DNA from: Fibrobacteria bacterium
GTDB taxonomy: Bacteria; Fibrobacterota; Fibrobacteria; UBA11236
NCBI GenBank assembly: GCA_025360005.1
Contig: JANYDA010000001.1
Span: 87,144 to 151,143 of the forward strand
DNA: 64,000 bases
Reading direction: 5' to 3'
Shown here: positions 1 through 64,000 of the stretch, in pieces
Position numbering within the stretch: position 1 is the first letter of the stretch
Layout: every line of letters starts with the position of its first letter
Program-made: the position numbers and the translations under genes
The notes under the pieces: generated by a model
The model's input: only the letters and a program-made list of their open reading frames with translations
What the model was told of the DNA's origin: nothing
Databases searched by the model: none

Positions 1-967
1 AGCCGAGCGGGGGGGAATCGAACCGGATCCCGGGAGAGGCGTATTCATATTCCTTCAGGACCCGGCCCACCAAGGCCCACAGGTCGACGGGTTCCAGGTT
101 CAGGATGCCGGGAGGGCTCTCCAGCCGCGCGGACTCCAGGATCTCATTGATCATTTTTTCCAGTTCCCGGACGTTCCTTCGCGCCACCTCCTTGGATTCC
201 GGCCCATCGATTTCCAGGGACAGCTTGATCCGGGTCAAAGGGGAACGGAGTTCGTGGCTCACATCCAGCAGCAGTTGTTCCTTGGATCGCATTACCTCGC
301 GGATGCCGGACAGCATCGAGTTGAAGGATTGGCCCAATTCCCCCAGCTCGTCCGTCCGCCGGATTTCCACCCGCGCATTCAGATTTCCCCGGCGGGCTTC
401 GGAAAAACCGGAGTGCAATTCCTTCAGGGGCTGGAACAATTTCCGGATCAGCCAATAGCAGATGCTGAGCACCAGCATGATGGAAAGGATCAAGAACGGT
501 ATGAACTCGATCCATTTCTCATGAATGGGTTCCTTCCCGAAGAAGAAGGCGATCCGGCACCCGTCCTTTTGCGCCAATGCGAAGCGGTGGCGTTTGAACC
601 GTCCCAGCCGTATCCCTTTCGATTCCGGGACCGGGCTCGAAAACGATTCCAGTTCCGATAGGGAGGGAAGGCCCGGCAGCGTGGACCAGGAGGATTTGGG
701 TCCTTGCAGGGCGATATCCAAGCCCCATTCGTCGGCAAGCCTCCTTCCGGTCGCCGAATCCGCGCCCGGGTCCATTTTCCCCGCCAGGAAACCCGCGAAG
801 GTCGCGCGCGACTTTTCCGAATTCGGATGATGGTTGTCTTCTACGATCAACTCCAGGAAGCCCGCGATCATCGCCACGATCAACACGCTGGATGCGATAT
901 AAGTCCCCAACAGCTTGAGGAAAATCGAAGGCCGGAAGGCTAAGGATTTGCGGCCCGCGTCAACCAT
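1..967 (-). CDS. Sensor histidine kinase (partial; C-terminus runs off the window start), cognate to the adjacent OmpR-type regulator
   Basis: My own reverse-complement translation; the ORF is absent from the track because it has no stop inside the window. N-terminus MVDAGRKSLAFRPSIFLKLLGTYIASSVLIVAMIAGFLELIV (TM helix) starts at the ATG whose complement is 965-967. A clear H-box EQLLLDVSHELRSPLTRIKLSLE lies around 250-320, and the reading continues to position 1. Its start overlaps the stop of the upstream regulator gene by a few nt. Confidence 0.7.
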   Translation of the reverse strand, partial: MVDAGRKSLAFRPSIFLKLLGTYIASSVLIVAMIAGFLELIVEDNHHPNSEKSRATFAGFLAGKMDPGADSATGRRLADEWGLDIALQGPKSSWSTLPGLPSLSELESFSSPVPESKGIRLGRFKRHRFALAQKDGCRIAFFFGKEPIHEKWIEFIPFLILSIMLVLSICYWLIRKLFQPLKELHSGFSEARRGNLNARVEIRRTDELGELGQSFNSMLSGIREVMRSKEQLLLDVSHELRSPLTRIKLSLEIDGPESKEVARRNVRELEKMINEILESARLESPPGILNLEPVDLWALVGRVLKEYEYASPGIRFDSPPLG

Positions 968-1667
968 TCGGGCCGGCGTCCCGGATGAATAGATAACCTT
1001 CCCCCCATACCGTTTTGATGTAACGCGGATGGTGGGGGTTATCCCCCAATTTCCCGCGCAGCCTGCCGATCACAACATCTATGCTGCGGTTCATGGCTTC
1101 CCACTCCACTCCTTTCGTGCGCAAGGCGATGGTATCGCGGCTGAGGATGGCACCCGCATTCGCTATGAGCAAATCGAGCACGGCGTATTCCATCCCGGTC
1201 AAGTCCAGGGATTTTCCGCCTAGGAAGGCTTGCTTGGAGGAGCCGTCCAAGGTTACCCCGCGGATGCTGTTGACTTCGGTTTTCCCCGGAAAACCGATCC
1301 GCCTGAGGACGGACTGGATACGGGCGACGAGTTCGGTAGGCTCAAAGGGTTTGGGCAGATAGTCGTCCGCCCCAAGTTGCAAGCCCCTGACCCGGTCTTG
1401 AACATCGCCTCTGGCCGTCAGCATGATGATAGGCATCCGGCTCCGGGTCCGGATCTCCCGGCATATGGCGAAACCGTCCTGGCCCGGAAGCATCACGTCC
1501 AGGATCATCAGGGTCGGGTTGGCGCTGGCAATGAGGTTCAAGGCATCCTGGGGAAGGGTGGCAGCCAGGATCTCCCAGCCGAAAGGAGACAGGTAAACCT
1601 TGAGAAGGCTGATAAGCTCTTCGTCATCGTCCAGGATTAGGAGTACCGGTTTGGGTCCGGGCTTCAA
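960..1667 (-). CDS. OmpR/PhoB-family response regulator (receiver + winged-helix DNA-binding domain)
   Basis: Receiver signature LLILDDDEEL...MLDVMLPGQDGF...DDYLPKPF and C-terminal winged-helix LTGMEYAVLDLL...VDVVIGRLRGKL...IKTVWGEGY. 235 aa. Confidence 0.9.
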   Translation of the reverse strand: MKPGPKPVLLILDDDEELISLLKVYLSPFGWEILAATLPQDALNLIASANPTLMILDVMLPGQDGFAICREIRTRSRMPIIMLTARGDVQDRVRGLQLGADDYLPKPFEPTELVARIQSVLRRIGFPGKTEVNSIRGVTLDGSSKQAFLGGKSLDLTGMEYAVLDLLIANAGAILSRDTIALRTKGVEWEAMNRSIDVVIGRLRGKLGDNPHHPRYIKTVWGEGYLFIRDAGPNG

Positions 1668-1924
1668 TACTGTCGGGCCGCCATCAAGAGAAATTACATC
1701 GACGTCGGGGCAAAAGCATCCGGTGACGGCTTGGACGGAGCCGGGGATTTCGTTTTGGATTCATTCCCGCCCGCCGTTTACATTCGGTTTACAAAAAACC
1801 GGCGTAACGGCTCCACGGTATTCCCAGTTCCCGGCCCGGGCCGGAAGAATGAATCAGGTGACGCTTCACCGGGGAGGTTCCTATCTTACCTATCCGCATA
1901 ACCTTTTGCAAAAGAGCTTGATCC

Positions 1925-2173
1925 ATGACGCGTGACGACTTGCTCCCGGTCCTTCTGAAAATAGCCCGGGACGTTACCGACGATGAGCAATTGACGTTCG
2001 CTGCCGAAACCCCGTTTGCGAAGATCGAGGCATGGGATTCCATGAATCATGTCCACATCCTGGTTGGCATGGAGGATACTTTCCGGATCCGCTTCAATGA
2101 TGCGGTGTCGTTGCAAAGCGTAGTGATCGTCCAGGACCTATTGGATATTATCGCCGGCCTGAAAGGGCTTTAG
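1925..2173 (+). CDS. Acyl/D-alanyl carrier protein (DltC-like, phosphopantetheine attachment site)
   Basis: 82-aa protein with carrier-protein Ser motif WDSMNHVHILVGMEDTF. First gene of the dlt-like operon. Confidence 0.7.
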   Translation: MTRDDLLPVLLKIARDVTDDEQLTFAAETPFAKIEAWDSMNHVHILVGMEDTFRIRFNDAVSLQSVVIVQDLLDIIAGLKGL

Positions 2174-2194
2174 TAACTGGCGGCCACCACCAGA

Positions 2195-3622
2195 TTGGCA
2201 AATGAGAAATCCTTGCAATTCCTTTCACTAGAATTCCTGGCTGCCCTAAGCGTGGTTTTCCTCGCTTACTGGGCGATACCCGCCAAGACCTGGCAAAACA
2301 TCCTGCTTCTTTCAGCCTCATTGGGGTTGGTTTTTTACCTCAGCCGGATGGCATTGGCCGTCCTGATTGTTTCCACGATATTCGAGTGGCTCTTAGCGCG
2401 GAAAATGGGCGGCCGCACGCCCGTCCAAGGCCGATCCGCCTTGCTTTGGTCGTCCATTTCCATAAACCTGGCCCAGCTCGCTTTTTTCAAATACTCCGGA
2501 TTCTTTTTGCCCCAAGCGATTGCGCTCGTTTCGCGTTTCGGCCTCAATACGGCGAGCTTGCATATCCTAATGCCCGTCGGCCTCTCCTTCTGGACCTTGC
2601 AGAAAATGACTCTCACGCTGGATGTCTATTTCCGGCGGGCCGAAGCGGAAAAAAACCTTTTGATGTGCCTGCTCTTCACCAGCTTCTTCCCCACCCTGTT
2701 GTCCGGGCCCATCGAGCGTTCCCGGGATTTGCTTCCCCAATTCCGGCGCGGACGCGTGTGGGACCCGCAGCGGTTCTCGGAAGGAGTCTGGTTGTTCGCG
2801 GTGGGCGCATTCCTTAAGGCGGTCATAGCCGATAACGTGGCCTTAAGCGCGGATGCCCTGCTCGCGCCGCGCAACTCGGGTTGGCCGCTTCTGCTGGGGA
2901 TCTGGGCGTACGCGTTGCAAATCTACGGGGACTTCGCCGGCTACTCCTACATGGCCCGCGGCATCGCCAAACTTTTCGGCCTGGAAATCACCCAGAACTT
3001 CCTGGCTCCTTATCTCGCGCGGAACCTGTCCGACTTCTGGAAACATTGGCATATCTCCTTATCGGGATGGTTGAACGAATATATTTTCGTGCCGGCTTCC
3101 ATGAAATTCCGGCGTTGGAAAACCGGCGGCATCATTTTCGCCGTTTGGTTGACGTTCATAGCCAGCGGACTCTGGCACGGAACGGGACTCACCTTCTTCA
3201 TCTACGGGTGCGTACATGCCATCGGCCTGACCTTTTTCATCCTAAGTAAAAATCTTCGCAAACGGGCTAAGGAAAGATTCGGCGGGGCCTACCTGGACGG
3301 ACTCGCCACGTTCATCACCTTCCAATATGTTTGCCTGGGATATGTTTTCTTCCGCGCCCCGGACCTCACCACTGCCCTGGCGCAGATAAAATCCATTTTC
3401 CATTCCGTGGGAAATCCGGCCGGCTCCGGGTTCGACTGGAAGATCCTGCTCGTTTCGGCGGTGACGGTTTACTGGCTGCAATCCCAGATTCGCGAAAAGA
3501 AGGACGTTTTCTGGGTGTTCAAACGTCCTATCTGGTATCGGATGGCCATCTACCTGGTGCTGGGGTTTTTCCTGCTCCGCTTTTATGCTCCCTCCGATGG
3601 ATTCATTTACTTCCAGTTTTAA
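2195..3622 (+). CDS. MBOAT-family membrane-bound O-acyltransferase (DltB/AlgI-like)
   Basis: 475 aa, polytopic and hydrophobic, with conserved-His regions (FWKHWHISLSGWL, WHGTGLTF) typical of MBOAT. Follows the carrier-protein gene. Confidence 0.85.
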   Translation: MANEKSLQFLSLEFLAALSVVFLAYWAIPAKTWQNILLLSASLGLVFYLSRMALAVLIVSTIFEWLLARKMGGRTPVQGRSALLWSSISINLAQLAFFKYSGFFLPQAIALVSRFGLNTASLHILMPVGLSFWTLQKMTLTLDVYFRRAEAEKNLLMCLLFTSFFPTLLSGPIERSRDLLPQFRRGRVWDPQRFSEGVWLFAVGAFLKAVIADNVALSADALLAPRNSGWPLLLGIWAYALQIYGDFAGYSYMARGIAKLFGLEITQNFLAPYLARNLSDFWKHWHISLSGWLNEYIFVPASMKFRRWKTGGIIFAVWLTFIASGLWHGTGLTFFIYGCVHAIGLTFFILSKNLRKRAKERFGGAYLDGLATFITFQYVCLGYVFFRAPDLTTALAQIKSIFHSVGNPAGSGFDWKILLVSAVTVYWLQSQIREKKDVFWVFKRPIWYRMAIYLVLGFFLLRFYAPSDGFIYFQF

Positions 3623-3626
3623 AGGA

Positions 3627-4700
3627 ATGCCCAAGGTGAACCCGCTAAAACCGCTCCTGCGAGATTTCCCCGCCGCCACCCGGGCGTTCCTGCTGGCTGT
3701 TTCCATCACCCTGGTTTTAACATTCGTGATGCGCGTTACGTTCCATAGCAATAAGCCCGGGGTTTTCCTGCTGGGCGATTCCGGGATCGGAAATTACCGC
3801 CTGGATCCGGGACAAAGGCTCCAGGATTTCCTCGAACGCTCCAACCCTAAGACCGAGGTGGATAACTGGGCGGAGCCCGGGGCCACTCCCATGGATTTTT
3901 TCCTGCAGTACAGCCGGGGATGCGCCCTGGCCGGCAAACCCCGCACCGCCATCATCGCCTTTTCACCCGACAAGTTCCTGGAAGCCCCGGATTTCCACCG
4001 CTTCGATGACGGCGGCGTGAACCTGAGATGGCTCCCGTGGAATTCTACGGGGTTGAAACTATTCTCCCGGCTCACCGGGAAGGAGCGGAACGCCGCCATC
4101 GTACAGCAGGCGAGCATGCCGCTCTATGCCGCGGCGGACTTGGGCAAATCCCTGTGGATCCGCTATGTGCAATGGCCGTGGGAACGTTCGCAAATGCTGA
4201 CTCCCTCCGGAGAGCGCAAGAAGCGGATCGAGATGAAATCCATCGAATCCGGAAAAGCCAAGGATACTTTGAAGCTCATCGGCGACGATGCCTTCGCCGA
4301 GCTTCCCTTGGCAAAGGATTGCGAGTTCTTGCTCCGCTCTTTGCGGGAACAAGGCGTAGAGACAAGGGTTATCCTGCTCCCGATCGGAAATCCGAAACTG
4401 ATCCGCCTGACCTATTCCAACCATGCCCAAGCCAATCAGGACTCCGTTAAGGCCAGGATGCGCCATTGGCTGGATGTCCAGGGACAATCCTATGTGGATT
4501 TCAACGCTCCCGGGGAAATGGATCATTTTCCGGACTCCACCTGGGATGACATGAGCCATTTGAAATCCCCCTCCGCTTTCGCCTACATGTCCCGGAGAAT
4601 CCAGGAGTTCCTGAGATCGGCTGCGGTACGCGATGTCCAGATGCCTTATTCTTTGGTCAACTCCAGCGGCGAGGATGGAAACGCGGACGCGAGGAATTGA
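3627..4700 (+). CDS. DltD-like / SGNH-hydrolase-fold membrane-anchored protein
   Basis: The track ORF starts at 3585; the likelier start is ATG 3627 with an AAAGGA RBS immediately after the MBOAT stop. N-terminal TM helix, then a GDS-type motif FLLGDSGIGNY. Position between MBOAT and adenylase matches DltD. Confidence 0.55.
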   Translation: MPKVNPLKPLLRDFPAATRAFLLAVSITLVLTFVMRVTFHSNKPGVFLLGDSGIGNYRLDPGQRLQDFLERSNPKTEVDNWAEPGATPMDFFLQYSRGCALAGKPRTAIIAFSPDKFLEAPDFHRFDDGGVNLRWLPWNSTGLKLFSRLTGKERNAAIVQQASMPLYAAADLGKSLWIRYVQWPWERSQMLTPSGERKKRIEMKSIESGKAKDTLKLIGDDAFAELPLAKDCEFLLRSLREQGVETRVILLPIGNPKLIRLTYSNHAQANQDSVKARMRHWLDVQGQSYVDFNAPGEMDHFPDSTWDDMSHLKSPSAFAYMSRRIQEFLRSAAVRDVQMPYSLVNSSGEDGNADARN

Positions 4701-4701
4701 C

Positions 4702-6294
4702 GTGAGGCCCGATTTTTCCCGGCCCAACCTGGCCGAGCTTTTCTATCACTCCGCTTCCGTGTCTCCTGAAAGCCAAGCCCTGGGTTGCGAGGACCTTTCC
4801 CTGACCTACGCCCAACTCCTGGATCTGGTGGAGTCCGTGCGTGTCCCGCTCGGCGCGGACGGTTCTGAGTTCGTAGGTATCCTCGCCTATCGCAGCCCGC
4901 TGGCTTATGCCGCCGTGCAGGCCATCTTGGCGGAAGGCAAAGCCTATGTTCCCCTCAATCCCCTGTTTCCCGCCTCCCGGAACGCATACATTCTCCGCAA
5001 AGCGCGAATCACCACCCTGATCGTGGGGGAAGAATGCGCGGATTCCCTGTCGGCCCTGCTGCCGGAGTTGCGGAAGGCGGCCCATCCCATCCGGTTGGTT
5101 TTCCCGGAATGGATGCCATCCTTGCGGAGCCTGGTTGATGCGGCCGGCGAGGCGGTTCTTCCGATCGAAATGAAAATGGGATCGGCCCTTTCGCCTACGC
5201 CCGTAAAAGCGATTCCGGAAGACGGGAGCGCTTATGTCCTGTTCACCTCCGGCAGTACGGGCGTGCCCAAAGGAGTGCGGGTGCGGCATGACAATGTCCT
5301 CTCCTATCTGCGTTCCTTCCTGGCCGCCTACCCCATCTACCCGCATGACCGGATTTCCCAGACCTTCGATCTCACTTTCGATGTCAGCGTGCATGACCAG
5401 TTCATCACCTGGGCCGTGGGCGCCGTCCTCATCGTGTTTCCCGTCAAATCGCTTTTCTCGCCGCTGGCCTACGCCGCCGCCCAGAAGCTGACGATATGGT
5501 TCTCGGTGCCGGCGCGCGCCGCTTTCCTGGAAAGCGCGCGTCTGGTGGTACCGGGGGCGTTACCGGACGTACGCATAAGCCTGTTCGCGGGAGAAAAGCT
5601 CACCTGGAAGACATGCGAAATCTGGAAACGGATAGCGCCCCAAAGCCGAATTCTCAACCTGTACGGGCCCACGGAAGCCACTGTCGCTTTCACCCATTTT
5701 GAAATCCCGGAGGATTTTCCGGAAACGCGCGCCTATCAAGGCGGAATCCCCATCGGCAGAGCATGGCCGGGTCAAAGCGTCCAGGTACGCGCGGCCGACG
5801 GTTCCCTTTGCCGGGCCGGGCAGGCGGGATCGCTTTGGCTGGCCGGAGATCAGCTCGCACCCGGTTACCTGGACGAACCGGAAAAAACCGCGGAGAGATT
5901 CATATCGCGCGACGGAACCCTCTGGTATCGCACCGGCGATCTGGTCATCGAGGAGGCGGATGGGGCGCTGCAATACCTGGGCCGCGAGGATTTCCAGGTG
6001 AAGGTGATGGGCTACCGGATCGAGTTGGGCGAGATCGAACATGCCCTGATGAATTGCTCGGGCGCGGCCTTTGCGCTCGCCGACGTCGCGGCCATCCGGG
6101 GAGGGATGGAAGAGATATTTTGCGTGCTTCCCGGGCATCTGGCGGAGAGCAAAAAGGAAATCACCCTTTCCCTGAAGCGCTTGCTGCCCGCTTATATGGT
6201 GCCCCGGCATATTTTTTTCATCGATGACGTCCCCTTGAACGCCAACGGCAAAATGGATCGCGGAGCCCTTAAAGCGCAACTCACGCGGTCATAA
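4702..6294 (+). CDS. AMP-dependent adenylation enzyme (DltA-like carrier-protein ligase)
   Basis: Adenylation core motifs LFTSGSTGVPKGV, NLYGPTEATV, YRTGDL, GREDFQVKVMGYRIELGEIE and NANGKMDR. GTG 4702 with a GAGGAA RBS follows the upstream stop. Alternative ATG at 4675 or the track start 4633. Confidence 0.85.
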   Translation: MRPDFSRPNLAELFYHSASVSPESQALGCEDLSLTYAQLLDLVESVRVPLGADGSEFVGILAYRSPLAYAAVQAILAEGKAYVPLNPLFPASRNAYILRKARITTLIVGEECADSLSALLPELRKAAHPIRLVFPEWMPSLRSLVDAAGEAVLPIEMKMGSALSPTPVKAIPEDGSAYVLFTSGSTGVPKGVRVRHDNVLSYLRSFLAAYPIYPHDRISQTFDLTFDVSVHDQFITWAVGAVLIVFPVKSLFSPLAYAAAQKLTIWFSVPARAAFLESARLVVPGALPDVRISLFAGEKLTWKTCEIWKRIAPQSRILNLYGPTEATVAFTHFEIPEDFPETRAYQGGIPIGRAWPGQSVQVRAADGSLCRAGQAGSLWLAGDQLAPGYLDEPEKTAERFISRDGTLWYRTGDLVIEEADGALQYLGREDFQVKVMGYRIELGEIEHALMNCSGAAFALADVAAIRGGMEEIFCVLPGHLAESKKEITLSLKRLLPAYMVPRHIFFIDDVPLNANGKMDRGALKAQLTRS

Positions 6295-6321
6295 CCGGGT
6301 TTGCATTGCCTGGGTTATCGG

Positions 6322-8922
6322 CTACGCCTTCGCTTTTGCCGCCGCTGCCGCCGCCGCCAGCTTCGGCTCCGGAAGCAGTTTCAATGCCAGCCAGGGCGTA
6401 AGACACATCGACGTCCCCAGCAAGGCCAGCAGGCCCAACACCGCGAACTTACCGATGCTGGCTATTCCCATGTGGGTGGTGAATAGCATCCCCGCATATC
6501 CGGCCGTGGTGGTCAAGGTGGAGACGGCCACCAGCACGCCGATGCCCCCATACAATTCCCCGATGCGATGGCGTCCCAGGCGCAAGTATCCCAGCAGCAT
6601 ATAGCTCCCCACGTCCACGGCATACCCTTGCAGGGTTGTGATGACGATCAGATTGAAAGGCCCGATTTTCAATCCCGACAAACCCATCAATCCCAGTATC
6701 CAAACCAGACCCACCGCCATCTGGATCAAGCAGGCGATCAGCAGGCGCCAATCCCGGAAGATCAGCGCCAGCAACAGGATCAACACCCCGACCATCCAGA
6801 TGGAAACGCGCAAGCTGTCCGATTTCACGATGTGGATGATGTCGCTGAAGACGAAGCTGGTGCTGAAGCTCGCCAACCTTTCGCCGCCGGCGGAGAGATG
6901 GCCGTAATGTTCCTGGAAAACCGAAGCATCCAGGGCGTTGGAGGAATTGTACCGTCCGTAGATGAAACCCAGGCGGCCGTAGCTGCCATCGCGCTCCCGG
7001 AGCAGGTTGAGGGCCCACGGCGGGATATCGGCGGGATGGAAGGGCGACGTCATGGCCAAGTCGCGCAAGTTGGCGATCATGGCGGAATCGTCCCCTTTGG
7101 CCCTATCGAACACGCGTGCGGAGATCAATTCCCCGATGTGGTTTATCTCCAGCATCCGTTCCTGTTGCGCCTGCACGGGCGGTACGAAAGTGGCCAAGGT
7201 AAGGAAGCTGCGCAAATACGGATCGCGGTTCACGGTGAGACGCCGGAGCAAGGTATCCTGGAGCGCGGCCATGGAAGCGGAATCCCTGGCCATGACCACT
7301 ACCGGCTGGCTGCTGGTGCGATTGCTGCCCAACGCCACGCTCACGGGCAGCCCGCCATCCTTCTCGCCGCGCGTGTCGCGCAATTTGGAGAAGTCGTATT
7401 CAAAAGCCAGGCGCGGTATGAAAAAGCCAAGCACCAGGGCACCCGCGCAAACGGTGAGGGCCGTTCCCTTTACCAGCTTGGGCCAATCCGGCCGCCATGA
7501 GAAGGGCCAACGGATCGGATCAGCCGCCCTGATGCGCAGCCATGCGAATCCCGGCACCGAGCCGAGGCTTTCCATAGCGAACAGGTATGCGGGCAAAAGC
7601 AGGTAGACGCCGGCTAGGCTCACCACTATACCTGCCGAGGCCTGGACGCCGAACTCATAGAAACCCACGAATTTGGAAGCCAGCAAGGTCAGCAAACCGG
7701 CCACGGTAGTGGATGCGCCCACCAGCAAGGAGAAGAAAAGCTCATCGAGTGTCCTGGCAAGCGCCGTCGCCCAATCCTCGCCCTCCCGGACCAGTCGCAG
7801 CGCGTACCCCAGCACGTAGATGGAAAAATCGATCCCCATGCCGAACAGGATGGAGACCACGAAAGCCGTATACAAATTCAAATGGCCATAGATACCCATG
7901 GTCAGGGCCAAAGTCACCAAGCAAGCGATGACCGCCTGCAAGAAAACCAGGAACACGGAACCGAAATTTCGGAAAAACGCCGCGATGATGAGGATGTTCA
8001 GTCCCACGGATATCAAGGTTGCCAATAAGCCGTTGCTCGCCAGCGAGTCCACCTCCGCCAATTCCTTGTAAGGGCCCTCCACGCCGATATTCAGCCGCGC
8101 GCCGTATTCGGAACGCAAGGGGCCCAGCAAGGCATGGCTGCGCGCCACTACCGTCTTCACGTAATCGAAATCGGAGCTGGGCTTGGACAGCGATGCCTGC
8201 ACCAATCCCACCAACTTGCCCTCGCGGGTCCTTCCCATCAGGCGGGAACGGAGCGAATCGGGGATGCCGCTCTTGGAGTCGTATTGATCCGCGCCGGTCT
8301 TTCCCTTTTTCAAAAACCGGGTGAAGGACTCGGCGGCCTCGTCCGGAAGTCCCAACTGCTGGGGCAAGTCCGCGTCGAACCACTCCCGCTTGGGTTTGGC
8401 GGCCGCCGAATCCTCGTCCAGAAGATCGACGGTCAATGGCCCTTGCTTGCCCAGGTCCAGCCTCAAGTCCTGGATCTCCCGCGAGATTTTCCGCAACTGA
8501 TCCTGGGGCAGGTAAAGCAATGCGTGTTTGCGGAAAAAGGAATTGTCGCGCTGCGATTGGGCATAGACTACGTCCGGCCACTTCCGCAGCGAATCCGCAA
8601 GCCTATCCTGGATGCGGGCCAGTTCCGCGGGATCCTGGATTGAGATGGCGATGGTATAGAGGTCGGAACTGCCCAAGCGGGTCTTGGCCTCGCGCATGGC
8701 GCGGATGGTTTCCGTGTTCCGCGGCAGCAGGGCGTCGAGATTGGCGTCTATGCGCAGATGGGTGGCATAGAATCCGCAGAGCGCGGAGGCGCCGAGACTG
8801 ATTGCCACGATGAGGAAACGATGGCGTTGGGAACGGCGGATATGCGACAGCAGCAACCGTTTCCAAAACCCGGCTTGGCGGGAGGATGTACCGACAAGGT
8901 TATTTTTCTTCGTTGATGTCAC
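6322..8922 (-). CDS. MMPL / RND-superfamily exporter (two 6-TM bundles with large periplasmic loops)
   Basis: 866 aa; duplicated MMPL-type transmembrane architecture (…GIDFSIYVLGY… and …GYAVDVGSYML…); C-terminal Ala/Lys tail. Its start overlaps the upstream lipoprotein gene by 23 nt. Confidence 0.8.
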   Translation of the reverse strand: MTSTKKNNLVGTSSRQAGFWKRLLLSHIRRSQRHRFLIVAISLGASALCGFYATHLRIDANLDALLPRNTETIRAMREAKTRLGSSDLYTIAISIQDPAELARIQDRLADSLRKWPDVVYAQSQRDNSFFRKHALLYLPQDQLRKISREIQDLRLDLGKQGPLTVDLLDEDSAAAKPKREWFDADLPQQLGLPDEAAESFTRFLKKGKTGADQYDSKSGIPDSLRSRLMGRTREGKLVGLVQASLSKPSSDFDYVKTVVARSHALLGPLRSEYGARLNIGVEGPYKELAEVDSLASNGLLATLISVGLNILIIAAFFRNFGSVFLVFLQAVIACLVTLALTMGIYGHLNLYTAFVVSILFGMGIDFSIYVLGYALRLVREGEDWATALARTLDELFFSLLVGASTTVAGLLTLLASKFVGFYEFGVQASAGIVVSLAGVYLLLPAYLFAMESLGSVPGFAWLRIRAADPIRWPFSWRPDWPKLVKGTALTVCAGALVLGFFIPRLAFEYDFSKLRDTRGEKDGGLPVSVALGSNRTSSQPVVVMARDSASMAALQDTLLRRLTVNRDPYLRSFLTLATFVPPVQAQQERMLEINHIGELISARVFDRAKGDDSAMIANLRDLAMTSPFHPADIPPWALNLLRERDGSYGRLGFIYGRYNSSNALDASVFQEHYGHLSAGGERLASFSTSFVFSDIIHIVKSDSLRVSIWMVGVLILLLALIFRDWRLLIACLIQMAVGLVWILGLMGLSGLKIGPFNLIVITTLQGYAVDVGSYMLLGYLRLGRHRIGELYGGIGVLVAVSTLTTTAGYAGMLFTTHMGIASIGKFAVLGLLALLGTSMCLTPWLALKLLPEPKLAAAAAAAKAKA

Positions 8923-9709
8923 CGGAAGCCTCTATCTTTTGACGGATCCGCAATCCCGCGCCTTGGCAAAACCCGTCGCCCGCGAGCAAAGTAACCCCGG
9001 AATCGCCGGCGGTCGAACCGCTGGCCTCCAGGCAATTTTTCAAATCGACGGTTTTGAACCAATCGTCGACGGTCAATTGCAACAGCAGCTTATTCAGGGC
9101 CGCCGCGGTGATCCTGATCCCGGTGGGACCGTCGAAATCCAATCCGTCCCGCAGATTGAGGCGGACGGAAAACGGCCTTGCCCGGCCGTCCGCGCTATCC
9201 GTCCCCCCCCTGATTTCCATGTTCGGGGTGTTGGTATCCACGGCGGGCGCGGACTCGTTATCGGAAAGCTCCAGGCCGACCCGGGTATAAACGCCTTCCG
9301 GCAAGCGCAGATGTTCCAAAGGCGGATTGGACGCGCCGGTCATCAGATCGACGACGAAAGGCCCCGGAAGCGAAATCCCATCGCTGTCGCACGTGTATCC
9401 GGGAGCCGATTCGCAAGTCAATCCCACCGGAAGACTGAGATCGATTTTGCGCACCGCAATGGTGAGGGAAGAGATCTTGATGGCGGAACCCGCGGAGTCG
9501 AACACCTCGAACGTACCATCCGGGTTACGTATGACCGCGGCGGCGCTTTTCCGCAGCACCGAATCGGTAAGCGAATTGGCCCTGAACACCAACGCGACTT
9601 CGGCCAGGGGCGGGTTGCCGGCGCCCGTTCCGCCGGACACTTTTTCCGGCTGGCAGCGCAGGAGCACCAACCCCAGCGCCAGAACCGCCGCCCTCATTCC
9701 CGGGCTCAT
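8900..9709 (-). CDS. Lipoprotein paralogue 1 (GGTGAGNPPL family; Fibrobacter-type partner of TIGR02147)
   Basis: Likely start MSPGMRAAVLALGLVLLRC with a GAAGGA RBS. Mature N-terminus CQPEKVSGGTGAGNPPL. Shares VDDWF and LAGDGFC blocks with the 10623-11453 paralogue. Confidence 0.6.
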   Translation of the reverse strand: MSPGMRAAVLALGLVLLRCQPEKVSGGTGAGNPPLAEVALVFRANSLTDSVLRKSAAAVIRNPDGTFEVFDSAGSAIKISSLTIAVRKIDLSLPVGLTCESAPGYTCDSDGISLPGPFVVDLMTGASNPPLEHLRLPEGVYTRVGLELSDNESAPAVDTNTPNMEIRGGTDSADGRARPFSVRLNLRDGLDFDGPTGIRITAAALNKLLLQLTVDDWFKTVDLKNCLEASGSTAGDSGVTLLAGDGFCQGAGLRIRQKIEASGDINEEK

Positions 9710-10545
9710 TGCGGATCCTTCTTTACCCGGGTCAAAGGGAACAATTGGAGATTGACTTGGTAGACTGCTTCGGCGTGCTGCTGGGTGCCGGCAAAATCGA
9801 GGATGTCCCTCCAAATCACCTCCATGCGCGACTTCAATTCCAGGAATGCGCTTTGGGTGAGGCCGATGGTCACCGAACGCACATCGCGTTCGCCAGGACC
9901 GAAATGCTTAAGCGCATCCTGCCCCAACTGCATGGCCGCCAGGTGGTAATTCCGGAGCGCGAGTTGGCTGGCCTCCGACTCCGTGGCTATGACGGGGTCC
10001 GCAAGACGCCAAGCCATGGTTTCCGGATCCAACCGGACGAGCCCCAGCTTTTGCAGCACATCCCTCGCGCCGTCGACTTGGGCGGCGGTCAGGCGGGGGA
10101 AGATGCGCTCCGCAATCCATCCGCTGGTTCCGTCGAAGCCAGGGTGAGTCATCAATTCCCGGACCACGGGATTGTACCAATTGCTGAAGAACTCATATTG
10201 CGATTTGTCCAGGGTCTTTACCGCGGCATACCGTTTGTTCTTCAGGATGTTTTGGTAGAAAAGGTTTTTTTCATCCCAGCTCTTGGCTTGGCCGTAGCCA
10301 ACCAGGTTCTGCAGGAATTCCGTTTCCGTACGATTGAGTTTGAATGCCTTTGCCACGGCAACGGCATACTTGGAACTTAGGTTCCGCTTTCCCTGGATGA
10401 CCATTTGCAGGAAGTTGGGAGAGGAAAACCCGGAGCGTTTGGCGAAAGTCCGGAATGAAAGCTTTGGGGAATCGGCCTTCAAGGCCGCGAAAGCATCCCG
10501 AAGATAATCGCGGTATTCGAGATAGGTATGGATGTCCGGTTTCAT
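9706..10545 (-). CDS. TIGR02147-family protein (Fibrobacter succinogenes paralogous family), copy 1; N-terminal HTH-like
   Basis: MKPDIHTYLEYRDYLRDAF…SFRTFAKRSGFSSPNFLQMVIQGKRNLS…QYEFFSNWY. The track ORF begins at 10587; the start was chosen by alignment to the other two copies. Confidence 0.75.
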   Translation of the reverse strand: MKPDIHTYLEYRDYLRDAFAALKADSPKLSFRTFAKRSGFSSPNFLQMVIQGKRNLSSKYAVAVAKAFKLNRTETEFLQNLVGYGQAKSWDEKNLFYQNILKNKRYAAVKTLDKSQYEFFSNWYNPVVRELMTHPGFDGTSGWIAERIFPRLTAAQVDGARDVLQKLGLVRLDPETMAWRLADPVIATESEASQLALRNYHLAAMQLGQDALKHFGPGERDVRSVTIGLTQSAFLELKSRMEVIWRDILDFAGTQQHAEAVYQVNLQLFPLTRVKKDPQ

Positions 10546-10622
10546 GGATGGGAAGCGTTCCCAACCAAGCGGGCCGGGGAATCCCAATTATACAAAATCG
10601 CCGACGGTAAAAACGTCCGGAT

Positions 10623-11453
10623 TCAGGGTTGTTCCACCTGATCCTCATAGTTGATTCCGCCGGATGCCTCGATGTTCCGCCTCACCCTTATGCCGGTCCC
10701 GGAACAGAAACCGTCCCCTTGCAATCGGACAATGCCGGCGCTATCGGAACCGGCCGGGGAGGCGGCCATGCAAGCCTGCATATCCGTCCCCTGGAACCAG
10801 TCGTCCACGTTCAAACCCAAAAGGATGTTGTTCAGAGTATCCGATTTGATCCTTACTCCCACGGGATCTCCGAAATCCAAGCCCTCGGTAAGGTTAATCC
10901 GGATCACGAATCGTTGGCCTGCGGACCCCAGCGCGCCCATCCTTCCCCACAGGACGATATTCTGGCTCGTCGAATCCCAATCGGTCAAGGAGTCCTGTTT
11001 GTTCGCAATCAGTTTAAACCCGATCTTCCGGTAGAGTCCCGCCGGGATCTTGAAAACATTCAAAGCCGGATGGGATATCCCACGCAGCAAATCCAGGTCG
11101 AACGGACCTTCCAGGGTGGTTTCACCGTCCTTGCAGGGAAGCCCGGAAAAGATGGGGCAATCGAGACTGTCCGGCAATGCGAAATCGATGCCCTCCACGC
11201 GCGACACGATGGAATCAAGCGATAACACGGCTCCGGCGGAATCCCGTATCACGAATCCGCTGTCCAAGGCGATGAGGCCGGAGGCGGTGGATTTGGGCAG
11301 AATCCTGGGGCCTGAGGATTTCGCCTTGAGAGCCAAGGTCACCTCGCCGAGCGGCGGGTTCCCTGCGCCCGCGCCTCCGGCTACGCGTTCAGGAATGCAT
11401 TGGAAAAAGGAGATGCAGGTAAGCATGAGGCAAAGACGGAGTACCGGAATCAT
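10623..11453 (-). CDS. Lipoprotein paralogue 2 (GGAGAGNPPL family)
   Basis: Signal peptide MIPVLRLCLMLTCISFFQC. Mature N-terminus CIPERVAGGAGAGNPPL. Paralogous to 8900-9709. Starts 1 nt after the stop of TIGR02147 copy 2. Confidence 0.6.
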   Translation of the reverse strand: MIPVLRLCLMLTCISFFQCIPERVAGGAGAGNPPLGEVTLALKAKSSGPRILPKSTASGLIALDSGFVIRDSAGAVLSLDSIVSRVEGIDFALPDSLDCPIFSGLPCKDGETTLEGPFDLDLLRGISHPALNVFKIPAGLYRKIGFKLIANKQDSLTDWDSTSQNIVLWGRMGALGSAGQRFVIRINLTEGLDFGDPVGVRIKSDTLNNILLGLNVDDWFQGTDMQACMAASPAGSDSAGIVRLQGDGFCSGTGIRVRRNIEASGGINYEDQVEQP

Positions 11454-11454
11454 A

Positions 11455-12306
11455 TCAAACCTTTCCCTCGCGGGAGGAAGGGCCCCGGGTCAGCGGAAAC
11501 AATTGCAGATTCACCTGGTATACCGCATCGGTCTCGCGCTGGGTTCCCGCGATTTCCAAAACTTCTTTCCACACGTTTTCGATTCTGGATTTCAATTCTC
11601 CATAGGCTTCATGGGATAGGCCGATGGTTACCGAGCGGACATCCCTTTCCGCGGGCCCGAATACTTTCAGGCTATCATGCGCCAACTGGATCGCGGCCAT
11701 ATGGTAGTTGCGAATCCCCAGGTGGGTGGTCTCCGAATCCGTGCTTACCACCGTGTCCACCAAGCGCCAGCGACCGGAATCCGGGTCCAAACGGACCAAG
11801 TCCAGGTTCGTCAGCAGGGTTTTGGCGGAGTCCACCTGGGCGATGGTGATGCGCGGGAAAATACGCTCCGCGATCCATCCGCTGCTCCCGTCGAACTCCT
11901 TGTGCACCAGCAGCTCGCGGACGACGGGGATGTACCAATGGGTGAAAAATTCATACTGGGATTTGTCGAGGTATTTCGCCGAGGCATAGCGCGCGTTGCG
12001 CAATATCTTCTGGTAGTAAAGATTTTTTTCGTCGAGACTCTTGGCTTGGTCGTAGCCCACCAGGTACTGGAAGAAATCCGTCTCCTGTTTGTTCAGCTTG
12101 AAGGCCTTGGCAGCGACCACGGCATTCGTGGAACTCAAATTGCGCTTTCCCAAGATGACCATTTGCAGGAAGTTCGGAGACGTGAATCCCGCTTTTTTTG
12201 CGAAGGTCCGGTAAGACATGCGGGGTGAGGCCTTTTGGATAGCCGTGAAGGCGTCCTTAAGGTAGGCCCGATACTGGATGTATTTGAAGATATCCGGTTT
12301 GTTCAT
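11455..12306 (-). CDS. TIGR02147-family protein, copy 2
   Basis: MNKPDIFKYIQYRAYLKDAF…SYRTFAKKAGFTSPNFLQMVILGKRNLS…QYEFFTHWY. The track ORF extends to 12381; the internal Met was chosen by alignment. Confidence 0.75.
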   Translation of the reverse strand: MNKPDIFKYIQYRAYLKDAFTAIQKASPRMSYRTFAKKAGFTSPNFLQMVILGKRNLSSTNAVVAAKAFKLNKQETDFFQYLVGYDQAKSLDEKNLYYQKILRNARYASAKYLDKSQYEFFTHWYIPVVRELLVHKEFDGSSGWIAERIFPRITIAQVDSAKTLLTNLDLVRLDPDSGRWRLVDTVVSTDSETTHLGIRNYHMAAIQLAHDSLKVFGPAERDVRSVTIGLSHEAYGELKSRIENVWKEVLEIAGTQRETDAVYQVNLQLFPLTRGPSSREGKV

Positions 12307-12388
12307 AAAGATGGCTTCCCACTCCGCGGTCGGTTGCCGGGAAGCGGCGATGCCATGGGCACCGCCGCTGTTGAACGGCAAAGAAAGG

Positions 12389-12862
12389 TTATTTCACCTC
12401 CGTGGTGTCGCCACCGGCATGGCCGGACGCTTCCTGTCCTTCGACAGCGTCCTTAACGCCGCCGACCTCTCCATCCTTCTTATCCTCGGTTTTGGTCGAA
12501 TCCGATTTTTCTTCGTCGCCGCCTTTCCCGGCTTCGGTGCCTTCCGCACCTGAATGGTGATCCTTTTCATCGCAACCCGCGACTTCGGCGGAATCCTTTA
12601 CTTCAGTAGAATCCTTTACTTCAGTAGAATCCTTTTCATCGGCCACTTTGGCGCTATCGCCGTCCTCGTGACCTTTCCCCATGGCTTTTTCATGGCTGCA
12701 GCCGGTGCTACCGGTATCGACCACGCCGCCCTTGGTCTGGGTGGACAGGGCTCCGTTGGAATTGCTTGCAGGGTCGGAAATGCCCAGACATCCGGCCATA
12801 AAAGCCAGCGACAGGCATCCTGCCCCCAAGGTGAGAGTATTCCGCATAATGACTCGATTCAT
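12389..12862 (-). CDS. Small acidic secreted lipoprotein with KDSTEV tandem repeats
   Basis: Signal peptide plus lipobox-like LAFMAGC. Low-complexity Asp/Glu/Lys/Gly-rich body with His and Cys. An 18-bp tandem DNA repeat at 12591-12644 encodes KDSTEV KDSTEV KDSAEV. Confidence 0.5.
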   Translation of the reverse strand: MNRVIMRNTLTLGAGCLSLAFMAGCLGISDPASNSNGALSTQTKGGVVDTGSTGCSHEKAMGKGHEDGDSAKVADEKDSTEVKDSTEVKDSAEVAGCDEKDHHSGAEGTEAGKGGDEEKSDSTKTEDKKDGEVGGVKDAVEGQEASGHAGGDTTEVK

Positions 12863-13126
12863 ATTCGTTCTCCAATGTTAGCGTTGACCTGGGGCGACTC
12901 TTCGCTCCGGAACTTAAGATAACATCGATAATAATTCATGATCAAATATTATATATTTTAATATGATTCATCATTATTTACATAAGACATTGATTTTAAA
13001 TATGTTATAGGATAATAAATTTTTAGATTATTTTTATTATGAACCCATTATGATTCATTTAAGTCCGTTTTTGGGAAAATTCGTTTCGCAGTTACTAGGT
13101 TTGGAACCAGTGTCAAGGAGGATATT
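12863..13126. promoter_or_regulatory. AT-rich divergent intergenic/promoter island with two copies of the palindromic motif ATGAnTCAT
   Basis: About 230 bp of >75% A+T inside a GC-rich context. ATGATTCAT occurs at 12963-12971 and 13050-13058. Flanked by divergently transcribed genes (12862 minus, 13127 plus). Confidence 0.5.
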
Positions 13127-13909
13127 ATGGCTCTTGGAAATGAACTCCATCGTTTGTTCGCCACTTTATGGTGCGGCTGCGTCTTGGCGGCCGCCAGCGT
13201 CCCTATGGAAACGGAAACGGCCCGCACCATCACCAGGAACGGCTTTGAGGCCAACGCCTCCGTTGAATACCAAGCCTCTTCGGAAGGGGCCGAATGGGCC
13301 GTACCGTTCGCTTTCGAGTACGGAATCCTGGCAAACCTAGAGCTGCTGGTAGAGCCGGTGTTATTCACTGCAATCCGACCCGATTCCGGGCGCAAGGCCT
13401 CCGGCCTGGGTGACCTGGAGGTTACCCTGAACTACCGGTTCCTGGAAGAGAGGGGAGCCATGCCGGCTTTAGGTCTGGCCGGAGAGGCTAAGATAGCCAC
13501 CTCTAACGATAGGCTGATAGGGACGGGGAAGTCCGATTATGCCGGATATTTCATCGCCAGCAAAAATCTCGGATGGTGCGACGTGCATGGCAACCTGGGG
13601 TATACATGGGTGGGCCAACCTTCCGGAGCGCGACTGAATGATTTGATGTCTTTTTCCCTGGGAATGGAACAGGCCGGGATGGGAAAGTTCCAATTGCTGG
13701 CGGAGGTATCCGGCAATATGCCATCCTTTTTCGGGAAAGCCGGGAATACGCCCGAGAATCCCATCACCCCGGAAGCATCGGGAGGCGAATTGGTGGGCAC
13801 CGTGGGCGCGCGTTATTTCTGCGCACGGAAAATGGCGCTCGCGATTGGCCTCAGCTACGACAATAGCAATGCCTTCCTTCTTTCGCCCGGACTCATTTTG
13901 GGGTTTTAG
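13127..13909 (+). CDS. Outer-membrane beta-barrel protein (MetA-pathway/phenol-degradation-like transporter family)
   Basis: Signal peptide, alternating amphipathic strands, motif LGDLEVTLNYRF, C-terminal …LILGF ending in Phe. 260 aa. Confidence 0.6.
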   Translation: MALGNELHRLFATLWCGCVLAAASVPMETETARTITRNGFEANASVEYQASSEGAEWAVPFAFEYGILANLELLVEPVLFTAIRPDSGRKASGLGDLEVTLNYRFLEERGAMPALGLAGEAKIATSNDRLIGTGKSDYAGYFIASKNLGWCDVHGNLGYTWVGQPSGARLNDLMSFSLGMEQAGMGKFQLLAEVSGNMPSFFGKAGNTPENPITPEASGGELVGTVGARYFCARKMALAIGLSYDNSNAFLLSPGLILGF

Positions 13910-14668
13910 TTCGCCCGGATCCTACGGTTAACCGGGATCAGCATGGATCCGGACCAGTAACCGGGGAGCGTCTCTGGAAGGAGAAGGCACCAGCAGAAAC
14001 TCCATCCGGGAAAGGATGTCCCTTATTTGCGGACGGAGACTGCCGGAGCGAGGGCTGGAGATCGGGGATGCATGCAAGCGGGAAACCGCATATCCGATTA
14101 ACGCCGCGGCCGCGCCGGCCAGAACATCGGAGGGAAATGCTTGCCAGAAGCCACCCGCAGGACTCCCACGGCCGTGGCCGTCCCCAGGCCGCCGGCCCGC
14201 ATCAAGGGAGCCCAGCGAGAATCGGGATGCCTGGCTTGAAAAGTATATCCGGCGAAAACGGCAGCGGGAAAAGCGCCGGTGGCGTGTTGGGAAAATCCCA
14301 TTCCGGTCGCAACCGATATTCCGTGTCTTCCGCGGCTAAGGCCTCACCCAAAGCGAAGCCGAGGAAAGCGGCGGCTATTTTTTTCGGCCGCTTCATCTGC
14401 CGGCCCCGAAATCAAAATGCATCCAAGCGGAATCGAGTCCACTGAAAAAGAACCCAGGGTCAGCTGGAATGCATGCGAAGCAAAATTGATTCATGGATTT
14501 CCGGTTTCCGCCTTCGCCTAAGGTACTTTGGGTTGGGTTCCTGGCGGACCGGGGACATTTATTTTCCGCCTATCCCCCTCAACCGGTTGACGCAGCCATT
14601 AGCCTCCGTCACAATAGGGAGCCGGGGAAGAATAACGAAAACCCGGACAAGAAAAGCAGAGGATCCAA

Positions 14669-15007
14669 ATGGAATTGAAAAATATCGCCAGCCAACCGCC
14701 GACTCCGCGCCAACCGGCTCCTTCCGCCGGAGTGGAATCGGGAACAAGCGGAGCTGTCCAGAATGAGGCGCCGGCACCCACCCCGGCCTCGATTCCGAAT
14801 CAGAAAAGTTCCAACCTGCAAATCAGCGGCGCGGCGAAAAAACTGCTGCAAGAAGCCACCGAGACCGCGGCGCAAACGGCAGCCGAAGCCTCCAAGGGCG
14901 ATCCCCAGGCTAAAAGGCTCCTCGCCAAAGAGGAGGCCGCGAAGGAAAGAAACGAGCCGAATCCTGCCACCGAAGCCAAGGGCGGAAATTTCGACCTGAA
15001 CGCCTAG
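14669..15007 (+). CDS. Small hypothetical protein (Ala/Pro/Glu/Lys-rich), just upstream of the efflux operon
   Basis: 112 aa, with a good AGAGGA RBS 7 nt before the ATG. No recognisable domain; low complexity. Confidence 0.35.
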   Translation: MELKNIASQPPTPRQPAPSAGVESGTSGAVQNEAPAPTPASIPNQKSSNLQISGAAKKLLQEATETAAQTAAEASKGDPQAKRLLAKEEAAKERNEPNPATEAKGGNFDLNA

Positions 15008-15035
15008 CGAGTGCCGAAATAAATATCTTATTGCG

Positions 15036-16295
15036 GTGATCATTCCCTTTCTGGTATTGCTGCTTTCCGGATTTGCGGCAGCTACCCCCGATTCCCTCTC
15101 TCTGGAAGATTGCCTGGCGCTGGCGCGGGAGAGTAATCCCCGTTCCCGGCTATCCGCGAATTCGATCCTGGGTTGGGATTTGTCGCGGCAGGAACTCAAA
15201 GCGCGCAACCGGCCTCAGGTCAAGTTCAAAGGCATCTTTGAGTACGCTCCCGTCGGCAAATACTATGGGTACGATCCGGGCCTAACTAACGGCGGTCAAC
15301 TGGGCAGCCAGATAGCGGTGGAACAAACCGTTTATGACGGCGGCATCACGGGCATCAAGTCCCGGCAAGCCGATTTGGGATGGTCCCGGTCCAACCATGA
15401 GCAAAAATTGGCCGGGCTGGATCTGGAATACGATGTCACGCAGGCATTCACCGAGGTATTGCGGCTGCAAGAGGATTCGGCCCTGAAACAAACCGGCTTG
15501 GCAAGGCTGCGGGAATACTCCGGCCTGGTCGAGCGGATGCATGCCGGAGGCCAAGCCGGGTATACCGACTTGCTCAAGACGCGCATCCATGTTTCCGAAT
15601 CCGAATCGGCGGCCAAGCTTACCAATGCCGATCTGGAAAGCGCAAAATACGCCCTGGCGGAACTCATCGGTCTGGAGCCGTCCGCGTCCATCCAGGTGAA
15701 AGGCGAATTGGATGCGCCGTTCGATCCGATGCCGTTGGATACCACCGTGAATGCGGATTGGAAGATCGCGGAACTGGAAACGCAAATCGCCGACTTGGAC
15801 GTAGCCGCGGCGCGCAGCGAGTGGAAGCCCACTCTTTCCGTGGCGGCGGATATCGGGTTGCTCACCTCCATCGACAATCTGAAAGCGGCGCCGCAGGACC
15901 GGGCCAATATGCTGGGGGCATCCGTGGGGATGCATTTGGACATGCCCATTTTTTCCTGGGGATTGGCAAAGACCCATCTCCTACAGAGCCGGCTCGCCGT
16001 GGAGAACGCGCGGTGGCAATGGCGGGCGCATCGGCGGGAACTGCTCTTCGGATACCGCAAAGCCCTGATGCAATGGGAAGCGGCGCGGGATCATCTGAGC
16101 GGATTGCGGGCCGATCTCACCGCGGCCAAGGACAATTTCGACCTGACCAAGGCGAAATACGCGGGCGGTTCGGGACTGGCCTCCGAGGTCCTGGACGCCC
16201 ATCAGCTCTGGGTGGAAACGCAAGCCAGCCTGCTGCAGGCCCGGGCCGATTTACGGAACCTGGGCGCCAGGCTGAAGCGGTTGGAAGCCCGTTAG
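15036..16295 (+). CDS. TolC-family outer-membrane efflux factor (CzcC-like)
   Basis: 419 aa. N-terminal signal, LSLEDCLALARESNP, OEP repeat structure. Precedes the MFP and RND genes in czcCBA order. GTG start. Confidence 0.85.
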   Translation: MIIPFLVLLLSGFAAATPDSLSLEDCLALARESNPRSRLSANSILGWDLSRQELKARNRPQVKFKGIFEYAPVGKYYGYDPGLTNGGQLGSQIAVEQTVYDGGITGIKSRQADLGWSRSNHEQKLAGLDLEYDVTQAFTEVLRLQEDSALKQTGLARLREYSGLVERMHAGGQAGYTDLLKTRIHVSESESAAKLTNADLESAKYALAELIGLEPSASIQVKGELDAPFDPMPLDTTVNADWKIAELETQIADLDVAAARSEWKPTLSVAADIGLLTSIDNLKAAPQDRANMLGASVGMHLDMPIFSWGLAKTHLLQSRLAVENARWQWRAHRRELLFGYRKALMQWEAARDHLSGLRADLTAAKDNFDLTKAKYAGGSGLASEVLDAHQLWVETQASLLQARADLRNLGARLKRLEAR

Positions 16296-16308
16296 GGCGG
16301 ATGGGGAG

Positions 16309-17319
16309 ATGCGCGTGAAGGCTTATGGAAAAGGAAAATCGATATCCTTGCTTTGCCTGCTGATTCCATTGGGTTGTTCCCGGCACGCCAAGGAAGCGGA
16401 AGAGGCCGCCGCCGCGGCGCCCATCGTCGAGGTCAAATTGGACTCCCTGGTATCGGGCCCGGCCGAGGATGCGCTTTTTGCCACCGGCCGCACCGATGTT
16501 TTGGGCAAGGAGAACGTGGCCTCCCCGATCGCCGGAAAGCTGTTGGCCTTGAAGGCATCCGAAGGCGCTTCGGTAAAACCGGGGCAAGTGGTGGCCTTGG
16601 TGCGCACCAAGGAATCGGAATCCGCCGTGGAGGGAGCGCAGGCATTGTTGAATGGAGCGGGAAGCGATGCCGAAAGACGGGAAGCCAAAAGGGCCTTGGA
16701 CCTGGCTCTGGCTACCCAAAGCACCCTTTCGTTGCGGGCCAAACAAGGCGGCGTAGTGGCCAGCCGCCTGGCCCAGGAGGGAGAGCAGATCGTCGAAAAC
16801 CAAAGTCTGATGCTGATCCTGGATCTGAGTACCCTGGATTTCCAGGCAGAGGTTCCCTTGTCCGGAATCGAACGCATCCGCGTGGGGCAGTCGGCCACGG
16901 TCAGCTTGCAGGCATTGCCGGGATCGGTTTTTTCCGCGCAGGTCCAGGCCATTCTGCCCCAGATCCAGACGGCCAGCCAGACCTTGTCCATCCGGCTGCG
17001 CTTCACGGGCCGGCCGGGCGATGGGATGCGCGGGGTTTTGAAAGCCGATATGGCGGGCGAAGCGCGTGTCATCCTTTCCACCCGGCCCAATTCGCTCTTG
17101 GCCCCCAAAACCGCCTTGTTGCGCAGCGATGAAGACGGCAGTTATTCCCTGGTGACGGTGGGTCCGGATTCCTTGGCGCACATAGTGAAGGTCAAACCCG
17201 GGTCTCCGCAGGGAGAGCGCGTGGAAATCCTGGGCGATGGTTTACGCCCGGGCCTGCGGGTGGTGACCCAGGGCCAGCATGGCTTGGCGGATTCCACCAA
17301 GGTCAAACCCGTTCCATGA
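16309..17319 (+). CDS. RND efflux periplasmic adaptor (membrane fusion protein, HlyD/CzcB-like lipoprotein)
   Basis: 336 aa; lipobox LGCS; biotinyl-lipoyl-like and beta-barrel MFP regions. Overlaps the RND gene start by 4 nt. Confidence 0.85.
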   Translation: MRVKAYGKGKSISLLCLLIPLGCSRHAKEAEEAAAAAPIVEVKLDSLVSGPAEDALFATGRTDVLGKENVASPIAGKLLALKASEGASVKPGQVVALVRTKESESAVEGAQALLNGAGSDAERREAKRALDLALATQSTLSLRAKQGGVVASRLAQEGEQIVENQSLMLILDLSTLDFQAEVPLSGIERIRVGQSATVSLQALPGSVFSAQVQAILPQIQTASQTLSIRLRFTGRPGDGMRGVLKADMAGEARVILSTRPNSLLAPKTALLRSDEDGSYSLVTVGPDSLAHIVKVKPGSPQGERVEILGDGLRPGLRVVTQGQHGLADSTKVKPVP

Positions 17320-20300
17320 ATCCGGGTTTCTCGCCGCTGGGTTTCCTGCGCAGGCACGCCAAGGCATTCCTCTTCCTCACCCTGGTACTGGCCCTTTCCG
17401 GCGCCGTCATGTCCGGCCTGATGCCGGTGTCCCTGTTCCCGGATATCACCTTCCCCCGCATCACCATCCTTGCGGACAACGGCGAACAACCCGTGGAACG
17501 GATGATGGCGGAGGTGACCAAGCCCTTGGAAGAGGTTTCCAGTTCGCTTCCTGGCATCCGGGAAGTCCGTTCCGTCACCGGCCGGGGTTCCACGGAAATC
17601 TCCCTCTTCCTGGATTGGAATGCCAACGTCCTGCAATCCCTGCAAACCCTGCAGGGGAAAATATCCGCCATCCGCAATACCCTTCCGCCCTCCGCGGCCG
17701 TGCAGGCCGAGCAGATGACGGTTTCGGTTTTTCCGGTGATGGGATATAGCCTGGCGTCTTCCCAACGCAGCCTGGTGGAACTCCGGGATATCGCCCTTTA
17801 CCAGATCCGTCCCGCGCTGCTGCGGGTGCCCGGAGTGGCGAAGGTGGAGATCACCGGCGGCAAGACGCGGGAGTACCTGGTGGCCTGCCGGCCCGACAAG
17901 CTGCAAAGCTACGGGATCACGCCCTTGCAAGTATCGGAAGCCATTTCCAAATCGAACCAGGTCTCCGCTTCCGGGCTCCTGGAAGACAATTACCAGATTT
18001 ACCTGACCCTGGCTTCGGAAAGCCTGCAAGGCTTGGAAGGGATCCTCAAAGCGACCGTTGCGGTCAAGAACGGAGTGCCCATTCCGGTATCCGCGGTCGC
18101 GGAAGTGCGGAGTTCCATCCAGGACGAACTCATCCGCACCACCGCCCAAGGGGGCGAAGCGGTCCTCATCACCGTGCTGAAACAACCGCAAGGCAGCACG
18201 GTGAGCATCGGCGCGGAAATCGCGGCGCGCTTTTCGGGATTGAAGCTGCCGCCGGATATCCATGTCGAAAACTTCTACGATCAGGGCGATTTCATTCGCG
18301 GATCGATCTCGTCAACCAAGGACAGCATTCTCATCGGCATGGCGCTGGCCATGATCGTCCTCTTCTTTTTCCTGCGTAGCTGGCGCGTTACCCTGGTGAT
18401 AGCCATCGTGGTTCCCTGCACCTTGGCGGCTACCTTCGCCATCCTGCATATGCTGGGCCAATCGGTGAACATCATGACCTTGGGCGGCATCGCGGCCGCG
18501 GTGGGGCTGCTCATCGACGATTCGATCGTCGTGCTGGAAAACATCTTCTACCACATGGCCCATGGGGAAGCCCAGCAAGCCGTTTCCCAGGAGGGGTTCC
18601 GCAAAGCCGCGGATCTCTCCCTCAAGGAAATGTCCGCCGCCATCCTGGGATCCACCGCGACCACGCTGGTCATCTATATCCCTTTGGCTTTCCTGGGCGG
18701 ACTCACCGGCAGCTTCTTCGCGCCCCTTTCCATAACCATGGTCATCGCTCTCACCTTGTCATTCGTCCTCTCGGTAACGCTGACGCCGCTGCTGGCTTCC
18801 AAGTTCATCGGGAAAAAGGATATCGAAAGGGAACGGAAAAAGGAAGGGCGGCATTCCGCCTTCGGCGCCCGCTACGAAAGGCTCCTCCACGGCCTGTTGG
18901 GGTTGAAATGGCTTATCGTCCCGGCCGCCGTGATCGTTCTGGCGGGAACTTGGCTTATCTACCGTAACGTAGGCAGCGGGTTCCTGCCGGACATGGACGA
19001 AGGGACCTTTATCCTCGACTACGAATCGCCTCCCGGAACCTCGCTCGCGGAAACGGGCCGTATGCTGGCGAAGGTGGACCGGATCCTGATGGCCATCCCG
19101 GAAGTGGAATCCTACTCCTGCCGCACCGGGACGCAGTTGGGATTTTTCCTGACCGAGCCCAACTCCGGGGACTATACCGTCAAGCTCCGAAAGCAACGCG
19201 CCCGCGGGATAGAAGACGTGATCTCCGAGGTCCGGGGCAAAATCGAGGGCAGCCTGCCTACGTTGAGGGTGGATTTCGGCCAATTGATGGCGGACGTCAT
19301 CGGCGATTTGGCCAACAATCCCTCCCCCATCGAGATCAAGATTTTCGGCGAAGACCAGGCCCTGGTGCAAAATACGGCCAAGGAAGTGAAAGCCAAGATA
19401 GAATCGGTGCACGGCGTGGTGGACGCATTCGCAGGCATAGTGATTTCAGGCCCGTCTTTCTTGATCCATATCGACGAACGCAAAGCCGCCCTGGCCGGAT
19501 TCGCGCCCGGAGAAGCGGCGGAGAACCTGGAGATAGTCCAAAGCGGCAAAGCGGATTCCCATGTCCAAATCGGAGAAAAACTCATTCCCATCCGCGTACG
19601 TTACCCGGACGAGTACCGCGGCAGCATGGAAAAGCTGAAGGGCCTGGTACTGCTGACCGCGCAGGGAAATCCGGTCCCGCTCAACCGGATCGCGGATTTC
19701 GAAGTGGTGCCGGGCCAGGCGGAATTGCGCCGGAACGGACTACGGCCTTTCGTCGCCGTTACGGCCCGCATCGAAGGCCGGGATCTGGGCAGCACGGTGG
19801 CCGAAATCCAGAGCCTGCTCAAAAAGGACCTCCGGCTTCCGCCCGGGATGAGCCTGGAATTCGGCGGCCTGTACGAAACGCAGCAGGAATCCTTCCTGGG
19901 TTTGCTGTGGGTAGCCGTGATCGCCGTACTGTTGGTTTTCGCGGTCCTGCTCATCGAGTTCCGGGAATTCACGGTCCCGGTTTCCATCCTCATCATCAAT
20001 GCCATGTCCCTCTTCGGGGTGGTCGCCGCCTTATGGATCACCGGGGTCAGTTTCAACGTTTCGAGTTTCGTCGGTTTGATCATGATCATCGGCATCGTCG
20101 CCGAGAACGCGGTCTTCCTGATGCATTATGTCCACCTGGCCCAGGCCGAGGGCATGGATCTGGAAGCCGCATTGGTGCATGCGGTCCGCATCCGCACGCG
20201 GCCTATCCTGATGACCATGTTGGCGGCGGTATCCGCGCTGTTACCCCTGTCCCTGGGCTTGGGAGCCGGGTCCCAGATGCAACAACCGCTCGCCATCGCC

Positions 20301-20399
20301 GTAATCGGCGGTTTCGCGATATCCAGCTTTCTATTGCTGTTCGGACTCCCGATGGTCTACTTGATCCTCAAAGGCGGAAGCGCGAACCGGACCGGCTGA
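17316..20399 (+). CDS. Heavy-metal-efflux-type RND permease (CzcA/CusA family)
   Basis: 1027 aa; 12-TM AcrB/CzcA architecture. N-terminus GFLRRHAKAFLFLTLVLALSGAV…LFPDITFPRITIL is typical of the CzcA/CusA HME family. Confidence 0.9.
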   Translation: MNPGFSPLGFLRRHAKAFLFLTLVLALSGAVMSGLMPVSLFPDITFPRITILADNGEQPVERMMAEVTKPLEEVSSSLPGIREVRSVTGRGSTEISLFLDWNANVLQSLQTLQGKISAIRNTLPPSAAVQAEQMTVSVFPVMGYSLASSQRSLVELRDIALYQIRPALLRVPGVAKVEITGGKTREYLVACRPDKLQSYGITPLQVSEAISKSNQVSASGLLEDNYQIYLTLASESLQGLEGILKATVAVKNGVPIPVSAVAEVRSSIQDELIRTTAQGGEAVLITVLKQPQGSTVSIGAEIAARFSGLKLPPDIHVENFYDQGDFIRGSISSTKDSILIGMALAMIVLFFFLRSWRVTLVIAIVVPCTLAATFAILHMLGQSVNIMTLGGIAAAVGLLIDDSIVVLENIFYHMAHGEAQQAVSQEGFRKAADLSLKEMSAAILGSTATTLVIYIPLAFLGGLTGSFFAPLSITMVIALTLSFVLSVTLTPLLASKFIGKKDIERERKKEGRHSAFGARYERLLHGLLGLKWLIVPAAVIVLAGTWLIYRNVGSGFLPDMDEGTFILDYESPPGTSLAETGRMLAKVDRILMAIPEVESYSCRTGTQLGFFLTEPNSGDYTVKLRKQRARGIEDVISEVRGKIEGSLPTLRVDFGQLMADVIGDLANNPSPIEIKIFGEDQALVQNTAKEVKAKIESVHGVVDAFAGIVISGPSFLIHIDERKAALAGFAPGEAAENLEIVQSGKADSHVQIGEKLIPIRVRYPDEYRGSMEKLKGLVLLTAQGNPVPLNRIADFEVVPGQAELRRNGLRPFVAVTARIEGRDLGSTVAEIQSLLKKDLRLPPGMSLEFGGLYETQQESFLGLLWVAVIAVLLVFAVLLIEFREFTVPVSILIINAMSLFGVVAALWITGVSFNVSSFVGLIMIIGIVAENAVFLMHYVHLAQAEGMDLEAALVHAVRIRTRPILMTMLAAVSALLPLSLGLGAGSQMQQPLAIAVIGGFAISSFLLLFGLPMVYLILKGGSANRTG

Positions 20400-20535
20400 C
20401 CACAGTCAGGGCTGACACGGAACGGTGAAGCGCCTGAAACCCCGCCGCAATCCCGGCTTGATAGTTTGCACGACGGGAACTCACTCCCGCTTTCCGGCCC
20501 GACGCGGCCGGATATCAATCCAAAGGAGATCATCG

Positions 20536-22061
20536 TGCAAAAAACCGTTTCCCTACCGGATATGTATCCACGCACCGCCGCTTTGCCGGGAAAGTGGAGT
20601 TGCGCTCTGGGAATTTTCCTGGGGCTGGCCTTTTCCGCATCGGCCCATGAGCGCCAATGCCGGGATATCGATCGCGTTCTGCTCCTGAGCGTGGACGGAC
20701 TGCATGCGGTTGACCTGGAGAGGTACATCGCGCTCCATCCCCATTCCAACCTGGCCCGCTTGGCCGGTTCCGGGGTCACCTACACGGCGGCTTCGGCCGC
20801 CAAGCCTTCCGATTCCTTTCCGGGATTGCTGGCCATCGTCACGGGCGGAACGCCGGTATCCACCGGGGTTTATTACGACAATGCGTACGACCGCGGTTAC
20901 TGCCCTCCCGGCTCCGGCTGCTCCACCCACGGCACCGAAGTTGTCTTCGATGAATCCATCGACATCAACCAGGATTTGCTGGATGCGGGCGGCGGCATCG
21001 ACGTTGCCAAGCTCCCGCTGGATCCCAAACGCGGCAACGCCCCGGTCTATCCCCACGACTACCTGCGCGTCAATACCCTCTTTGAAGTGGTCAAAGCCAC
21101 CGGACGCCGCACCGCCTGGTCCGACAAGCATCCCGCGTACGATATCGTGAACGGTCCCTCCGGCCACGGAGTGGACGATCTGTACACTCCGGAGATCAAC
21201 AACGCCGCCAATCCCACCGGCAACGTAATGCTTACGGAAGCCTATGACGATTTGAAGGTCGCGGCTATACTCAATGAAATCGGCGGCTGGGACCATGCGG
21301 GCAAAAAGCGCGTGGGCGTGCCCGCCGTGTTCGGCATGAATTTCCAGGCGGTGAGCGTCGGCGAAAAGCTGGTGGGCTACGTGGACGGATCCGGAGAACC
21401 CTCCCCGGCGTTGGAGAATGCCTTGGATCATACCGACAATTCCCTGGGTTTGATGATCAAGGAATTGGAAAAGCGCCGCTTGTCGGAGTCCACCGTGATC
21501 ATCCTCTCCGCCAAGCACGGCCAGTCCCCCATCGATCCCGCCAAGCGGCATATCGTCAGCGACAAGATCATCCCCGGTATCGTCGAGGGAGTGATGCCCG
21601 GGCTTTTGGCCAAGGCTACCGAGGACGACGTGGCTTTGCTTTGGTTGACCGACGCGAGCAAAGCCCCCCAAGTGGCCAAAGCCTTGCGCGACAATGCCGC
21701 CACCGCGGACATCCAGGAGGTTCTCGAGGGCCAATCCCTGCAGCTGATGTTCCCCAATCCCAAGAAGGACAGCCGGGCGCCGGATTTGATCGTCCTGCCG
21801 AACCAAGGCGTCATCTACGCCAAACCCACCGCGACCAAGACCGCCGAGCACGGCGGCTTCAGCCTGGACGATGTGAACGTGCCTATCTTGATTTCCAACC
21901 CGCGCTGGGATAGCGAAAAGATCAAAACCCCGGTGCAGACCACCCAGATCGCTCCCACCTTGCTGAAGCTGTTGAGGATCAATCCCCGCCGTTTGCAGGC
22001 GGTGGTGGCGGAGCACGTTTCGGTATTGCCCGGTATCCAGTATGCCGAAGAGCGGGATTGA
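20536..22061 (+). CDS. Type I phosphodiesterase / nucleotide pyrophosphatase (alkaline-phosphatase superfamily), secreted
   Basis: Motif LLLSVDGLHAVDL and further phosphodiesterase-family blocks; signal peptide. The track ORF starts at 20466; GTG 20536 is preceded by an AAGGAGA RBS. Confidence 0.75.
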
Positions 22062-22075
22062 TGGATAACTGAAGG

Positions 22076-22434
22076 ATGGTTTCGGCCGTTTGGATCTCAG
22101 CCGCTTTATTTCCGGTTTCCGTGAACGAACGAACGCGCGAAATCGGCTTGCGGCGATCGATAGGCGCCACCGGCCGCGCCATCCTGCTCCAGTTCCTATC
22201 CGAATTGGTGCTGCTTTCCGTGATAGGCGGGTTGAGGGGAGTCGTGCCGGAAGTGGGGGGGCGGCCTACCTGATATCCGATTTGGCCGGATGGATAGTGT
22301 TGGTGACCTATCCCGCGATAGCGATCGCATTCCTATTCTCCGTAAGCGTCGGGGTGGTATTCGGTTTTAACCCGCCCGGAAAGCACCCCGGCTTACCCCG
22401 GTGGAAGCGCTTCGCTATGATGTACCCACGCTGA
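22076..22434 (+). pseudogene. Fragment of an FtsX/MacB-type ABC permease (C-terminal ~120 codons only, with a frameshift)
   Basis: Two overlapping frames read …NERTREIGLRRSIGATGRAILLQFLSELVLLSVIGGL… and …AAYLISDLAGWIVLVTYPAIAIAFLFSVSVGVVFGFNPP…, matching the conserved FtsX C-terminus. There is no N-terminal portion. The frame opens directly after the phosphodiesterase stop. Confidence 0.6.
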
Positions 22435-22454
22435 CGGGGACCCTGAATGGACCC

Positions 22455-22491
22455 GAAGAAATCAAAAGGAGGGGAAATAAATTTCCCCTCC
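22455..22491 (-). terminator. Rho-independent terminator of tRNA-Lys
   Basis: Hairpin GGAGGGG…CCCCTCC at 22468-22491. On the minus strand it is followed by a TTTTGATTTCTT run, ~50 nt downstream of the tRNA 3' end. Confidence 0.5.
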
Positions 22492-22539
22492 AAGCCTGAG
22501 CCTTTTTCTTGCGAACCAGACCGGTTTGGAGGGGGGAAG

Positions 22540-22615
<76 letters not shown>

Positions 22616-22674
22616 GAGGCGCATAAATATAAACCATTGTTGTATTATTTCAACTTATTCAAACCAAGATTCCC

Positions 22675-23643
22675 ATGCCGCCCCACTCCCCCATTCCCGA
22701 CCCGGCCATTCCCATGGAAGACGGGTATTTGGCCCACCTGCGCCTGGAAAAAAGGCTCAGTCAGGAAACGGTTTCCGCCTACCTTTCGGACCTGCGGCTT
22801 TTTTTCCGGCAGGCAACCCCGCCCCCGCCCAAGCCCGCAGCAATGGGGCTGGCGACCCTGACGCTTCCCAACCTGCGCGCGTTCATCCGGAGCCTGGTGG
22901 AATTGGGCTTCGCGTCCGCCAGCATTTCCAGGTATCTCTCCGCGCTCAAAAGTTATACCGGGTATCTTGCGGATGAAAACCTGATCGCCGGGGATCCTAT
23001 CCAAGGTTTGCAAGGTCCGCGCCAACAGCGTTACAAACCGCAGAGCCTTTCCCGCCGGGACATCGAAGCCTTGTACGATTCCCTGGATGCGGCCGTGCTG
23101 CGCCGGGACGCAGGGGCAAGGCGCGACCTGTGCCTGGTGGAATTGCTGTACGGACTGGGCCTCCGCATTTCCGAAGCCACCGGCCTCAAACTGGATCAGA
23201 TCAATCCGCCGGAGGGCGTGGTGCTGGTGCAAGGCAAAGGCAAAAAGCAACGCCTGGTTCCCTTGGGGGGCAAAGTCGCCCTGTCCATCCGCGCCTACCT
23301 GGAGAGCGATTGGGACGCCAAGGGCCGCACCGAAACCTTGCTGCTCAATCGTTTCGGACGCAGCCTTTCCCGCATGGGCGCCTGGAAAATAGTGCAGCGC
23401 ATCTGCGCGCGGGCGGAGATCCGCATCGCCGTTTCCCCGCATACTTTCCGGCATTCCTTCGCCACCCATTTGATAGAGGCGGGCGCCGATTTGCGATCGG
23501 TACAGGAGATGCTGGGGCATGCCGACATCAGCACCACCCAGATCTACACCCATCTCGATCAGGCATACCTGCGGGAAGTGCATGGCAGCTTCCATCCGCG
23601 CAACCGCCGGGTGCCTGGGGCCGCCCAGCTTCCCAAAAATTGA
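22675..23643 (+). CDS. Tyrosine site-specific recombinase, XerC/XerD family
   Basis: 322 aa. N-terminal SAM-like core-binding domain. Catalytic region with R…HTFRHSFATHL…LGHADISTTQIYTHL, including the catalytic Tyr. Confidence 0.9.
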   Translation: MPPHSPIPDPAIPMEDGYLAHLRLEKRLSQETVSAYLSDLRLFFRQATPPPPKPAAMGLATLTLPNLRAFIRSLVELGFASASISRYLSALKSYTGYLADENLIAGDPIQGLQGPRQQRYKPQSLSRRDIEALYDSLDAAVLRRDAGARRDLCLVELLYGLGLRISEATGLKLDQINPPEGVVLVQGKGKKQRLVPLGGKVALSIRAYLESDWDAKGRTETLLLNRFGRSLSRMGAWKIVQRICARAEIRIAVSPHTFRHSFATHLIEAGADLRSVQEMLGHADISTTQIYTHLDQAYLREVHGSFHPRNRRVPGAAQLPKN

Positions 23644-23787
23644 AACCGCCACCCTACCTACGTCCTTATTTTTTGCGAGCGAGGCGGTATACTCTCACAA
23701 AATCCAAGAGATCTTTTAAAAATCCTACGTTTTTCCAGTCTGAACCGGCTTTCTCGCCTACATTCTAGGGATTCCGGCCAATCGAAG

Positions 23788-25212
23788 ATGGAACGGCTCG
23801 GAGGGAGAACGAAAATCATGCATTCGATCCTGCGCAATTCTTGTTTTGCCGCCGCTTTGGCCATGCTACCCGCTGCGGCGCAGATTCCCACCGGCGTCAC
23901 CTTCGAGACCTTTTACGACGTGGCCAAGATCTCTTTCACGCAGCCCACTTTCGTGGGACCGGTTCCGGGCGATCCGGATCAATTGATCGTGATCGAGCGC
24001 GCCGGGAAGGTCTCGCGTCTGGTCAAGTCCGCCTCCGGCTATGAGAAGAAAGCCTGGTTCTCCGTGGACCCGGACACCGCCACGCATTGGGACGGAGTCT
24101 GGACGGTGGAGTTCCATCCGAAATTCCTCCAGAACCATCTCTTCTACGTTCTTTACCGTCAAAAGATCAACGCCACCCGATCCGTGATCGAGGAATGGAA
24201 GGCCGATGCGGATCTGGCCAACCCGGTCAAGCTCCGCTCCGTCATGGAGTTCGACCAGAAAGGCATTCATTCCTCCGGCGACATGAAGTTCGGGCCGGAC
24301 GGATACCTGTATTCCTCCCAAGGCGATCGCCAGCAAAGCGGCCAGGATCTGAACGAAACCTGGGGCAAGATGCTCCGCATCGACGTGGACAAGAAGGATC
24401 CCGGGCTGGAATACGCCATCCCCGCGGACAACCCTTTCCGCACGCAGGCGGGAACGCGCGCCGAGATCTATGCCTTGGGATTCCGCATGCCTTGGCGCAT
24501 GAGCTTCGACAAATTGAACGGGGATCTGTTCCTGGGCGACGTGGGGGAAACCACCCATGAGGAAATCAACCTCGTCACCAAGGGCTCCAATTACGGCGCC
24601 GGAATCGTGGAAGGCAATTGCGCCACCAACTGCGCCAAGCTGACGGACCCGCTGGTGGCGGAAGCGCGGACGGCTGCGCAATGCGTCATCGGCGGATTCG
24701 TATACCGAGCGGATCCGACTTCGAAATTCTACGGGATCTACCTGTTCGGGGACTATGCCATCAAGAAGATTTACGCCGGCCGATTGAATGCCGCCAAGAC
24801 CGCCTTCTCGGAAGTGGTCTCCGTGGCGGACGCCATGCCCGGAAACGTCTCAGCCCTGGGCCAGGACGGTCGAGGCAATTTCTACGCCGCCATGTATACG
24901 GAAACCGGCGCGTCCCTTGCCACCCAGATCTACCGGCTTAAGCACGCGGAATTGCGGCCCGAAGCCAGCGTGGGCATCCTGTCGCGTACATCACCGGGGA
25001 TCCAAGGTAACGGAAATGTTACCTCGGATGCGGGCGGTTACCGCGTTTTCTCCTTGGATGGCAAAGCGCTGGGGCGGATAGAGTTCCCGAGCGGCCCGGA
25101 ATCCGGTAGCCGGGCAAGCGGCGAAACCGGAAACAAATCCGGCGCCAACGTGCGTATCTTCCGCGATGAGAACACCGGTCGCATACGAAAGTTTATCCTC
25201 CCCTCGCCGTAA
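23788..25212 (+). CDS. PQQ-dependent soluble sugar (aldose/sorbosone) dehydrogenase-family beta-propeller with C-terminal sorting-domain-like tail
   Basis: GKMLRIDVD…IPADNPF motif of the sGDH/YliI family; signal peptide; C-terminal ~70-aa tail resembling a T9SS-type CTD. Alternative start at Met 11 (23818). Confidence 0.7.
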   Translation: MERLGGRTKIMHSILRNSCFAAALAMLPAAAQIPTGVTFETFYDVAKISFTQPTFVGPVPGDPDQLIVIERAGKVSRLVKSASGYEKKAWFSVDPDTATHWDGVWTVEFHPKFLQNHLFYVLYRQKINATRSVIEEWKADADLANPVKLRSVMEFDQKGIHSSGDMKFGPDGYLYSSQGDRQQSGQDLNETWGKMLRIDVDKKDPGLEYAIPADNPFRTQAGTRAEIYALGFRMPWRMSFDKLNGDLFLGDVGETTHEEINLVTKGSNYGAGIVEGNCATNCAKLTDPLVAEARTAAQCVIGGFVYRADPTSKFYGIYLFGDYAIKKIYAGRLNAAKTAFSEVVSVADAMPGNVSALGQDGRGNFYAAMYTETGASLATQIYRLKHAELRPEASVGILSRTSPGIQGNGNVTSDAGGYRVFSLDGKALGRIEFPSGPESGSRASGETGNKSGANVRIFRDENTGRIRKFILPSP

Positions 25213-25312
25213 GCACCCCAACCGCGGCAATCTTGCCGCGGGTTTCCGGCGGAAACCCATTCCCAAGACCATACCCTCCGCGTGGATCCTTCAGCGGTGG
25301 AATCCGCATCGA

Positions 25313-26275
25313 TCAAACACCCGACCCGCGCGGATGCAACCGCTTAACAAGCCCGTCCAGGTTCCCGAAGCAACCGTACAGCAGGACCAGCATCAACAAA
25401 GCGAACCAGATCACCGGACCGAAGGCCAGGCCGATGAACACATGCATGCCCAGTCCCACCCACAGCGCCGACTTGCGCGTGAACGGGAGCAGGAACCAAA
25501 GCGGCGCCCCGGTTTCAAAAGCCAGCACCACGTATTGCAGCACCGGCCAGGCGGAATACGGCAGGCTCCTGGCTATCCAATAGGAAGCCCGCGTCTGATA
25601 GGTATCGAACAGATGCGTCCATAGCACATGGCTGTTACTGAGCCAATCCCCGTGGATCTTGCTGATGCCGGAAGCCATATACAACGTCACGAGCAAAGCC
25701 TGGAAGAACCGGATGTTGCCCCAGGTCACCCTGGGTTCCTCCGCTCCCGGGCCGCGCTTGCGGAAACGCCTCCGGGCATCGACTCCGTATGCGCACCCGC
25801 TTGGCGTCAGGAACAGCGCCACCGCCAATACCGCTCCCAGCTTGCTGACGGTAAAAGCCGCCAGCCTGTCCGCCATCGCCAGGTATAAAAGGCATAGCGC
25901 GAAAATGCCGGTCGCGAGGCGTGTCATGAATCCCGCCGACACGCAAAGGCCCGCGGCTGCCGTGACGGCGCATATGGCGATAGCGCCCCACAAGGGCGGC
26001 GGCGGAAAGTACCAAGGCTGGCGCCAATCACGGTGGCCCAGATCGGGAACCTGGAACCCATGCTGGGTAAGCCACTCGCCGGGATGCATCAGCCTGGAAC
26101 TCAGGAATCCGAGTATCGCCAAGGGGATTAACGCGCGCAGGAATTCCAGGCGGAGGGCGGGCTGCGCCGCGAAAAAGCGATCGATCCGTTTCCGCCCGGC
26201 GGCCGCGACCGCCGAACCCATCCGCAATCGCCGTCCCTGCGAAGCTTTCATTCCCGTTCGCGGCAGCGTTTCCAA
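25313..26275 (-). CDS. HTTM-domain (vitamin-K-dependent gamma-carboxylase-like) integral membrane protein
   Basis: 320 aa, polytopic, with HTTM-type blocks (…FLRALIPLAILGF…, …WGNIRFFQALLVTLYMASGISKIHGDWL…). Start uncertain, with several in-frame Met. Overlaps the upstream ORF. Confidence 0.7.
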   Translation of the reverse strand: METLPRTGMKASQGRRLRMGSAVAAAGRKRIDRFFAAQPALRLEFLRALIPLAILGFLSSRLMHPGEWLTQHGFQVPDLGHRDWRQPWYFPPPPLWGAIAICAVTAAAGLCVSAGFMTRLATGIFALCLLYLAMADRLAAFTVSKLGAVLAVALFLTPSGCAYGVDARRRFRKRGPGAEEPRVTWGNIRFFQALLVTLYMASGISKIHGDWLSNSHVLWTHLFDTYQTRASYWIARSLPYSAWPVLQYVVLAFETGAPLWFLLPFTRKSALWVGLGMHVFIGLAFGPVIWFALLMLVLLYGCFGNLDGLVKRLHPRGSGV

Positions 26276-26874
26276 ATCGCATTCTCCGAAGATTCATAAA
26301 GGGTTTTCACGGCCGCCGCCGGGTAGTCCGATAGAGGTCTGCGCGCATAGCGTTGCGCGCCTTCCTCCGGCCTGGGAATCGGGGTCATGGCACTGACGAT
26401 GCGGACCCCGCCTATGAGCCCTACATCCGGCTCCTTACCGGCCGCTTCCAAGGCGGCAACCCGGGCATTGTGGGCCCGGATCAGAAAGCGATCCAAATGC
26501 CCCATCACCTTGCCGTTGGCGTGATAGAAATAGACGGCGCGCTGGAAGCGGTTTTCCTTGTTTCCCGCCTGGATGGGAAAATGCGCGTCGACATCCATCT
26601 CCCGGAACAGCCCGTCCCGGCAAGACCAACCCAGGACGCGGAACTCCATATCCGCCTTTTTGGATTCGGTGAATAAGCCGGCCACTTGGGTGAAATAGAG
26701 TATGGGGCCGGGGACCCAGGCATAGGCGAGCCCGCTCCGCCACTCCCCGATGATCACTACCAGAAAATACAACAGCGATCCCGCTGCCAGCGCGTACCGG
26801 AAAACGGCGGGCCCGGGATTGGCCACCGTCGCCTTGTTTTCCCCTGCCGCGATGCTTGCCGTACCCCTGGCCAT
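26248..26874 (-). CDS. Hypothetical single-TM protein co-transcribed with, and overlapping, the HTTM gene
   Basis: 208 aa with one N-terminal TM helix (FRYALAAGSLLYFLVVIIGEW). No recognisable domain. 28-nt overlap with the HTTM ORF. Confidence 0.45.
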   Translation of the reverse strand: MARGTASIAAGENKATVANPGPAVFRYALAAGSLLYFLVVIIGEWRSGLAYAWVPGPILYFTQVAGLFTESKKADMEFRVLGWSCRDGLFREMDVDAHFPIQAGNKENRFQRAVYFYHANGKVMGHLDRFLIRAHNARVAALEAAGKEPDVGLIGGVRIVSAMTPIPRPEEGAQRYARRPLSDYPAAAVKTLYESSENAIWKRCRERE

Positions 26875-26961
26875 TGCCCTTGCCTTGAACCGTGAATGCG
26901 GGGTAACTTACTTAATCCTTTCCCGGATCAAATCCGGACGGCGCAGCCAAGCCGTGAAAAT

Positions 26962-27861
26962 TCAGGCAGCTACCGGCTGCCCCATGCCGGCCATGGTCTC
27001 GCAAATGCTCTGCAGCCTCAGGATGGCGGCCTTGTCACCGCGGTATTTGCAGGCCAGTTCCTTGCGGTTCTCCCAGAACTTACCGTTGACGCCCGTCAAT
27101 TCCGGAGCGGCAGCCAACCAAACGGCCGTATCCGCGCCTTCGGAGGGCGTCCTTCCGCCCAGCTTGGAAACCATGCCGAACAGGAATTTCTCGAACCCCT
27201 TGGCGCTGCGGTTCAAATCCGTTTTCACCAGACCCGGGCTCATGGCGTTGGCGGTGACCCCGCTTCCGCGCACTTGGTCCGCCAAGGCCCAGGTGAGCAT
27301 CCTATCGGCCTGCTTGGCGGCGGCATACAGGTTGGCGCCATTGTACTTTCGTTGCTTGTACTCCACATCGTTGAGGTTCAGTCCTTTCGCGAAAGTGGAC
27401 GCGATATTGATTATGCGCGCATCCGGCGCGTCCGCTCCGTTCTTGGCCGCCGCCGACAAGGCCGGCAATAGCAATTGCGTCAGCAGATGCGGCGCCACCA
27501 CATTGGTCATCCAGATCAGATCGATGCCGTCCGGCCCCAGCTGACGATCGGATGACCAGGATCCCGCGTTGTTGATCAGGATGTCCAGCTTGGAATACCT
27601 GTCCAGAAAAGCCTTGGCGAAGGAACGCGTCGAGGCAAGCTTGCCCAGATCCACCTGCATGATGGAAAGGGAGGCCGAGGGCGCGTCCGCCTGCAACTCC
27701 CGCTTCACCGCATCCGCCTTGATCAGGTTGCGGCAGGCCAGGATCACGTCCGCCCCTTGCCTGGCCAGGCCGCGGGCGATTTCCTTGCCTATCCCGGAAG
27801 ACGCACCCGTGACGATTGCGAGCTTGCCTTTTAGGCCGTAGGCGGTTTTAGGATCGGACAT
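26962..27861 (-). CDS. Short-chain dehydrogenase/reductase (SDR) family oxidoreductase
   Basis: TGASSGIGKEIARGLA (Rossmann TGxxxGxG), NNAG, catalytic YAAAK. 299 aa. Confidence 0.9.
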   Translation of the reverse strand: MSDPKTAYGLKGKLAIVTGASSGIGKEIARGLARQGADVILACRNLIKADAVKRELQADAPSASLSIMQVDLGKLASTRSFAKAFLDRYSKLDILINNAGSWSSDRQLGPDGIDLIWMTNVVAPHLLTQLLLPALSAAAKNGADAPDARIINIASTFAKGLNLNDVEYKQRKYNGANLYAAAKQADRMLTWALADQVRGSGVTANAMSPGLVKTDLNRSAKGFEKFLFGMVSKLGGRTPSEGADTAVWLAAAPELTGVNGKFWENRKELACKYRGDKAAILRLQSICETMAGMGQPVAA

Positions 27862-27895
27862 GGGATGCTCCCCGGTTTCAGGTTTCAGGTTTTAC

Positions 27896-27915
27896 CTAGC
27901 TATGAAATTAGCTAG
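27896..27915. promoter_or_regulatory. Candidate HxlR operator: inverted repeat CTAGCTA-tgaaat-TAGCTAG
   Basis: Perfect 7-bp arms with a 6-bp spacer in the 100-bp divergent hxlR/SDR intergenic region. A neighbouring triple direct repeat GGTTTCA GGTTTCA GGTTTTA lies at 27873-27893. Confidence 0.4.
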
Positions 27916-27961
27916 TCGCTATACTTTTTACAAGGACCTAACATTTTTATAGCTTGATGCC

Positions 27962-28399
27962 ATGCTGTACAAGGGGAAGAAGCTGGAAGTGAGGATGAAC
28001 GGGCGCACCTACCATTGCGCGCTGGACATCACCATGGATTACCTGGGAGGGAAATGGAAGGCCATCGCGCTCTGGTACCTGATGGGCAAGCCCCTGCGCT
28101 TCAGCGAACTGAAAAGGCGGATTCCCGAAATCACGGAGAAAATGCTTTCCCTGCAATTGAAAAACCTGGAAACGGATGGTCTGGTATCGCGCAAGGTGTT
28201 CGCGGAGGTGCCGCCGCGCGTCGAATACACCCTGACCGCGGACGGCAAAACCCTTATCCCGGCGCTCAAAGCCATGGCGAAATGGGGACGGACCAAGGCC
28301 CAGCGGGACGGGAAAATCATCGCCGTACCGCTGGAGGCGGCGCGTAAGGCGTCCCGCAGGCGTTCCGGGGCCGCGCCTAAGGCAAGGAAAAAACCTTGA
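27962..28399 (+). CDS. HxlR-family winged-helix transcriptional regulator
   Basis: CALDITMDYLGGKWKAIALWYL…RFSELKRRIPEITEKMLSLQLKNLETDGLVSRKVFAEVPPRVEYTLT, the canonical HxlR/DUF24 fold. Divergent from the SDR gene. Confidence 0.85.
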   Translation: MLYKGKKLEVRMNGRTYHCALDITMDYLGGKWKAIALWYLMGKPLRFSELKRRIPEITEKMLSLQLKNLETDGLVSRKVFAEVPPRVEYTLTADGKTLIPALKAMAKWGRTKAQRDGKIIAVPLEAARKASRRRSGAAPKARKKP

Positions 28400-29924
28400 C
28401 GGTCAGCCGATCCGTTGCGGAATTGTCGCCGTAGCCGATATCGATGTAGGTGAAATCGATGGGCTTGCCGGTGCCGGTGAAGAGCATGTAGTAGGTGTGA
28501 TCCTTGCGCCAGGTTCCCCACCAACGCAAGCGGGGCGCATAGGCATTGGGAGCCCCCGTCTGCATCTCATCCACCGCCAGGCCATAGTCGGTGTTGGCGT
28601 CGCCCACGTCCAATTGCCCCACCCCTTCCGCATTGTAGTCCATGTAGTCGGCATCGCCCTGCCCAAGGCCGCCTCCGCCCACCTTGCCGGAACCGGCGGC
28701 CTGCAAGAGGTATACCCGTGACAGCTGGGTTACCAAAGCCGAATGCACGGTCTGGCGGAGCACGGGAACCTGCATGCTGTCCAGGGGCTTGCCCAAGGCA
28801 GGGGGTGCGGGAGACAAACGGATCAGGGAAACAGTGATGTTACCCCCGGTAGCCGTCCCGGATTTGGCGAGCTTGAGGGACAATGGCGTTCCTTCTCCGG
28901 TGACGGTCAGATAATAGGCATGATCCGCTTTTGCCCCCCCGTACCACTTCATGCGCCCCGCCTTCGCGCCCTTGGCCAGGTGGATGGCCGGCCGGCCGAT
29001 GTCCACGCCCACATCGATTCCCGAAATGGAATCCGAACCGTTCCCGCCCGCAGGGAAGCCGTACTCGGCATCGACCAGGCCTCCGTCCCCCAACGCCACC
29101 GCACCGGCAGCCTTCAGCAGGTACAGTTCGCCTTTGGCCAAAGCGGTCGCGAAAGCCACCGATGCCCCTCCCGCGGGGACCTGTACGGATTCCAAGGCTT
29201 GCGGGGGGATGATCCCCGAAGTGTCCGGGGTCATTTTCAGGGTTATGCCCGGGGCCTTGGGCGTGCCGGCGGGCACGCTCAGGCTATCCCGGCGATATCC
29301 CTTTTTCACGAAGGAGACGAGATGCGGTTTCGAGGTAGCCATCCCTTTGGATAGAGCCTTGCCGGCCGCCCCCCGGCTTGCCTGGTCGGCGCGGAACAAT
29401 GCCGGACCGGAAGGCAGCTTGGCCAACCGGAACCGTTCGCTCCCCGCGCCGGTTCGCAAGGTCGCGGAATAAATCCCCAAGGGAAGATCCCGTAAGGACA
29501 CGGTCCAGGCTCCGCTGCCGGGCGGGGAAGCGAAGTCCGCGATCCGGCGACCATGGAAATCCAACAAGGAAATCACTGCGTGATCGGCGTATCCATTGAG
29601 AGTGATATTTTCGCCGCCCACGGCCATTGACGTATGCGCGGATGCCCGTTCCGGAAGGACGATGGCTGAATTTGGATCCGGGAGGATCAAGGTGAAACGC
29701 CCGTCGGGGGCGGTGGCCGCCGACGCGCCCTCCGCGCTTACGGAAACGGAATCCAAGGGCGCGTTGGATGCGGCATCGGTCACCAGTCCCGTCAAGGTGT
29801 CATTGACTTGCGCTTGGGCGCCGGCCAGGCCCAGGCAAACCAGCCCGGCCAAGAACTTATTTGGTAGCCGCCGGGCCGTCTTCTTTGGAATTGATTTCAA
29901 CGGAGCTGTTCCGGTATTCATCAT
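28377..29924 (-). CDS. Secreted protein with N-terminal carboxypeptidase-regulatory-like domain and two internal repeats
   Basis: Signal peptide; LTGLVTDAASNAPLDSVSVSAEG…DGRFTL (CarbopepD_reg-like). Two similar ~150-aa repeats (…LLKAAGAVALGDGGLVDAEYGF…KWYGGAKADHAYYLTVTG… and …LLQAAGSGKVGGGGLGQGDADYMDY…LRWWGTWRKDHTYYMLFTG…). Confidence 0.55.
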   Translation of the reverse strand: MMNTGTAPLKSIPKKTARRLPNKFLAGLVCLGLAGAQAQVNDTLTGLVTDAASNAPLDSVSVSAEGASAATAPDGRFTLILPDPNSAIVLPERASAHTSMAVGGENITLNGYADHAVISLLDFHGRRIADFASPPGSGAWTVSLRDLPLGIYSATLRTGAGSERFRLAKLPSGPALFRADQASRGAAGKALSKGMATSKPHLVSFVKKGYRRDSLSVPAGTPKAPGITLKMTPDTSGIIPPQALESVQVPAGGASVAFATALAKGELYLLKAAGAVALGDGGLVDAEYGFPAGGNGSDSISGIDVGVDIGRPAIHLAKGAKAGRMKWYGGAKADHAYYLTVTGEGTPLSLKLAKSGTATGGNITVSLIRLSPAPPALGKPLDSMQVPVLRQTVHSALVTQLSRVYLLQAAGSGKVGGGGLGQGDADYMDYNAEGVGQLDVGDANTDYGLAVDEMQTGAPNAYAPRLRWWGTWRKDHTYYMLFTGTGKPIDFTYIDIGYGDNSATDRLTVKVFSLP

Positions 29925-29944
29925 ACCGGCGCGGATTGCGTGTT

Positions 29945-29985
29945 TCGCATTTGTCCCATTTGTTCCATTTGTTCCTGTTCAATTC
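29945..29985. repeat. Three tandem CATTTGTYC direct repeats in the promoter region of the 28377-29924 gene
   Basis: gCATTTGTCCCATTTGTTCCATTTGTTCCtgttcaattcc lies 20-60 bp upstream of the minus-strand start codon. Confidence 0.4.
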
Positions 29986-30163
29986 CGCATTCGCGATTGG
30001 GGGTGAATAGCCCGGCTCCAGCATAATACGCGCGGATAAGGATTCGCGCCTCTCACTTGTCGCACGCTGAGGATAATCCGGTAATCGTGCAAGTGAACCG
30101 GGAAAAGAGCAACCCCCCGGGCAAGCCGACCCGCCTTGATGTCGGTGGGCGCCAGTTGCAGGG

Positions 30164-30179
30164 CCGCGGATATATCCGC
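30164..30179. promoter_or_regulatory. Perfect 16-bp palindrome CGCGGATATATCCGCG in a non-coding region
   Basis: Read directly from the sequence. Sits in a ~600-bp ORF-free stretch, 29925-30530. Confidence 0.4.
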
Positions 30180-30356
30180 GCCGGTGGGATCCCGGGGGGG
30201 GTTCCATGCCGACATAGCCGGCTTTGCGGAACGTCAGGGTATTGGCCGCGGCGGAGGCCTTCCTCGGATAAAGGTTGGATGGGTCTCCACTTTCCGAGGG
30301 GGAGTGGGCGAAGTTTAACCCGGAGGTCCGCTTTCCCGGTTCCGCCGCGTAGGGAT

Positions 30357-30400
30357 TCCGCTGGCAAAACGCCAGCGAGTTTGCAGGGCGGTTTTTTTCA
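30357..30400 (+). terminator. Terminator-like hairpin (CGCTGGC-aaaac-GCCAGCG) followed by a T7 run
   Basis: 7-bp GC-rich stem at 30357-30375, then GGCGGTTTTTTT ending about 30400. No annotated plus-strand gene lies upstream, suggesting a small transcript or attenuator. Confidence 0.3.
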
Positions 30401-30530
30401 GGATGCGCCATCATTGGTAGGTTTTTTGAATCCTCAGGCAAGCCTTGCGCCCTCCGTGGCAACATGTCCTCCCGGGGCCGAAACCATTCTCGTCGGTTTT
30501 GAGGTATAATGCATAGGATCGAAGAACGCT

Positions 30531-31388
30531 ATGAAAGCATCCAAGCAAGAACCAAACGCCAGGCCCGATATTTTCCGTTATGCGGACTATCGCGCCTTCC
30601 TCAAGGACAGCTATGAATCGCGTAAGGCCGCCAACCCGGCGTTCTCGCACCGTTACCTGGCCGCCAAGATAGGTTTCGATGCCGGGCAGTTCTCCAAGAT
30701 CCTGAGCGGAAAGCGCAACCTGACGCATGCCATGATCCTGAAGTTCTCGGATCTGTTCAAGCTGGGAAAGAAGGAAAAGGAATACTTCGAGCTTCTGGTG
30801 CTGGCCAATCACGCGAAAACACCCACCGACCGCGCGGAACTGCTCGCGAAGCTTCCGCCGTTGCGCCCCAAGGCCGCCAAAGCCGTGGCCTCCGGCCTGG
30901 ATGAATATTACCGGCATTGGTACCATAGCGCTTTGCGGGAGCTGCTTGGCTTCTATCCTTTCCGCGGCGACTGGAACGCCTTGGGGCGGATGCTCGTCCC
31001 TGCCCTTTCGGCCGAGCAAGCGGAAAAAGGCGTGATGCTATTGGTAGAGTTGGGATTCCTGCAGAAGGATGCGCAAGGCGGATTCCGCATTTCCGATCCG
31101 CATATCACCACCGGGTACAAAAGCCCTTCCGCGGCCGTGCACCATTTCATCCGGACCACGCTGGACCTGGCAAAAGGCTCCTTGGACGGCTTTCCCAAGG
31201 ATATCCGCAATCTGTCCACCCTGACCTTCAGCACCTCGGAGAACCACTTCCTGCAGATCCAGGAAAAGATCCGGCTGTTCCGCAAAGAGCTGGCGGATGA
31301 AGTGGACAAGGTGGAAAAGCCCGAACGCGTCTACCAACTCAATATGCAAATCTTCCCGCTATCGGAAACCTGGGGATCCGGCAAATGA
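30531..31388 (+). CDS. TIGR02147-family protein, copy 3
   Basis: …RPDIFRYADYRAFLKDSY…SHRYLAAKIGFDAGQFSKILSGKRNLT…YYRHWYH… aligns with copies 1 and 2. A TATAAT element lies 21 bp upstream. Overlaps the downstream lipoprotein gene by 4 nt. Confidence 0.75.
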   Translation: MKASKQEPNARPDIFRYADYRAFLKDSYESRKAANPAFSHRYLAAKIGFDAGQFSKILSGKRNLTHAMILKFSDLFKLGKKEKEYFELLVLANHAKTPTDRAELLAKLPPLRPKAAKAVASGLDEYYRHWYHSALRELLGFYPFRGDWNALGRMLVPALSAEQAEKGVMLLVELGFLQKDAQGGFRISDPHITTGYKSPSAAVHHFIRTTLDLAKGSLDGFPKDIRNLSTLTFSTSENHFLQIQEKIRLFRKELADEVDKVEKPERVYQLNMQIFPLSETWGSGK

Positions 31389-32749
31389 AAATCCCGTCGA
31401 CGCTATCCGTGCTGGCGGCCAGCTGCGGCGTGATGGCGGGGCTTTGCCTCACCGCATGCGGACCCAACCGCGTCGCCGGAGGCACCAGTTCGGAGGCGGA
31501 GGCGCTTCTGCAAGGAACGGTGACCAAGCCGGACGGTTCGGCCGCGGCGGGAGCCCGCGTGCGCATCCGCCCCATCGGCTACCTCTCCCGCTCCGGAACG
31601 GATACCTCCGCGCTCGCCGATTTGGTCGCCGATTCCCTGGGCAAGGTGAAATGGACCACCCGCGATACGGGACTCTTCAACCTGGAAGCGGAACTGGGGG
31701 ATACCTTGGGAACGCTGATAAGGGACATTTCCCCCGGCCGCGAATCCGGGCATCTCACCGCATCCCTGGACACCAACGGATCCATCCGCGTCAACCTGGC
31801 CACGCCTCAAGCCGGCTCCGGCTATTCCCTGCGCGTCTACGGAATGGAACGGTTCCAGGCAGCCGATGCCCAGGGTATCTTCCATGTTACCCTACCCGCC
31901 GGCGGCTACTCCCTCCTCATAGAGCATTCTCCGCCCTCCGGATCCCCGCTCTTGGTCCGGGACGTGCAGGTGGCCAGTGGAAAAACCACCCTGCTGGATT
32001 CGCTGCGCTTCCCGGCTTTGGATTCGGTCCTGCTGGGATACTGGGCCTTCGAGGAAGGCGGCGGCGATTCCGCCCGGGACGGCTCCGGGAACGGGCACGC
32101 GGGAATGGTGCGCGGCGCCCAATGGGTCGCGGGCAGGAAGGGCCTGGGACTCCGCTTTACGCAGGGACAGGGATACGTGGACATGGGAATTCCCCAACCG
32201 GACACTTTCGCCTTCGGCGCGGCCAGGGACTATTCCTTTTCGGTATGGGCCAAGACCGACAACCCCGTGCCCAACCGGGGGCTGGGGCGACGCATCATTT
32301 CCAAGCAAGGGGGCGCCAACGGATTCTCGTATTTCCTGCGCATCTTCCCGGATGGACGGCCCGGCTTCGCTTCCAACACGCGCAAGGACACGGTAAAAGC
32401 TCCCGCCGGATCCGTTACGGCCGCGCGGGATTTGATCGCGCCCGTGAACGTGGGCGACGGCGCCTGGCACCATTGGGCCGGGGTCCGCAAGCGGAACCGC
32501 CTGACCTTGTATATAGACGGCCAGGCTGTCGCCTCCGCCAGCGACGACAGCCTGAGATCGGATTATAGTTTTATCGATTACAATGATCACAGTGCCCTGC
32601 TATACCCGGATCCCGGGCAGGACAATCACCTTTTGATCGGCTGCGCCAAAACCGGCGTGGACGGTTTCGACGGCGTGATCGATGAAGCCCGCGTATACGG
32701 CCGCGCGCTCACGCCCCAGGAAATCCTGCTGCTCGCCGATCCTTTCTAA
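31385..32749 (+). CDS. Lipoprotein with C-terminal LamG/concanavalin-A-like lectin domain
   Basis: Lipobox LTAC. Mature N-terminus CGPNRVAGGTSSEAEAL. C-terminal LamG-type blocks (DGAWHHWAGVRKRNRLTLYIDGQAV…DGVIDEARVYGRALTPQEI). Confidence 0.75.
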   Translation: MKIPSTLSVLAASCGVMAGLCLTACGPNRVAGGTSSEAEALLQGTVTKPDGSAAAGARVRIRPIGYLSRSGTDTSALADLVADSLGKVKWTTRDTGLFNLEAELGDTLGTLIRDISPGRESGHLTASLDTNGSIRVNLATPQAGSGYSLRVYGMERFQAADAQGIFHVTLPAGGYSLLIEHSPPSGSPLLVRDVQVASGKTTLLDSLRFPALDSVLLGYWAFEEGGGDSARDGSGNGHAGMVRGAQWVAGRKGLGLRFTQGQGYVDMGIPQPDTFAFGAARDYSFSVWAKTDNPVPNRGLGRRIISKQGGANGFSYFLRIFPDGRPGFASNTRKDTVKAPAGSVTAARDLIAPVNVGDGAWHHWAGVRKRNRLTLYIDGQAVASASDDSLRSDYSFIDYNDHSALLYPDPGQDNHLLIGCAKTGVDGFDGVIDEARVYGRALTPQEILLLADPF

Positions 32750-32761
32750 GGATCCGTTAAG

Positions 32762-33994
32762 TTACTCCCCCAGTTTCCCGCGCAGGAATTTCACTTCCGT
32801 CTTGGAACTGGTGAGGCCGATGGCGGCCTGGAAATGCGCGCGGGCCTTCTCCGTCTCCCCCACCTGCGAATACAGCTCCCCTAATGTCGCATGCAGCAGG
32901 TAGTAGCCCTTAAGCTTGGGATGCTCTTTCAACGGTTCCAACTTTCCGATCGCCGCCCGCGGCCCTTGGGTTTGCGATAGGATCACCGCCCGGTTCAGTT
33001 CGATCACTGGATTATCCTTCAGCTCCGCCAATAAGGCGTAGCAGCCGTCGATCCGGTCCCACCGCGTGGACGCAAAATCCGGAGCCGTGCAATGTTCCGC
33101 CGCAATGGCGGCTTCCAGGTGGTATTCCGTAAGCTCATCCCCCTTGGCCGCCTCGGTCAACAGGTATTGGCCCGAACGGATAAGTTCTCTGCTCCAGCGT
33201 GTTCGATCCTGCCGGGAGAAAAGGATCAACGCTCCCCGATCATCGATGCGGCTTTCCAGGCGCGCGGCATGGAAGCACATCAAGGCCATCAGGGCGGAGG
33301 AGGCGGGCTGGCCGGGGAAACCGTCCAGGAGCAGCCGGCACAAGCGCATGGCCTCGTAGCAAAGATCCTTGCGGATCAGGAAATCCGGATGGGAAGAGTT
33401 ATAGCCTTCGTTGAAAAGCAGGTAGATGCCCAGGCGCACGCCCTTGAGGCGATCCTGCAGGGATGCATCGTCGGGGATTTCCAGCGGCAGATCCCGATCG
33501 CGGAACTCCTGCTTGGAACGGGCCAGCCGCTTTTCGATGGCGGATTCATTGGACAGCAGCGCGTTGGCGATCTCCTGCACGGAAAAGCCGCAGATGATCT
33601 TGAGGGTGAGGGCGAGCCGGGATTCCAGGGGCAGGATGGGATGGCAGCAGACGAACATCATGCGCAGCATGGAATCCTCCACGCGCTCTTGCTGGAAGGA
33701 CTCCTCGAAGCTGCCGAGGGTGAGGCCGTTCAGCTCCAGATCCAAGGCGTATTTGCCGGCCAGGGTCTCCCGCTTGAGATGGTTCAGGGCCTTGCGTTTG
33801 GCCACCGTCATGATCCAGGCGCTGGGGTTTTCGGGGACGGATCCATAGCTCCATTGCGTGAAGGCCGCCAGCAATGCTTCTTGCACCACGTCCTCGGCCA
33901 GTTGCAGGTTGCGCACTCCGAAAATCCCCGCAAGCAGGGAGACTATTCTCCCCGACTCATGGCGGAAGAAATGCTCCATCTCTTCCGGGGCCAT
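32762..33994 (-). CDS. ECF-type sigma-70 factor with long C-terminal extension (co-encoded with a YciI-like protein)
   Basis: Sigma region 2 (…EDVVQEALLAAFTQW…) and region 4 (…FSVQEIANALLSNESAIEKRLARSKQE…) followed by a ~230-aa extension. The track ORF starts at 34030; the internal Met (MAPEEMEHFF) abuts the upstream gene's stop. Confidence 0.8.
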   Translation of the reverse strand: MAPEEMEHFFRHESGRIVSLLAGIFGVRNLQLAEDVVQEALLAAFTQWSYGSVPENPSAWIMTVAKRKALNHLKRETLAGKYALDLELNGLTLGSFEESFQQERVEDSMLRMMFVCCHPILPLESRLALTLKIICGFSVQEIANALLSNESAIEKRLARSKQEFRDRDLPLEIPDDASLQDRLKGVRLGIYLLFNEGYNSSHPDFLIRKDLCYEAMRLCRLLLDGFPGQPASSALMALMCFHAARLESRIDDRGALILFSRQDRTRWSRELIRSGQYLLTEAAKGDELTEYHLEAAIAAEHCTAPDFASTRWDRIDGCYALLAELKDNPVIELNRAVILSQTQGPRAAIGKLEPLKEHPKLKGYYLLHATLGELYSQVGETEKARAHFQAAIGLTSSKTEVKFLRGKLGE

Positions 33995-34329
33995 TACATA
34001 TTGCCCAGTTTGCGAACCTCCAGCTGGCAATGGTCCAGCAGCGGGTTCTCCTTGGCCAAGGCCACAGCATCATCGTAATCCTTGGCCAGCACGATGCAAT
34101 AGCCGCCCACGATTTCCTTGGACTCCAGGAAAGGCCCGTCCGTAATAACGGTTTTCTTGTCCTTTACCAACCGCCCGGTGCCGGGTTCCAGCGGCTGCCC
34201 GCCTTTGTAACGTCCCGCCACGACCATCTTTTCCTTCCATACGGTGAAGGCTCCCATCCGCTTTTGCATCACCTCGGGGGAGACGTCGTTGTAATCGTAT
34301 CCGCGCACCAGGAAAATGAATTCATCCAT
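33994..34329 (-). CDS. YciI-like (YCII-related) small protein, partner of the ECF sigma factor
   Basis: 111 aa, …YKGGQPLEPGTGRLV… and …GGYCIVLAKDYDDAVALAKENP… typical of the YCII fold. Immediately upstream of, and co-directional with, the sigma gene. Confidence 0.8.
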   Translation of the reverse strand: MDEFIFLVRGYDYNDVSPEVMQKRMGAFTVWKEKMVVAGRYKGGQPLEPGTGRLVKDKKTVITDGPFLESKEIVGGYCIVLAKDYDDAVALAKENPLLDHCQLEVRKLGNM

Positions 34330-34491
34330 CGTAAACTCCTTGTTTGCATCCCGGGCCTAACATCGGGCCCGATTAACACGATGACAAGCGGCCGGATCGG
34401 TTCCGGACAAATAAATAATCTTTCCCATCCCGCCTAGGGATTTCCCCTACTTGTTTTAAGGGCCTCTACCCGATTCAAACCGCGGCGATTC

Positions 34492-35526
34492 TTGGTAAAC
34501 TCTGTTTTATGTCCATGCAGTGAAAGCATGATTTTCCCGATGGAGGCCATGCGAGTGGATGTCATTGCGGGCGCCGGCAAGAAACGCCGAAGTAAAAAGC
34601 CATTCCTGCGGCCCCAGGAAAAAGTGGCGGAAATGATTCTCGCATCCCTCGGTCCTTTCGGGGAAATCCGCAGCAGGACCGTATCGGGCCTTGAAAAGCC
34701 CGGGCTCGCCGACTGCCTCTTGATCGAAGGCATGGTAAAAGGCAAACATCATCGGGTCATGGTAGCCAATGCCCGGGCAGCATCCAGTACCTCCGCGGAA
34801 GGCTTTCGGCGGGTGGCCGCCCTCCGCAAAACCTTGGGGGCGGATGCAGCATTCATCTGCGTTCGCGGCGCTCTTGGCGGCGAGGCATTGCTCCGCTGCC
34901 TCCACCTGGGTTTGATACCCGTTGAGATCCATTCCTCCGGGAAAGGGCTTAAGGTCCATTTGGGGTCCGCCACCGTGGTGCGGCACACATCCATCCAATC
35001 CTGGGCGCTCTCCACATCCGATTCCTCCGATGCCGGAAACGGGAAATCCTTCGACGAGGAATCCGGGGAGCTTCTATTCCAAGGCAAATCCGTCCGCCAT
35101 TGGATAGGCCGGGAATCCGCGCGGCTGCTCCGCAAGGTGGAACGGGATTGCATCCTTTCCGCCCGTTACCGTTTCAAGCAAAGGGTCACATTCCGGATCC
35201 GGAAAGGAACGTTCACCGCAGACGCCTTCGAAATCCGCTTCGCATGCCGGATCCGGAACCGGGTGCACTCCCTGCAGGCCGATCTGGAGGGATTGGAATA
35301 CCGTCACCGCCTGCGCCAAGCGGTCCCAGCCGCAAGAAAATCCAACCGGAAGCCGGGGCCGGGAGGATTGGCAGGCTTGATCCAAAACGAATCCCCGCTC
35401 GCCGCCACCGTCCCGGTCAAGCCCCGGTTGCTGGTGTACCATCCCGTGGAAGCCCCATCCCGGCCAGGTCTGCCGGATTTGTCGCGGCGGATCCTATCCG
35501 TGAGCGTTGATATCAAATATTCCTGA
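34492..35526 (+). CDS. Hypothetical protein (no recognisable domain)
   Basis: 344-aa ORF with GC-rich third positions. No motif identified. Could be a shadow ORF in a decayed region; see the adjacent receiver remnant. Confidence 0.3.
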   Translation: MVNSVLCPCSESMIFPMEAMRVDVIAGAGKKRRSKKPFLRPQEKVAEMILASLGPFGEIRSRTVSGLEKPGLADCLLIEGMVKGKHHRVMVANARAASSTSAEGFRRVAALRKTLGADAAFICVRGALGGEALLRCLHLGLIPVEIHSSGKGLKVHLGSATVVRHTSIQSWALSTSDSSDAGNGKSFDEESGELLFQGKSVRHWIGRESARLLRKVERDCILSARYRFKQRVTFRIRKGTFTADAFEIRFACRIRNRVHSLQADLEGLEYRHRLRQAVPAARKSNRKPGPGGLAGLIQNESPLAATVPVKPRLLVYHPVEAPSRPGLPDLSRRILSVSVDIKYS

Positions 35527-35800
35527 GCATATCCTTACGGCCCAGGCCGGGCAGGCTCCAATCGCTGATGATGATCTGGAATTTGCGGCTGAGCAGGGAC
35601 AATCAAGCCTTTTCCGCGTCTTCCACGGCAACCGCTTCGTGCCCCCGGCCTTTCAGAAAGGAGTCGCACGGGGCCGGATTGACGGGATCATCTTCGACGA
35701 GGAGTATGTTCCTGGAGGTTCCACAGGATCGGCAGCTTGCTTCATACCGTGGGGATATCCTATCATTGATCGCGGATACAATCACGGCAAAGGAGCCTTG
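35527..35800 (-). pseudogene. Remnant of a response-regulator receiver domain interrupted by in-frame TGA stops
   Basis: Minus-strand frame reads MQGSF…NILLVEDDPVNPAPCDSFLKGRGHEAVAVEDAEKA*LSLLSRKFQIIISDWSLPGLGRKDMLRNI*. This is a canonical receiver N-terminus (LLVEDD…, …DLIISDW.MPG.DG…) continuing through one TGA and ending at a second. Confidence 0.45.
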
Positions 35801-35802
35801 CA

Positions 35803-36498
35803 TTGAAAACCGAGCCGGATGCCACAAGCAAAGCCACTCTACGGATCCTGGTCGTGGACGACCATCCCGTGGTGAGGCAGGGGCTGGTGATGACCTTGGG
35901 CAGGCATCCCGGATTTTCCGTCTGCGGGGAAGCGGCGAGTCTGCCTGAGGCATTGGACGCGATCGCCAAGAACCCGCCCGATCTGGTCCTCTCCGATCTG
36001 GTGCTCGAAGGCGCCAGCGGATTGGACCTGATCAAAGAGATCCGCGCCCGGCATCCCGGCGTACCTGCGCTCATCCTCTCCATGCATGACGAGGAAGTCT
36101 ATTCGGAAAGGGTTTTGCGCGCCGGGGCGCGGGGCTACCTGATGAAGAACGAACATCCCGATCGCATTGTGGAAGGCATCCTCACTGTTCTGAAAGGCGA
36201 AATCGCCATCAGCGAAAAGATGAAAGCCAAGATCCTGGGACGTATGGCCGGAAGCAGGGAAGCGAAGCAGGGCTTTTCCGTGGATCGCCTAACGGATAGG
36301 GAGCTGGAGGTATTCCGCCTAGTCGGCGAGGGGCTTTCCACGCGGAAGATGGCCGACAAACTCTCCCTCAGCATCAAAACCATCGAGGCCCACATCGCGC
36401 ATGTTAAACGAAAATTGGGTACCGAATCGGGAAGGGAGTTGCAATTGCGCGCCTTCAATTGGATAGCCGATTCCGGATCCCGCCGCCCTCCGGTATAG
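35803..36498 (+). CDS. NarL/FixJ (LuxR-type) family response regulator
   Basis: Receiver LRILVVDDHPVVRQGL…LVLSDLVLEG…; C-terminal LuxR HTH LTDRELEVFRLVGEGLSTRKMADKLSLSIKTIEAHIAHVKRKLG. Confidence 0.9.
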   Translation: MKTEPDATSKATLRILVVDDHPVVRQGLVMTLGRHPGFSVCGEAASLPEALDAIAKNPPDLVLSDLVLEGASGLDLIKEIRARHPGVPALILSMHDEEVYSERVLRAGARGYLMKNEHPDRIVEGILTVLKGEIAISEKMKAKILGRMAGSREAKQGFSVDRLTDRELEVFRLVGEGLSTRKMADKLSLSIKTIEAHIAHVKRKLGTESGRELQLRAFNWIADSGSRRPPV

Positions 36499-36582
36499 CC
36501 CTTTCGCCTCCCGATCCATCGCTTGCTTCATCAGCTTGATCCGTTCTACCCGTCCGGCGCCGGGTCCGGTATCTGCGTTGCG

Positions 36583-39500
36583 TTAACGCGGCGTCTCCAG
36601 TAAGCCGCAGGTTTCCTCGAACACATCCTCCAAATGCGGAAACATGGCGGCGAGGTTTTCCGTCCGGCCCGATCCGGCTTCCCCTTCCATGGCTTCCAAC
36701 TGCCCGAACATGCCCCTGGCCCCGATGGTCCCGCAACCGCCCTTCATCTTATGCAAGGCTTTTCCCACCTGCCTCCAGCGGGAGGCGTCCAGATCCGCGC
36801 GGAGGGATTCCAAGGAAGTCCGCGTGGTATCCACGAACAGCCGGATCAGGCTCCGCACCATCTCGGAACCCCGGCTTGTCCCGTCGGTCAAGTTTTCCAA
36901 GCGCGCCCAATCCACCATGGATTGGGCGGCTCCGCCATTGCCATCGGATGGCATATCCGATGAGGATGGAGAACCGGGGAACGGCAGGGCATCCGCCTCC
37001 GTCTTGATCCATTTGCGGAGAATCTTGGCGATTTGCTCCAAGGTAAAAGGCTTGGAGATATAATCGTCCATGCCCTCGGCCAGGCAGCGTTCCCTGGCGC
37101 CGTTGACGGCATGCGCCGTCAGGGCGACGATGCGGGTACGCCGTCTTCCGCTTTCCTGCGCCCGCAGCCGCCGGGTGGTTTCGTAGCCGTCCATGACGGG
37201 CATTTGGCAGTCCATGAATACCAGATCATAAGGTCTGGCCAGGGCGGCGAAGAGCGCCGCGGAACCTTCCTGGACGGTTTCCACGTCGCACCCCATCCGC
37301 TTCAGCATGGCGGAAGCCACCGTAAGATTGACGGGGTGATCGTCCACCACCAGGATCCGGGGCGGGAAGGCCCAGTCCGGGGAGATGGAACCGGCGCCGG
37401 CCTTTTCCGGAACGGCAAGGCCTACCCCGTGCCAATCCGGGAGCGCGCAGCGGATGGCGTTGTATACGTCCGAACCGCGCCAAGGCTTGGCCAGGATCCC
37501 CGCCGCTCCCGCGCGGACGAGTCCGGCCCAGCGCGCCTGTGCGAAAAAAGGTAACGTACAAAGTACCGGTACTCCTGCGATACGGGCGCGGGACAGGATC
37601 CGCAGCGTCGCCTCGGATTCGGCCGCCTCCTGAGGCAGCGCCAGGATGGCCAGCGCAACGCCGGACTCCCCCGGAGCGTCCAGGTGGCGCAGCAATTCCT
37701 GGCCATCGGCCAATGCCCGGGTGGCGAAACCGAAGCGCGTCAGGATCGCTTGGGCCTGGGAAAGGGACTCCCCATGGGGTTCCACCATCAAGGCCAGCTG
37801 TTTTTCCCCGTCCCGATCGGCATCGTTCTCCCATCCGCCGCTTGTCCCGCTCTCCCCCAGCCTTACCGTGAACCGGAAACAGGTTTCCTCCCGCGGTTTG
37901 CTCTCCACCCAGATCCTTCCCCCCATCCGTTCGACCAGTTCCTTGCTGATGGCCAGACCGAGTCCGGTCCCGCCCGCCTTGCGCGCCAGCGTGGCGTCCC
38001 CTTGCCGGAAAGGCCGGAACAGGTTCTCCATGGCGGCGGGGGAAATCCCCGGTCCCCGATCGGCCACTTCAAAAAGTACTTCGCAAGCACCGCCGCTTTT
38101 CGCGAGCAGGCTGCTGCCGATGCGGATGGTTCCCCGATCGGAAAACTTCACGGCATTGCCCAGCAGGTTCATGAGTACCTGTTGCAGGCGCACGGGATCG
38201 CCGATCACGCGCGCGGGGATGGCCGGATCCGGCTTGACGGCGATTTCCATGCCTTTCTTCTGGGCCATTTCCAAGACCGACGTGAAGGCGCCTTCCACCA
38301 CCGCATCCAGGGAGAACTCGCTGGAATCCAGATCCATGCGGCCGCTTTCCAGCTTGGAGAAATCCAGCACCTGGTTGATGAGCGAAAGCAGATGGTCCCC
38401 GCTTTCCCTGCCGGCCCGCGCATAAGTCTGCTGTTCCGCGCTTAACTCCGTATCCGACAGCAAGGACATCATTCCCAATACCCCGTTCAAGGGGGTGCGG
38501 ATTTCATGGCTCATATGGGCCAGGAATTCCGACTTGGCATGATTGGCGGCTACGGCCTCCTTTTCCGCCGCGGCCAAGGCCGATTGCGTGGCTTTCTCAT
38601 GGGTCAAATCGATGGCGACGATGAGGTATCTTTCCGATTCGTCCACATGGGCCACGCCGCGATAAACCGGCACCGTCGAGCCGTCCTTCCTGCGGTAGCG
38701 GGTTTCCTGCGGATCCATTTTCCCGGTATTCCGGACGGAAACCTCCACTTCGGCATATTGCCGTTTCAGCTCCGGGACATGGAGCGATTCGGCGGTAACC
38801 TTTCCCGCTTCCAGTTCCTGCCGCGTATATCCGGTCAGATCCAAGTACGCATCATTGGCTTCCTCGAATACCCTGGACTTATTCATAACGGCCATGCCGA
38901 CGATGTTGGAATCGAACATGTTCTTGAAACGGGATTCCACCACCCGCAATTCCGCCTTGGTCCGTTTCAACTCGTTGGTATCCAGGACCATGCACAGGGC
39001 GTTCCCATTGCCTTCCATCTTGGTGGCGAAGAACAGAGTATTCAAGCGGGCGCCGTCCCGCAATTGCCATTCCCGATCGAAAGGCCCCATGCGTCCCGTT
39101 CGCTGGAACTGCCCGCGGCGCGCCTCCGCCCCGTCCGCGTACTCCGGAGTGGCCATGGCGGCGGTGTAGATCAATCCCGCCTCCAATTCGGGGCGGGTAT
39201 GCCGGATCATGGCGAGGAAGGTATCGTTCGCTTCGGTGACTTGCCCGCGCAGGTCGGTGACGAAAATACCTATCAGCGTGCTGGACAGGAGATCGCGGTA
39301 GCGCGAATCGCGCAAGCGCAATTCCCGCCGGGCGTGCTTCAATGGGCCTATGTCCATCACCATGCACAGGGCCCGGTCCGGTTCCTCCATCAGCGAAGCA
39401 TAGGCCAGGCTGCTGAATACCCTGCCGTCCCGCAAGGTCCAGTCCCGCTCGAAGGGGCCGATCTGCCCATCCAGCCGGAAACGCGCCGCGTTGGCCTGGG

Positions 39501-40662
39501 CCTGCCCCAGGCCTTCCGGAGTGGTCATGCTGTACATATCGATTTCGCCTTGGGCCAAATCCTCCCGGGTGTATCCCATCATGGCCAGGAAGGTTTCGTT
39601 CGCCTCCTGGACCTTGCCTTGCAAATCCGTAACGTAGATGCCGATCAATTTGCTGTTCCACAAGCAGCCGTAGCGCGATTCACGGCTGCGCAGGGCGGCT
39701 TCCGTGCGCCGCTGGCTTTGAATGAGGGCGGCCGGAACCAAGGAACAGAAGGCGGCGGCATATGGGAATACCTGCATGGAGACCAGCATCCCGGAACCCG
39801 GTTCCCCGCCCAAGGCGAAAGGCCCTTGGCCGCGGCTGGTGAACCAGGCCGTGATCACATAAACGCCCAGTTGCACCGTGGTCGCACCGCGCGCTCCGAA
39901 GCGCAGGGCCGCCCACACCAGGAAGGGAAAGGCGATGTACGGCATCGGCCTGCCCAATGCGGACCAGAGGACGGCAGGGCGGGCGAAAGTCACGTAGGCC
40001 ATGAACAAGGCTGCGGCGGTCCCGGCCGCGAACTCGGCGCTGGACCACTTCCTCCTTTCCCAACGGAAGCCGCCATGCAGCCAGGCCAGCATAACCGGCG
40101 TAGTCACCGCCAAGCCTGCCGCATGGGTTACCAGCCAATTCCCGCATTGACGGGCGATGCCGCCGCCGTAAAAGAGGGAAGCGGTGACCCCGCCGATGGC
40201 GGCGGAAACTCCCGCGCTGCCCAGGCAGACTATTGTGAAGAAGCGGATGGTACCCGGGAGGTTACCCAGAAAGGCGGAGCCCCCCGGAAGCCCTTTCACA
40301 AGGCGGAAGGCCGCGGCCACCTCCGCGATGTTGGCGAGGGTGAAACCCAGGCTGGGAAGCACGGTTTTGCCATGGAACAGATTGGCTGAGAAAAGCGCGA
40401 GCGCGCTCATGCCCAAGACGGCCCGGCGCCAGGGCGGCGGGCAGCGGAGCAATACCGCAAGGAGGAAACCGTTGCCGGGCCAGAAAACGGAAACGGAATC
40501 CGGACCCCGGGCGAATAACATGCTGGCGGCGATGAAGGCCAGGTAGAGGCCGGCCAGGCCGCCAATGGCCGCGATGTCTTTGAAAGCCTGCGATCCGCGC
40601 CCCTGACCCGTTTGCTTGGCTATTGCCGGATCCGTTCCATCTTCATTGATAGGCTTATCCAT
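36583..40662 (-). CDS. Hybrid sensor histidine kinase: MASE1 membrane sensor + four PAS + HisKA/HATPase + two receiver domains + C-terminal Hpt
   Basis: 1359 aa. Polytopic N-terminus (MASE1-like). Four PAS-like repeats (…LIGIYVTDLQGKVQEANETFLAMMGYTREDL… and similar). H-box AHMSHEIRTPLNG. HATPase G-boxes. DDHPVNL… and …VDDHPVNLTVASAMLKRMGCDVETVQEG…FMDCQMPVMDGYE receiver domains. Terminal Hpt with HKMKGGCGTIGA. Confidence 0.9.
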   Translation of the reverse strand: MDKPINEDGTDPAIAKQTGQGRGSQAFKDIAAIGGLAGLYLAFIAASMLFARGPDSVSVFWPGNGFLLAVLLRCPPPWRRAVLGMSALALFSANLFHGKTVLPSLGFTLANIAEVAAAFRLVKGLPGGSAFLGNLPGTIRFFTIVCLGSAGVSAAIGGVTASLFYGGGIARQCGNWLVTHAAGLAVTTPVMLAWLHGGFRWERRKWSSAEFAAGTAAALFMAYVTFARPAVLWSALGRPMPYIAFPFLVWAALRFGARGATTVQLGVYVITAWFTSRGQGPFALGGEPGSGMLVSMQVFPYAAAFCSLVPAALIQSQRRTEAALRSRESRYGCLWNSKLIGIYVTDLQGKVQEANETFLAMMGYTREDLAQGEIDMYSMTTPEGLGQAQANAARFRLDGQIGPFERDWTLRDGRVFSSLAYASLMEEPDRALCMVMDIGPLKHARRELRLRDSRYRDLLSSTLIGIFVTDLRGQVTEANDTFLAMIRHTRPELEAGLIYTAAMATPEYADGAEARRGQFQRTGRMGPFDREWQLRDGARLNTLFFATKMEGNGNALCMVLDTNELKRTKAELRVVESRFKNMFDSNIVGMAVMNKSRVFEEANDAYLDLTGYTRQELEAGKVTAESLHVPELKRQYAEVEVSVRNTGKMDPQETRYRRKDGSTVPVYRGVAHVDESERYLIVAIDLTHEKATQSALAAAEKEAVAANHAKSEFLAHMSHEIRTPLNGVLGMMSLLSDTELSAEQQTYARAGRESGDHLLSLINQVLDFSKLESGRMDLDSSEFSLDAVVEGAFTSVLEMAQKKGMEIAVKPDPAIPARVIGDPVRLQQVLMNLLGNAVKFSDRGTIRIGSSLLAKSGGACEVLFEVADRGPGISPAAMENLFRPFRQGDATLARKAGGTGLGLAISKELVERMGGRIWVESKPREETCFRFTVRLGESGTSGGWENDADRDGEKQLALMVEPHGESLSQAQAILTRFGFATRALADGQELLRHLDAPGESGVALAILALPQEAAESEATLRILSRARIAGVPVLCTLPFFAQARWAGLVRAGAAGILAKPWRGSDVYNAIRCALPDWHGVGLAVPEKAGAGSISPDWAFPPRILVVDDHPVNLTVASAMLKRMGCDVETVQEGSAALFAALARPYDLVFMDCQMPVMDGYETTRRLRAQESGRRRTRIVALTAHAVNGARERCLAEGMDDYISKPFTLEQIAKILRKWIKTEADALPFPGSPSSSDMPSDGNGGAAQSMVDWARLENLTDGTSRGSEMVRSLIRLFVDTTRTSLESLRADLDASRWRQVGKALHKMKGGCGTIGARGMFGQLEAMEGEAGSGRTENLAAMFPHLEDVFEETCGLLETPR

Positions 40663-40853
40663 GCTTGCGATATTATCGCATTCCCACCCCTATTGGGACC
40701 GTGCTAAACCCGGCGCGGGAGTACCGCGGGCCTGCGAAAGGCCAGAATCACGGGAAATAGCCAACTGGTCCCAGCCCCGGAGAAACAGCTCGATTTACAT
40801 ATTAGCTATAAGCCCACGCGTACGATAACGGCAGTCCAGGAGGCGACGATACC

Positions 40854-41669
40854 ATGAAAGCCAATCAACCGATGTCGAAGGCTTGCTTCGCGATCCTCGC
40901 GCTGGCCTGCATAGCCTGGTGCCAGGCCCCCGGGTGTTCCGACGACTTCTCCAATCCGGATGTCGGCGGCGGCAAGACCTGGAAATTCGTGGACGCGGAC
41001 AGTTCCGTTTCCGGCGCCGCAACCGTTGCCGGCGGCATGTTGGATCTTTCGGGACGGGGCGCGGATATCTACGGCAAGAGGAACCAATTCGTCGCGGTCG
41101 ATCGGCAGGATGTCAAAGGCGATTTCGATGTCTCAGTGAAAATCACCTCCCAGACCAACAGCAACGGCTGGGCCCAAGCGGGCATATTGATCGCGAACAA
41201 TACCGAGAAGCTTGCCGAGGGGGGCTATTTCGTACTCGACGTTTCCCCCGCCAACGGCCAGAACGTTTTCTACGATGCCAAGGACAGCCTGGGCCAATTG
41301 GAAAGCCGCGTCGGCACCGTGGGCAAGACGGCCTATCCGGTCTGGCTGCGCGTCAAAAAATCGAACAAGAAATTTTCCGCCTGGTACAAAAATGCCGAAG
41401 CGGACGCCTGGAAGGTGGTTGCGGAAAACATCGCCCCGCAAGGCACGCTGGCCGATTCGCATATCGCCCTTATCAGCGTGAGCCATAATGTCGATATGGA
41501 TGCCCACACTCTTTTCGACGACTTCACCTGCCTTAACGGCACGGCTACGGGTTTGCGGGCTTACCCGCCTCTCCCCGAGTCTGTTCGGAGCCCCATGAAA
41601 GAGGCCGTGAACGCCCTGGGCCGAAGCGCGCCGGAGGCAACCGGCTTCCTGTGGAAGCGCAAAGGTTAA
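40854..41669 (+). CDS. Secreted lipoprotein with DUF1349-like (concanavalin-A-like) domain
   Basis: Signal peptide with Cys. …LDLSGRGADIYGKRNQFVAVDRQDVKGDFDVSVKITSQ…NGWAQAGILIAN…WLRVKKSNKKFSAWYKN… resembles the DUF1349/GH43-associated beta-sandwich. Confidence 0.6.
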   Translation: MKANQPMSKACFAILALACIAWCQAPGCSDDFSNPDVGGGKTWKFVDADSSVSGAATVAGGMLDLSGRGADIYGKRNQFVAVDRQDVKGDFDVSVKITSQTNSNGWAQAGILIANNTEKLAEGGYFVLDVSPANGQNVFYDAKDSLGQLESRVGTVGKTAYPVWLRVKKSNKKFSAWYKNAEADAWKVVAENIAPQGTLADSHIALISVSHNVDMDAHTLFDDFTCLNGTATGLRAYPPLPESVRSPMKEAVNALGRSAPEATGFLWKRKG

Positions 41670-42491
41670 ACGGGTATGGCTTGATCAGCGCGACGCCGTT
41701 CGGTCCTGCAACCGCTTTGCCTGATCCAGATGCGCAGCAACATGCACCCGCAGTTCGGCCCAGCGCTTTTTGACGGCATCGTTAACGGCATTGGGAACCA
41801 ACTGCGAATCGATGGTCTCCAGCGCTTTGGCATGGCCTTTTGCCATTGCGTCTATATAGGCATGCTCGAAGTCCTTGCCATCCAAGGAGGAAAGAGCCGC
41901 CAATTCCCCTGCGCCATCGCTGCGGAGTTGATCGACGCTTTCATTCGCCGCAAGAGCCACTTTCAATTTTTTAGCCAGCCTTTCGGTCTGGGCGGCATCC
42001 GCCGTATGTTGATCCAGGAGCATACCGGCATAAGCGGTCGCCTCGGGCCCCATCATCTTTTTTCCAGCCACGTTGGCCGCGGCCACCTCATTGCCGTCCA
42101 ACGTCAGGACCCACGCCAGGATTTGCGCGTCCGTGAATTTCTCGATCTGCGCGGGGGGCACGACCGTATCCGGAACCATGCCCGCGGCTGAGCCGGAGGG
42201 AGCTTGGGCTATGGAAGGGGGGGGCGGCAAAGACCGCGGCGGTGACGCAGGTCTGTCCTCAACAAACCTATTCGCCCGGGGGAGAACAAGCGCAATTGCG
42301 GGGTTTTCGTTTTTTTGGGGTGGAATCCAATCCGCGCAAGCCGGATGGTTCAAAAGGGCCCTTCCCCCTCGCATCGGCTTAAGCCTCTTGGGAAACTTTG
42401 CTGCGTTTTTTGCACCGCTTTGTCGGAATCGCATCCACGACGCGACCCCGGCTGGCCCTCCTACTGATACCATCAGGGAACGGAGTCCGGT

Positions 42492-43910
42492 ATGGGTATG
42501 AAAATGGGCGCGACACGAACCTTGATTTTGTTGGCGTTGGGAATGATCCGCGCGGCGACGGCGCGGGATTTCGTCCATCCGGGAGGCTTGCTGACGCAAC
42601 CGGATATCGATCGCATCAAGTCCTCCATCGCCGCGAAAACGGAACCCTATTCCCGCGCTTGGACGGCCTTCAATCAACGCGCGCCTTCCACGGGCCGGCA
42701 GCCCAGACCTTATGCCGTGCTTACCGATGCCGGCAATTCCGCCTCCGTGTATGCGATGCAGAACGATGGCCATGATACGTATGCGCTCGCGGTGTACTGG
42801 GCGCTTACCGGCAACGATGCGTACGCCGCCGCCGCGGTCAGGATGATCATGGGATGGGCCGCCGTCCTGGACGCGAAAAGCGGCACTCCCGTCGCCACCA
42901 TGAGGACCGGCATCGGCATCAACCAGATGATCAATGCGGCGGAACTGCTGCGCCATGCCAACGGAGGATATGCGGGATATACGGCGTCCGATATCGCCGC
43001 CACGGAAAGGATGTTGCGGATAGCCGTCTATCCGATCCTGCACTCCGCGTGGGGGAATGTTCCCGCCGCTTGCGGACCGCCCGGAGCGTGCCAGCTTCCC
43101 TATGGCGACGGCAATTGGGGGACCGCGGCATTGGCCGGCTTGATGGCCGGCGCGGTTTTTCTGGGTGATTCCGCCTGGTTCCAGGAGGCGGTGGAGGTAT
43201 ACAGGCATGGCAAGTGCCCTTCCGTGAACCGCTACATCCTTGCCGACGGCGTCTTTACCGGCGAAACCGCCGAGAGCGGCCGGGACCAAGGACATCCGCA
43301 ATTCGCCGTGGGCAATCTTCTCCAGATCGCGGAGATGGCTTGGAACCAGAACCTGGATCTGTACGGCGAAAGCGACAACCTGCTGTTGAAGGGCGTTGAG
43401 TATCTGGCCAAATACGGACTCGGAAATACCGTCCCCTATACGATCTTCGGTACCTGCCATGTTACCTACCCTTCCATCTCCTCCCAAAACCGGGGGGTTT
43501 GGTATCCCATCTATGAATTGGCCTGGAACCATTACCACAACCGCCGCGGGCTGGCAGTTCCTTACGCCGAGCAGGTGCGCTCGAAATACGCTCCGGAAGC
43601 TTCCGTCACCGACCAATTCGGGTTCGGCACCCTGTTATATACGCGTTCCTTTTCCCCGCAAGCGCCCCAAAGCATTGCGCGGCGATACGGCGGCATCCCG
43701 CTGTCGTCTCCGGAAGCATCGGCCCTTTCCTTTACGGATGCCGTAGGGAGGACCGTGATCCTGGCGCGAAGCGGAGCGTCGTATGCGCCGGATCGATCGG
43801 CCGCAGGGCCGATCTTTCCGTTACCGGCAACGCAGTCGAAAGCAAAACCCGGCCGGGGTAACGTCGGCGCTGCGCCCCAGGCAGCGGTAATTGACTCCAC
43901 CCGCCGCTAG
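42492..43910 (+). CDS. Alginate-lyase-family (PF05426-like) polysaccharide lyase, secreted; paralogue A
   Basis: Signal peptide; FVHPGGLLTQPDIDRIK…; GRDQGHPQFAVGNLLQIAEMAWNQNLDLYG…LLKGVEYLAKY. Paralogous to 53657-54928. The 643-aa antisense ORF 41685-43616 is a shadow ORF. Confidence 0.65.
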   Translation: MGMKMGATRTLILLALGMIRAATARDFVHPGGLLTQPDIDRIKSSIAAKTEPYSRAWTAFNQRAPSTGRQPRPYAVLTDAGNSASVYAMQNDGHDTYALAVYWALTGNDAYAAAAVRMIMGWAAVLDAKSGTPVATMRTGIGINQMINAAELLRHANGGYAGYTASDIAATERMLRIAVYPILHSAWGNVPAACGPPGACQLPYGDGNWGTAALAGLMAGAVFLGDSAWFQEAVEVYRHGKCPSVNRYILADGVFTGETAESGRDQGHPQFAVGNLLQIAEMAWNQNLDLYGESDNLLLKGVEYLAKYGLGNTVPYTIFGTCHVTYPSISSQNRGVWYPIYELAWNHYHNRRGLAVPYAEQVRSKYAPEASVTDQFGFGTLLYTRSFSPQAPQSIARRYGGIPLSSPEASALSFTDAVGRTVILARSGASYAPDRSAAGPIFPLPATQSKAKPGRGNVGAAPQAAVIDSTRR

Positions 43911-44020
43911 GCCGCATGCGATTGCCGGACCGACCGCATCTTGGATAACATCGGCCTGCCTGGGTGGAACCCGGAGGACGGGAATAGCACCGCCGATCCG
44001 GCCAAGAAGGATATTTCAGA

Positions 44021-46528
44021 ATGAGAAAATGGGTCCTGCTTATTCCGGCTGCCATCATCGCAAGCCGCGCGGAGGCCGCGCAGAAGGCGGGCGATTGGGA
44101 AACGCTGAAGCTGAGCTACTCGCAGCCTTCCTCGCCCAACGATTTCGGCGGCGTTCTCCCCATCGGCAACGGGAGGTTGGGAGCGAAGGTTTTCGGCGAT
44201 CCGGCCAACGAGCATTTGGATTTGAACGATGCCACTTTATGGGCCGGGGAACCGCATCCATCGGGCACCTCCCAGGACCGCCAAAAGCTCCTTGCTCTCC
44301 GCGCGGCGCTGGAGGCCCGTGATTTCGGGAACGCCAACGGCCTGGGAGGCCAGATGGGCCAAGGGAACAACTGGGCCTACCAACCTTTGGGAAGCCTGGA
44401 TCTCCAGGTGGACGGAACCGCCGGGTATTCCGGCTACAAGCGGGAGCTTGATCTGGACCGCGCCTTGATCACCGTAAGCTACACGGCCGGAGGGACCCTC
44501 TTTACCAGGCAAACCTTCGCAAGTTATCCCGACCAGGTTATCGTGATGCGGATATTCGGCAACCGCCCCGGAAAGGTGGGATTCACCGCCAAGCTGGCCA
44601 CGCAGTTGCAGGGGAAATACGCTTTGGACGGCGGCAATACGATGGTAGCGACGGGCCGGGCCCCCTACTATAACCGGGGCGGAACGGGGGGAACCGCGCA
44701 GTGGTCGCAGACGCGCGGCATGGGGTTCGAGTCCAGGTTGCGGATAGAGAACATGGGCGGCGCGATTTCACCGAATAGCGGGGGACTCCGCGTGGCCGGC
44801 GCCGATACCGCCGTGCTGATCTTTTCCGCCGCCACCAGTTTTAATGGTGTGGACAAGGATCCGGCGACGCAGGGAACGGATCCATCGCCCATCGCAATGA
44901 GGGCCCTGGACGCCGCTGCGGGCAAAAGCTATGACCAATTGCTGGCCGCCCACTTGTCGGATTGGCGGGACTTGTTCCGCAGGGTCTGGGTGGATATCAA
45001 CGGGGAAAAGCCCAACCGCTATGCCATGGCGTTCCAATGCTCCCGCTATAGCCTCATGTCCTGTTCGCGTCCCGGGCATGCCGCTCCCCGGAATGAGCAA
45101 GGGATCTGGAACCGGGATCTCCATCCCGCCTACGATGCCAATTATACCCTGAACGAAAATCCCGAGAAATTCTACTCCCTGGCCGAACCGGCCAACATCC
45201 CGGAGACCACGGAGCCTTTGCTGGCCTTCATAGCCAACCTGGCCCGCAACGGAGCGGCCACCGCCAAAGACGTTTACGGATCCAGGGGCTGGGTGGCGCA
45301 CCATAGATCCGATGTGTGGGCCATGACCGCTATCGCGGATGGCCCTTCGGACGCTTGCGTTTGGCCTGTGGGCGGCATCTGGCTTTGCCAACATCTGTGG
45401 GAGCATTTCGCTTTCGGTCTGGATACCGCCTATTTACGGGATTCGGCTTTCCCCTTGATGAAAGGCGCGGCCCTATTCGCTCTGGATCTGTTGGTCGATG
45501 ATCACAAGGGGCATCTGGTCACTTCCCCATCGATCTCTCCGGAGAACGGCTTCAAGAATCCCGTGGGCGGAGGCCGGGTCGCGCTGAGCCGGGGATCGAC
45601 GATGGATCTCGCTTTGATCCGCGAGCTGTTCGGCAATTGCCTCAAAGCCATGGATATCATCGGGGATGACCCCGCCCTGCGGAGCGAAATCCAAACCGCG
45701 CTCCCCAAGCTCCTCCCCTACGCAATCGGCAGCCAGGGCCAATTGCAGGAATGGTCGGAAGACTTCCAGGAAACCGAACCTACCCATCGCCATGCCTCCC
45801 ATTTGATCACGGTCTGGCCTCTGTCGCAAATAACCAAGCGGGCAACGCCGGATTTGTTCGCGGCGGCGCGCAAATCCCTGGAGTTGCGCGGCTCGGGAGG
45901 GTTCCACCCCGACAAAGCCGGCATGTGGGCGCGGCTCCAGGACGGCGATCGCGCCGCGGCCGCGTATGGCACCAATTGGCCTGCCCTGTACGAACAGCCT
46001 CCCGGAGCCATCGCGGAGATGCTGTTGCAAAGCCATACCGCGGACTTGGATCTGCTCCCGGCCTTGCCTTCCACCTGGGCGAGCGGAAGGGCGATGGGCC
46101 TGCGGGCCCGGGGAGGATTCGAGGTCGACATCGAATGGAATGCCGGACATCTTACGCGGGCGGCCATCCGATCCGCTTCCGGCCGCGCCCCCCAAGTGCG
46201 CATCCAAGGCGCCGTCGTCACGCTCCCCGATCCGCGCATCGCGATAACCACGGCCACTCCCGTGCGCGCGCCCGGCACAGGGGATCCTTCCGGATTCACG
46301 ATGGTAACTTTGTCCGACGGATACCGCATGGTGAATCCCTTTCCAGGTCCCTACCGGGCTTTGATCCTGGATAGCCGGGGAAAGCAAGTCAAACGGTTTT
46401 CCGGAAAGGGTCCGGCGATGTATTACTTTTCCAAAAGAGACATGCATCCAGGCGCCTACCTGCTCACTTATGAACTCGGGGACGGGAAGATCCGCGGCGC
46501 GCGGATACTACCCGTGGTTTTACCGTGA
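44021..46528 (+). CDS. Glycoside hydrolase family 95 (alpha-L-fucosidase-type) with C-terminal sorting-domain-like tail
   Basis: N-terminal GH95 signature …[33 protein letters not shown]…; 835 aa; signal peptide; ~80-aa beta-sandwich-like tail. Confidence 0.75.
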
Positions 46529-48855
46529 CCCGTTCGCCATGGTTGCCCTTCTTCGTTTGGAAAGGCCTGTTCATACTGGGTCTTTTCGCCGGGACAAAGG
46601 CGTGGTCGGCGGAAATCGATTCCAGGGAAGCGGAAGCCGGCTCGCTGGGAAACGGAGCCGCGCAGACCCCCGTTGCGAACGCCTCGGGCGGAGCCGGAGT
46701 TTCCGGCCTGGACCATGCCGGCGCTTACGCGCAGTGGGCCGACGTCGAGGGCGGAGCCGGAGGGGCTTGCGTTTTCCAAATCGTCTACGCATGCGCATCC
46801 CCCGCATCGGCCGTCATGAGCGTATATGCCAACGGCACCAGAACCCATCGCCTGACCTTCCCGGTTACCGGGAGTCCCGGAACGTTCGCAACGCTTACCG
46901 ATACCATCCCCTTGTATCCCGGGCGGGCCAATACGATCAAAATCCAGCATGACCCGGCCGACACCGGGGCCCAAATCGTGCTCGACAGAGTCGCCATCCT
47001 GGATCCCGTCCGCGAGAACCCGGATGTTTTCCAATTCATGATCCGGACCCCCGACTACGCCGCTTGGCTGTGGATCCCTCCCAAGGCCCCGTTCGTACGC
47101 GGTGTGGTCGTCGACAAATACAATCTCCTGGATCCGGCGATCGTGACCGATGCCTCCATCAGGAAAATCTGCGCGGAGGAAAAACTCGCGATTGCATACA
47201 TAATGGCCTTGAACGCAAACGCCCCGATGCTGAACCTGATGAACTTCGCGTACACGGCGGGAGCGGGCGATACCCTTTTGAACATCCTTTCCGGTCTCGC
47301 CAAAGCCTCCGGCTACCAGGAGGTCGCCCATGCTCCCATCATGACCATCGGCCATTCGGCCCAGGCGGGATTCGCGTGGCGGCCGGCCTATTGGGACAAG
47401 TCCCGCGTATTCGCGGAAGTCTCGATCAAGGCGATCCAACTGGGCGGTTATAACGGGGATAACATGGACGGCGTACCCGTTTTGCATATGGTGGGCGATT
47501 ATGATGAGTGGCAAATCAAGGACTACGATACCTACGGATGGAAATTCACCCAAACCGATTTGGGCTTGCGTGGAAACGGCGCCAACCTGGTCGCCACCGT
47601 GGTGGAATGGGGCGGCGGCCATTTTGAATTCTCCCAAGATGCGGGGAAATTGGTCGCCTTGTTCATCAAGAAGGCCGCGCAAGCGCGGATCCCGAATGCG
47701 GCGGCCATGACCAATCCCGTAACCTTGTTGCACATCAATGCGAACTCCGGTTGGCTGAACTCGGCCTACTACGATAACAGCCGCTCCTGGGAACCGAAGC
47801 CGACCGGCCAATACGACGGGGACGCAAAGAAGGCTTTCTGGTATTTCGATCAGGAGTATGCCTTTGGGTGCAGGAACTTCACCTTGGAAAGCAAGGGCGG
47901 GAAAAGGCAAATGGCCGCCTTCCTGACCAATGGGCAGCCCTCTCCGCAATATTCGGCCACCGCTTCCGCCGGGGCCATCGGCCCGCTGGACAATCTTATC
48001 CCGGAGGCGGACGGGGTAACTTTCCGGATACCTATGGCTTTTAGGCAATCGATTCCGGACTACCTGGCTCCCAACGGCGGCATGGCCTTGGAGCATGGGT
48101 CGGCCGCCCCCAATTTCAGGGTTATCGATGGCCCCCTGATCAAATTGTCGGAAGACAGATTCCGCATCGCCTACAACATCACGGCCTATTACAAATGGGA
48201 AACCTGGCTCGATGCCTATGCGCCTACGGACGGCGTTTTCGGATACATGCAGCAGCCGGCGACGCTGGACATCCCCAAGAATACCTCCGGCGCAAGCCAG
48301 ACCATCGCCTTCGGCAACCTGCCGGACATAACCGGCAATGCGGGAGAGATCACGCTGGATGGCCGCTCAAGCGCGGGAGCCCAGGTGGGATACTTCATCC
48401 TGAAAGGGCCCGCGGTGATACGCGACGGCAACAAACTTTCCTTGACGCAAATCCCGTCCCGAAGCAAGTTCCCGCTGGAAGTCACCGTAGTCGCCTACCA
48501 ATGGGGACGGAACACGGCCCCTCGCATGCAAACCGCGGCTCCGGTAGAGCGGACCTTCCGGATATTGACGCCTACGTCAATCCGGCCCGTTGCGGCCCTG
48601 CCGAGGTTGCAGGGGATGGCGGTGAAAAGAACGGGAAGGACCTTATCCGTTTCATTTTCATTGTCCCAGCCGGCTAGGATCGGCCAAAGCATTCTGGGCT
48701 TGACGGGCAGGATGGAATACGATTTGGGAACGATCGCGTATCCGCAAGGATGGCGCACCGTGGCCTGGGACGCCGGGATTTTCAGGAAGGGAAACCATAT
48801 CCTGGCCTTGAAAATCGGGGGGCAAACCTTCCGCAAAGTATTCACGCTGGATTGA
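46525..48855 (+). CDS. Secreted protein with N-terminal CBM6/CBM35-like carbohydrate-binding module and C-terminal sorting-domain-like tail
   Basis: Signal peptide; …[10 protein letters not shown]…[13 protein letters not shown]…IVLDRVAIL (CBM6-like). Large central region of unknown fold. ATGA overlap with the GH95 stop. Confidence 0.6.
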
Positions 48856-48869
48856 TAGGCTCCGGTTTT

Positions 48870-50285
48870 TCAGAACCCCCAGGTAAGGCGCGTCAAGTAA
48901 TAGAATTGCCGCTTGGGATCGGTCAGTACCGTGCGGGTGGTGAGGTTGTAATTGAGATCGATGAGACGCAGGTGATCGGAAGCCACCTGCAATACCACGG
49001 TCAGCCCGAAAGGGAACTTTTTCTTGGCGAAAACCGACCAACGCCAATCGTCCTTATGCCCCACGCTATCCGTATCCCAATGATCCGCTGCATACCCTAT
49101 GGGAAGCGGGGTATTGCCCGTCAGTTGCGTGCTCCAATCATTCGCGTAAGGATTCCGCAGGTATTCGGCCTGGAGGCATAGGATATCCGCCGCCCCAAAG
49201 GCCGGTAAATTTATGCCGGCCATTACGGGCATGCGGTCGATCCGTTTTGTGAAATAGACCGGATAGTTTTTGACGCCGAGCAAAGCCACTTCGGAAAAGA
49301 TGCGCAAGTCTTCCTCGCCCAACCCCGCCTTCCCCTCCAGGCCGAACAGGGCCTTGAGATCCAAGGCCAGGCGCCCCATCAATTTGGTGGACTGATAGGT
49401 ATAATACTGTTTGGAAAGCGATTTGACGGCGGTGGTATCCTGGGCAATGGCCGATCCCGAATATGCCCCTCCCGCGGTGTCGAGGGAAGCATAGTCCCCG
49501 GCCGGCACGAAAACCTTGCGGGACCCGTCATGGATATCCGCAATCGAATCTCCCGCGAAGTGGAAGTAGTAATAATTCCTGGGGGTGGTGAAAGACGGCC
49601 GCGCGGGAAGCACCCGATCAAAGCTGATCCCGCCGCCTATTTCCAGCGCCCGGCCCAAATGGAGCGAGCCCAGATAGGTCAGGCTCATATCGTAAAGCGG
49701 ATAGCGGTTGGTCTCCGAGGTAAACAGGATGTGGTTTTCCATCCTTCCATTCCAGGCATGGTTCTCCAGATCGACGCCCAGCAGGCCGGCCCGCGCGTCA
49801 TCGGCTATGATATAGCCGCCGGTTTGCAAGGTGAGCGGATAGGCGCTGGAGCGGAAAAGGTATTCGCCCAGGTTGCGCGCGTCCTGATTGTACTTCAGCG
49901 GGAATTGGCCCAAGGTCATTTTCAAATAAGGATTGCCGGGATCCCCGAAGCTATAGTCCAGGGAGGCTTGGGATATCCCGAAAATGAACATGCGCTGTTC
50001 CGTCTGGATGAAATTCAATTCGGTCGGGAAGGCATAGAAGTACATGCCGCCCAGCCCTAAGCGGAAGCGGAGCCTGCCGTTGACTACCGCTTCGTCATCC
50101 ACCCAGACACCCAGGCGGTTGATTACCTGATTCGAATACCCTTCCCCTTTGACTCCGTATACCAACGAATCGATCATCCCTCCTTCAAAGGTGCCCAGGA
50201 AGGAAATCGGCTTCCGCTCGATGTCCATGGGCGCGGCGGCTGAGACGAAAACGGCTAGCAGAAACAAAATCATTCGCATCGGCAT
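48870..50285 (-). CDS. Outer-membrane beta-barrel protein (porin-like), last gene of a minus-strand operon
   Basis: Signal peptide MPMRMILFLLAVFVSAAA; amphipathic beta-strand pattern throughout; C-terminal …LTRLTWGF ending in Phe. 471 aa. Confidence 0.55.
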   Translation of the reverse strand: MPMRMILFLLAVFVSAAAPMDIERKPISFLGTFEGGMIDSLVYGVKGEGYSNQVINRLGVWVDDEAVVNGRLRFRLGLGGMYFYAFPTELNFIQTEQRMFIFGISQASLDYSFGDPGNPYLKMTLGQFPLKYNQDARNLGEYLFRSSAYPLTLQTGGYIIADDARAGLLGVDLENHAWNGRMENHILFTSETNRYPLYDMSLTYLGSLHLGRALEIGGGISFDRVLPARPSFTTPRNYYYFHFAGDSIADIHDGSRKVFVPAGDYASLDTAGGAYSGSAIAQDTTAVKSLSKQYYTYQSTKLMGRLALDLKALFGLEGKAGLGEEDLRIFSEVALLGVKNYPVYFTKRIDRMPVMAGINLPAFGAADILCLQAEYLRNPYANDWSTQLTGNTPLPIGYAADHWDTDSVGHKDDWRWSVFAKKKFPFGLTVVLQVASDHLRLIDLNYNLTTRTVLTDPKRQFYYLTRLTWGF

Positions 50286-50321
50286 GGAGGAACCCTTTTG
50301 GAATCGGAGTGGACTTGCGCT

Positions 50322-51740
50322 TCAGGGCCCGGAAAGGCCGGCGCGCTCGGGTATTGGCAGGGCGCGGCCGTTGAGAATGAACCATCCAGGCTCGTGCCCG
50401 GGCGCCGGAAAGGTGAACGAGCCTTGATTGGCCCGGTCGATCCTGTCCATGCTTGCCTTGAGAGGCGAGGGCAAGGATGGCGATCCGCGCCGGATAGCCG
50501 TGGCCCGGGGAACCTGCAGATAGATTTGCACCCCGTTCTTACTCGATACCACGATGTCGGGGAATCCGTCCTTGTCCAGATCAGCCACTTGGAACTGCGT
50601 CCCCACGCCGGAGTGATCCGCTTTGATGACATAGTAGTCGAATTTCGGGTTGGCTCCCGGCGTGACCTTGACCCAGTACAATTCGGCCGGTTCCTGATCC
50701 CCCTTGGATCCGCTATGCGCCCACTTCCGCTTTCCGCCTACCACGTCCGGAATCCCGTCCCCGTCCAAATCCGCTTGGTACAAGGCGTGGTTGGTGAAAG
50801 GAACGGGGTTGATCATGTTCTGCTTCCAGGCATTGTTCCCCAGGTTCTCCACCCACCAGATTCCGGGGCCGTGGGAGGACGCGGAGATAAAATCCATCTT
50901 CCCATCCTGGTTGAAATCGTAGGGAAGCATATGGCTCATGGCGTTTCCGCCGTCGGTTTGCAGGATTGTCGCGTTGAGGAAATTCGCGGCGGTATACACC
51001 CAGGCTCCCGTACCGTTGGCAGGCTGTTTATACCATCCCAGCGAGTGCACCAGATCCGGTTTGCCGTCCCCGTCCAGATCGAAAACCCCCATGCCATGGC
51101 TGAACACATAGCTGTATTGGCCTTTGCCGGCCGGGCAGATTTTGGTTTCCACGAAATTGCCGGCATTGTCGGGCGTCCAATAGCTCCAGCTGTTGTCGCC
51201 ATAGTTGGAGGTCACCAGGGATTTTTTCCCGGAGCCGTTGATGTCCCCGAACCAGGATTGTTCTACGCCGTAGGAATACCCCTGGCCCGCTCCCAGCACG
51301 TGCGCGGTCCAGGACGAATTGGTTTTGCTTCCCTTGGGGTTCTCGTACCAAGTGGGATGATCCCCGTGATAGGGCACCACCAACTCGTCGGGCCAGCCGT
51401 CTCCGTTGAAATCCGCCACGAACGCGCCGTGGCAATTACTATACCGGCCGGGATCGTAATAACCGTTGGCGGCGCGCGCATTCGTCCCCACCGCGGGATG
51501 GATGGGATGCCGGATCCAAGCGCCGGCCATTTGGGGATTGGGCGATTCATACCAGTAATCGCCCACGTACAGATCGTTCTTCCCATCCCCATCCACGTCC
51601 GCAACGCCCACCCCTTCGGAAACGAACAGGCTGTCCACCACGTAATGATCGAATTGGATGGGACCGCTGATAAGCCGTTCCGCATTCGCCGCGCAGCATA
51701 GGATGCCTACGGTCGAGAAGATCAAATCCACGTTTCGCAT
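50322..51740 (-). CDS. FG-GAP/VCBS-repeat beta-propeller protein, secreted
   Basis: Six Ca-binding-type repeats (DVDGDGKNDL, DFNGDGWPDE, DLDGDGKPDL, DFNQDGKMDF, DLDGDGIPDV, DLDKDGFPDI); signal peptide. Confidence 0.75.
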   Translation of the reverse strand: MRNVDLIFSTVGILCCAANAERLISGPIQFDHYVVDSLFVSEGVGVADVDGDGKNDLYVGDYWYESPNPQMAGAWIRHPIHPAVGTNARAANGYYDPGRYSNCHGAFVADFNGDGWPDELVVPYHGDHPTWYENPKGSKTNSSWTAHVLGAGQGYSYGVEQSWFGDINGSGKKSLVTSNYGDNSWSYWTPDNAGNFVETKICPAGKGQYSYVFSHGMGVFDLDGDGKPDLVHSLGWYKQPANGTGAWVYTAANFLNATILQTDGGNAMSHMLPYDFNQDGKMDFISASSHGPGIWWVENLGNNAWKQNMINPVPFTNHALYQADLDGDGIPDVVGGKRKWAHSGSKGDQEPAELYWVKVTPGANPKFDYYVIKADHSGVGTQFQVADLDKDGFPDIVVSSKNGVQIYLQVPRATAIRRGSPSLPSPLKASMDRIDRANQGSFTFPAPGHEPGWFILNGRALPIPERAGLSGP

Positions 51741-51753
51741 TCGCTTCCCTTGG

Positions 51754-53436
51754 TCAGAATATGATTTTGGCCGTCACTACGCCTTCGGCCGCGACAACCT
51801 TCAATAAATAAAGACCGGGACGCAATGAGGCGGGCACTCGGTACTCCTGCGGAATGGTTCCCTGGACCGAGAACGCCAGCACCCCGTTCGGATCCCAGAG
51901 TGAAATGGAGTGGGCGCCGGATGAACCGATGGAAATGAGCCGCGATCGCATTCGCAGCCAGCCCGCATCCCTGAGACCCAGGATGGGCGTAGCATTCGCC
52001 GCCGGGAAAAGTCCAGCGTCCTTGCAAGCGCCGGTATAGCGTATCCGGAACAGCCCTCCCTCATAGGACACGAAATACAGAACGCCATCCGGACCATGCT
52101 GCATATCCACGATTTGACCCGGATAGGAAAGCTGCGCGAATATTTTCACATCGCCCGTGATACTGTCCAAACTCGGGTTCATGCTCCAAAGGTGGAATCC
52201 ATAGGAAACATTCCGGCAATCCGCCACCAGCCATTTCCGATCGAATTGCGGCGGGAATCCCGATGGGGGCAGATTCCTCCCGTCATACCGGAACAAAGGT
52301 CCCGAGGTGGGGCATCCCTTGGTGCGCTCATACAGGGCGTTGTGGTTGGGCGGAAGCTTGTGCACGGGGACATCGGGATTGTTGTTGACGATATTGTTCC
52401 TGTCGTGGATGGGCGGGATGGGGATCCCATACAGCGTCCCGCTGCCCGCGCCGTTCCTGGCCAAATGCTCGGGACCCATTTCGTAACGCGCCGCGAAGTA
52501 AGGCCAACCGCCGTAGAAGGGTTCTTTGATAACGTCGAACTCTTCCAGGGGAACCGCATTGTTGGGATTGGTATTCGGATCCGGATCGGGACCGAACTCC
52601 GAAAACAGCATGCGGCCGCTTACGGAATCCGAATGGAGGGTGTAGACGTTCCGATTGCCTTTGATATAGAGTTCCGGACGCACTTTGGCGGAATCGGAAT
52701 AGTCGTCCGCGAGCAACGGATTACCGGAAGCGCGGTATTTGGCCGCGAAGAACTCGCCGAAATTCCCGGGCGGTACGCCGTATCCCCTTGCGCCATTGTC
52801 GGGATGGATGCGCAGGATGGCGCCGCGCAGGTCCTTGGTATTCCCTGGCCCCAGTTCCATGGTTTGATTGTCTCCCACGGCGATCCACAAATTCCCTTTG
52901 GCATCGAAGCTCATTACGCCGCCGGTATGCCAATGATTGCGGCCGCTGGGGATTTTCAGGAGGATTTTTTCCGAAGCCGGATCGATGTTTCCGTCCGGGG
53001 CCAGGGCGAACCTGGAGATACGGAACGAGGACTCGGCGGGTTGCCCGCTTTTATTCTGGAAGGAGTAGTTGAAATAGATGAATCGGTTTCGTTGAAAATC
53101 CGGATCCAAGGCTATTCCAATCAAACCATCTTCGTTACTGGTCGCCGCGGGCAGATTGCCGATTGTGGTCACCTGGCCGGTGGCCCCGTCGAATTTCCGC
53201 ACGGCACCGGACTTTTCGGTGAAGTAAACCTCGACATTATGATCCGGCCGTTCGGCAACGGTCAATTTGGTGGGGCCGTTGGCCCCCGTCAACGGTTTGG
53301 CCAGGTTCTCGATCAGGAAGTTCTGGTCGCTCGCCTGGCATCCCTTGTACGTCCCCAAATCCACCGCCCGGGCAAGGCCCGCGAAAGAGAATAGGATGAA
53401 ACAAGGCCACAGGGCGCGTTTGCCGACTTCATACAT
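51754..53436 (-). CDS. PQQ-dependent soluble sugar dehydrogenase-family beta-propeller with C-terminal sorting-domain-like tail; paralogue of 23788-25212
   Basis: …LIGIALDPDF…, GAILRIHPDNG (sGDH GK/AILRI motif); signal peptide; terminal …PGLYLLKVVAAEGVVTAKIIF typical of T9SS-type CTDs. Confidence 0.7.
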   Translation of the reverse strand: MYEVGKRALWPCFILFSFAGLARAVDLGTYKGCQASDQNFLIENLAKPLTGANGPTKLTVAERPDHNVEVYFTEKSGAVRKFDGATGQVTTIGNLPAATSNEDGLIGIALDPDFQRNRFIYFNYSFQNKSGQPAESSFRISRFALAPDGNIDPASEKILLKIPSGRNHWHTGGVMSFDAKGNLWIAVGDNQTMELGPGNTKDLRGAILRIHPDNGARGYGVPPGNFGEFFAAKYRASGNPLLADDYSDSAKVRPELYIKGNRNVYTLHSDSVSGRMLFSEFGPDPDPNTNPNNAVPLEEFDVIKEPFYGGWPYFAARYEMGPEHLARNGAGSGTLYGIPIPPIHDRNNIVNNNPDVPVHKLPPNHNALYERTKGCPTSGPLFRYDGRNLPPSGFPPQFDRKWLVADCRNVSYGFHLWSMNPSLDSITGDVKIFAQLSYPGQIVDMQHGPDGVLYFVSYEGGLFRIRYTGACKDAGLFPAANATPILGLRDAGWLRMRSRLISIGSSGAHSISLWDPNGVLAFSVQGTIPQEYRVPASLRPGLYLLKVVAAEGVVTAKIIF

Positions 53437-53656
53437 ATTCCCAACCTAGCGGTTTTAATGGTCAGGACGGGGATATTTTCCTCGGCAGGAAGGAAAATCG
53501 CTGCCCGATACGCAGCGGATTCTCATGCGGCGCGCCGTTTATGCCCTTGCTCTTTCCGGCCAAGTCTTAACTTCCTGCATTCAGGCGCGAGGCATGGCCA
53601 CGCTTACGCGCCCACCCGGGGAAATCACGGCCGTGTTCGATCGAGTGCGATATTTC

Positions 53657-54928
53657 ATGAAGAAACCGTTCCTTCGCCGTTACCTCCCCTATTCCCTGCT
53701 GCTGTTGGGATCCACCCTGCATACCGCCGAAGCCTTCACCCATCCGGGTCTGTTGGATACCCGCCTGGATTTGCAACGCATGAAAAAGGAAGTGGCCGCT
53801 GGCACGCATCCTTACCTTGACGGCTGGAACAAATTGCGCCAGGATCCGCACGCCTCCCCCGCTTACAATCCGCTTCCCTGGGATACCGTCACGCGCACCC
53901 TGGGCGCGGTAGGCACGGGCTTTCAGGATTTGAACTCGGACGCCCTGGCGGCCTATTACAACGCCATCGCATGGAACATCACCGGTGACAGCGCCCGCGC
54001 CCGCAAGTCCGTGGAAATCCTGAACGCCTGGTCCGGCCGGTTGCAGGCTATCGAAGGCGACGGCGATAAGTATTTGGTGGCCGGCATTTACGGATCGCAA
54101 CTGCTCTTCGCCGCGGAAATCATCCGGCATACCTATGCCGGTTGGAAACCGGCGGATATAAACCGCTTCACGGATCTGATGCTGCGGGTCTTCTATCCGC
54201 TGAACCATGATTTCCTGATCCATCACAACGGTTCGCGCGTGGATCATTATTTCGCCAATTGGGATGCCTGCCAAATGCTGGCCATCGCGGCCTTGGGGGT
54301 GTTTCTCGACGACTCGGCCAAATACCTGGAAGCCACGGAATATTTCAAATCCGGCCGCGGCAACGGTTGCATCCTGAAGGCGGTATGGGACGGGGAAACC
54401 GGCCAATTGCAGGAAAGCGGACGCGATCAGGCGCATGCCCAATTAGGCATCGGGCTGCTGGCCGAGCTTTGTGAAATCGCCTGGAGCCAAGGGGACGATC
54501 TGTACGGATTCGCCGGCAACCGCCTGCTAAAAGGTTTCGAGTACACCGCCGGCTATTTACTGGGCAACGACGTCCCCTTCAAGATCTATTCCGATTCCAG
54601 CCGCACCTTTACCGTCATCTCCGCGGTGAATCGGGAACAGCGCCGGCCCATTTACGAAATGGTCTGGAACCATTACGAAAACCGCCGCGGCACCCCGGCA
54701 CCCTACACCAGACAATTGGCCGAGGCGATCCGACCCGAAGGCTACCATGCCGATCATCCCGGCTTCGGAACCTTGTTCTTCACTTTGCCGCGCCTTCCCA
54801 TCGCCATGCAAAAGCCGCGTCCCATGGGGGCCCGGCCCGGAGAAGAAACCTTTGTCGACGCCTTGGGCAAAATAAGCCCAGGCAAACTTTCCAGGAAGGA
54901 ATATCCATGTCCCAAAACAAGCGGTTAG
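53657..54928 (+). CDS. Alginate-lyase-family polysaccharide lyase, secreted; paralogue B
   Basis: The track ORF starts at 53525; likely start MKKPFLRRYLPYSLLLLGSTLHTAEA (signal peptide). FTHPGLLDTRLDLQRMKK…GRDQAHAQLGIGLLAELCEIAWSQGDDLYG…LLKGFEYTAGY parallels paralogue A. Confidence 0.65.
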   Translation: MKKPFLRRYLPYSLLLLGSTLHTAEAFTHPGLLDTRLDLQRMKKEVAAGTHPYLDGWNKLRQDPHASPAYNPLPWDTVTRTLGAVGTGFQDLNSDALAAYYNAIAWNITGDSARARKSVEILNAWSGRLQAIEGDGDKYLVAGIYGSQLLFAAEIIRHTYAGWKPADINRFTDLMLRVFYPLNHDFLIHHNGSRVDHYFANWDACQMLAIAALGVFLDDSAKYLEATEYFKSGRGNGCILKAVWDGETGQLQESGRDQAHAQLGIGLLAELCEIAWSQGDDLYGFAGNRLLKGFEYTAGYLLGNDVPFKIYSDSSRTFTVISAVNREQRRPIYEMVWNHYENRRGTPAPYTRQLAEAIRPEGYHADHPGFGTLFFTLPRLPIAMQKPRPMGARPGEETFVDALGKISPGKLSRKEYPCPKTSG

Positions 54929-56043
54929 CCCCCAAAAAACTCTGGTTGATTTTGCTGGGCGCCTTGGCGTCATCGGCGGCGGCCGCGGAAGATTCGGCGT
55001 GGGTGCAAATTTTCAACGGCAAGGATATGTCCGACTGGGATATCAAATTCCAACATCATCCTCTGAATGAAAATTTCCGCAACACCTACAAGGTGGTCAA
55101 TGGCCTCTTGACCGTCGACTACGGCGCTTGGCCGGACTTTCCCAGCTTCGGCCATGCGGCTTACAAGGTGCGGCCTTTCACCCATTACCTGTTGCGGTCC
55201 GAATACCAGGTGTGGGGAAAGCAGGCTCCGGGAGGCCCCGGTTGGGCCGTGGAGAACAACGGTTTCATGCTCCACTCCCAATCCATGGCGAGCATGGGCC
55301 TGGATCAGGACTTCCCCATCAGCCTGGAAGCCCAGCTATTGGGCCCCCACAATGGTTCGGGCTCGCCGAATGCCAAAGGCACCATGAATCTGTGCACGCC
55401 CGGCACGGCCTTCTATACCACGCCCAGCGGCGGCAGCGTTGTGACCAGCCATTGCCTGTCGGCGACGGCGAATCCGCGCGCTCCCGTGGATACGGGGTGG
55501 GAACGGGTTTCGGCGCTGGTGCTCGCGGATTCCCTGCTCCAGTTCCGAGTGGACGATAAATCCGTGCTGGAATTCTACCGGCCGGTCTATTGGAAGGGGA
55601 ATGTGTCCGGAGATACCCTCCATGCCCCCGCAAACGGCACGCCCTTGACCGGCGGATATATCACCATCCAAGCGGAAAGCGCGCCTTACCGGTTCAGGAA
55701 AATCGAAGTCTTGAATCTGGTGGGCTGCATGGATAAAAAGTCTCCCGCCTACCGCTCCTATTTCGTGAAAAATGATCCGGCCGCCTGCTCGGCCACGGTC
55801 TTGGATGCGCCGGGGGCATCCGCCTCCTGGGGCCTCAGCATGGAAGAAGATGCGGACGGCATCTCCCTGCGCGGATCCCAGGCCGGCATCCTGGAATTGC
55901 GTGCGCTTTCCGGAGCCATCCTGCAACGCTATCCGGAGGCGCAATCCTTCCAAAGGCATATCCGGCTTCCTGGCCGGGGAGTGTACCTGATAACGTGGAA
56001 AACCGGGCGCGGAACCTGGATTAAGAAGTGGGGAATGCCATGA
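54907..56043 (+). CDS. DUF1080 (3-keto-disaccharide hydrolase-like) secreted protein with sorting-domain-like tail
   Basis: …WVQIFNGKDMSDWDIKF…ENNGFMLHSQ…GWERVSALVLADSLLQFRVDDKSVLEF…GYITIQAESAPYRFRKIEV is the classic DUF1080 jelly-roll. Signal peptide. Confidence 0.8.
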   Translation: MSQNKRLAPKKLWLILLGALASSAAAAEDSAWVQIFNGKDMSDWDIKFQHHPLNENFRNTYKVVNGLLTVDYGAWPDFPSFGHAAYKVRPFTHYLLRSEYQVWGKQAPGGPGWAVENNGFMLHSQSMASMGLDQDFPISLEAQLLGPHNGSGSPNAKGTMNLCTPGTAFYTTPSGGSVVTSHCLSATANPRAPVDTGWERVSALVLADSLLQFRVDDKSVLEFYRPVYWKGNVSGDTLHAPANGTPLTGGYITIQAESAPYRFRKIEVLNLVGCMDKKSPAYRSYFVKNDPAACSATVLDAPGASASWGLSMEEDADGISLRGSQAGILELRALSGAILQRYPEAQSFQRHIRLPGRGVYLITWKTGRGTWIKKWGMP

Positions 56044-56924
56044 AGTATTCGATGAACATGTTGCTATGGAGCGATTGCGTTCTGGAGGAAAAATATTTCC
56101 CTCTCTTTGATCGGCTTAAGGAAATGGGATTCGACGGGATTGAAATCCCCGTTTTCGATCCGCAACCGGATAAATACGCGGCCCTGGGCCGGAGGCTGGA
56201 CGCCGTGGGATTGGAACGCACGGCGGTAACGGTAGCCGGTCGGGAAGCGAATCCCATCAGTCCTGATCCCGCCAACCGTAAACGCGCGGTGGAAAACCTC
56301 AAGAAAGTATTGGACTGCTGCCAAAGCGGCGGGATGGAGATATTGGTCGGACCCTACTATGCCGCCATCGGCGAGTTCACGGGCCAAGCGCCCACCGGGG
56401 ACGAATGGAAATGGGGATTGGAAAGCATGCGGCAGGTAGCGGAGTACGGGCGGAAACTGGGCGTAGGCCTGGCGCTGGAATTCCTTAACCGCTTCGAGAT
56501 CTATTTCCTCAACTGCGCCGCCGATACGGACCGGTTCGTCCGGGAAATCGGCATTCCAGGCTGCGGCAGCCTCTACGATACTTTCCACGCCAACATCGAG
56601 GAAAAATCGGCCTCCCTTGCCATCGAAAAAATCGCGGGAACGTTGCGGCAAGTGCATATCTCCGAAAACGATCGCAGCACCCCGGGACTAGGAAACGTAG
56701 CCTGGGAGGAAACCTTTCTTTCCCTGCAGCGGGTGGGGTATGATGGCTGGCTTACCATCGAAGCGTTCGGCATGGCCATGCCCGCCTTGTCGGCGGCGAC
56801 CAAGATTTGGCGCCGGATGTTCCAGGACGAAGAGAAGCTCGCCAGGGACGGCCTGGCCTTCATGAAAAAAATGGCCGCGGGCGGACCCGGAAGGAGCGCC
56901 CTTTTGGAAAAGCCGCTCCCCTGA
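56040..56924 (+). CDS. Sugar phosphate isomerase/epimerase (xylose-isomerase-like TIM barrel)
   Basis: …FDGIEIPVFD…GLALEFLNRFE…HISENDRSTPGLGNVAWEETFLSLQRVGYDGWLTIEAF… ATGA overlap with the DUF1080 stop. Confidence 0.85.
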   Translation: MKYSMNMLLWSDCVLEEKYFPLFDRLKEMGFDGIEIPVFDPQPDKYAALGRRLDAVGLERTAVTVAGREANPISPDPANRKRAVENLKKVLDCCQSGGMEILVGPYYAAIGEFTGQAPTGDEWKWGLESMRQVAEYGRKLGVGLALEFLNRFEIYFLNCAADTDRFVREIGIPGCGSLYDTFHANIEEKSASLAIEKIAGTLRQVHISENDRSTPGLGNVAWEETFLSLQRVGYDGWLTIEAFGMAMPALSAATKIWRRMFQDEEKLARDGLAFMKKMAAGGPGRSALLEKPLP

Positions 56925-56944
56925 AGGGGTAACGGGTACTTTCA

Positions 56945-57412
56945 TCACCCGGGATTCCCATGGGATTTGTCGATGCTTGCTTGCACCATGCCCAGGAAAT
57001 TCGCAACGTCCACGCTCAGGAAAGGTTTCGCGAAAAGGCCATCCATCCCCGCTTTCATGCAACGATCCCGGTTTTCCTCCATCGCATCGGCCGTGACCGC
57101 GAAAATGGGAATCCGCTTTCGGCCCAGGAGAATTTCTTTTTTCCGGATCGCCATGGTGGTTTCGTAGCCATCCATGCCGGGCATCTGGCAGTCGAGTAAA
57201 ACGGCCGCGATGCCTCCCTGGTCCAGGAGTTCCAGGGCTTCAGCGCCGTCTTGGGCTATCTTCACGGACCAGCCCTGTTTCTGGAAAAGCATGGCGACGA
57301 TTTTCTGGCTCAAATAATTGTCTTCAGCCAGGAGGATTGTCTTTGCGACTGAGGAAGGCAACGCTGCAGAGGAGGACGCCGGCATCCGTTTGGAATCACC
57401 CTGGTTTTCCAC
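56945..57412 (-). CDS. Single-domain response regulator (CheY-like receiver)
   Basis: …TILLAEDNYLSQKI…AVLLDCQMPGMDGYETT…KPF… Divergent from the hybrid HK operon. Confidence 0.85.
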   Translation of the reverse strand: MENQGDSKRMPASSSAALPSSVAKTILLAEDNYLSQKIVAMLFQKQGWSVKIAQDGAEALELLDQGGIAAVLLDCQMPGMDGYETTMAIRKKEILLGRKRIPIFAVTADAMEENRDRCMKAGMDGLFAKPFLSVDVANFLGMVQASIDKSHGNPG

Positions 57413-57785
57413 TCTGACCCCGCTCCGATTCCGGATCCACCCGAAGGCAATAAAAGCTTAGCGCTATTGAGGGCTATTGCGCATCATCCAGCGATCCCGC
57501 GCCACCGGTTCCGAGCCGCGCATCCGATACCCCGTCACCGAATTGACGAAGATAACTCTACCCGCATCGCATCACAATTAATTCCCGCATTAAACTGGGA
57601 ATGGGAAAGTACAATCCGCACAGCGCGGAAAAAACCGTGCACTTTGTGCGTACCAAAACCCTATCCCGCAGAGGTTTTCGCAGAGGCAAATGAGGGAACA
57701 TATGTTACACCGATGACATTTACAAATCATTGATTGAGGTAGGCGTTGCGCGCCCCAAACCGTTGCCACGCTCCGGGAGCATTGA

Positions 57786-60158
57786 ATGGGTTTGTTCCGC
57801 ATCCTTCGATTCCAGGATCCCGCGAATCCCTCGAGGACTCCCCTTCCGGTAAACTTGGAAGGCATACCCTGCGAAGTCACCCATGTGGAAACCACGGCCG
57901 CATTCGAGGACGCGCTATCCCGGGGCTTCTTCAACCTGATACTATGCGAAGACGGTATTCCCGGGGGATGGGGGGATACCCAGGCAAAGCGGGTGTTTTC
58001 CACCGGCAAGGCCCACAGCGGCGGGGTACGCTGGCGGTTGCGCGGCGAAACGGAGTTCCGTTGGTCCTACTTCAAATCCGTCCCCATCCTGAACGGGGAT
58101 GGCAGCATCGGAATGGTGATTAACACCAGCGTGGACATCACCGAACTTAAAAAAAGCCAGCAGGCGCTCGAAGAGAAGGAGCGCTTCTTCGCCATGTCCT
58201 TGGACATGCTGTGCATCTTGGGTTTCGACGGCCATTTCAAGCAGCTGAATCCCGCTTGGGAAAAATGCCTGGGTTGGAGCAATGAGGAAATGCTTACCCG
58301 CCACAACAGCGAACTCATCCATCCGGAGGACAGCGAGCAGACGCTGGAAGCGGCGCGCAAGATGTTCCAGGGCGAAACCCCGATTTCATTCGAGAACCGC
58401 TACCTGTGCAAGGACGGGACCTACAGGTGGCTGCAATGGAACTCCACCGCGCATATGGAGGCCAAGGTGATTTTCGGCTTGGCGCGGGATATCACGGACC
58501 GAAAGCGCATTGATCAGGAGATCCTCAAGGCCAAGGAAAAAGCGGAGGAATCGAGCCGCGCCAAGGGCAGGTTCCTGGCCAATATGAGCCATGAAATCCG
58601 CACGCCCATGAACGGCATCATGAGCATGGCCGGATTGCTGGCGGATATGGACTTGGATGAAAAGCAAAAGCATTTCGTACGCATCATCCAGACTTCCGGG
58701 AATTCCCTGCTGCGTATCATCAACGACGTTCTGGATTTTTCCAAAATAGAACAAGGGAAGCTCCAGCTCTATGAAAAGCCGTTCCACCTACCTGAAACGG
58801 TTTCCGACGTGGTAGCGCTTTTGGAAACCCAGGCGGAGGAAAAGGGCTTGGATCTAAGCTGGTCGTTCGCGCCGGGTATGCCCAACAGCTATCAAGGGGA
58901 TGCGGGGCGGTTGCGGCAGGTCCTGATCAACCTGCTCGGGAATGCCATCAAGTTCACGCTCAAGGGGAAGGTGGATCTTCGCGTAATGGCATCCGCTCGG
59001 GGGGACGATGGGGTGCTGCTCCGATTCGAAATCGAAGATACCGGTATCGGGATCAATTCGGAGACGGAGGCCAAACTGTTCCAGGCCTTTTCGCAATCCG
59101 ATACTTCCGACACCCGGCGCTTCGGCGGCACTGGATTGGGATTGGCGATCTGCAAACAACTGGTCGGATTATTACGGGGGGAAATAGGATATGCCAAGCG
59201 GTCGGGACAGGGCAGCATCTTCTGGTTCACGGCGCGCATGGGCATCCATGATCCGAAAAAGGACGTGGATCCCCGGGTGCGGGCGCAGCCTCTTCCGCCG
59301 GCGCCGGAAAACCTTCCCCCCCTGAAAATCCTGGTGGCGGAAGACAACAGGATCAATCAAATGGTGGTCCTCAGCCTGTTGGAAAGGCTGGGGCAGCGCG
59401 CTGATCTGGCGGTCAATGGCCGCCAAGCGCTGGAGGCCTGCCACCTCCAGGACTATGATCTCATCTTGATGGACTGCCAGATGCCGGAGATGGACGGCTA
59501 TACGGCATCCAACAGTATCCGCCATCTGGAAAGGAAGAATCAAAAGAAGCGCGCATTCATAGTAGCCATGACCGCGGACGCCCAAACCGGTACGCGGGCA
59601 AGATGCGAGGCCGCCGGCATGGACGGCTACATCAGCAAGCCCATCATGACCCAATCCCTCCAGGAAGCGATCGCGAAAACGTATTCGGGAACGGAGCAGG
59701 AGGAATTCCACGGTAAACCCGATGAAAGCGAAGTCCCGTCCGCCGCGGATGATTTGGACCAGCGCATTCTGAACCGGCTCCGGGCCCTTTCCGAGGATGA
59801 TGAAGCCGGAATGTTCCTGGAGTTGGTCTCCGGCTTTCTGGAGCAATCGGCGGAGAAAAGCGCGGAACTGAAAAGGCTTCTGGGCGCACAGGATTATCCC
59901 GCCCTGGGAAAGGCGGCGCATGGGTTGAAAGGACTGAGCCTGAATTTCGGGGCCGCGGCCATGGCCAGGAAATGCGATTCGCTTCAGTCCGCGGCGAAGA
60001 TCGAGGACAGGCAAAGCGCTCTGGAAATCCTCTCCGGATTGGATGCCGCTTTGGCAAGGACGCGCGTCGCCCTATCCGGTCTCTCCGGCCTGGGCGGGCA
60101 GGGATGGGATATTTCAACGCCGGCTTCGCAACCGGAGAAAAGAGAGGCCGATGGCTAA
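57786..60158 (+). CDS. Hybrid sensor histidine kinase: PAS + HisKA/HATPase + receiver + Hpt
   Basis: PAS region; H-box ANMSHEIRTPMNGIMSMAGLL; G-boxes …EDTGIGI…GGTGLGLAICKQLV…; receiver ILVAEDNRINQ…LMDCQMPEMDGY…; C-terminal Hpt …GKAAHGLKGLSLNFGA. The first ~60 aa of the track ORF may not be translated. Confidence 0.9.
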   Translation: MGLFRILRFQDPANPSRTPLPVNLEGIPCEVTHVETTAAFEDALSRGFFNLILCEDGIPGGWGDTQAKRVFSTGKAHSGGVRWRLRGETEFRWSYFKSVPILNGDGSIGMVINTSVDITELKKSQQALEEKERFFAMSLDMLCILGFDGHFKQLNPAWEKCLGWSNEEMLTRHNSELIHPEDSEQTLEAARKMFQGETPISFENRYLCKDGTYRWLQWNSTAHMEAKVIFGLARDITDRKRIDQEILKAKEKAEESSRAKGRFLANMSHEIRTPMNGIMSMAGLLADMDLDEKQKHFVRIIQTSGNSLLRIINDVLDFSKIEQGKLQLYEKPFHLPETVSDVVALLETQAEEKGLDLSWSFAPGMPNSYQGDAGRLRQVLINLLGNAIKFTLKGKVDLRVMASARGDDGVLLRFEIEDTGIGINSETEAKLFQAFSQSDTSDTRRFGGTGLGLAICKQLVGLLRGEIGYAKRSGQGSIFWFTARMGIHDPKKDVDPRVRAQPLPPAPENLPPLKILVAEDNRINQMVVLSLLERLGQRADLAVNGRQALEACHLQDYDLILMDCQMPEMDGYTASNSIRHLERKNQKKRAFIVAMTADAQTGTRARCEAAGMDGYISKPIMTQSLQEAIAKTYSGTEQEEFHGKPDESEVPSAADDLDQRILNRLRALSEDDEAGMFLELVSGFLEQSAEKSAELKRLLGAQDYPALGKAAHGLKGLSLNFGAAAMARKCDSLQSAAKIEDRQSALEILSGLDAALARTRVALSGLSGLGGQGWDISTPASQPEKREADG

Positions 60159-60531
60159 AAAGGGACGGGTTCTGGTGATTGATGATGAAAAATTGATCGT
60201 CAAAACCACATGCATCCTCCTGAGGCATTTGGGGTACGAGACCCTGGAGGCTTACGGCGGCGAGTCGGGATTCACCATGGCCAAGGAAGGTAAGCCCACG
60301 CTCATCCTCCTGGACCTGGTGATGCCCGGCATGGATGGCTGGGAGGTATTGCGGAAACTCCGGGCGGATCCCGAAATGGCGAATGTCCCCGTGGTGATTT
60401 TCACCGCGAAGGAATACGCCAACGCCGAAGTGGTCGGCAACCTGCAAGGCGCCATCGGCCATATCGGAAAGCCCTTCGAGCCCGAGGATTTGGAAGAGGT
60501 CTTGCGGAAAATAGAGGGCGGCGATGCCTAA
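60151..60531 (+). CDS. Single-domain response regulator (receiver only)
   Basis: MAKKGRVLVIDDEKLIVK…LILLDLVMPGMDGWEVL…GKPF. The start overlaps the hybrid HK stop by 8 nt. The track ORF 60043-60531 extends upstream of the likely ATG. Confidence 0.85.
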   Translation: MAKKGRVLVIDDEKLIVKTTCILLRHLGYETLEAYGGESGFTMAKEGKPTLILLDLVMPGMDGWEVLRKLRADPEMANVPVVIFTAKEYANAEVVGNLQGAIGHIGKPFEPEDLEEVLRKIEGGDA

Positions 60532-61603
60532 TCCCATGATAGTCGACTATGAGGGACTGAAGAAAATCCTCGATCAGTTTTCCTGCGGCGTTATCCTTGC
60601 CGGCGAGGACGGCGAAATCCTGGTTTGCAACGGCAAGGCTCCCGCGTTGTTGCAAACCGATCCCATCGACCTGATGGAAAGAGGGGTGGCTGCCGCGCCC
60701 GCCTGGTCCGGCCTGGCATCCGCGATCCGTTCCGCCTGCCAAACCCAACAGCTCCGGCAATCGGTGGAAGCGTCCCATGACGGCAAGCGCTTTTCCATTA
60801 CCGTGGTGAGGGACGGCCTCTGCGTTTACGGCAAGGCCTGCATTGTGGCCATGATTGACGACATCACCCGCCAGAAAGATCTCGAAGAGTTATGCTCGGG
60901 GTTCTTTTCCGAATTTCTAAGGCGCATAAAAGGCCCGCTGACCTCGGTGAAAACCGCCTTGTCCGTTCTCAGCTCGGACCAATACGCTTCCCTGGACACC
61001 GAGGCGCGCGAAGTGGCCAATCTTGGCCATGAAGAAGTACGCCGTCTGCACGCGCTACTGTCCGACATGGGGGATCTTTTCGCCCTGGACAGCCCTAACG
61101 CGGCCACGGATCTTTTTCTGGAGAACGTCGAGGTCCGCTCCGTCATTAACCGTTGCTTGCGCCGGGTGCAGAAGGGGCCTCACGGGCTGGACCGCAGGAT
61201 TGCGATTGCTTTGCCGGAAGGCGGGCCGCCCTTGTGTCTGGTGGCCGACTACGAAAAACTGGGGTTAGTCCTTTACCATCTTCTGGAAAATGCCTTGGCT
61301 TATTCTCCCGCTTCCGAGGCGGTGTACATCAAGGCCGCCCAGGCGGAAGGCATGATCGAGATCCGTGTCGAGGATCAGGGGATCGGGATCTCCCCTGCGG
61401 ATATGCCGCAGGTTTTCAACCGGTTTTTCCGGTCCTCCGATCCCGCGGCCGCCAAATCGGAAGGGGGCGGCCTGGGGCTGTTCCTGGCCAGGGGCTTTAC
61501 CCGGCTCATGGGCGGCACGCTGGTGCTGGAAAGCCGGCTTGGGAAGGGCACTACTGCGGTGATCCGCCTTCCCCGCCCCACCGAGGGGGGATGGATAGAA
61601 TGA
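60524..61603 (+). CDS. Histidine-kinase-like protein with intact HATPase_c but lacking the conserved phospho-acceptor His (candidate pseudokinase)
   Basis: PAS-like N-terminus. At the H-box position the sequence reads FFSEFLRRIKGPLTSV (60911-60943), where the SHELRTPLT consensus has become LRRIKGPLT with His replaced by Arg. N-box HLLENALAY; G-boxes DQGIGI…GGGLGLFLARGF… 8-nt overlap with the upstream RR. Confidence 0.65.
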   Translation: MPNPMIVDYEGLKKILDQFSCGVILAGEDGEILVCNGKAPALLQTDPIDLMERGVAAAPAWSGLASAIRSACQTQQLRQSVEASHDGKRFSITVVRDGLCVYGKACIVAMIDDITRQKDLEELCSGFFSEFLRRIKGPLTSVKTALSVLSSDQYASLDTEAREVANLGHEEVRRLHALLSDMGDLFALDSPNAATDLFLENVEVRSVINRCLRRVQKGPHGLDRRIAIALPEGGPPLCLVADYEKLGLVLYHLLENALAYSPASEAVYIKAAQAEGMIEIRVEDQGIGISPADMPQVFNRFFRSSDPAAAKSEGGGLGLFLARGFTRLMGGTLVLESRLGKGTTAVIRLPRPTEGGWIE

Positions 61604-63438
61604 AGGAAGGGGGCGAGGCCGACGACTTGATGCAGGGGCTTCAGGAGGAAATCGATCGGCTGGAAAAACTTCGGCATGTGGCGGCGATGGAGGAAAAGCC
61701 GGCGGGGCCGGCCAACCCCGATCGGGAAACGGTTTCTTGTATCCACGTGAAGGACGGCGGTTCCCTCAACCCCTCCTTTCTTAAAGGGATCGAGTTCGCG
61801 CGCCTGACCGTGGAATATAAACTTGAAGCCCTGCTTCCCTCCCAATTCCTTTTCCTGGCGGAAGTGGAAAAGGACGGAGTGATAGCCAACCGGGATAACC
61901 GGAGAAAATGCGAGCTGAGTCCCGGGGAAAATATTTCTTCCCGTATCGTAGCAGGCCTGGAAAGGTATCAGGCCAAGGTACGGGGACGGGTGATTGCCAT
62001 CGGCGATCAATTCCACATCCTTCCCTCGGACGTGGACGGAAAGATGGTTTCCCGGAAGGATGCCACGAATTTATCCGCCTATCTCGACGTCTACCCCGCT
62101 TTCGGCAGCGGACGCGTGACCGATTTGGCGGCGGTCAGGGAATTCCTGGAAAAGAACAACATCCGCTACGGCATTCGGGAAGGCGCGATCCTGGAAGCGC
62201 TCGAAAGCTGCGGCAAAACCCGGAAGCCCGTCAAGGATGTGCTCGTCTCCAAAGGATTCCCACCGGTGGACGGAAAACCCGGTTCCATCGAATATCTCTT
62301 CGATCGGAATTTCCAAGGTCCCCTGCACCTTGATTTGAACAATGAAGGCAAGGTCGATTTCCGGAACGTGAAATGGATTCCGGTGGTGACCCAGGATCAG
62401 TTGCTGGCGCGCATCACCTCCGCCGTTCCCGGTACCGATGGCGTGGACGTTACCGGCCGCAGCCTGCCTCCCAAGCCGATCCCCAAGTCCTATTTGGTAC
62501 CCGGTAGAAACGTGCGCACGGAGAAGGAGGAAACCGAATTCTATTCGGAAATCAACGGGTGCGTGCAGCTGAACGGATCCCTGCTGGACGTCATGAACGT
62601 CTTCGTGGTCAATTCGGATGTCGATTACCATACCGGGAACATCACCTTTGAAGGCAATATCATGATCACGGGAAGCGTGCGCAAAGGGTTCGAAGTAGCG
62701 GCGGATGGCGATATCCTGGTTCTGGAAAACGTGGAACCCTGCAAAGTCAAAGCCGGAAGGGACATCCACGTCAAGGGCGGCGCCCTGGGCGCGGGCAAGG
62801 GCCAGTTCCGGTTGGAGGCGGGACGGGACATTTCCGTGGGGTATTCGGAAAACGCCTGGCTCGAGGCCCATGGAGACATAGTAGTGGAAAACTTTTCCCT
62901 GCAAAGCTTCCTGTATTGCAGCGGCCGGATCCTCCTGGAGAAAAAAAAGGGGTCTTTGTTGGGCGGCGAAGCCATCGCCGCCAAGGGCGTCGAAGCCAAA
63001 TCCTTCGGGTCATCCTCGGGAATCAAAACCCACGTGGCCACCGGGGTCGATTATGCCCTCAAACGCCAGCAGGCATCGCTTGCGCGCCAGGCTTCCGAAT
63101 TGAATGAGGCCATGGCCAAGATCGATCGGTTCCTCCGTTCCCTGCTCGAGCTTTCCAGCCGCGGCGCCCTCCATCCTTCCAAAGCGCAAGCCCTCAAGGA
63201 GATCGTGGAAAAGCGCAGGCAGATTTCCAAAGCCCATGCGGCCATCACCACGCGAAGCCAGGAATTGGAATACCAACAGGAAAACCTGGAGCCGGGCCGG
63301 ATAAAAGCCATTGAAATAGTCCACCCGGAAGTATTCATTTCCATCCGCGGGCGGACCGTTAAGGTGGTAGAGTCCCACTACCGATCGCTTTTCCGCCTGG
63401 ACGAGAAAACCGACCAGATCATACGCGGACCCGCCTGA
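61600..63438 (+). CDS. FapA/DUF342-family protein (N-terminal FapA domain, beta-helix repeats, C-terminal coiled coil)
   Basis: The track ORF starts at 61153 in a frame overlapping the HK-like gene; the likely start is MKEGGEADD at 61600, an ATGA overlap with the upstream stop. Beta-helix repeat region …DVDYHTGNITFEGNIMITGSVRKGFEVAADGDILVLENVEPCKVKAGRDIHVKGGALG… and a C-terminal coiled coil. Confidence 0.65.
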   Translation: MKEGGEADDLMQGLQEEIDRLEKLRHVAAMEEKPAGPANPDRETVSCIHVKDGGSLNPSFLKGIEFARLTVEYKLEALLPSQFLFLAEVEKDGVIANRDNRRKCELSPGENISSRIVAGLERYQAKVRGRVIAIGDQFHILPSDVDGKMVSRKDATNLSAYLDVYPAFGSGRVTDLAAVREFLEKNNIRYGIREGAILEALESCGKTRKPVKDVLVSKGFPPVDGKPGSIEYLFDRNFQGPLHLDLNNEGKVDFRNVKWIPVVTQDQLLARITSAVPGTDGVDVTGRSLPPKPIPKSYLVPGRNVRTEKEETEFYSEINGCVQLNGSLLDVMNVFVVNSDVDYHTGNITFEGNIMITGSVRKGFEVAADGDILVLENVEPCKVKAGRDIHVKGGALGAGKGQFRLEAGRDISVGYSENAWLEAHGDIVVENFSLQSFLYCSGRILLEKKKGSLLGGEAIAAKGVEAKSFGSSSGIKTHVATGVDYALKRQQASLARQASELNEAMAKIDRFLRSLLELSSRGALHPSKAQALKEIVEKRRQISKAHAAITTRSQELEYQQENLEPGRIKAIEIVHPEVFISIRGRTVKVVESHYRSLFRLDEKTDQIIRGPA

Positions 63439-63510
63439 ATCGATCCGGCGCACCGGTTCCTCAAAGGGAGAGGATGGCGCAGGACTCCCTATTTGAAGCG
63501 CACTACCGCG

Positions 63511-64000
63511 CTACTCCTTCGCCACCTTCACTTGGACGCCACTTTGCCCGGCCACCTTAAGGCGTACGATATAGGTTCCCCCGGGGATTCGCCGGGCCGC
63601 CCAGTTGGTGGTATAGGTCCCGGCTTTTGCGCGCCCATCCAGGATTACCGCCGCCCGGCCGCCCTTTACATCGAATACTTCCAGCCTTACCGCCACCAGT
63701 TCGGTCGCTCCCTTGGGAATGGAATAGGTGATGGCCAGGTTTCCGGAGGAACGGGAAACGCTCAGCCGCGCCCTTTGCGGGCCCGCGCCCGCCTGCGCAT
63801 TCGGCACGATGCCGGTGGTGGAATAGGAACCGGTCAGGAAAACCGAATGCAATGCGGCCAGGTTCAGGCGCACCCTGGTGATGACGGCGCCGCCCTCGGT
63901 CACCTGCGTGTATTCGGGAGTGGATATGGCGCCGGTATGCGGATCCCATTGCTGCGGCGTGAAGCTGCCCCGCAAGCGCGCGAAGGCGTTCACGGTAGCC
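63511..64000 (-). CDS. C-terminal portion of a secreted protein ending in a T9SS-type sorting-domain-like tail (partial; N-terminus beyond the window)
   Basis: …LVAVRLEVFDVKGGRAAVILDGRAKAGTYTTNWAARRIPGGTYIVRLKVAGQSGVQVKVAKE*. The ORF runs off the window end. Confidence 0.55.
   Translation of the reverse strand, partial: ATVNAFARLRGSFTPQQWDPHTGAISTPEYTQVTEGGAVITRVRLNLAALHSVFLTGSYSTTGIVPNAQAGAGPQRARLSVSRSSGNLAITYSIPKGATELVAVRLEVFDVKGGRAAVILDGRAKAGTYTTNWAARRIPGGTYIVRLKVAGQSGVQVKVAKE

Follow-up and report, generated by a model that had tools for sequence, protein, structure and literature searches.

A conserved operon of two-component genes, a His-less kinase-like protein and a long FapA protein in Fibrobacterota-related bacteria

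Results

A tightly packed signalling operon

Four co-directional genes on the forward strand (57786-63438) encode a hybrid kinase, a single-domain receiver, a His-less kinase-like protein and a FapA protein, and they form a real, tightly packed signalling operon. A check of open reading frames and Pfam domains found all the genes and domains of the original prediction in the window (the whole stretch of 64,000 nucleotides that was analysed):

56945..57412, minus strand: divergent stand-alone receiver, 155 aa (Pfam Response_reg, E=8e-23)
57786..60158, plus strand: soluble hybrid histidine kinase with Hpt (partial PAS, PAS, HisKA, HATPase_c, REC and Hpt in Pfam)
60151..60531, plus strand: single-domain response regulator, 126 aa (Pfam Response_reg, 2.4e-22, 79.6 bits)
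60524..61603 (start probably ATG 60536), plus strand: His-less histidine-kinase-like protein, PAS-DHp-CA (HATPase_c, 6.7e-24)
60920..60922, plus strand: codon of Arg133, at the canonical phospho-acceptor His position (alignment to canonical and PDB kinases)
61600..63438, plus strand: long-form FapA/DUF342 protein, 612 aa (FapA 1.8e-62 and FapA_N 8.3e-34 in Pfam)

Start-to-stop overlaps had been proposed at all three gene junctions, and two of them stand. The hybrid kinase and the receiver share 8 nt (ATGGCTAA at 60151-60158, read from the sequence), and this form of overlap, ATGnnTAA/TAG, recurs between the Hpt gene and the receiver at loci L001, L090 and L003. The His-less kinase and FapA share 4 nt (ATGA at 61600-61603), which also recurs in relatives. 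The overlap of the receiver with the His-less kinase (ATGCCTAA at 60524-60531) exists only if translation starts at 60524. It is doubtful, because homologues start with M[IAV]VDYEGL, equivalent to the in-frame ATG 60536 in the window, and have 3-4 nt between the receiver stop and the small-kinase start. The gene probably starts at ATG 60536, and the middle 8-nt overlap may be a 4-nt spacer instead, although a start at 60524 is possible given the AGAGGG found 5 nt upstream of it. Short gene overlaps are commonplace in bacterial operons and unremarkable by themselves. Those seen here point to translational coupling, not the stoichiometric co-expression that had been read from them, and one of the three is in doubt. 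What goes beyond chance is the conserved gene order, found in 24 of the 24 family loci with enough flanking sequence, rather than the overlaps.

The first protein passes as a hybrid histidine kinase with Hpt, having the H box, the N, G1 and G2 boxes, the receiver Asp and the Hpt His in its HxxKG motif. Its five Pfam domains (PAS, HisKA, HATPase_c, Response_reg and Hpt) all score above cutoff, its active residues are H269 (SHEIRTP), D563 of the receiver and H712 of the Hpt (AAHGLKG), and the ATP motifs NLLGNAIKF, DTGIGI and GGTGLGL are all present. No transmembrane segment was found in it, and its NCBIfam matches are TorS/BarA/ArcB-like, all below cutoffs. The L090 orthologue (963 aa, 63% identity) carries about 170 extra N-terminal residues. 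In the relatives of the same form (type A, see below) with enough upstream sequence, the gene at this position always ends in REC-Hpt, and we infer that the hybrid kinase is the phosphate source of the module. The small receiver has a complete active site (D11, D12, D55, T85, K107), which places it among true receivers, and shares 50% identity with its positional counterpart in locus L009 (Raymondbacteria, type B).

The divergent receiver had been counted as part of the unit, but it is absent or different in relatives, with no counterpart at the same position in L090 or in a related JGI contig. Its origin is probably the receiver of a hybrid kinase encoded divergently, of which it would be a remnant or derivative: it shares 61% identity with residues 406-529, the C-terminal receiver, of the 534-aa HisKA-HATPase-REC protein whose gene is divergent in L001.

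A kinase fold without the phospho-acceptor histidine

The third protein lacks the canonical His, as had been predicted. Its LRRIKGPL aligns with the SHELRTPL of canonical kinases, including VicK/WalK-type structures (PDB 4i5s, 4u7n), so that the motif RRIKGPL places Arg133 at the phospho-acceptor position, Arg134 in place of the catalytic acid (H+1) and Gly137 in place of the phosphatase Thr/Asn (H+4). The HisKA match is partial (profile 12-64) and, at 25.5 bits, below the Pfam cutoff of 26.9. Among the traits of HisKA kinases, the protein has the DHp element and a GHKL ATP-binding domain with intact N, G1, F and G2 boxes (HLLENALAYS, DQGIGI, FNRFFR, GGGLGL), and it lacks the His, the H+1 acid and the H+4 Thr/Asn. 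The AF2 model (pLDDT 84) has a PAS domain (9-113), two DHp helices (115-149 and 159-189) and a CA domain (200-350). The best sequence matches among solved structures are VicK/WalK-type kinases (1e-46 to 1e-40); DivL (4q20) matches at 4e-24.

The protein belongs to a family of small proteins with a PAS-kinase fold, known to date from Fibrobacterota-related bacteria. Of 44 representatives (from 1.84 billion proteins), 38 have H at the His position, while R, Q and Y occur in 2 each, and Asp or Glu never follows. Tyr is present in L006, for example. All 17 close homologues of the window protein, and all type-A loci, have R, K or P at this position, and every member of this window clade retains intact N, G1, F and G2 boxes. 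Hence, as in DivL, the kinase fold is kept while the phospho-acceptor is replaced across a whole clade. Phosphorylation of the His looks dispensable in the family, because its position may hold H, Y, Q, R, K or P and is never followed by an acidic residue. In a rough NJ tree the His-less sequences form two groups inside one subclade nested among His-bearing members, and their nearest relatives (P0147, P0163, P0172) keep the His and have degenerate ATP-binding motifs. Either half of the autokinase reaction can therefore be lost within this subclade. Conservation in the family peaks in the DHp helices (mean column conservation 0.57, against 0.46 for CA and 0.34 for PAS), and by this measure the partner-binding DHp surface is constrained. 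The DHp shows no obvious invariant His, Ser or Thr that could serve instead.

A long form of FapA

The DUF342 assignment of the last gene survived the HMM check, with 211.9 bits for PF03961 (FapA; cutoff 31, E=1.8e-62) and 116.9 bits for PF20250 (FapA_N; cutoff 27), and the protein is a member of the family. It is made of an N-terminal helix, an extra beta-rich domain (approximately 45-155), FapA_N, a beta-solenoid, a coiled-coil hairpin and a C-terminal beta domain (AF2 model, pLDDT 82), and in the PDB it resembles only beta-helices in general and the C-terminal part of MinC. Matches to most other FapAs, including those of Firmicutes, begin around residue 140-180, whereas those to the FapAs of the majority form of the cluster (type B, below) begin at residues 49-111. 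The N-terminal helix and the extra domain are covered in matches to FapAs linked to two-component genes.

The cluster is conserved in two forms

Separation of these genes in related genomes was looked for and not seen, down to about 30% identity: the unit is kept together in about 24 related uncultured bacteria. In all 24 loci the small-kinase gene has a receiver gene just before it and a long FapA gene after it; the flanks vary. All the matches to the small-kinase profile of at least 241 bits with sufficient flank have the receiver upstream and FapA, or HDOD and FapA, downstream; generic kinases, at most 207 bits, have neither.

The cluster comes in two forms. Type A (..REC-Hpt / REC / His-less HK / FapA) includes the window (=L089), L001/L002, L003, L090/L091, L092, L097 and one JGI contig. 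Type B (REC-HK / REC / small HK / HDOD / FapA) is the majority form, with about 20 loci in Chitinivibrionales, Raymondbacteria, Chitinispirillaceae and many peat/sediment and other metagenome contigs. Both have orthologous receivers (50%), small kinases (~30-34%) and long FapAs (~30-34%) in the same order, and an H box without an acidic residue after the His position. The differences lie in the His, which type B usually retains and type A has lost; in HDOD, encoded between kinase and FapA in type B and lost from type A; and in the input, which comes from a REC-PAS-HK without Hpt in type B and from REC-Hpt in type A. The window module is a derived form of a wider, undescribed cluster of receiver, small PAS-kinase, HDOD and long FapA. 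It is a self-contained cytoplasmic module, and its host is probably an uncultured member of Fibrobacterota, as judged from one efflux-pump homologue (80% identical, labelled Fibrobacteres) and from the taxonomy of distant relatives of the module. The trio of receiver, small kinase and FapA is invariant across loci, and the least conserved element is the upstream kinase, which is a PAS-hybrid, a REC-hybrid, a type-B REC-PAS-HK without Hpt, or split. In L001, for example, a separate divergent gene encodes the kinase core, and the operon begins with a gene for REC-Hpt alone.

No extra neighbour recurs among the 25 most frequent families listed in a scan of the flanks of 20 loci: each family occurs in at most one flanking ORF. 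Neither these 25 families nor the Pfam lists of about 12 loci contain recognised genes for flagella, the motor or sigma-28, and HubP/FimV was likewise not seen near the window operon. Two Fibrobacter-labelled MAGs, L012 and L013, carry a related REC/HDOD/long-FapA cluster. A functional link from receiver to FapA is supported by the REC-HDOD fusion that adjoins the long FapA in L012 and by receiver genes immediately adjacent to FapA in a number of unrelated genomes (L030, L048, L057, L071). The original prediction that the unit is undescribed agrees with our literature search, which returned no paper describing it; none of the 6 papers in the searched collection that use the word DUF342 deals with two-component genes.

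Discussion

By analogy with DivL, our best reading is that the His-less protein would read the phosphorylation of the receiver and control a FapA scaffold, to which we give a probability of roughly 0.45. A cytoplasmic signal would be sensed by the hybrid kinase through its PAS domain(s), and phosphate would pass from His269 to Asp563, to His712 of the Hpt and then to Asp55 of the small receiver. The phosphorylated receiver would dock on the DHp surface of the His-less kinase, which, able neither to phosphorylate nor to dephosphorylate it, would read its phosphorylation state, as DivL does with DivK~P in Caulobacter. The resulting conformational change, which may run via the conserved D-I-T junction to the PAS domain, would then reach FapA, whose gene is translationally coupled, probably through a direct contact with the N-terminal domain specific to its subfamily, and would alter FapA assembly, location or partner binding. 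The predicted binding of the receiver is indirectly supported by its conserved adjacent gene (24/24 loci) and by the high conservation of the DHp. We infer both the receiver-pseudokinase and the pseudokinase-FapA contacts from gene order, translational coupling and analogy. The conserved core (REC-Hpt, REC, pseudokinase, FapA) is linear, with no sign of the branched phosphorelay originally proposed; the polarity module suggested along with it is a putative role by analogy.

A close parallel is the DivL/DivK/CckA(-ChpT) system of Caulobacter and other Alphaproteobacteria, which also has a hybrid kinase feeding an Hpt step and a single-domain receiver. DivL is inactive as a kinase and as a phosphatase, retains its N, G1, F and G2 boxes and uses its DHp to bind DivK~P (PMC4211667). 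DivL (Tyr) and the window protein (Arg) are both PAS-DHp-CA proteins without the phospho-acceptor His, with the ATP boxes kept and the DHp docking surface conserved. We rejected orthology, given the much better match to VicK/WalK-type kinases (1e-46 versus 4e-24) and the differences in domain count and phylum. The window protein has one PAS domain and DivL several; the window genes are all in one operon, with the Hpt fused to the kinase rather than on a separate ChpT; the partner is FapA rather than the CtrA pathway, and binding of receiver~P is a prediction for the window protein.

The intact ATP-binding motifs throughout the window clade could mean that catalysis is still in use, and the kinase-like protein might be an enzyme whose CA domain phosphorylates something other than its own His. 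The protein might form a heterodimer with another kinase and phosphorylate the His of that partner, in the manner of split or trans-acting kinases. Alternatively, FapA or the receiver might be phosphorylated on a Ser/Thr/Tyr, for which GHKL protein kinases such as SpoIIAB and RsbW are precedents. The tight coupling of the pseudokinase and FapA genes fits this idea, and the first gene of type B (REC-PAS-HK), which matches the small-kinase profile end to end (~150-160 bits), is perhaps a paralogue, making heterodimers conceivable there. Yet, catalytically dead DivL keeps all these motifs too, the close relatives P0147, P0163 and P0172 have degenerate ATP sites, no substitute residue stands out in the DHp, and heterodimers are unlikely in the window clade because its upstream kinase is of a different, hybrid type (SHEIRTPMNG). 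We regard such an activity as rather unlikely. A feedback of the DivL/CckA type, in which phosphorylated receiver and pseudokinase switch the hybrid kinase between kinase and phosphatase states and FapA is a co-localising scaffold instead of the output, seems improbable. The hybrid kinase, single-domain receiver and His-less kinase do match the set CckA, DivK and DivL, and the separation of the L001 kinase core from its REC-Hpt is compatible with it. However, a specific pseudokinase-kinase contact should conserve the type of kinase, which is precisely the most variable element beside an invariant trio.

The original prediction had borrowed from Vibrio a link to the localisation of polar flagellar or chemotaxis assemblies. 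The last gene does belong to the FapA family, and in V. vulnificus HubP recruits FapA to the pole, and flagellar synthesis depends on FapA. Many genomes carry FapA in flagellar superoperons with sigma-28 (PMC11607428). In Firmicutes, FapA lies ~3 kb downstream of receiver and kinase-ATPase matches, taken as chemotaxis genes, and an MCP gene follows FapA in L006. Nevertheless, the flanks examined contain no recognised flagellar gene, the long FapA has an extra N-terminal domain and a genomic context unlike those of flagellar-operon FapAs, and a related cluster occurs in MAGs labelled Fibrobacter, to our knowledge a genus without flagella. Control of flagellar or chemotaxis assembly is thus unlikely, and a non-flagellar scaffold or positioning role is more likely. 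Finally, the His-less gene could be a decaying kinase placed beside FapA by chance, since loss of the catalytic His is expected of a dying kinase and the neighbouring hybrid kinase and divergent receiver look rearranged. The conservation data effectively refute this: the same His-less motif stands in intact full-length ORFs over a range of 100% to 41% identity, conservation of the DHp and ATP motifs is strong, and gene order is kept at all 24 loci with enough flank.

The FapA of V. vulnificus and V. cholerae (VCA1085) has the same FapA_N and FapA Pfam families as that of the window, and in both cases FapA seems to answer to a partner protein that signals through its state of phosphorylation. 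In Vibrio this partner is dephospho-EIIAGlc, which acts in a phosphorylation-state-dependent manner (PMC6877527). Control there comes from the sugar PTS, whereas in the window it would come from a two-component phosphorelay. The window FapA is a long form with an extra N-terminal domain and with no flagellar genes recognised in the flanks examined. Because of the latter, the functional definition from Vibrio (polar localisation, flagellar assembly) should not be transferred to it. The FapAs of flagellar superoperons (sigma-28 / FlgV / FapA sub-module; Borrelia bb0267) are of the same family, but they lie beside flhF, flhG, fliA and flgV (PMC11607428) and match the window FapA only from around residue 140-180, whereas the latter is beside two-component genes only. 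The operon offers a new handle on the poorly understood FapA family.

One might extend the DivL-like reading to the whole small PAS-kinase-fold family, whose members would then, instead of being kinases, sense whether a dedicated receiver is phosphorylated and signal this to long FapA/DUF342 beta-solenoid proteins. FapA proteins would in that case be an output class of two-component signalling not recognised before and independent of flagella. This would also be the first case outside Alphaproteobacteria of a reverse-signalling pseudo-histidine-kinase system that a conserved operon defines. We find this extension doubtful. The His kept in 38 of the 44 representatives may be phosphorylated in most relatives, and DivL-like reading may be limited to the derived clade; the presence of HDOD in type B and its absence from type A suggest that the two forms may work differently. 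Spo0B and ChpT offer another comparison: they have the kinase fold, do not autophosphorylate and take their place in a phosphorelay after a single-domain receiver. They kept the His and lost ATP binding, whereas the window protein is the reverse, with the His lost and the ATP motifs kept. The Spo0B-like pattern of a retained His with degenerate ATP motifs is found in the sister members P0147, P0163 and P0172.

A conserved receiver, small-kinase and FapA cluster

All ORFs and domain calls reported for 56945-63438 were confirmed (ORF check, Pfam), including the DUF342/FapA assignment of the last gene, which holds in the HMM search (FapA 1.8e-62, FapA_N 8.3e-34).

56945-57412, - strand: stand-alone receiver (Pfam)
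57786-60158, + strand: hybrid kinase with PAS, HisKA, HATPase_c, Response_reg and Hpt domains (Pfam)
60151-60531, + strand: 126-aa receiver (Pfam)
60524-61603, + strand: kinase-like protein (HATPase_c 6.7e-24; HisKA partial and sub-threshold)
61600-63438, + strand: FapA protein (FapA 1.8e-62, FapA_N 8.3e-34; Pfam)

The gene order of the window, a gene ending in REC-Hpt followed by a receiver (REC), a His-less kinase and FapA (type A), is common to the relatives' loci L001/L002, L003, L090/L091, L092 and L097 and to a JGI contig, and the flanks of these loci are unrelated on both sides. Relatives at ~30-34% identity have a second, commoner form (type B: REC-PAS-HK / REC / small PAS-HK / HDOD / long FapA), found in MAGs of Chitinivibrionales, Raymondbacteria and Chitinispirillaceae and in numerous contigs from peat and sediment. 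Six-frame searches of 170 fetched loci used home-built REC, HK, HDOD, FapA and Hpt profiles. Small-kinase matches of at least 241 bits with enough flank were directly preceded by a receiver and followed by FapA, or by HDOD and then FapA, in 24/24 cases, a further four such matches ending at contig ends and lying outside this count; kinases at 207 bits or less lacked the receiver and FapA context. The genes proposed to form a unit are therefore kept together in related genomes. No recurrent neighbour was seen around them: of the 25 families listed by Pfam for 44 flanking ORFs of 20 loci, none occurs in more than one ORF.

The clusters vary in composition. Related ones occur in two MAGs labelled Fibrobacter (L012 and L013). 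In L012 (588-4672), a REC-HDOD fusion is followed by a REC protein with a 180-aa C-terminal region and by a 642-aa long FapA, with no small kinase; the layout of L013 is related but not identical. The C-terminal 180 aa of the L012 REC protein were considered as a remnant of the small kinase and rejected (hhalign probability 0.2%). Common to all forms are a single receiver and a long FapA, and the adaptor between them varies. Nine type-B loci (L004, L007, L008, L094, L098, L099, L104, L107 and L109) carry an extra PAS-kinase with its own H box (HDLKKPL) directly after FapA, suggesting that in these lineages the conserved unit extends further. At L006 (4359-12208, a Chitinivibrionales MAG), a chemoreceptor gene (PilJ-MCP-hemerythrin) comes after the type-B cluster, which also adjoins ClpV/TssG/TssF type VI secretion genes; neither set of neighbours was seen at the other loci.

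The nearest named carriers of a related cluster are all Fibrobacterota, and an RND permease of the window shares 80% identity with a protein of a 'Fibrobacteres bacterium' MAG. On these grounds, the window is tentatively placed in an uncultured member of this phylum. The best FapA match among those listed in a scan of GTDB representatives has 32% identity, and a word-indexed search with the same protein, its reach limited by the index, returned 23 relatives.

A family of small kinases with degenerate active sites

The kinase-like protein had been predicted to lack the canonical histidine, and alignments bear this out: the H box SHELRTPL of canonical kinases and of solved VicK/WalK-type kinases aligns with LRRIKGPL, placing Arg133 at the phospho-acceptor position, Arg134 at that of the catalytic Glu/Asp and Gly137 at that of the phosphatase Thr/Asn. 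The HisKA match begins at profile position 12, immediately after the H box. By its sequence, the gene thus lacks the histidine that defines histidine kinases. The ATP-binding site retains its N, G1, F and G2 motifs, and the AF2 model (pLDDT 84) has a standard PAS-DHp-CA architecture. Close homologues are few (~18 among 5.8 billion clustered proteins, 41-100% identity), and all have R, K or P at the histidine position.

A profile search run exhaustively over 1.84 billion representatives placed the protein in a wider family, which we aligned using 43 retrieved proteins of at most 400 aa plus that of the window. The H-box consensus is hLH[RK][LI]R.PL[ST][ST]hKT; an acidic residue never directly follows the histidine position, which is occupied by H in 38 sequences and by R, Q and Y in two each. 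Among the loci, L006 has Y at this position, and L011 and L104 have Q. In a rough neighbour-joining tree of limited resolution, rooted with the type-B first-gene and type-A hybrid-kinase paralogues, the His-less sequences lie in a subclade surrounded by His-bearing members. Within it they are not a single clean clade, because at this resolution two family members, P0146 and P0147, fall between the window's group and the P0007/P0010 group. Their nearest relatives include P0147, P0163 and P0172, which keep the histidine and have degenerate N, G1 and G2 motifs. In these proteins, and in P0146, the degeneration is reversed relative to the window's clade, resembling Spo0B/ChpT. The subclade has therefore lost one half or the other of autophosphorylation in different lineages and kept the fold.

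Mean conservation across the family is highest in the two DHp helices (0.57), followed by the CA (0.46) and PAS (0.34) domains, and at the junction of PAS and DHp, conservation of the Asp (D113 of DIT) reaches 97%. Such a pattern would be expected for receiver binding and conformational relay rather than for phosphotransfer catalysis.

Phosphorelay components and their variants

A motif check found the hybrid kinase complete (H269, D563, Hpt H712, N/G1/G2), and the active site of the receiver at 60151-60531 is complete as well (D11, D12, D55, T85, K107). The H box is SHEIRTPMNG in the type-A hybrid kinase and a canonical AHELRTP in the first gene of type-B clusters. Within type A, the upstream kinase is a PAS-hybrid in the window and in L090, a REC-hybrid in the JGI contig, and is split in L001 into a REC-Hpt gene and a divergent HisKA-HATPase-REC gene. 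Since the upstream kinase varies, the type-A core consists of REC-Hpt, REC, pseudokinase and FapA.

Relative to its 63% identical orthologue L090:6732-9623, the window hybrid kinase (57786-57940 end) lacks ~170 N-terminal residues, comprising two PAS domains. Clear homology begins at residue 52, within a PAS domain, so it is uncertain whether the start is annotated correctly and whether the first PAS is intact. The divergent receiver at 56945-57412 (-) is 61% identical to the C-terminal receiver of the 534-aa HisKA-HATPase-REC protein of L001 (6965-8569, -). The kinase part of that gene is missing here, 373 bp separate the receiver from the hybrid kinase, and the receiver may be a remnant of a rearrangement. 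A single deletion could have cut both genes, but the N-terminal difference is equally compatible with normal variation in PAS number.

The window is rich in two-component genes. A second, BarA/TorS-like hybrid kinase of 1359 aa with multiple PAS domains lies ~20 kb upstream of the operon (36583-40662, -), adjoined by a receiver gene (35839-36189, +).

Gene junctions

Overlaps of 8, 8 and 4 nt had been proposed for the operon. The hybrid kinase/receiver junction reads ATGGCTAA (60151-60158), the receiver/His-less kinase junction ATGCCTAA (60524-60531) and the His-less kinase/FapA junction ATGA (61600-61603). The first and third overlaps are real and recur in relatives: an 8-nt ATGnnTAA/TAG overlap joins the Hpt gene and the receiver in L001, L090 and L003, and ATGA precedes FapA in L001 and L090, the overlap in L003 being 1 nt. 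The middle one is doubtful, because homologues of the His-less kinase all begin M[IAV]VDYEGL, which matches an in-frame ATG at 60536, and start 3-4 nt after the receiver stop; this junction is probably a 4-nt spacer rather than an overlap. With either start, the packing is close enough for translational coupling. Yet short overlaps are an ordinary feature of operons in bacteria, and fixed stoichiometry cannot be read from them alone, so that the stoichiometric co-expression deduced from them does not follow. Another in-frame ATG at 61591, 9 nt 5' of the FapA start (ATGGATAGAATGA), would make the last overlap 13 nt; homologue N-termini and Shine-Dalgarno spacing favour 61600.

Other scans gave little. 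Rfam had no match in 56000-64000, sigma-70 promoter and terminator searches gave sites no commoner than in shuffled sequence and nothing usable, and no hydrophobic segment of transmembrane length occurs in any of the five proteins. In NCBIfam, the FapA protein and the small kinase have no specific model, with generic, sub-threshold kinase and receiver matches only.

The FapA protein

From the N-terminus, the AF2 model of FapA (pLDDT 82) runs through a helix, a beta-rich domain (~45-165) and an alpha/beta region into a beta-solenoid (~305-481), which is followed by a long coiled-coil hairpin (485-561) and a small C-terminal beta domain; solved structures matched it only as generic beta-helices. 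In tblastn searches, matches to Firmicutes FapAs begin at about residue 140-180 and those to type-B FapAs at 49-111. This suggests that the N-terminal domain is particular to the FapAs linked to two-component genes, which makes it the obvious candidate for a docking site. Those Firmicutes loci have FapA ~3 kb downstream of receiver and kinase-ATPase matches, which we take as chemotaxis genes.

Discussion

All components of the operon belong to known families. What is new is that a receiver, members of a degenerate family of small kinases and FapA proteins of a long subfamily are kept in physical linkage, with variants that exchange the HDOD protein for an Hpt-fed, His-less form. We found no description of this linkage in the searchable literature, in line with the original prediction that the combination had not been described as a unit.

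DivL is the textbook pseudo-histidine kinase, and to our knowledge bona fide examples with defined partners are rare. The DivL/DivK/CckA module offers a precedent for the signalling logic of the operon, although the window protein is not a DivL-family member by descent. DivL has all kinase motifs except the histidine and neither kinase nor phosphatase activity; it binds DivK~P through its DHp, and its PAS domains carry the signal 'backwards' (PMC4211667). By analogy, the hybrid kinase would sense a cytoplasmic signal and pass phosphate from His269 to Asp563, His712 and finally Asp55 of the small receiver. The His-less kinase would bind the phosphorylated receiver with its DHp and, being unable to modify it, would report its state. 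The change would then be passed on to FapA and affect the assembly, location or partners of that protein. We tentatively prefer this reading, with a probability of roughly 0.45.

Several alternatives deserve consideration. With its ATP-binding motifs intact, the pseudokinase could still be an active ATP-dependent enzyme with another substrate, which we regard as unlikely. It might instead feed back onto the hybrid kinase as DivL does, with FapA a bystander scaffold; FapA belongs to the type-A core and the upstream kinase is the variable part, and this seems rather improbable. A Vibrio-like flagellar role bears on the output alone, overlapping with the other readings. The FapA of V. vulnificus is polar, recruited by HubP, required for flagellation and sequestered by dephospho-EIIAGlc, as cited in PMC6877527, and in many genomes FapA is part of a sigma-28 sub-module of flagellar superoperons (PMC11607428). 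But no flagellar family is among the 25 listed by Pfam for the flanking ORFs, and we hold such a role to be improbable too. Decay or chance is very hard to reconcile with an order kept at every locus with enough flank.

If FapA receives the signal of the phosphorelay, as in the DivL-like reading, then FapA proteins could be two-component outputs outside a flagellar context, an implication that is also new. DUF342 is scarcely mentioned in the literature searched; as far as we know, the family is widespread and has been studied in functional depth only for the Vibrio protein. The operon would give it a concrete regulatory input and suggests a role wider than flagellar assembly. A pseudokinase system this compact, with four soluble proteins from a single operon, would also lend itself to the reconstitution of 'reverse' signalling via a kinase fold, with the natural variants at the histidine position (H, Y, Q, R, K and P) serving as ready-made mutants. 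The finding is purely genomic, and we see it as a useful lead rather than a surprise.

Elsewhere in the window (2195-6294, +), a DltB-like MBOAT protein is paired with a DltA-like adenylation enzyme, neither of which reaches its equivalog cutoff. The pair is of the D-alanylation type, in a genome that is probably of Gram-negative type and from Fibrobacterota.

What the first reader, a model, noticed from the sequence alone, without database searches (positions are those of the whole stretch)
60524..61603. HK-like protein in which the phospho-acceptor His of the H-box is replaced (…FSEFLRRIKGPLT…) while the ATP-binding N/G boxes are intact
At the position of the SHELRTPLT consensus the sequence has LRRIKGPLT (codons at 60911-60943). 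The downstream HATPase_c motifs (HLLENALAY, DQGIGI, GGGLGLFLARGF) are preserved. Such proteins can act as pseudokinases, phosphatases or ATP-dependent scaffolds. One embedded in an overlapping operon with a bona fide kinase suggests a regulatory decoy or partner.
Basis: seen in the sequence. Interest (0 to 1): 0.55.

Follow-up and report, generated by a model that had tools for sequence, protein, structure and literature searches.

The report
Conserved histidine-less sensor-kinase look-alike
This gene encodes a sensor-kinase look-alike that has lost the histidine such kinases phosphorylate but keeps its ATP pocket; it always sits between a small receiver protein and a FapA-type scaffold protein, so it probably reads a phosphorylation signal rather than writing one.

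Summary
ORF 60524-61603 (+) encodes a 359-aa cytoplasmic PAS-DHp-CA protein. Arg133 (AGG, 60920-60922) occupies the phospho-acceptor His position, and the N, G1, F and G2 ATP-binding boxes are intact.

This is not a strain-specific mutation. All 17 orthologues (41-67% identity) also lack the His: across the 18-member clade the position is Arg in 14, Pro in 3 and Lys in 1, using both Arg codon families. All keep the ATP-binding residues, and the former H-box/docking helix is their most conserved segment.

The clade sits inside a wider, uncharacterised family of about 350-aa proteins. In that family the His is never followed by the catalytic Glu/Asp, and it has also been replaced by Tyr or Gln on other branches.

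Gene order is conserved: a phosphodonor (hybrid kinase ending in Hpt), a 125-aa receiver, the kinase-like protein, then FapA/DUF342. In the window each gene overlaps the next by 4-8 nt.

My best reading is a DivL-like pseudokinase that docks the phosphorylated receiver and passes its state to FapA. This is inference, not demonstration. A non-canonical ATP-dependent activity is not excluded, because the ATP pocket is conserved and a near-invariant His176 lies on helix α2. It is a new family of a known kind and of moderate interest.

The parts
57786..60158 (+). Bona fide hybrid histidine kinase (PAS-HisKA-HATPase_c-REC-Hpt, 790 aa) with a canonical SHEIRTP H-box. It is the first gene of the operon and the presumed phosphodonor, through its Hpt domain.
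   Evidence: Pfam HisKA 6.7e-23, HATPase_c 4.5e-25, Response_reg 3.6e-23, Hpt 1.1e-09; translation. An Hpt-bearing gene is found upstream in all five distinct His-less cassettes examined.
60151..60531 (+). Single-domain receiver (126 aa) with a complete phospho-acceptor pocket (D11, D12, D55, T85, K107). It overlaps the kinase gene by 8 nt and the pseudokinase gene by 8 nt.
   Evidence: Pfam Response_reg 5.3e-22; NCBIfam hits to DivK-like/CheY-like single-domain receivers. The 126-aa product is on record as a called gene. Orthologous receivers of 124-142 aa lie immediately upstream of every family member examined.
60524..61603 (+). The finding: a histidine-less kinase-like protein (359 aa; alternative start ATG 60536 gives 355 aa, as in the orthologues).
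60548..60862 (+). N-terminal PAS-like sensor domain (residues 9-113).
   Evidence: AlphaFold model with pLDDT about 90 and an alpha/beta PAS topology; weak Pfam PAS/PAS_7 hits at E about 0.1; Foldseek top hits are PAS-DHp-CA kinases WalK and VicK.
60866..61090 (+). DHp-type helical hairpin: alpha1 is residues 115-149, the loop 150-158, alpha2 159-189.
   Evidence: Secondary structure of model m72e2abdce711; ungapped alignment to the WalK and VicK DHp.
60905..60943 (+). Degenerate H-box FSEFLRRIKGPLT. Arg133 (60920-60922, AGG) replaces the phospho-acceptor His, Arg134 replaces the catalytic Glu/Asp, and Gly137 replaces the phosphatase Thr/Asn.
   Evidence: Segment 130-146 is the most conserved part of the protein within the His-less clade (mean entropy 0.38, against 1.02 for CA and 1.11 for PAS).
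61049..61051 (+). His176 on alpha2 (RRLHALL), the only conserved His in the DHp. It is a candidate alternative acceptor but is not specific to the His-less clade.
   Evidence: His in 17 of 18 clade members. In the other 43 family members the position is N17/H8/S5/V4/T4/I3/A1/G1. It coexists with His133 in P0123 and P0124.
61121..61573 (+). CA (HATPase_c) domain with all ATP-binding boxes: N box 61277-61303 (Asn256), G1 61373-61390 (D284-x-G-x-G288), F box 61415-61432, G2 61463-61498 (G314-x-G316-x-G318).
   Evidence: Pfam HATPase_c 6.7e-24. N256, D284, G286, G288, F298, F301, G316 and G318 are 100% conserved and G314 is present in 17 of 18 clade members.
61600..63438 (+). FapA/DUF342 protein (612 aa): N-terminal helix, a beta domain (48-165), FapA_N, then a beta-solenoid. 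Its start overlaps the pseudokinase stop (ATGA).
   Evidence: Pfam FapA 1.8e-62, FapA_N 8.3e-34, weak MinC_C. Orthologues track the pseudokinase orthologues in identity. It lies directly downstream in all His-less cassettes. N-terminal model.

Best explanation
The gene encodes a conserved histidine pseudokinase. It keeps the histidine-kinase fold (PAS sensor, DHp dimerisation hairpin, ATP-binding CA domain), but it cannot autophosphorylate on the canonical site because that site is Arg133. It also lacks the canonical HisKA phosphatase motif.

The most likely mechanism is as follows. The upstream hybrid kinase autophosphorylates and passes the phosphoryl group His to Asp to His(Hpt) and then to Asp55 of the adjacent 126-aa receiver. 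The receiver, probably in its phosphorylated form, docks on the still highly conserved alpha1 surface of the pseudokinase. There the basic residues at 133/134 would face the acyl-phosphate. This binding changes the conformation or ATP-bound state of the pseudokinase, and the translationally coupled FapA protein is the output. FapA is a polar-scaffold type protein with a beta-solenoid.

This is the 'reverse signalling' logic described for Caulobacter DivL with DivK~P.

What is shown: loss of the His; its conservation across the clade; the intact ATP-binding motifs; the conserved docking helix; and the conserved gene cassette with overlapping genes.

What is inferred: receiver binding, dependence on phosphorylation, a role for Arg133/134, and FapA as the output.
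For: (1) His is replaced by Arg133, and the clade of 18 reads R14/P3/K1 at that position (17 orthologues at 41-67% identity). Codons include AGG, CGG and AAG, so the loss is old and the basic residue is mostly maintained.
(2) The motif following position 133 reads R-[IVLAM]-[KR]-G instead of E/D-x-x-T/N, so neither canonical kinase nor canonical phosphatase chemistry is available (motif per PMC12963549).
(3) The stretch that docks receivers in HisKA kinases is the most conserved part of the protein in the His-less clade. G137 through A145 are invariant, and mean entropy is 0.38 against about 1.0 elsewhere. Counting from the His position, S141 and T144 correspond to HK853 A268 and A271, two of the partner-specificity positions named in PDB entry 4jas. 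K/R136 and T140 correspond to DivL R553 and T557, whose mutation disrupts DivK binding (PMC4211667).
(4) A 124-142-aa single-domain receiver with a complete active site and a highly conserved alpha1 (DDEKLIVK[ST]TC) is encoded immediately upstream of every family member examined.
(5) A dedicated phosphodonor for that receiver is always encoded just upstream. It is Hpt in His-less cassettes and a canonical HisKA kinase in His-containing ones, so the kinase-like protein is not needed as the receiver's kinase.
(6) FapA is always downstream and overlaps the pseudokinase gene by 1-4 nt in the His-less cassettes whose coordinates were seen. FapA orthologues diverge in step with the pseudokinase: 64-69% then 47-52% identity, against 63-67% then 41-46%.
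(7) Within the wider family the His has also been replaced by Tyr (P0147, P0152) and Gln (P0137, P0148) on other branches, and no member has Glu/Asp after it. The conserved function of the family therefore does not seem to depend on canonical autophosphorylation.
(8) The fold matches PAS-DHp-CA kinases and also DivL (4q20, TM 0.70-0.75 on the target).
Against: No binding, phosphorylation or localisation data exist for any member, and no characterised homologue was found.

Unlike DivL, which binds TNP-ATP weakly (57 uM; PMC4211667), and PsmA, whose ATP motifs are degenerate (PMC12963549), this clade keeps every ATP-binding signature. A purely passive reader does not obviously need that, so it hints at a nucleotide-dependent step the model does not explain.

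Three clade members have Pro rather than a basic residue at 133, so a direct phosphate-reading role for that side chain is not universal.

The link to FapA rests on gene order only. AlphaFold-Multimer could not be run with these tools.
Confidence: 0.45

Rival explanations
1. It is still an ATP-dependent phosphotransferase but uses a non-canonical acceptor. The candidates are His176 on helix alpha2 (at the same bundle height as residue 133), a Ser/Thr of its own, or a residue of the receiver or FapA. Precedents are the His-less kinase-like domains that act as Ser/Thr kinases (SpoIIAB/RsbW, PDK/BCK, subfamily-2 ethylene receptors); those precedents come from my own knowledge.
For: All ATP-binding boxes are 100% conserved in the His-less clade, while some sister lineages that kept the His lost them (P0124, P0140, P0149). 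His176 is present in 17 of 18 clade members and in both Tyr variants. In the model, alpha1 ends at 149 and alpha2 starts at 159, which puts 176 level with 133.
Confidence: 0.2
2. It is a decoy or heterodimer partner of the upstream hybrid kinase. It would pair with or titrate the kinase, or lend its CA domain in trans, and so tune kinase output.
For: It is encoded in the same overlapping operon as a bona fide kinase. It has an intact CA domain with no acceptor of its own.
Against: BLASTP between the two proteins aligns only the CA domains (28% identity) and finds no similarity in the dimerisation helices, which determine pairing. In the orthologous cassette L001/L002 the upstream operon gene is only REC-Hpt, and the kinase is divergently encoded. 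The kinase architecture varies between cassettes, whereas the receiver and FapA neighbours are constant.
Confidence: 0.1
3. It is a dedicated phosphatase, or a stabiliser, of the phosphorylated receiver, working by a non-canonical mechanism. It would set the lifetime of receiver~P at the end of the phosphorelay.
For: The receiver-docking helix is conserved and the receiver gene is always adjacent. A separate phosphodonor is always present, so a sink or modulator would make sense.
Against: The HisKA phosphatase motif (E/D-x-x-T/N) is absent. Gly137 is invariant where Thr/Asn would position the water, and Arg134 replaces the acid (PMC12963549). DivL, the closest functional analogue, has no phosphatase activity (PMC4211667).
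Confidence: 0.1
4. It is a decaying or recently inactivated kinase gene with no retained function.
For: The HisKA score is below the Pfam threshold.
Against: The reading frame is intact in all 18 clade members down to 41% identity. The ex-H-box, ATP motifs and operon context are strongly conserved, and Arg is encoded by both codon families.
Confidence: 0.02

Closest known systems
DivL of Caulobacter crescentus (histidine pseudokinase, PDB 4q20; PMC4211667)
   Same: It has the HisKA-type DHp plus CA fold with the phospho-acceptor His replaced. It works with a single-domain receiver (DivK) and a hybrid kinase (CckA). The DHp docking residues equivalent to DivL R553 and T557 are conserved here (K/R136, T140). 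Foldseek matches 4q20 with TM 0.70-0.75 on the target.
   Different: It is not an orthologue (24% identity in the Foldseek alignment, phmmer E 4.9e-12). It has Arg/Lys/Pro rather than Tyr, a single PAS and no membrane anchor rather than multiple PAS domains, and all ATP-binding motifs intact where DivL binds nucleotide poorly. Its neighbour and likely output is FapA, not the CckA-ChpT-CtrA pathway.
PsmA of Streptomyces (hybrid histidine pseudokinase at the polarisome; PMC12963549)
   Same: The H-box His is lost and the replacing residue varies between orthologues. The E/D-x-x-T/N phosphatase motif is lost, while the residues after the His position stay conserved. It is associated with a cell-pole scaffold (DivIVA there; a FapA-type protein here, by gene order only).
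   Different: PsmA is a 1,300-aa hybrid with a long disordered linker and a C-terminal receiver, and its ATP-binding residues are degenerate. This protein is 359 aa, has a separate receiver, and has an intact ATP site.
WalK/VicK-type cytoplasmic PAS-DHp-CA kinase core (PDB 4u7n, 5c93, 4i5s)
   Same: These are the best sequence and structure matches: phmmer 3e-23 to 4e-21, Foldseek E down to 2.6e-24 (top hit is the WalK-YycH integrative model 9a5d, then VicK 4i5s at 2.8e-20). The domain order is the same, the H-box alignment is ungapped, and the N/G1/F/G2 boxes match.
   Different: WalK and VicK have S-H-E-L-R-T-P and are active kinases and phosphatases. Here the motif is L-R-R-I-K-G-P. NCBIfam equivalog scores are far below their cut-offs, for example WalK 129 against 725.
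GHKL Ser/Thr protein kinases without a phospho-His (SpoIIAB/RsbW anti-sigma factors; mitochondrial PDK/BCK; plant subfamily-2 ethylene receptors) - from my own knowledge
   Same: They have an ATP-binding Bergerat fold retained in the absence of an acceptor His.
   Different: There is no STAS-domain antagonist or sigma factor in the cassette. HATPase_c_2 scores below threshold. This protein keeps a full DHp hairpin with a conserved receiver-docking face.
FapA (DUF342) of Vibrio vulnificus/cholerae, the neighbour's family (PMC6877527 and references 22 and 23 therein)
   Same: The downstream gene has FapA_N plus the FapA beta-solenoid. [quoted passage not shown]
   Different: In Vibrio the partner is a PTS protein, not a two-component module. 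The window's FapA carries an extra 156-aa N-terminal extension. No flagellar genes are nearby in the window.

Membership tests
HisKA-class sensor histidine kinase (Pfam HisKA + HATPase_c) | DHp helical hairpin followed by a CA domain | tested here: met
   AlphaFold model: alpha1 115-149, alpha2 159-189, CA 200-350, pLDDT 84. Foldseek and phmmer match WalK, VicK and HK853.
HisKA-class sensor histidine kinase (Pfam HisKA + HATPase_c) | Phospho-acceptor His in the H-box of alpha1 | tested here: not met
   Arg133 aligns with the His of WalK and VicK. There is no His anywhere in alpha1. HisKA scores 25.5 bits, below the 26.9 cut-off, and the match starts after the His.
HisKA-class sensor histidine kinase (Pfam HisKA + HATPase_c) | Acidic residue at His+1 and Thr/Asn at His+4 (catalytic base; phosphatase motif E/D-x-x-T/N) | tested here: not met
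   Arg134 and Gly137 are invariant in the clade. No member of the 61-sequence family has E/D at +1.
HisKA-class sensor histidine kinase (Pfam HisKA + HATPase_c) | N, G1, F and G2 ATP-binding boxes | tested here: met
   HATPase_c 6.7e-24. N256, D284, G286, G288, F298, F301, G316 and G318 are 100% conserved in 18 sequences. The N-box Lys (NAxKY) is Ala259.
HisKA-class sensor histidine kinase (Pfam HisKA + HATPase_c) | ATP-dependent autophosphorylation | not testable with these tools
   Needs a [gamma-32P]ATP assay.
Histidine pseudokinase acting as a phospho-receiver sensor (DivL type) | H-box His replaced, and the replacement conserved among orthologues | tested here: met
   The 18-member clade reads R14/P3/K1 at position 133; the 17 orthologues are 41-67% identical to the window protein.
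Histidine pseudokinase acting as a phospho-receiver sensor (DivL type) | Specific binding of a phosphorylated single-domain receiver through the DHp docking face | not testable with these tools
   Indirect evidence only: an adjacent conserved receiver gene and a docking helix that is the most conserved segment.
Histidine pseudokinase acting as a phospho-receiver sensor (DivL type) | Orthology to DivL (Tyr at the His position, multi-PAS, membrane-anchored, CckA/CtrA pathway) | tested here: not met
   24% identity to 4q20; a single PAS; Arg rather than Tyr; a different gene neighbourhood. It works like DivL at most and is not a member of the DivL family.
Histidine pseudokinase acting as a phospho-receiver sensor (DivL type) | Impaired nucleotide binding | tested here: inconclusive
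   The motifs predict competent ATP binding, unlike DivL and PsmA (PMC4211667, PMC12963549). Actual binding was not measurable.
HK-fold histidine phosphotransferases (Spo0B/ChpT type; from my own knowledge) | Conserved acceptor His on the helical bundle, and a CA-like domain without ATP motifs | tested here: not met
   There is no His at 133 and the ATP motifs are intact. The cassette already contains an Hpt domain.
GHKL anti-sigma-factor Ser kinases (HATPase_c_2) | Family profile match and a STAS-domain substrate or sigma-factor partner | tested here: not met
   HATPase_c_2 scores 21.9 bits, below the 27.4 cut-off. No STAS or sigma gene is in the cassette. The FapA N-terminal fold is not STAS-like.

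The most novel reading that the evidence does not exclude
The whole 'receiver, kinase-like protein, FapA' family may be a previously unrecognised signalling module. In it, a histidine-kinase fold with an atypical H-box would act as an ATP-gated adaptor. The H-box has no catalytic acid, and the His has been lost on several separate branches (to Arg/Lys/Pro, Tyr and Gln). The adaptor would bind the phosphorylated receiver and, depending on nucleotide, control assembly or localisation of the FapA beta-solenoid scaffold. Alternatively it would phosphorylate a non-His acceptor such as His176 or a FapA residue. Either version would explain why the ATP pocket is strictly kept in a clade that has no acceptor His.
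Probability: 0.15. Interest if true: 0.7.

Novelty: new variant of a known kind. Interest (0 to 1): 0.45.

Why it matters
Histidine pseudokinases are known from only a few studied cases, such as DivL and PsmA. In those cases the ATP site is also impaired. Here a whole clade has lost the acceptor His for a long evolutionary time while keeping every ATP-binding signature and the receiver-docking helix. It is also locked into a conserved, translationally coupled cassette with a terminal phosphorelay receiver and a FapA-type scaffold protein.

If the proposed mechanism holds, it would be an independent second invention of 'reverse' two-component signalling. It would also give a concrete, testable link between phosphorelays and DUF342/FapA proteins, whose biochemical inputs are largely unknown outside Vibrio.

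There is a practical point as well. Such proteins are routinely annotated as 'sensor histidine kinase', which miscounts active kinases in genome censuses.

Tried and rejected
(1) 'Migrated histidine'. I tested whether His176 on alpha2 specifically replaces His133. It is enriched in His-less sequences (19 of 22) but is present in 6 of 39 His-containing members, including the nearest relatives. It is absent in P0007 and in the Gln variants. I kept it only as a low-probability rival.

(3) Heterodimer with the upstream kinase. There is no DHp similarity and the kinase neighbour is not constant. Downgraded.

(4) Taxonomy. The genome-contig scan found no close relative; L008-L010 are generic kinases. 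The metagenome scan added only L015-L017 as true members; L018-L038 are generic kinases. Ten window proteins are unnamed singletons from one 158-kb NCBI contig. The organism is undetermined. One distant His-containing member is from an Elusimicrobia MAG.

(5) Alignment A2 was too diverse for the search for related loci. The word-indexed profile search added few members.

(6) Literature. No paper combines DUF342 with HDOD, and no characterised member of this family was found. My recollection that Caulobacter CpaM is a DUF342 protein was wrong; the hit was DUF3426.

(7) The promoter/terminator scan found nothing above shuffled expectation inside the operon. Rfam found only a tRNA elsewhere.

(8) The DHp segment alone is too diverged to retrieve HK853 or DivL by sequence. 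Residue equivalences to those proteins therefore rest on counting from the His position along an ungapped helix.
Full report
**1. The observation**

ORF 60524..61603 (+) encodes 359 aa. Pfam finds HATPase_c (6.7e-24, residues 242-352). HisKA scores only 25.5 bits, below the 26.9 cut-off, and its match begins at profile position 12, just past the phospho-acceptor His.

phmmer against all PDB chains aligns WalK 'FVSNVSHELRTPLTS' and VicK 'FVSNVSHELRTPLTS' without gaps to 'FFSEFLRRIKGPLTS'. Arg133 (AGG, 60920-60922) therefore occupies the His position. Arg134 occupies the position of the catalytic Glu, and Gly137 that of the Thr/Asn of the phosphatase motif. AGG differs from CAY at all three bases, so a single-base error cannot account for it.

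An AlphaFold model built on 19 family sequences has mean pLDDT 84. It shows PAS (9-113), DHp helix alpha1 (115-149), a loop, alpha2 (159-189) and CA (200-350). Foldseek returns WalK, VicK, HK853 and also the pseudokinase DivL. Helix alpha1 contains no His.

**2. Conservation of the substitution**

A search of 5.8 billion proteins found 17 orthologues of 319-388 aa at 41-67% identity, all from metagenomes or MAGs and none with an informative name. None has His at position 133. With the window protein, the 18-member clade reads Arg in 14, Pro in 3 and Lys in 1.

At the DNA level the Arg is encoded by AGG (window, L015) or CGG (L003, L016, L017), and the Lys by AAG (L001). Relatives that have the His use CAC or CAT. 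The loss is therefore old and the basic residue is mostly maintained.

N256, D284, G286, G288, F298, F301, G316 and G318 are 100% conserved in these 18 sequences. The most conserved stretch of the whole protein is 130-146, the former H-box and receiver-docking part of alpha1. Its mean entropy is 0.38, against 1.02 for CA and 1.11 for PAS, and G137-A145 are invariant. This is the signature of a protein under purifying selection for something other than canonical autophosphorylation.

**3. The wider family**

An exhaustive HMM search of 1.84 billion cluster representatives returned about forty further proteins of 335-361 aa that match end to end. Most of them carry His at 133, but within an unusual H-box, L-H-[RKSQG]-[LIF]-R-x-P-L-[TSA]-[TS]-x-K-T. 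None of the 61 sequences has Glu/Asp after the acceptor position, and the N-box Lys (NAxKY) is also missing.

Other members have Tyr (P0147, P0152) or Gln (P0137, P0148) in place of the His. Three His-containing members have lost ATP-binding residues instead (P0124, P0140, P0149).

A neighbour-joining tree, without bootstrap, shows the Arg/Lys/Pro clade as monophyletic. Its nearest relatives are P0123 and P0124, and the Tyr and Gln variants sit on separate branches. This implies several independent losses of the His. The only named member is from an Elusimicrobia MAG. No characterised homologue and no paper on this cassette were found.

**4. Gene context**

In the window the four genes overlap:
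- hybrid kinase 57786..60158 (PAS-HisKA-CA-REC-Hpt, canonical SHEIRTP H-box);
- receiver 60151..60531;
- pseudokinase 60524..61603;
- FapA 61600..63438.

No promoter-like or terminator-like signal above shuffled expectation lies between them.

The same order, [...REC-Hpt] then receiver (124-126 aa) then His-less kinase-like protein then FapA, is seen in four other distinct His-less loci: L001/L002, L003, a JGI contig, and L015. In L001 the upstream gene is only REC-Hpt and the kinase is divergent.

His-containing relatives show a different order: [REC-PAS-HisKA-CA canonical kinase], receiver, kinase-like protein (His), an HDOD protein, then FapA. This is seen in L004-L006, L013 and a JGI contig. 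P0124, which has the His but a dead CA domain, is flanked directly by the receiver and FapA. The Tyr variant P0147 follows a canonical kinase and a receiver.

Two neighbours are therefore constant, the small receiver and FapA, and a separate phosphodonor for the receiver is always encoded just upstream.

The receivers have a complete active site (D11, D12, D55, T85, K107 in the window) and a strongly conserved alpha1. FapA orthologues diverge in parallel with the pseudokinase.

**5. Mechanism**

The canonical kinase route (His plus an adjacent acid) and the canonical HisKA phosphatase route (E/D-x-x-T/N; PMC12963549) are both absent. The docking helix is nevertheless the most constrained element. 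A phosphorylatable single-domain receiver with its own phosphodonor is always adjacent.

The best fit is the logic shown experimentally for DivL. DivL has no kinase or phosphatase activity. It binds DivK~P through the receiver-docking face of its DHp, and the residue replacing the His faces the phosphorylation site (PMC4211667). Counting from the His position, DivL R553 and T557, whose mutation disrupts DivK binding, correspond to K/R136 and T140 here. HK853 specificity positions A268 and A271, named in PDB entry 4jas, correspond to the invariant S141 and T144.

I therefore propose that the phosphorelay ends on the receiver, that receiver~P docks on the pseudokinase, and that the translationally coupled FapA is the output. 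In Vibrio, FapA is a pole-localised protein whose localisation depends on the phosphorylation state of a partner (PMC6877527). Only the sequence, conservation and synteny facts are shown. Binding, phospho-dependence and the FapA link are inferred. Confidence is about 0.45.

**6. What this model leaves open**

DivL binds nucleotide poorly and PsmA has degenerate ATP motifs (PMC4211667, PMC12963549). This clade keeps all of its ATP motifs, while some sister lineages kept the His and lost the ATP site. That suggests a nucleotide-dependent step.

One possibility is a non-canonical acceptor. His176 on alpha2 is the only conserved His in the DHp (17 of 18 clade members). It lies level with residue 133, given that alpha1 ends at 149 and alpha2 starts at 159. 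However, the position is variable across the family, His176 predates the loss of His133 (P0123 and P0124 have both), and one clade member lacks both.

The decoy/heterodimer idea is weakened by the lack of DHp similarity to the hybrid kinase and by the variable kinase neighbour. A decaying gene is excluded by the conservation.

**7. Comparison and verdict**

The protein is a homologue of HisKA kinases but fails two of their defining features, the acceptor His and the adjacent acid. It should not be annotated as an active sensor kinase, although NCBIfam and JGI-style naming would call it one.

It resembles DivL in logic but is not a DivL orthologue. It has 24% identity, a single PAS, Arg instead of Tyr, an intact ATP site and a different pathway.

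It represents an independently evolved, conserved histidine-pseudokinase clade within an uncharacterised family tied to FapA/DUF342. That makes it a new variant of a known kind. Interest is moderate (0.45). The phenomenon is known in principle, but three things make it a good experimental lead: the intact ATP pocket, the repeated loss of the His within one family, and the fixed receiver/FapA cassette. The organism is undetermined, because all window proteins looked up are unnamed singletons from one 158-kb contig.

Noticed in passing
window 56945-57412 (-): A stand-alone 155-aa receiver-domain protein (Pfam Response_reg 8e-23) is encoded divergently, immediately upstream of the hybrid-kinase operon. 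It may be a further member of the same signalling node.
   Followed up: partly
window 36583-40662 (-): A second large hybrid kinase (MASE1-PAS-HisKA-HATPase_c-REC-Hpt, 1359 aa) lies in the same window.
   Followed up: partly
window 44021-56924: A carbohydrate-degradation block: GH95, a CBM13-like protein, FG-GAP repeats, a GSDH-like protein, an alginate-lyase-like protein, a 3-keto-disaccharide hydrolase and a xylose-isomerase-like TIM barrel.
   Followed up: partly
   Followed up: yes
window 60460-60474 (receiver residues 104-108); L001, L003, L004, L012, L013, L014 receivers: The receiver's aromatic 'switch' position (CheY Tyr106 equivalent, just before K-P-F) is Tyr in cassettes whose kinase-like protein has His or Tyr. 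It is His in the Arg/Lys cassettes and Leu in L012. This may be a co-change with loss of the acceptor His.
   Followed up: no
L004-L006, L013 and JGI contig b9QGXGPX (relatives): His-containing family members have an HDOD-domain gene inserted between the kinase-like gene and FapA, and a canonical REC-PAS-HisKA-CA kinase upstream. His-less cassettes lack HDOD and have an Hpt domain upstream. The sample is small (3 distinct cassettes against 5).
   Followed up: partly
proteins P0124, P0140, P0149 (relatives): The lineages closest to the His-less clade kept His133 but lost ATP-binding residues (N-box Asn to His, G1 Asp to Tyr, or G2 glycines). This is the opposite kind of degeneration within the same family.
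   Followed up: partly
window 60524 vs 60536: The start codon is ambiguous. ATG 60524 has a GAGG motif 8 nt upstream and overlaps the receiver stop, whereas orthologues start at the equivalent of ATG 60536 (MIVDYEGL). This makes no difference to the finding.
   Followed up: no
window 59172-60537 (-), 61375-62016 (-), 62071-62904 (-): Long antisense ORFs (213-297 aa) overlap the operon genes. They have no family support and are most likely by-products of the high G+C content.
   Followed up: no
window 22543-22615 (-): A single tRNA gene is the only Rfam match in the window.
   Followed up: no
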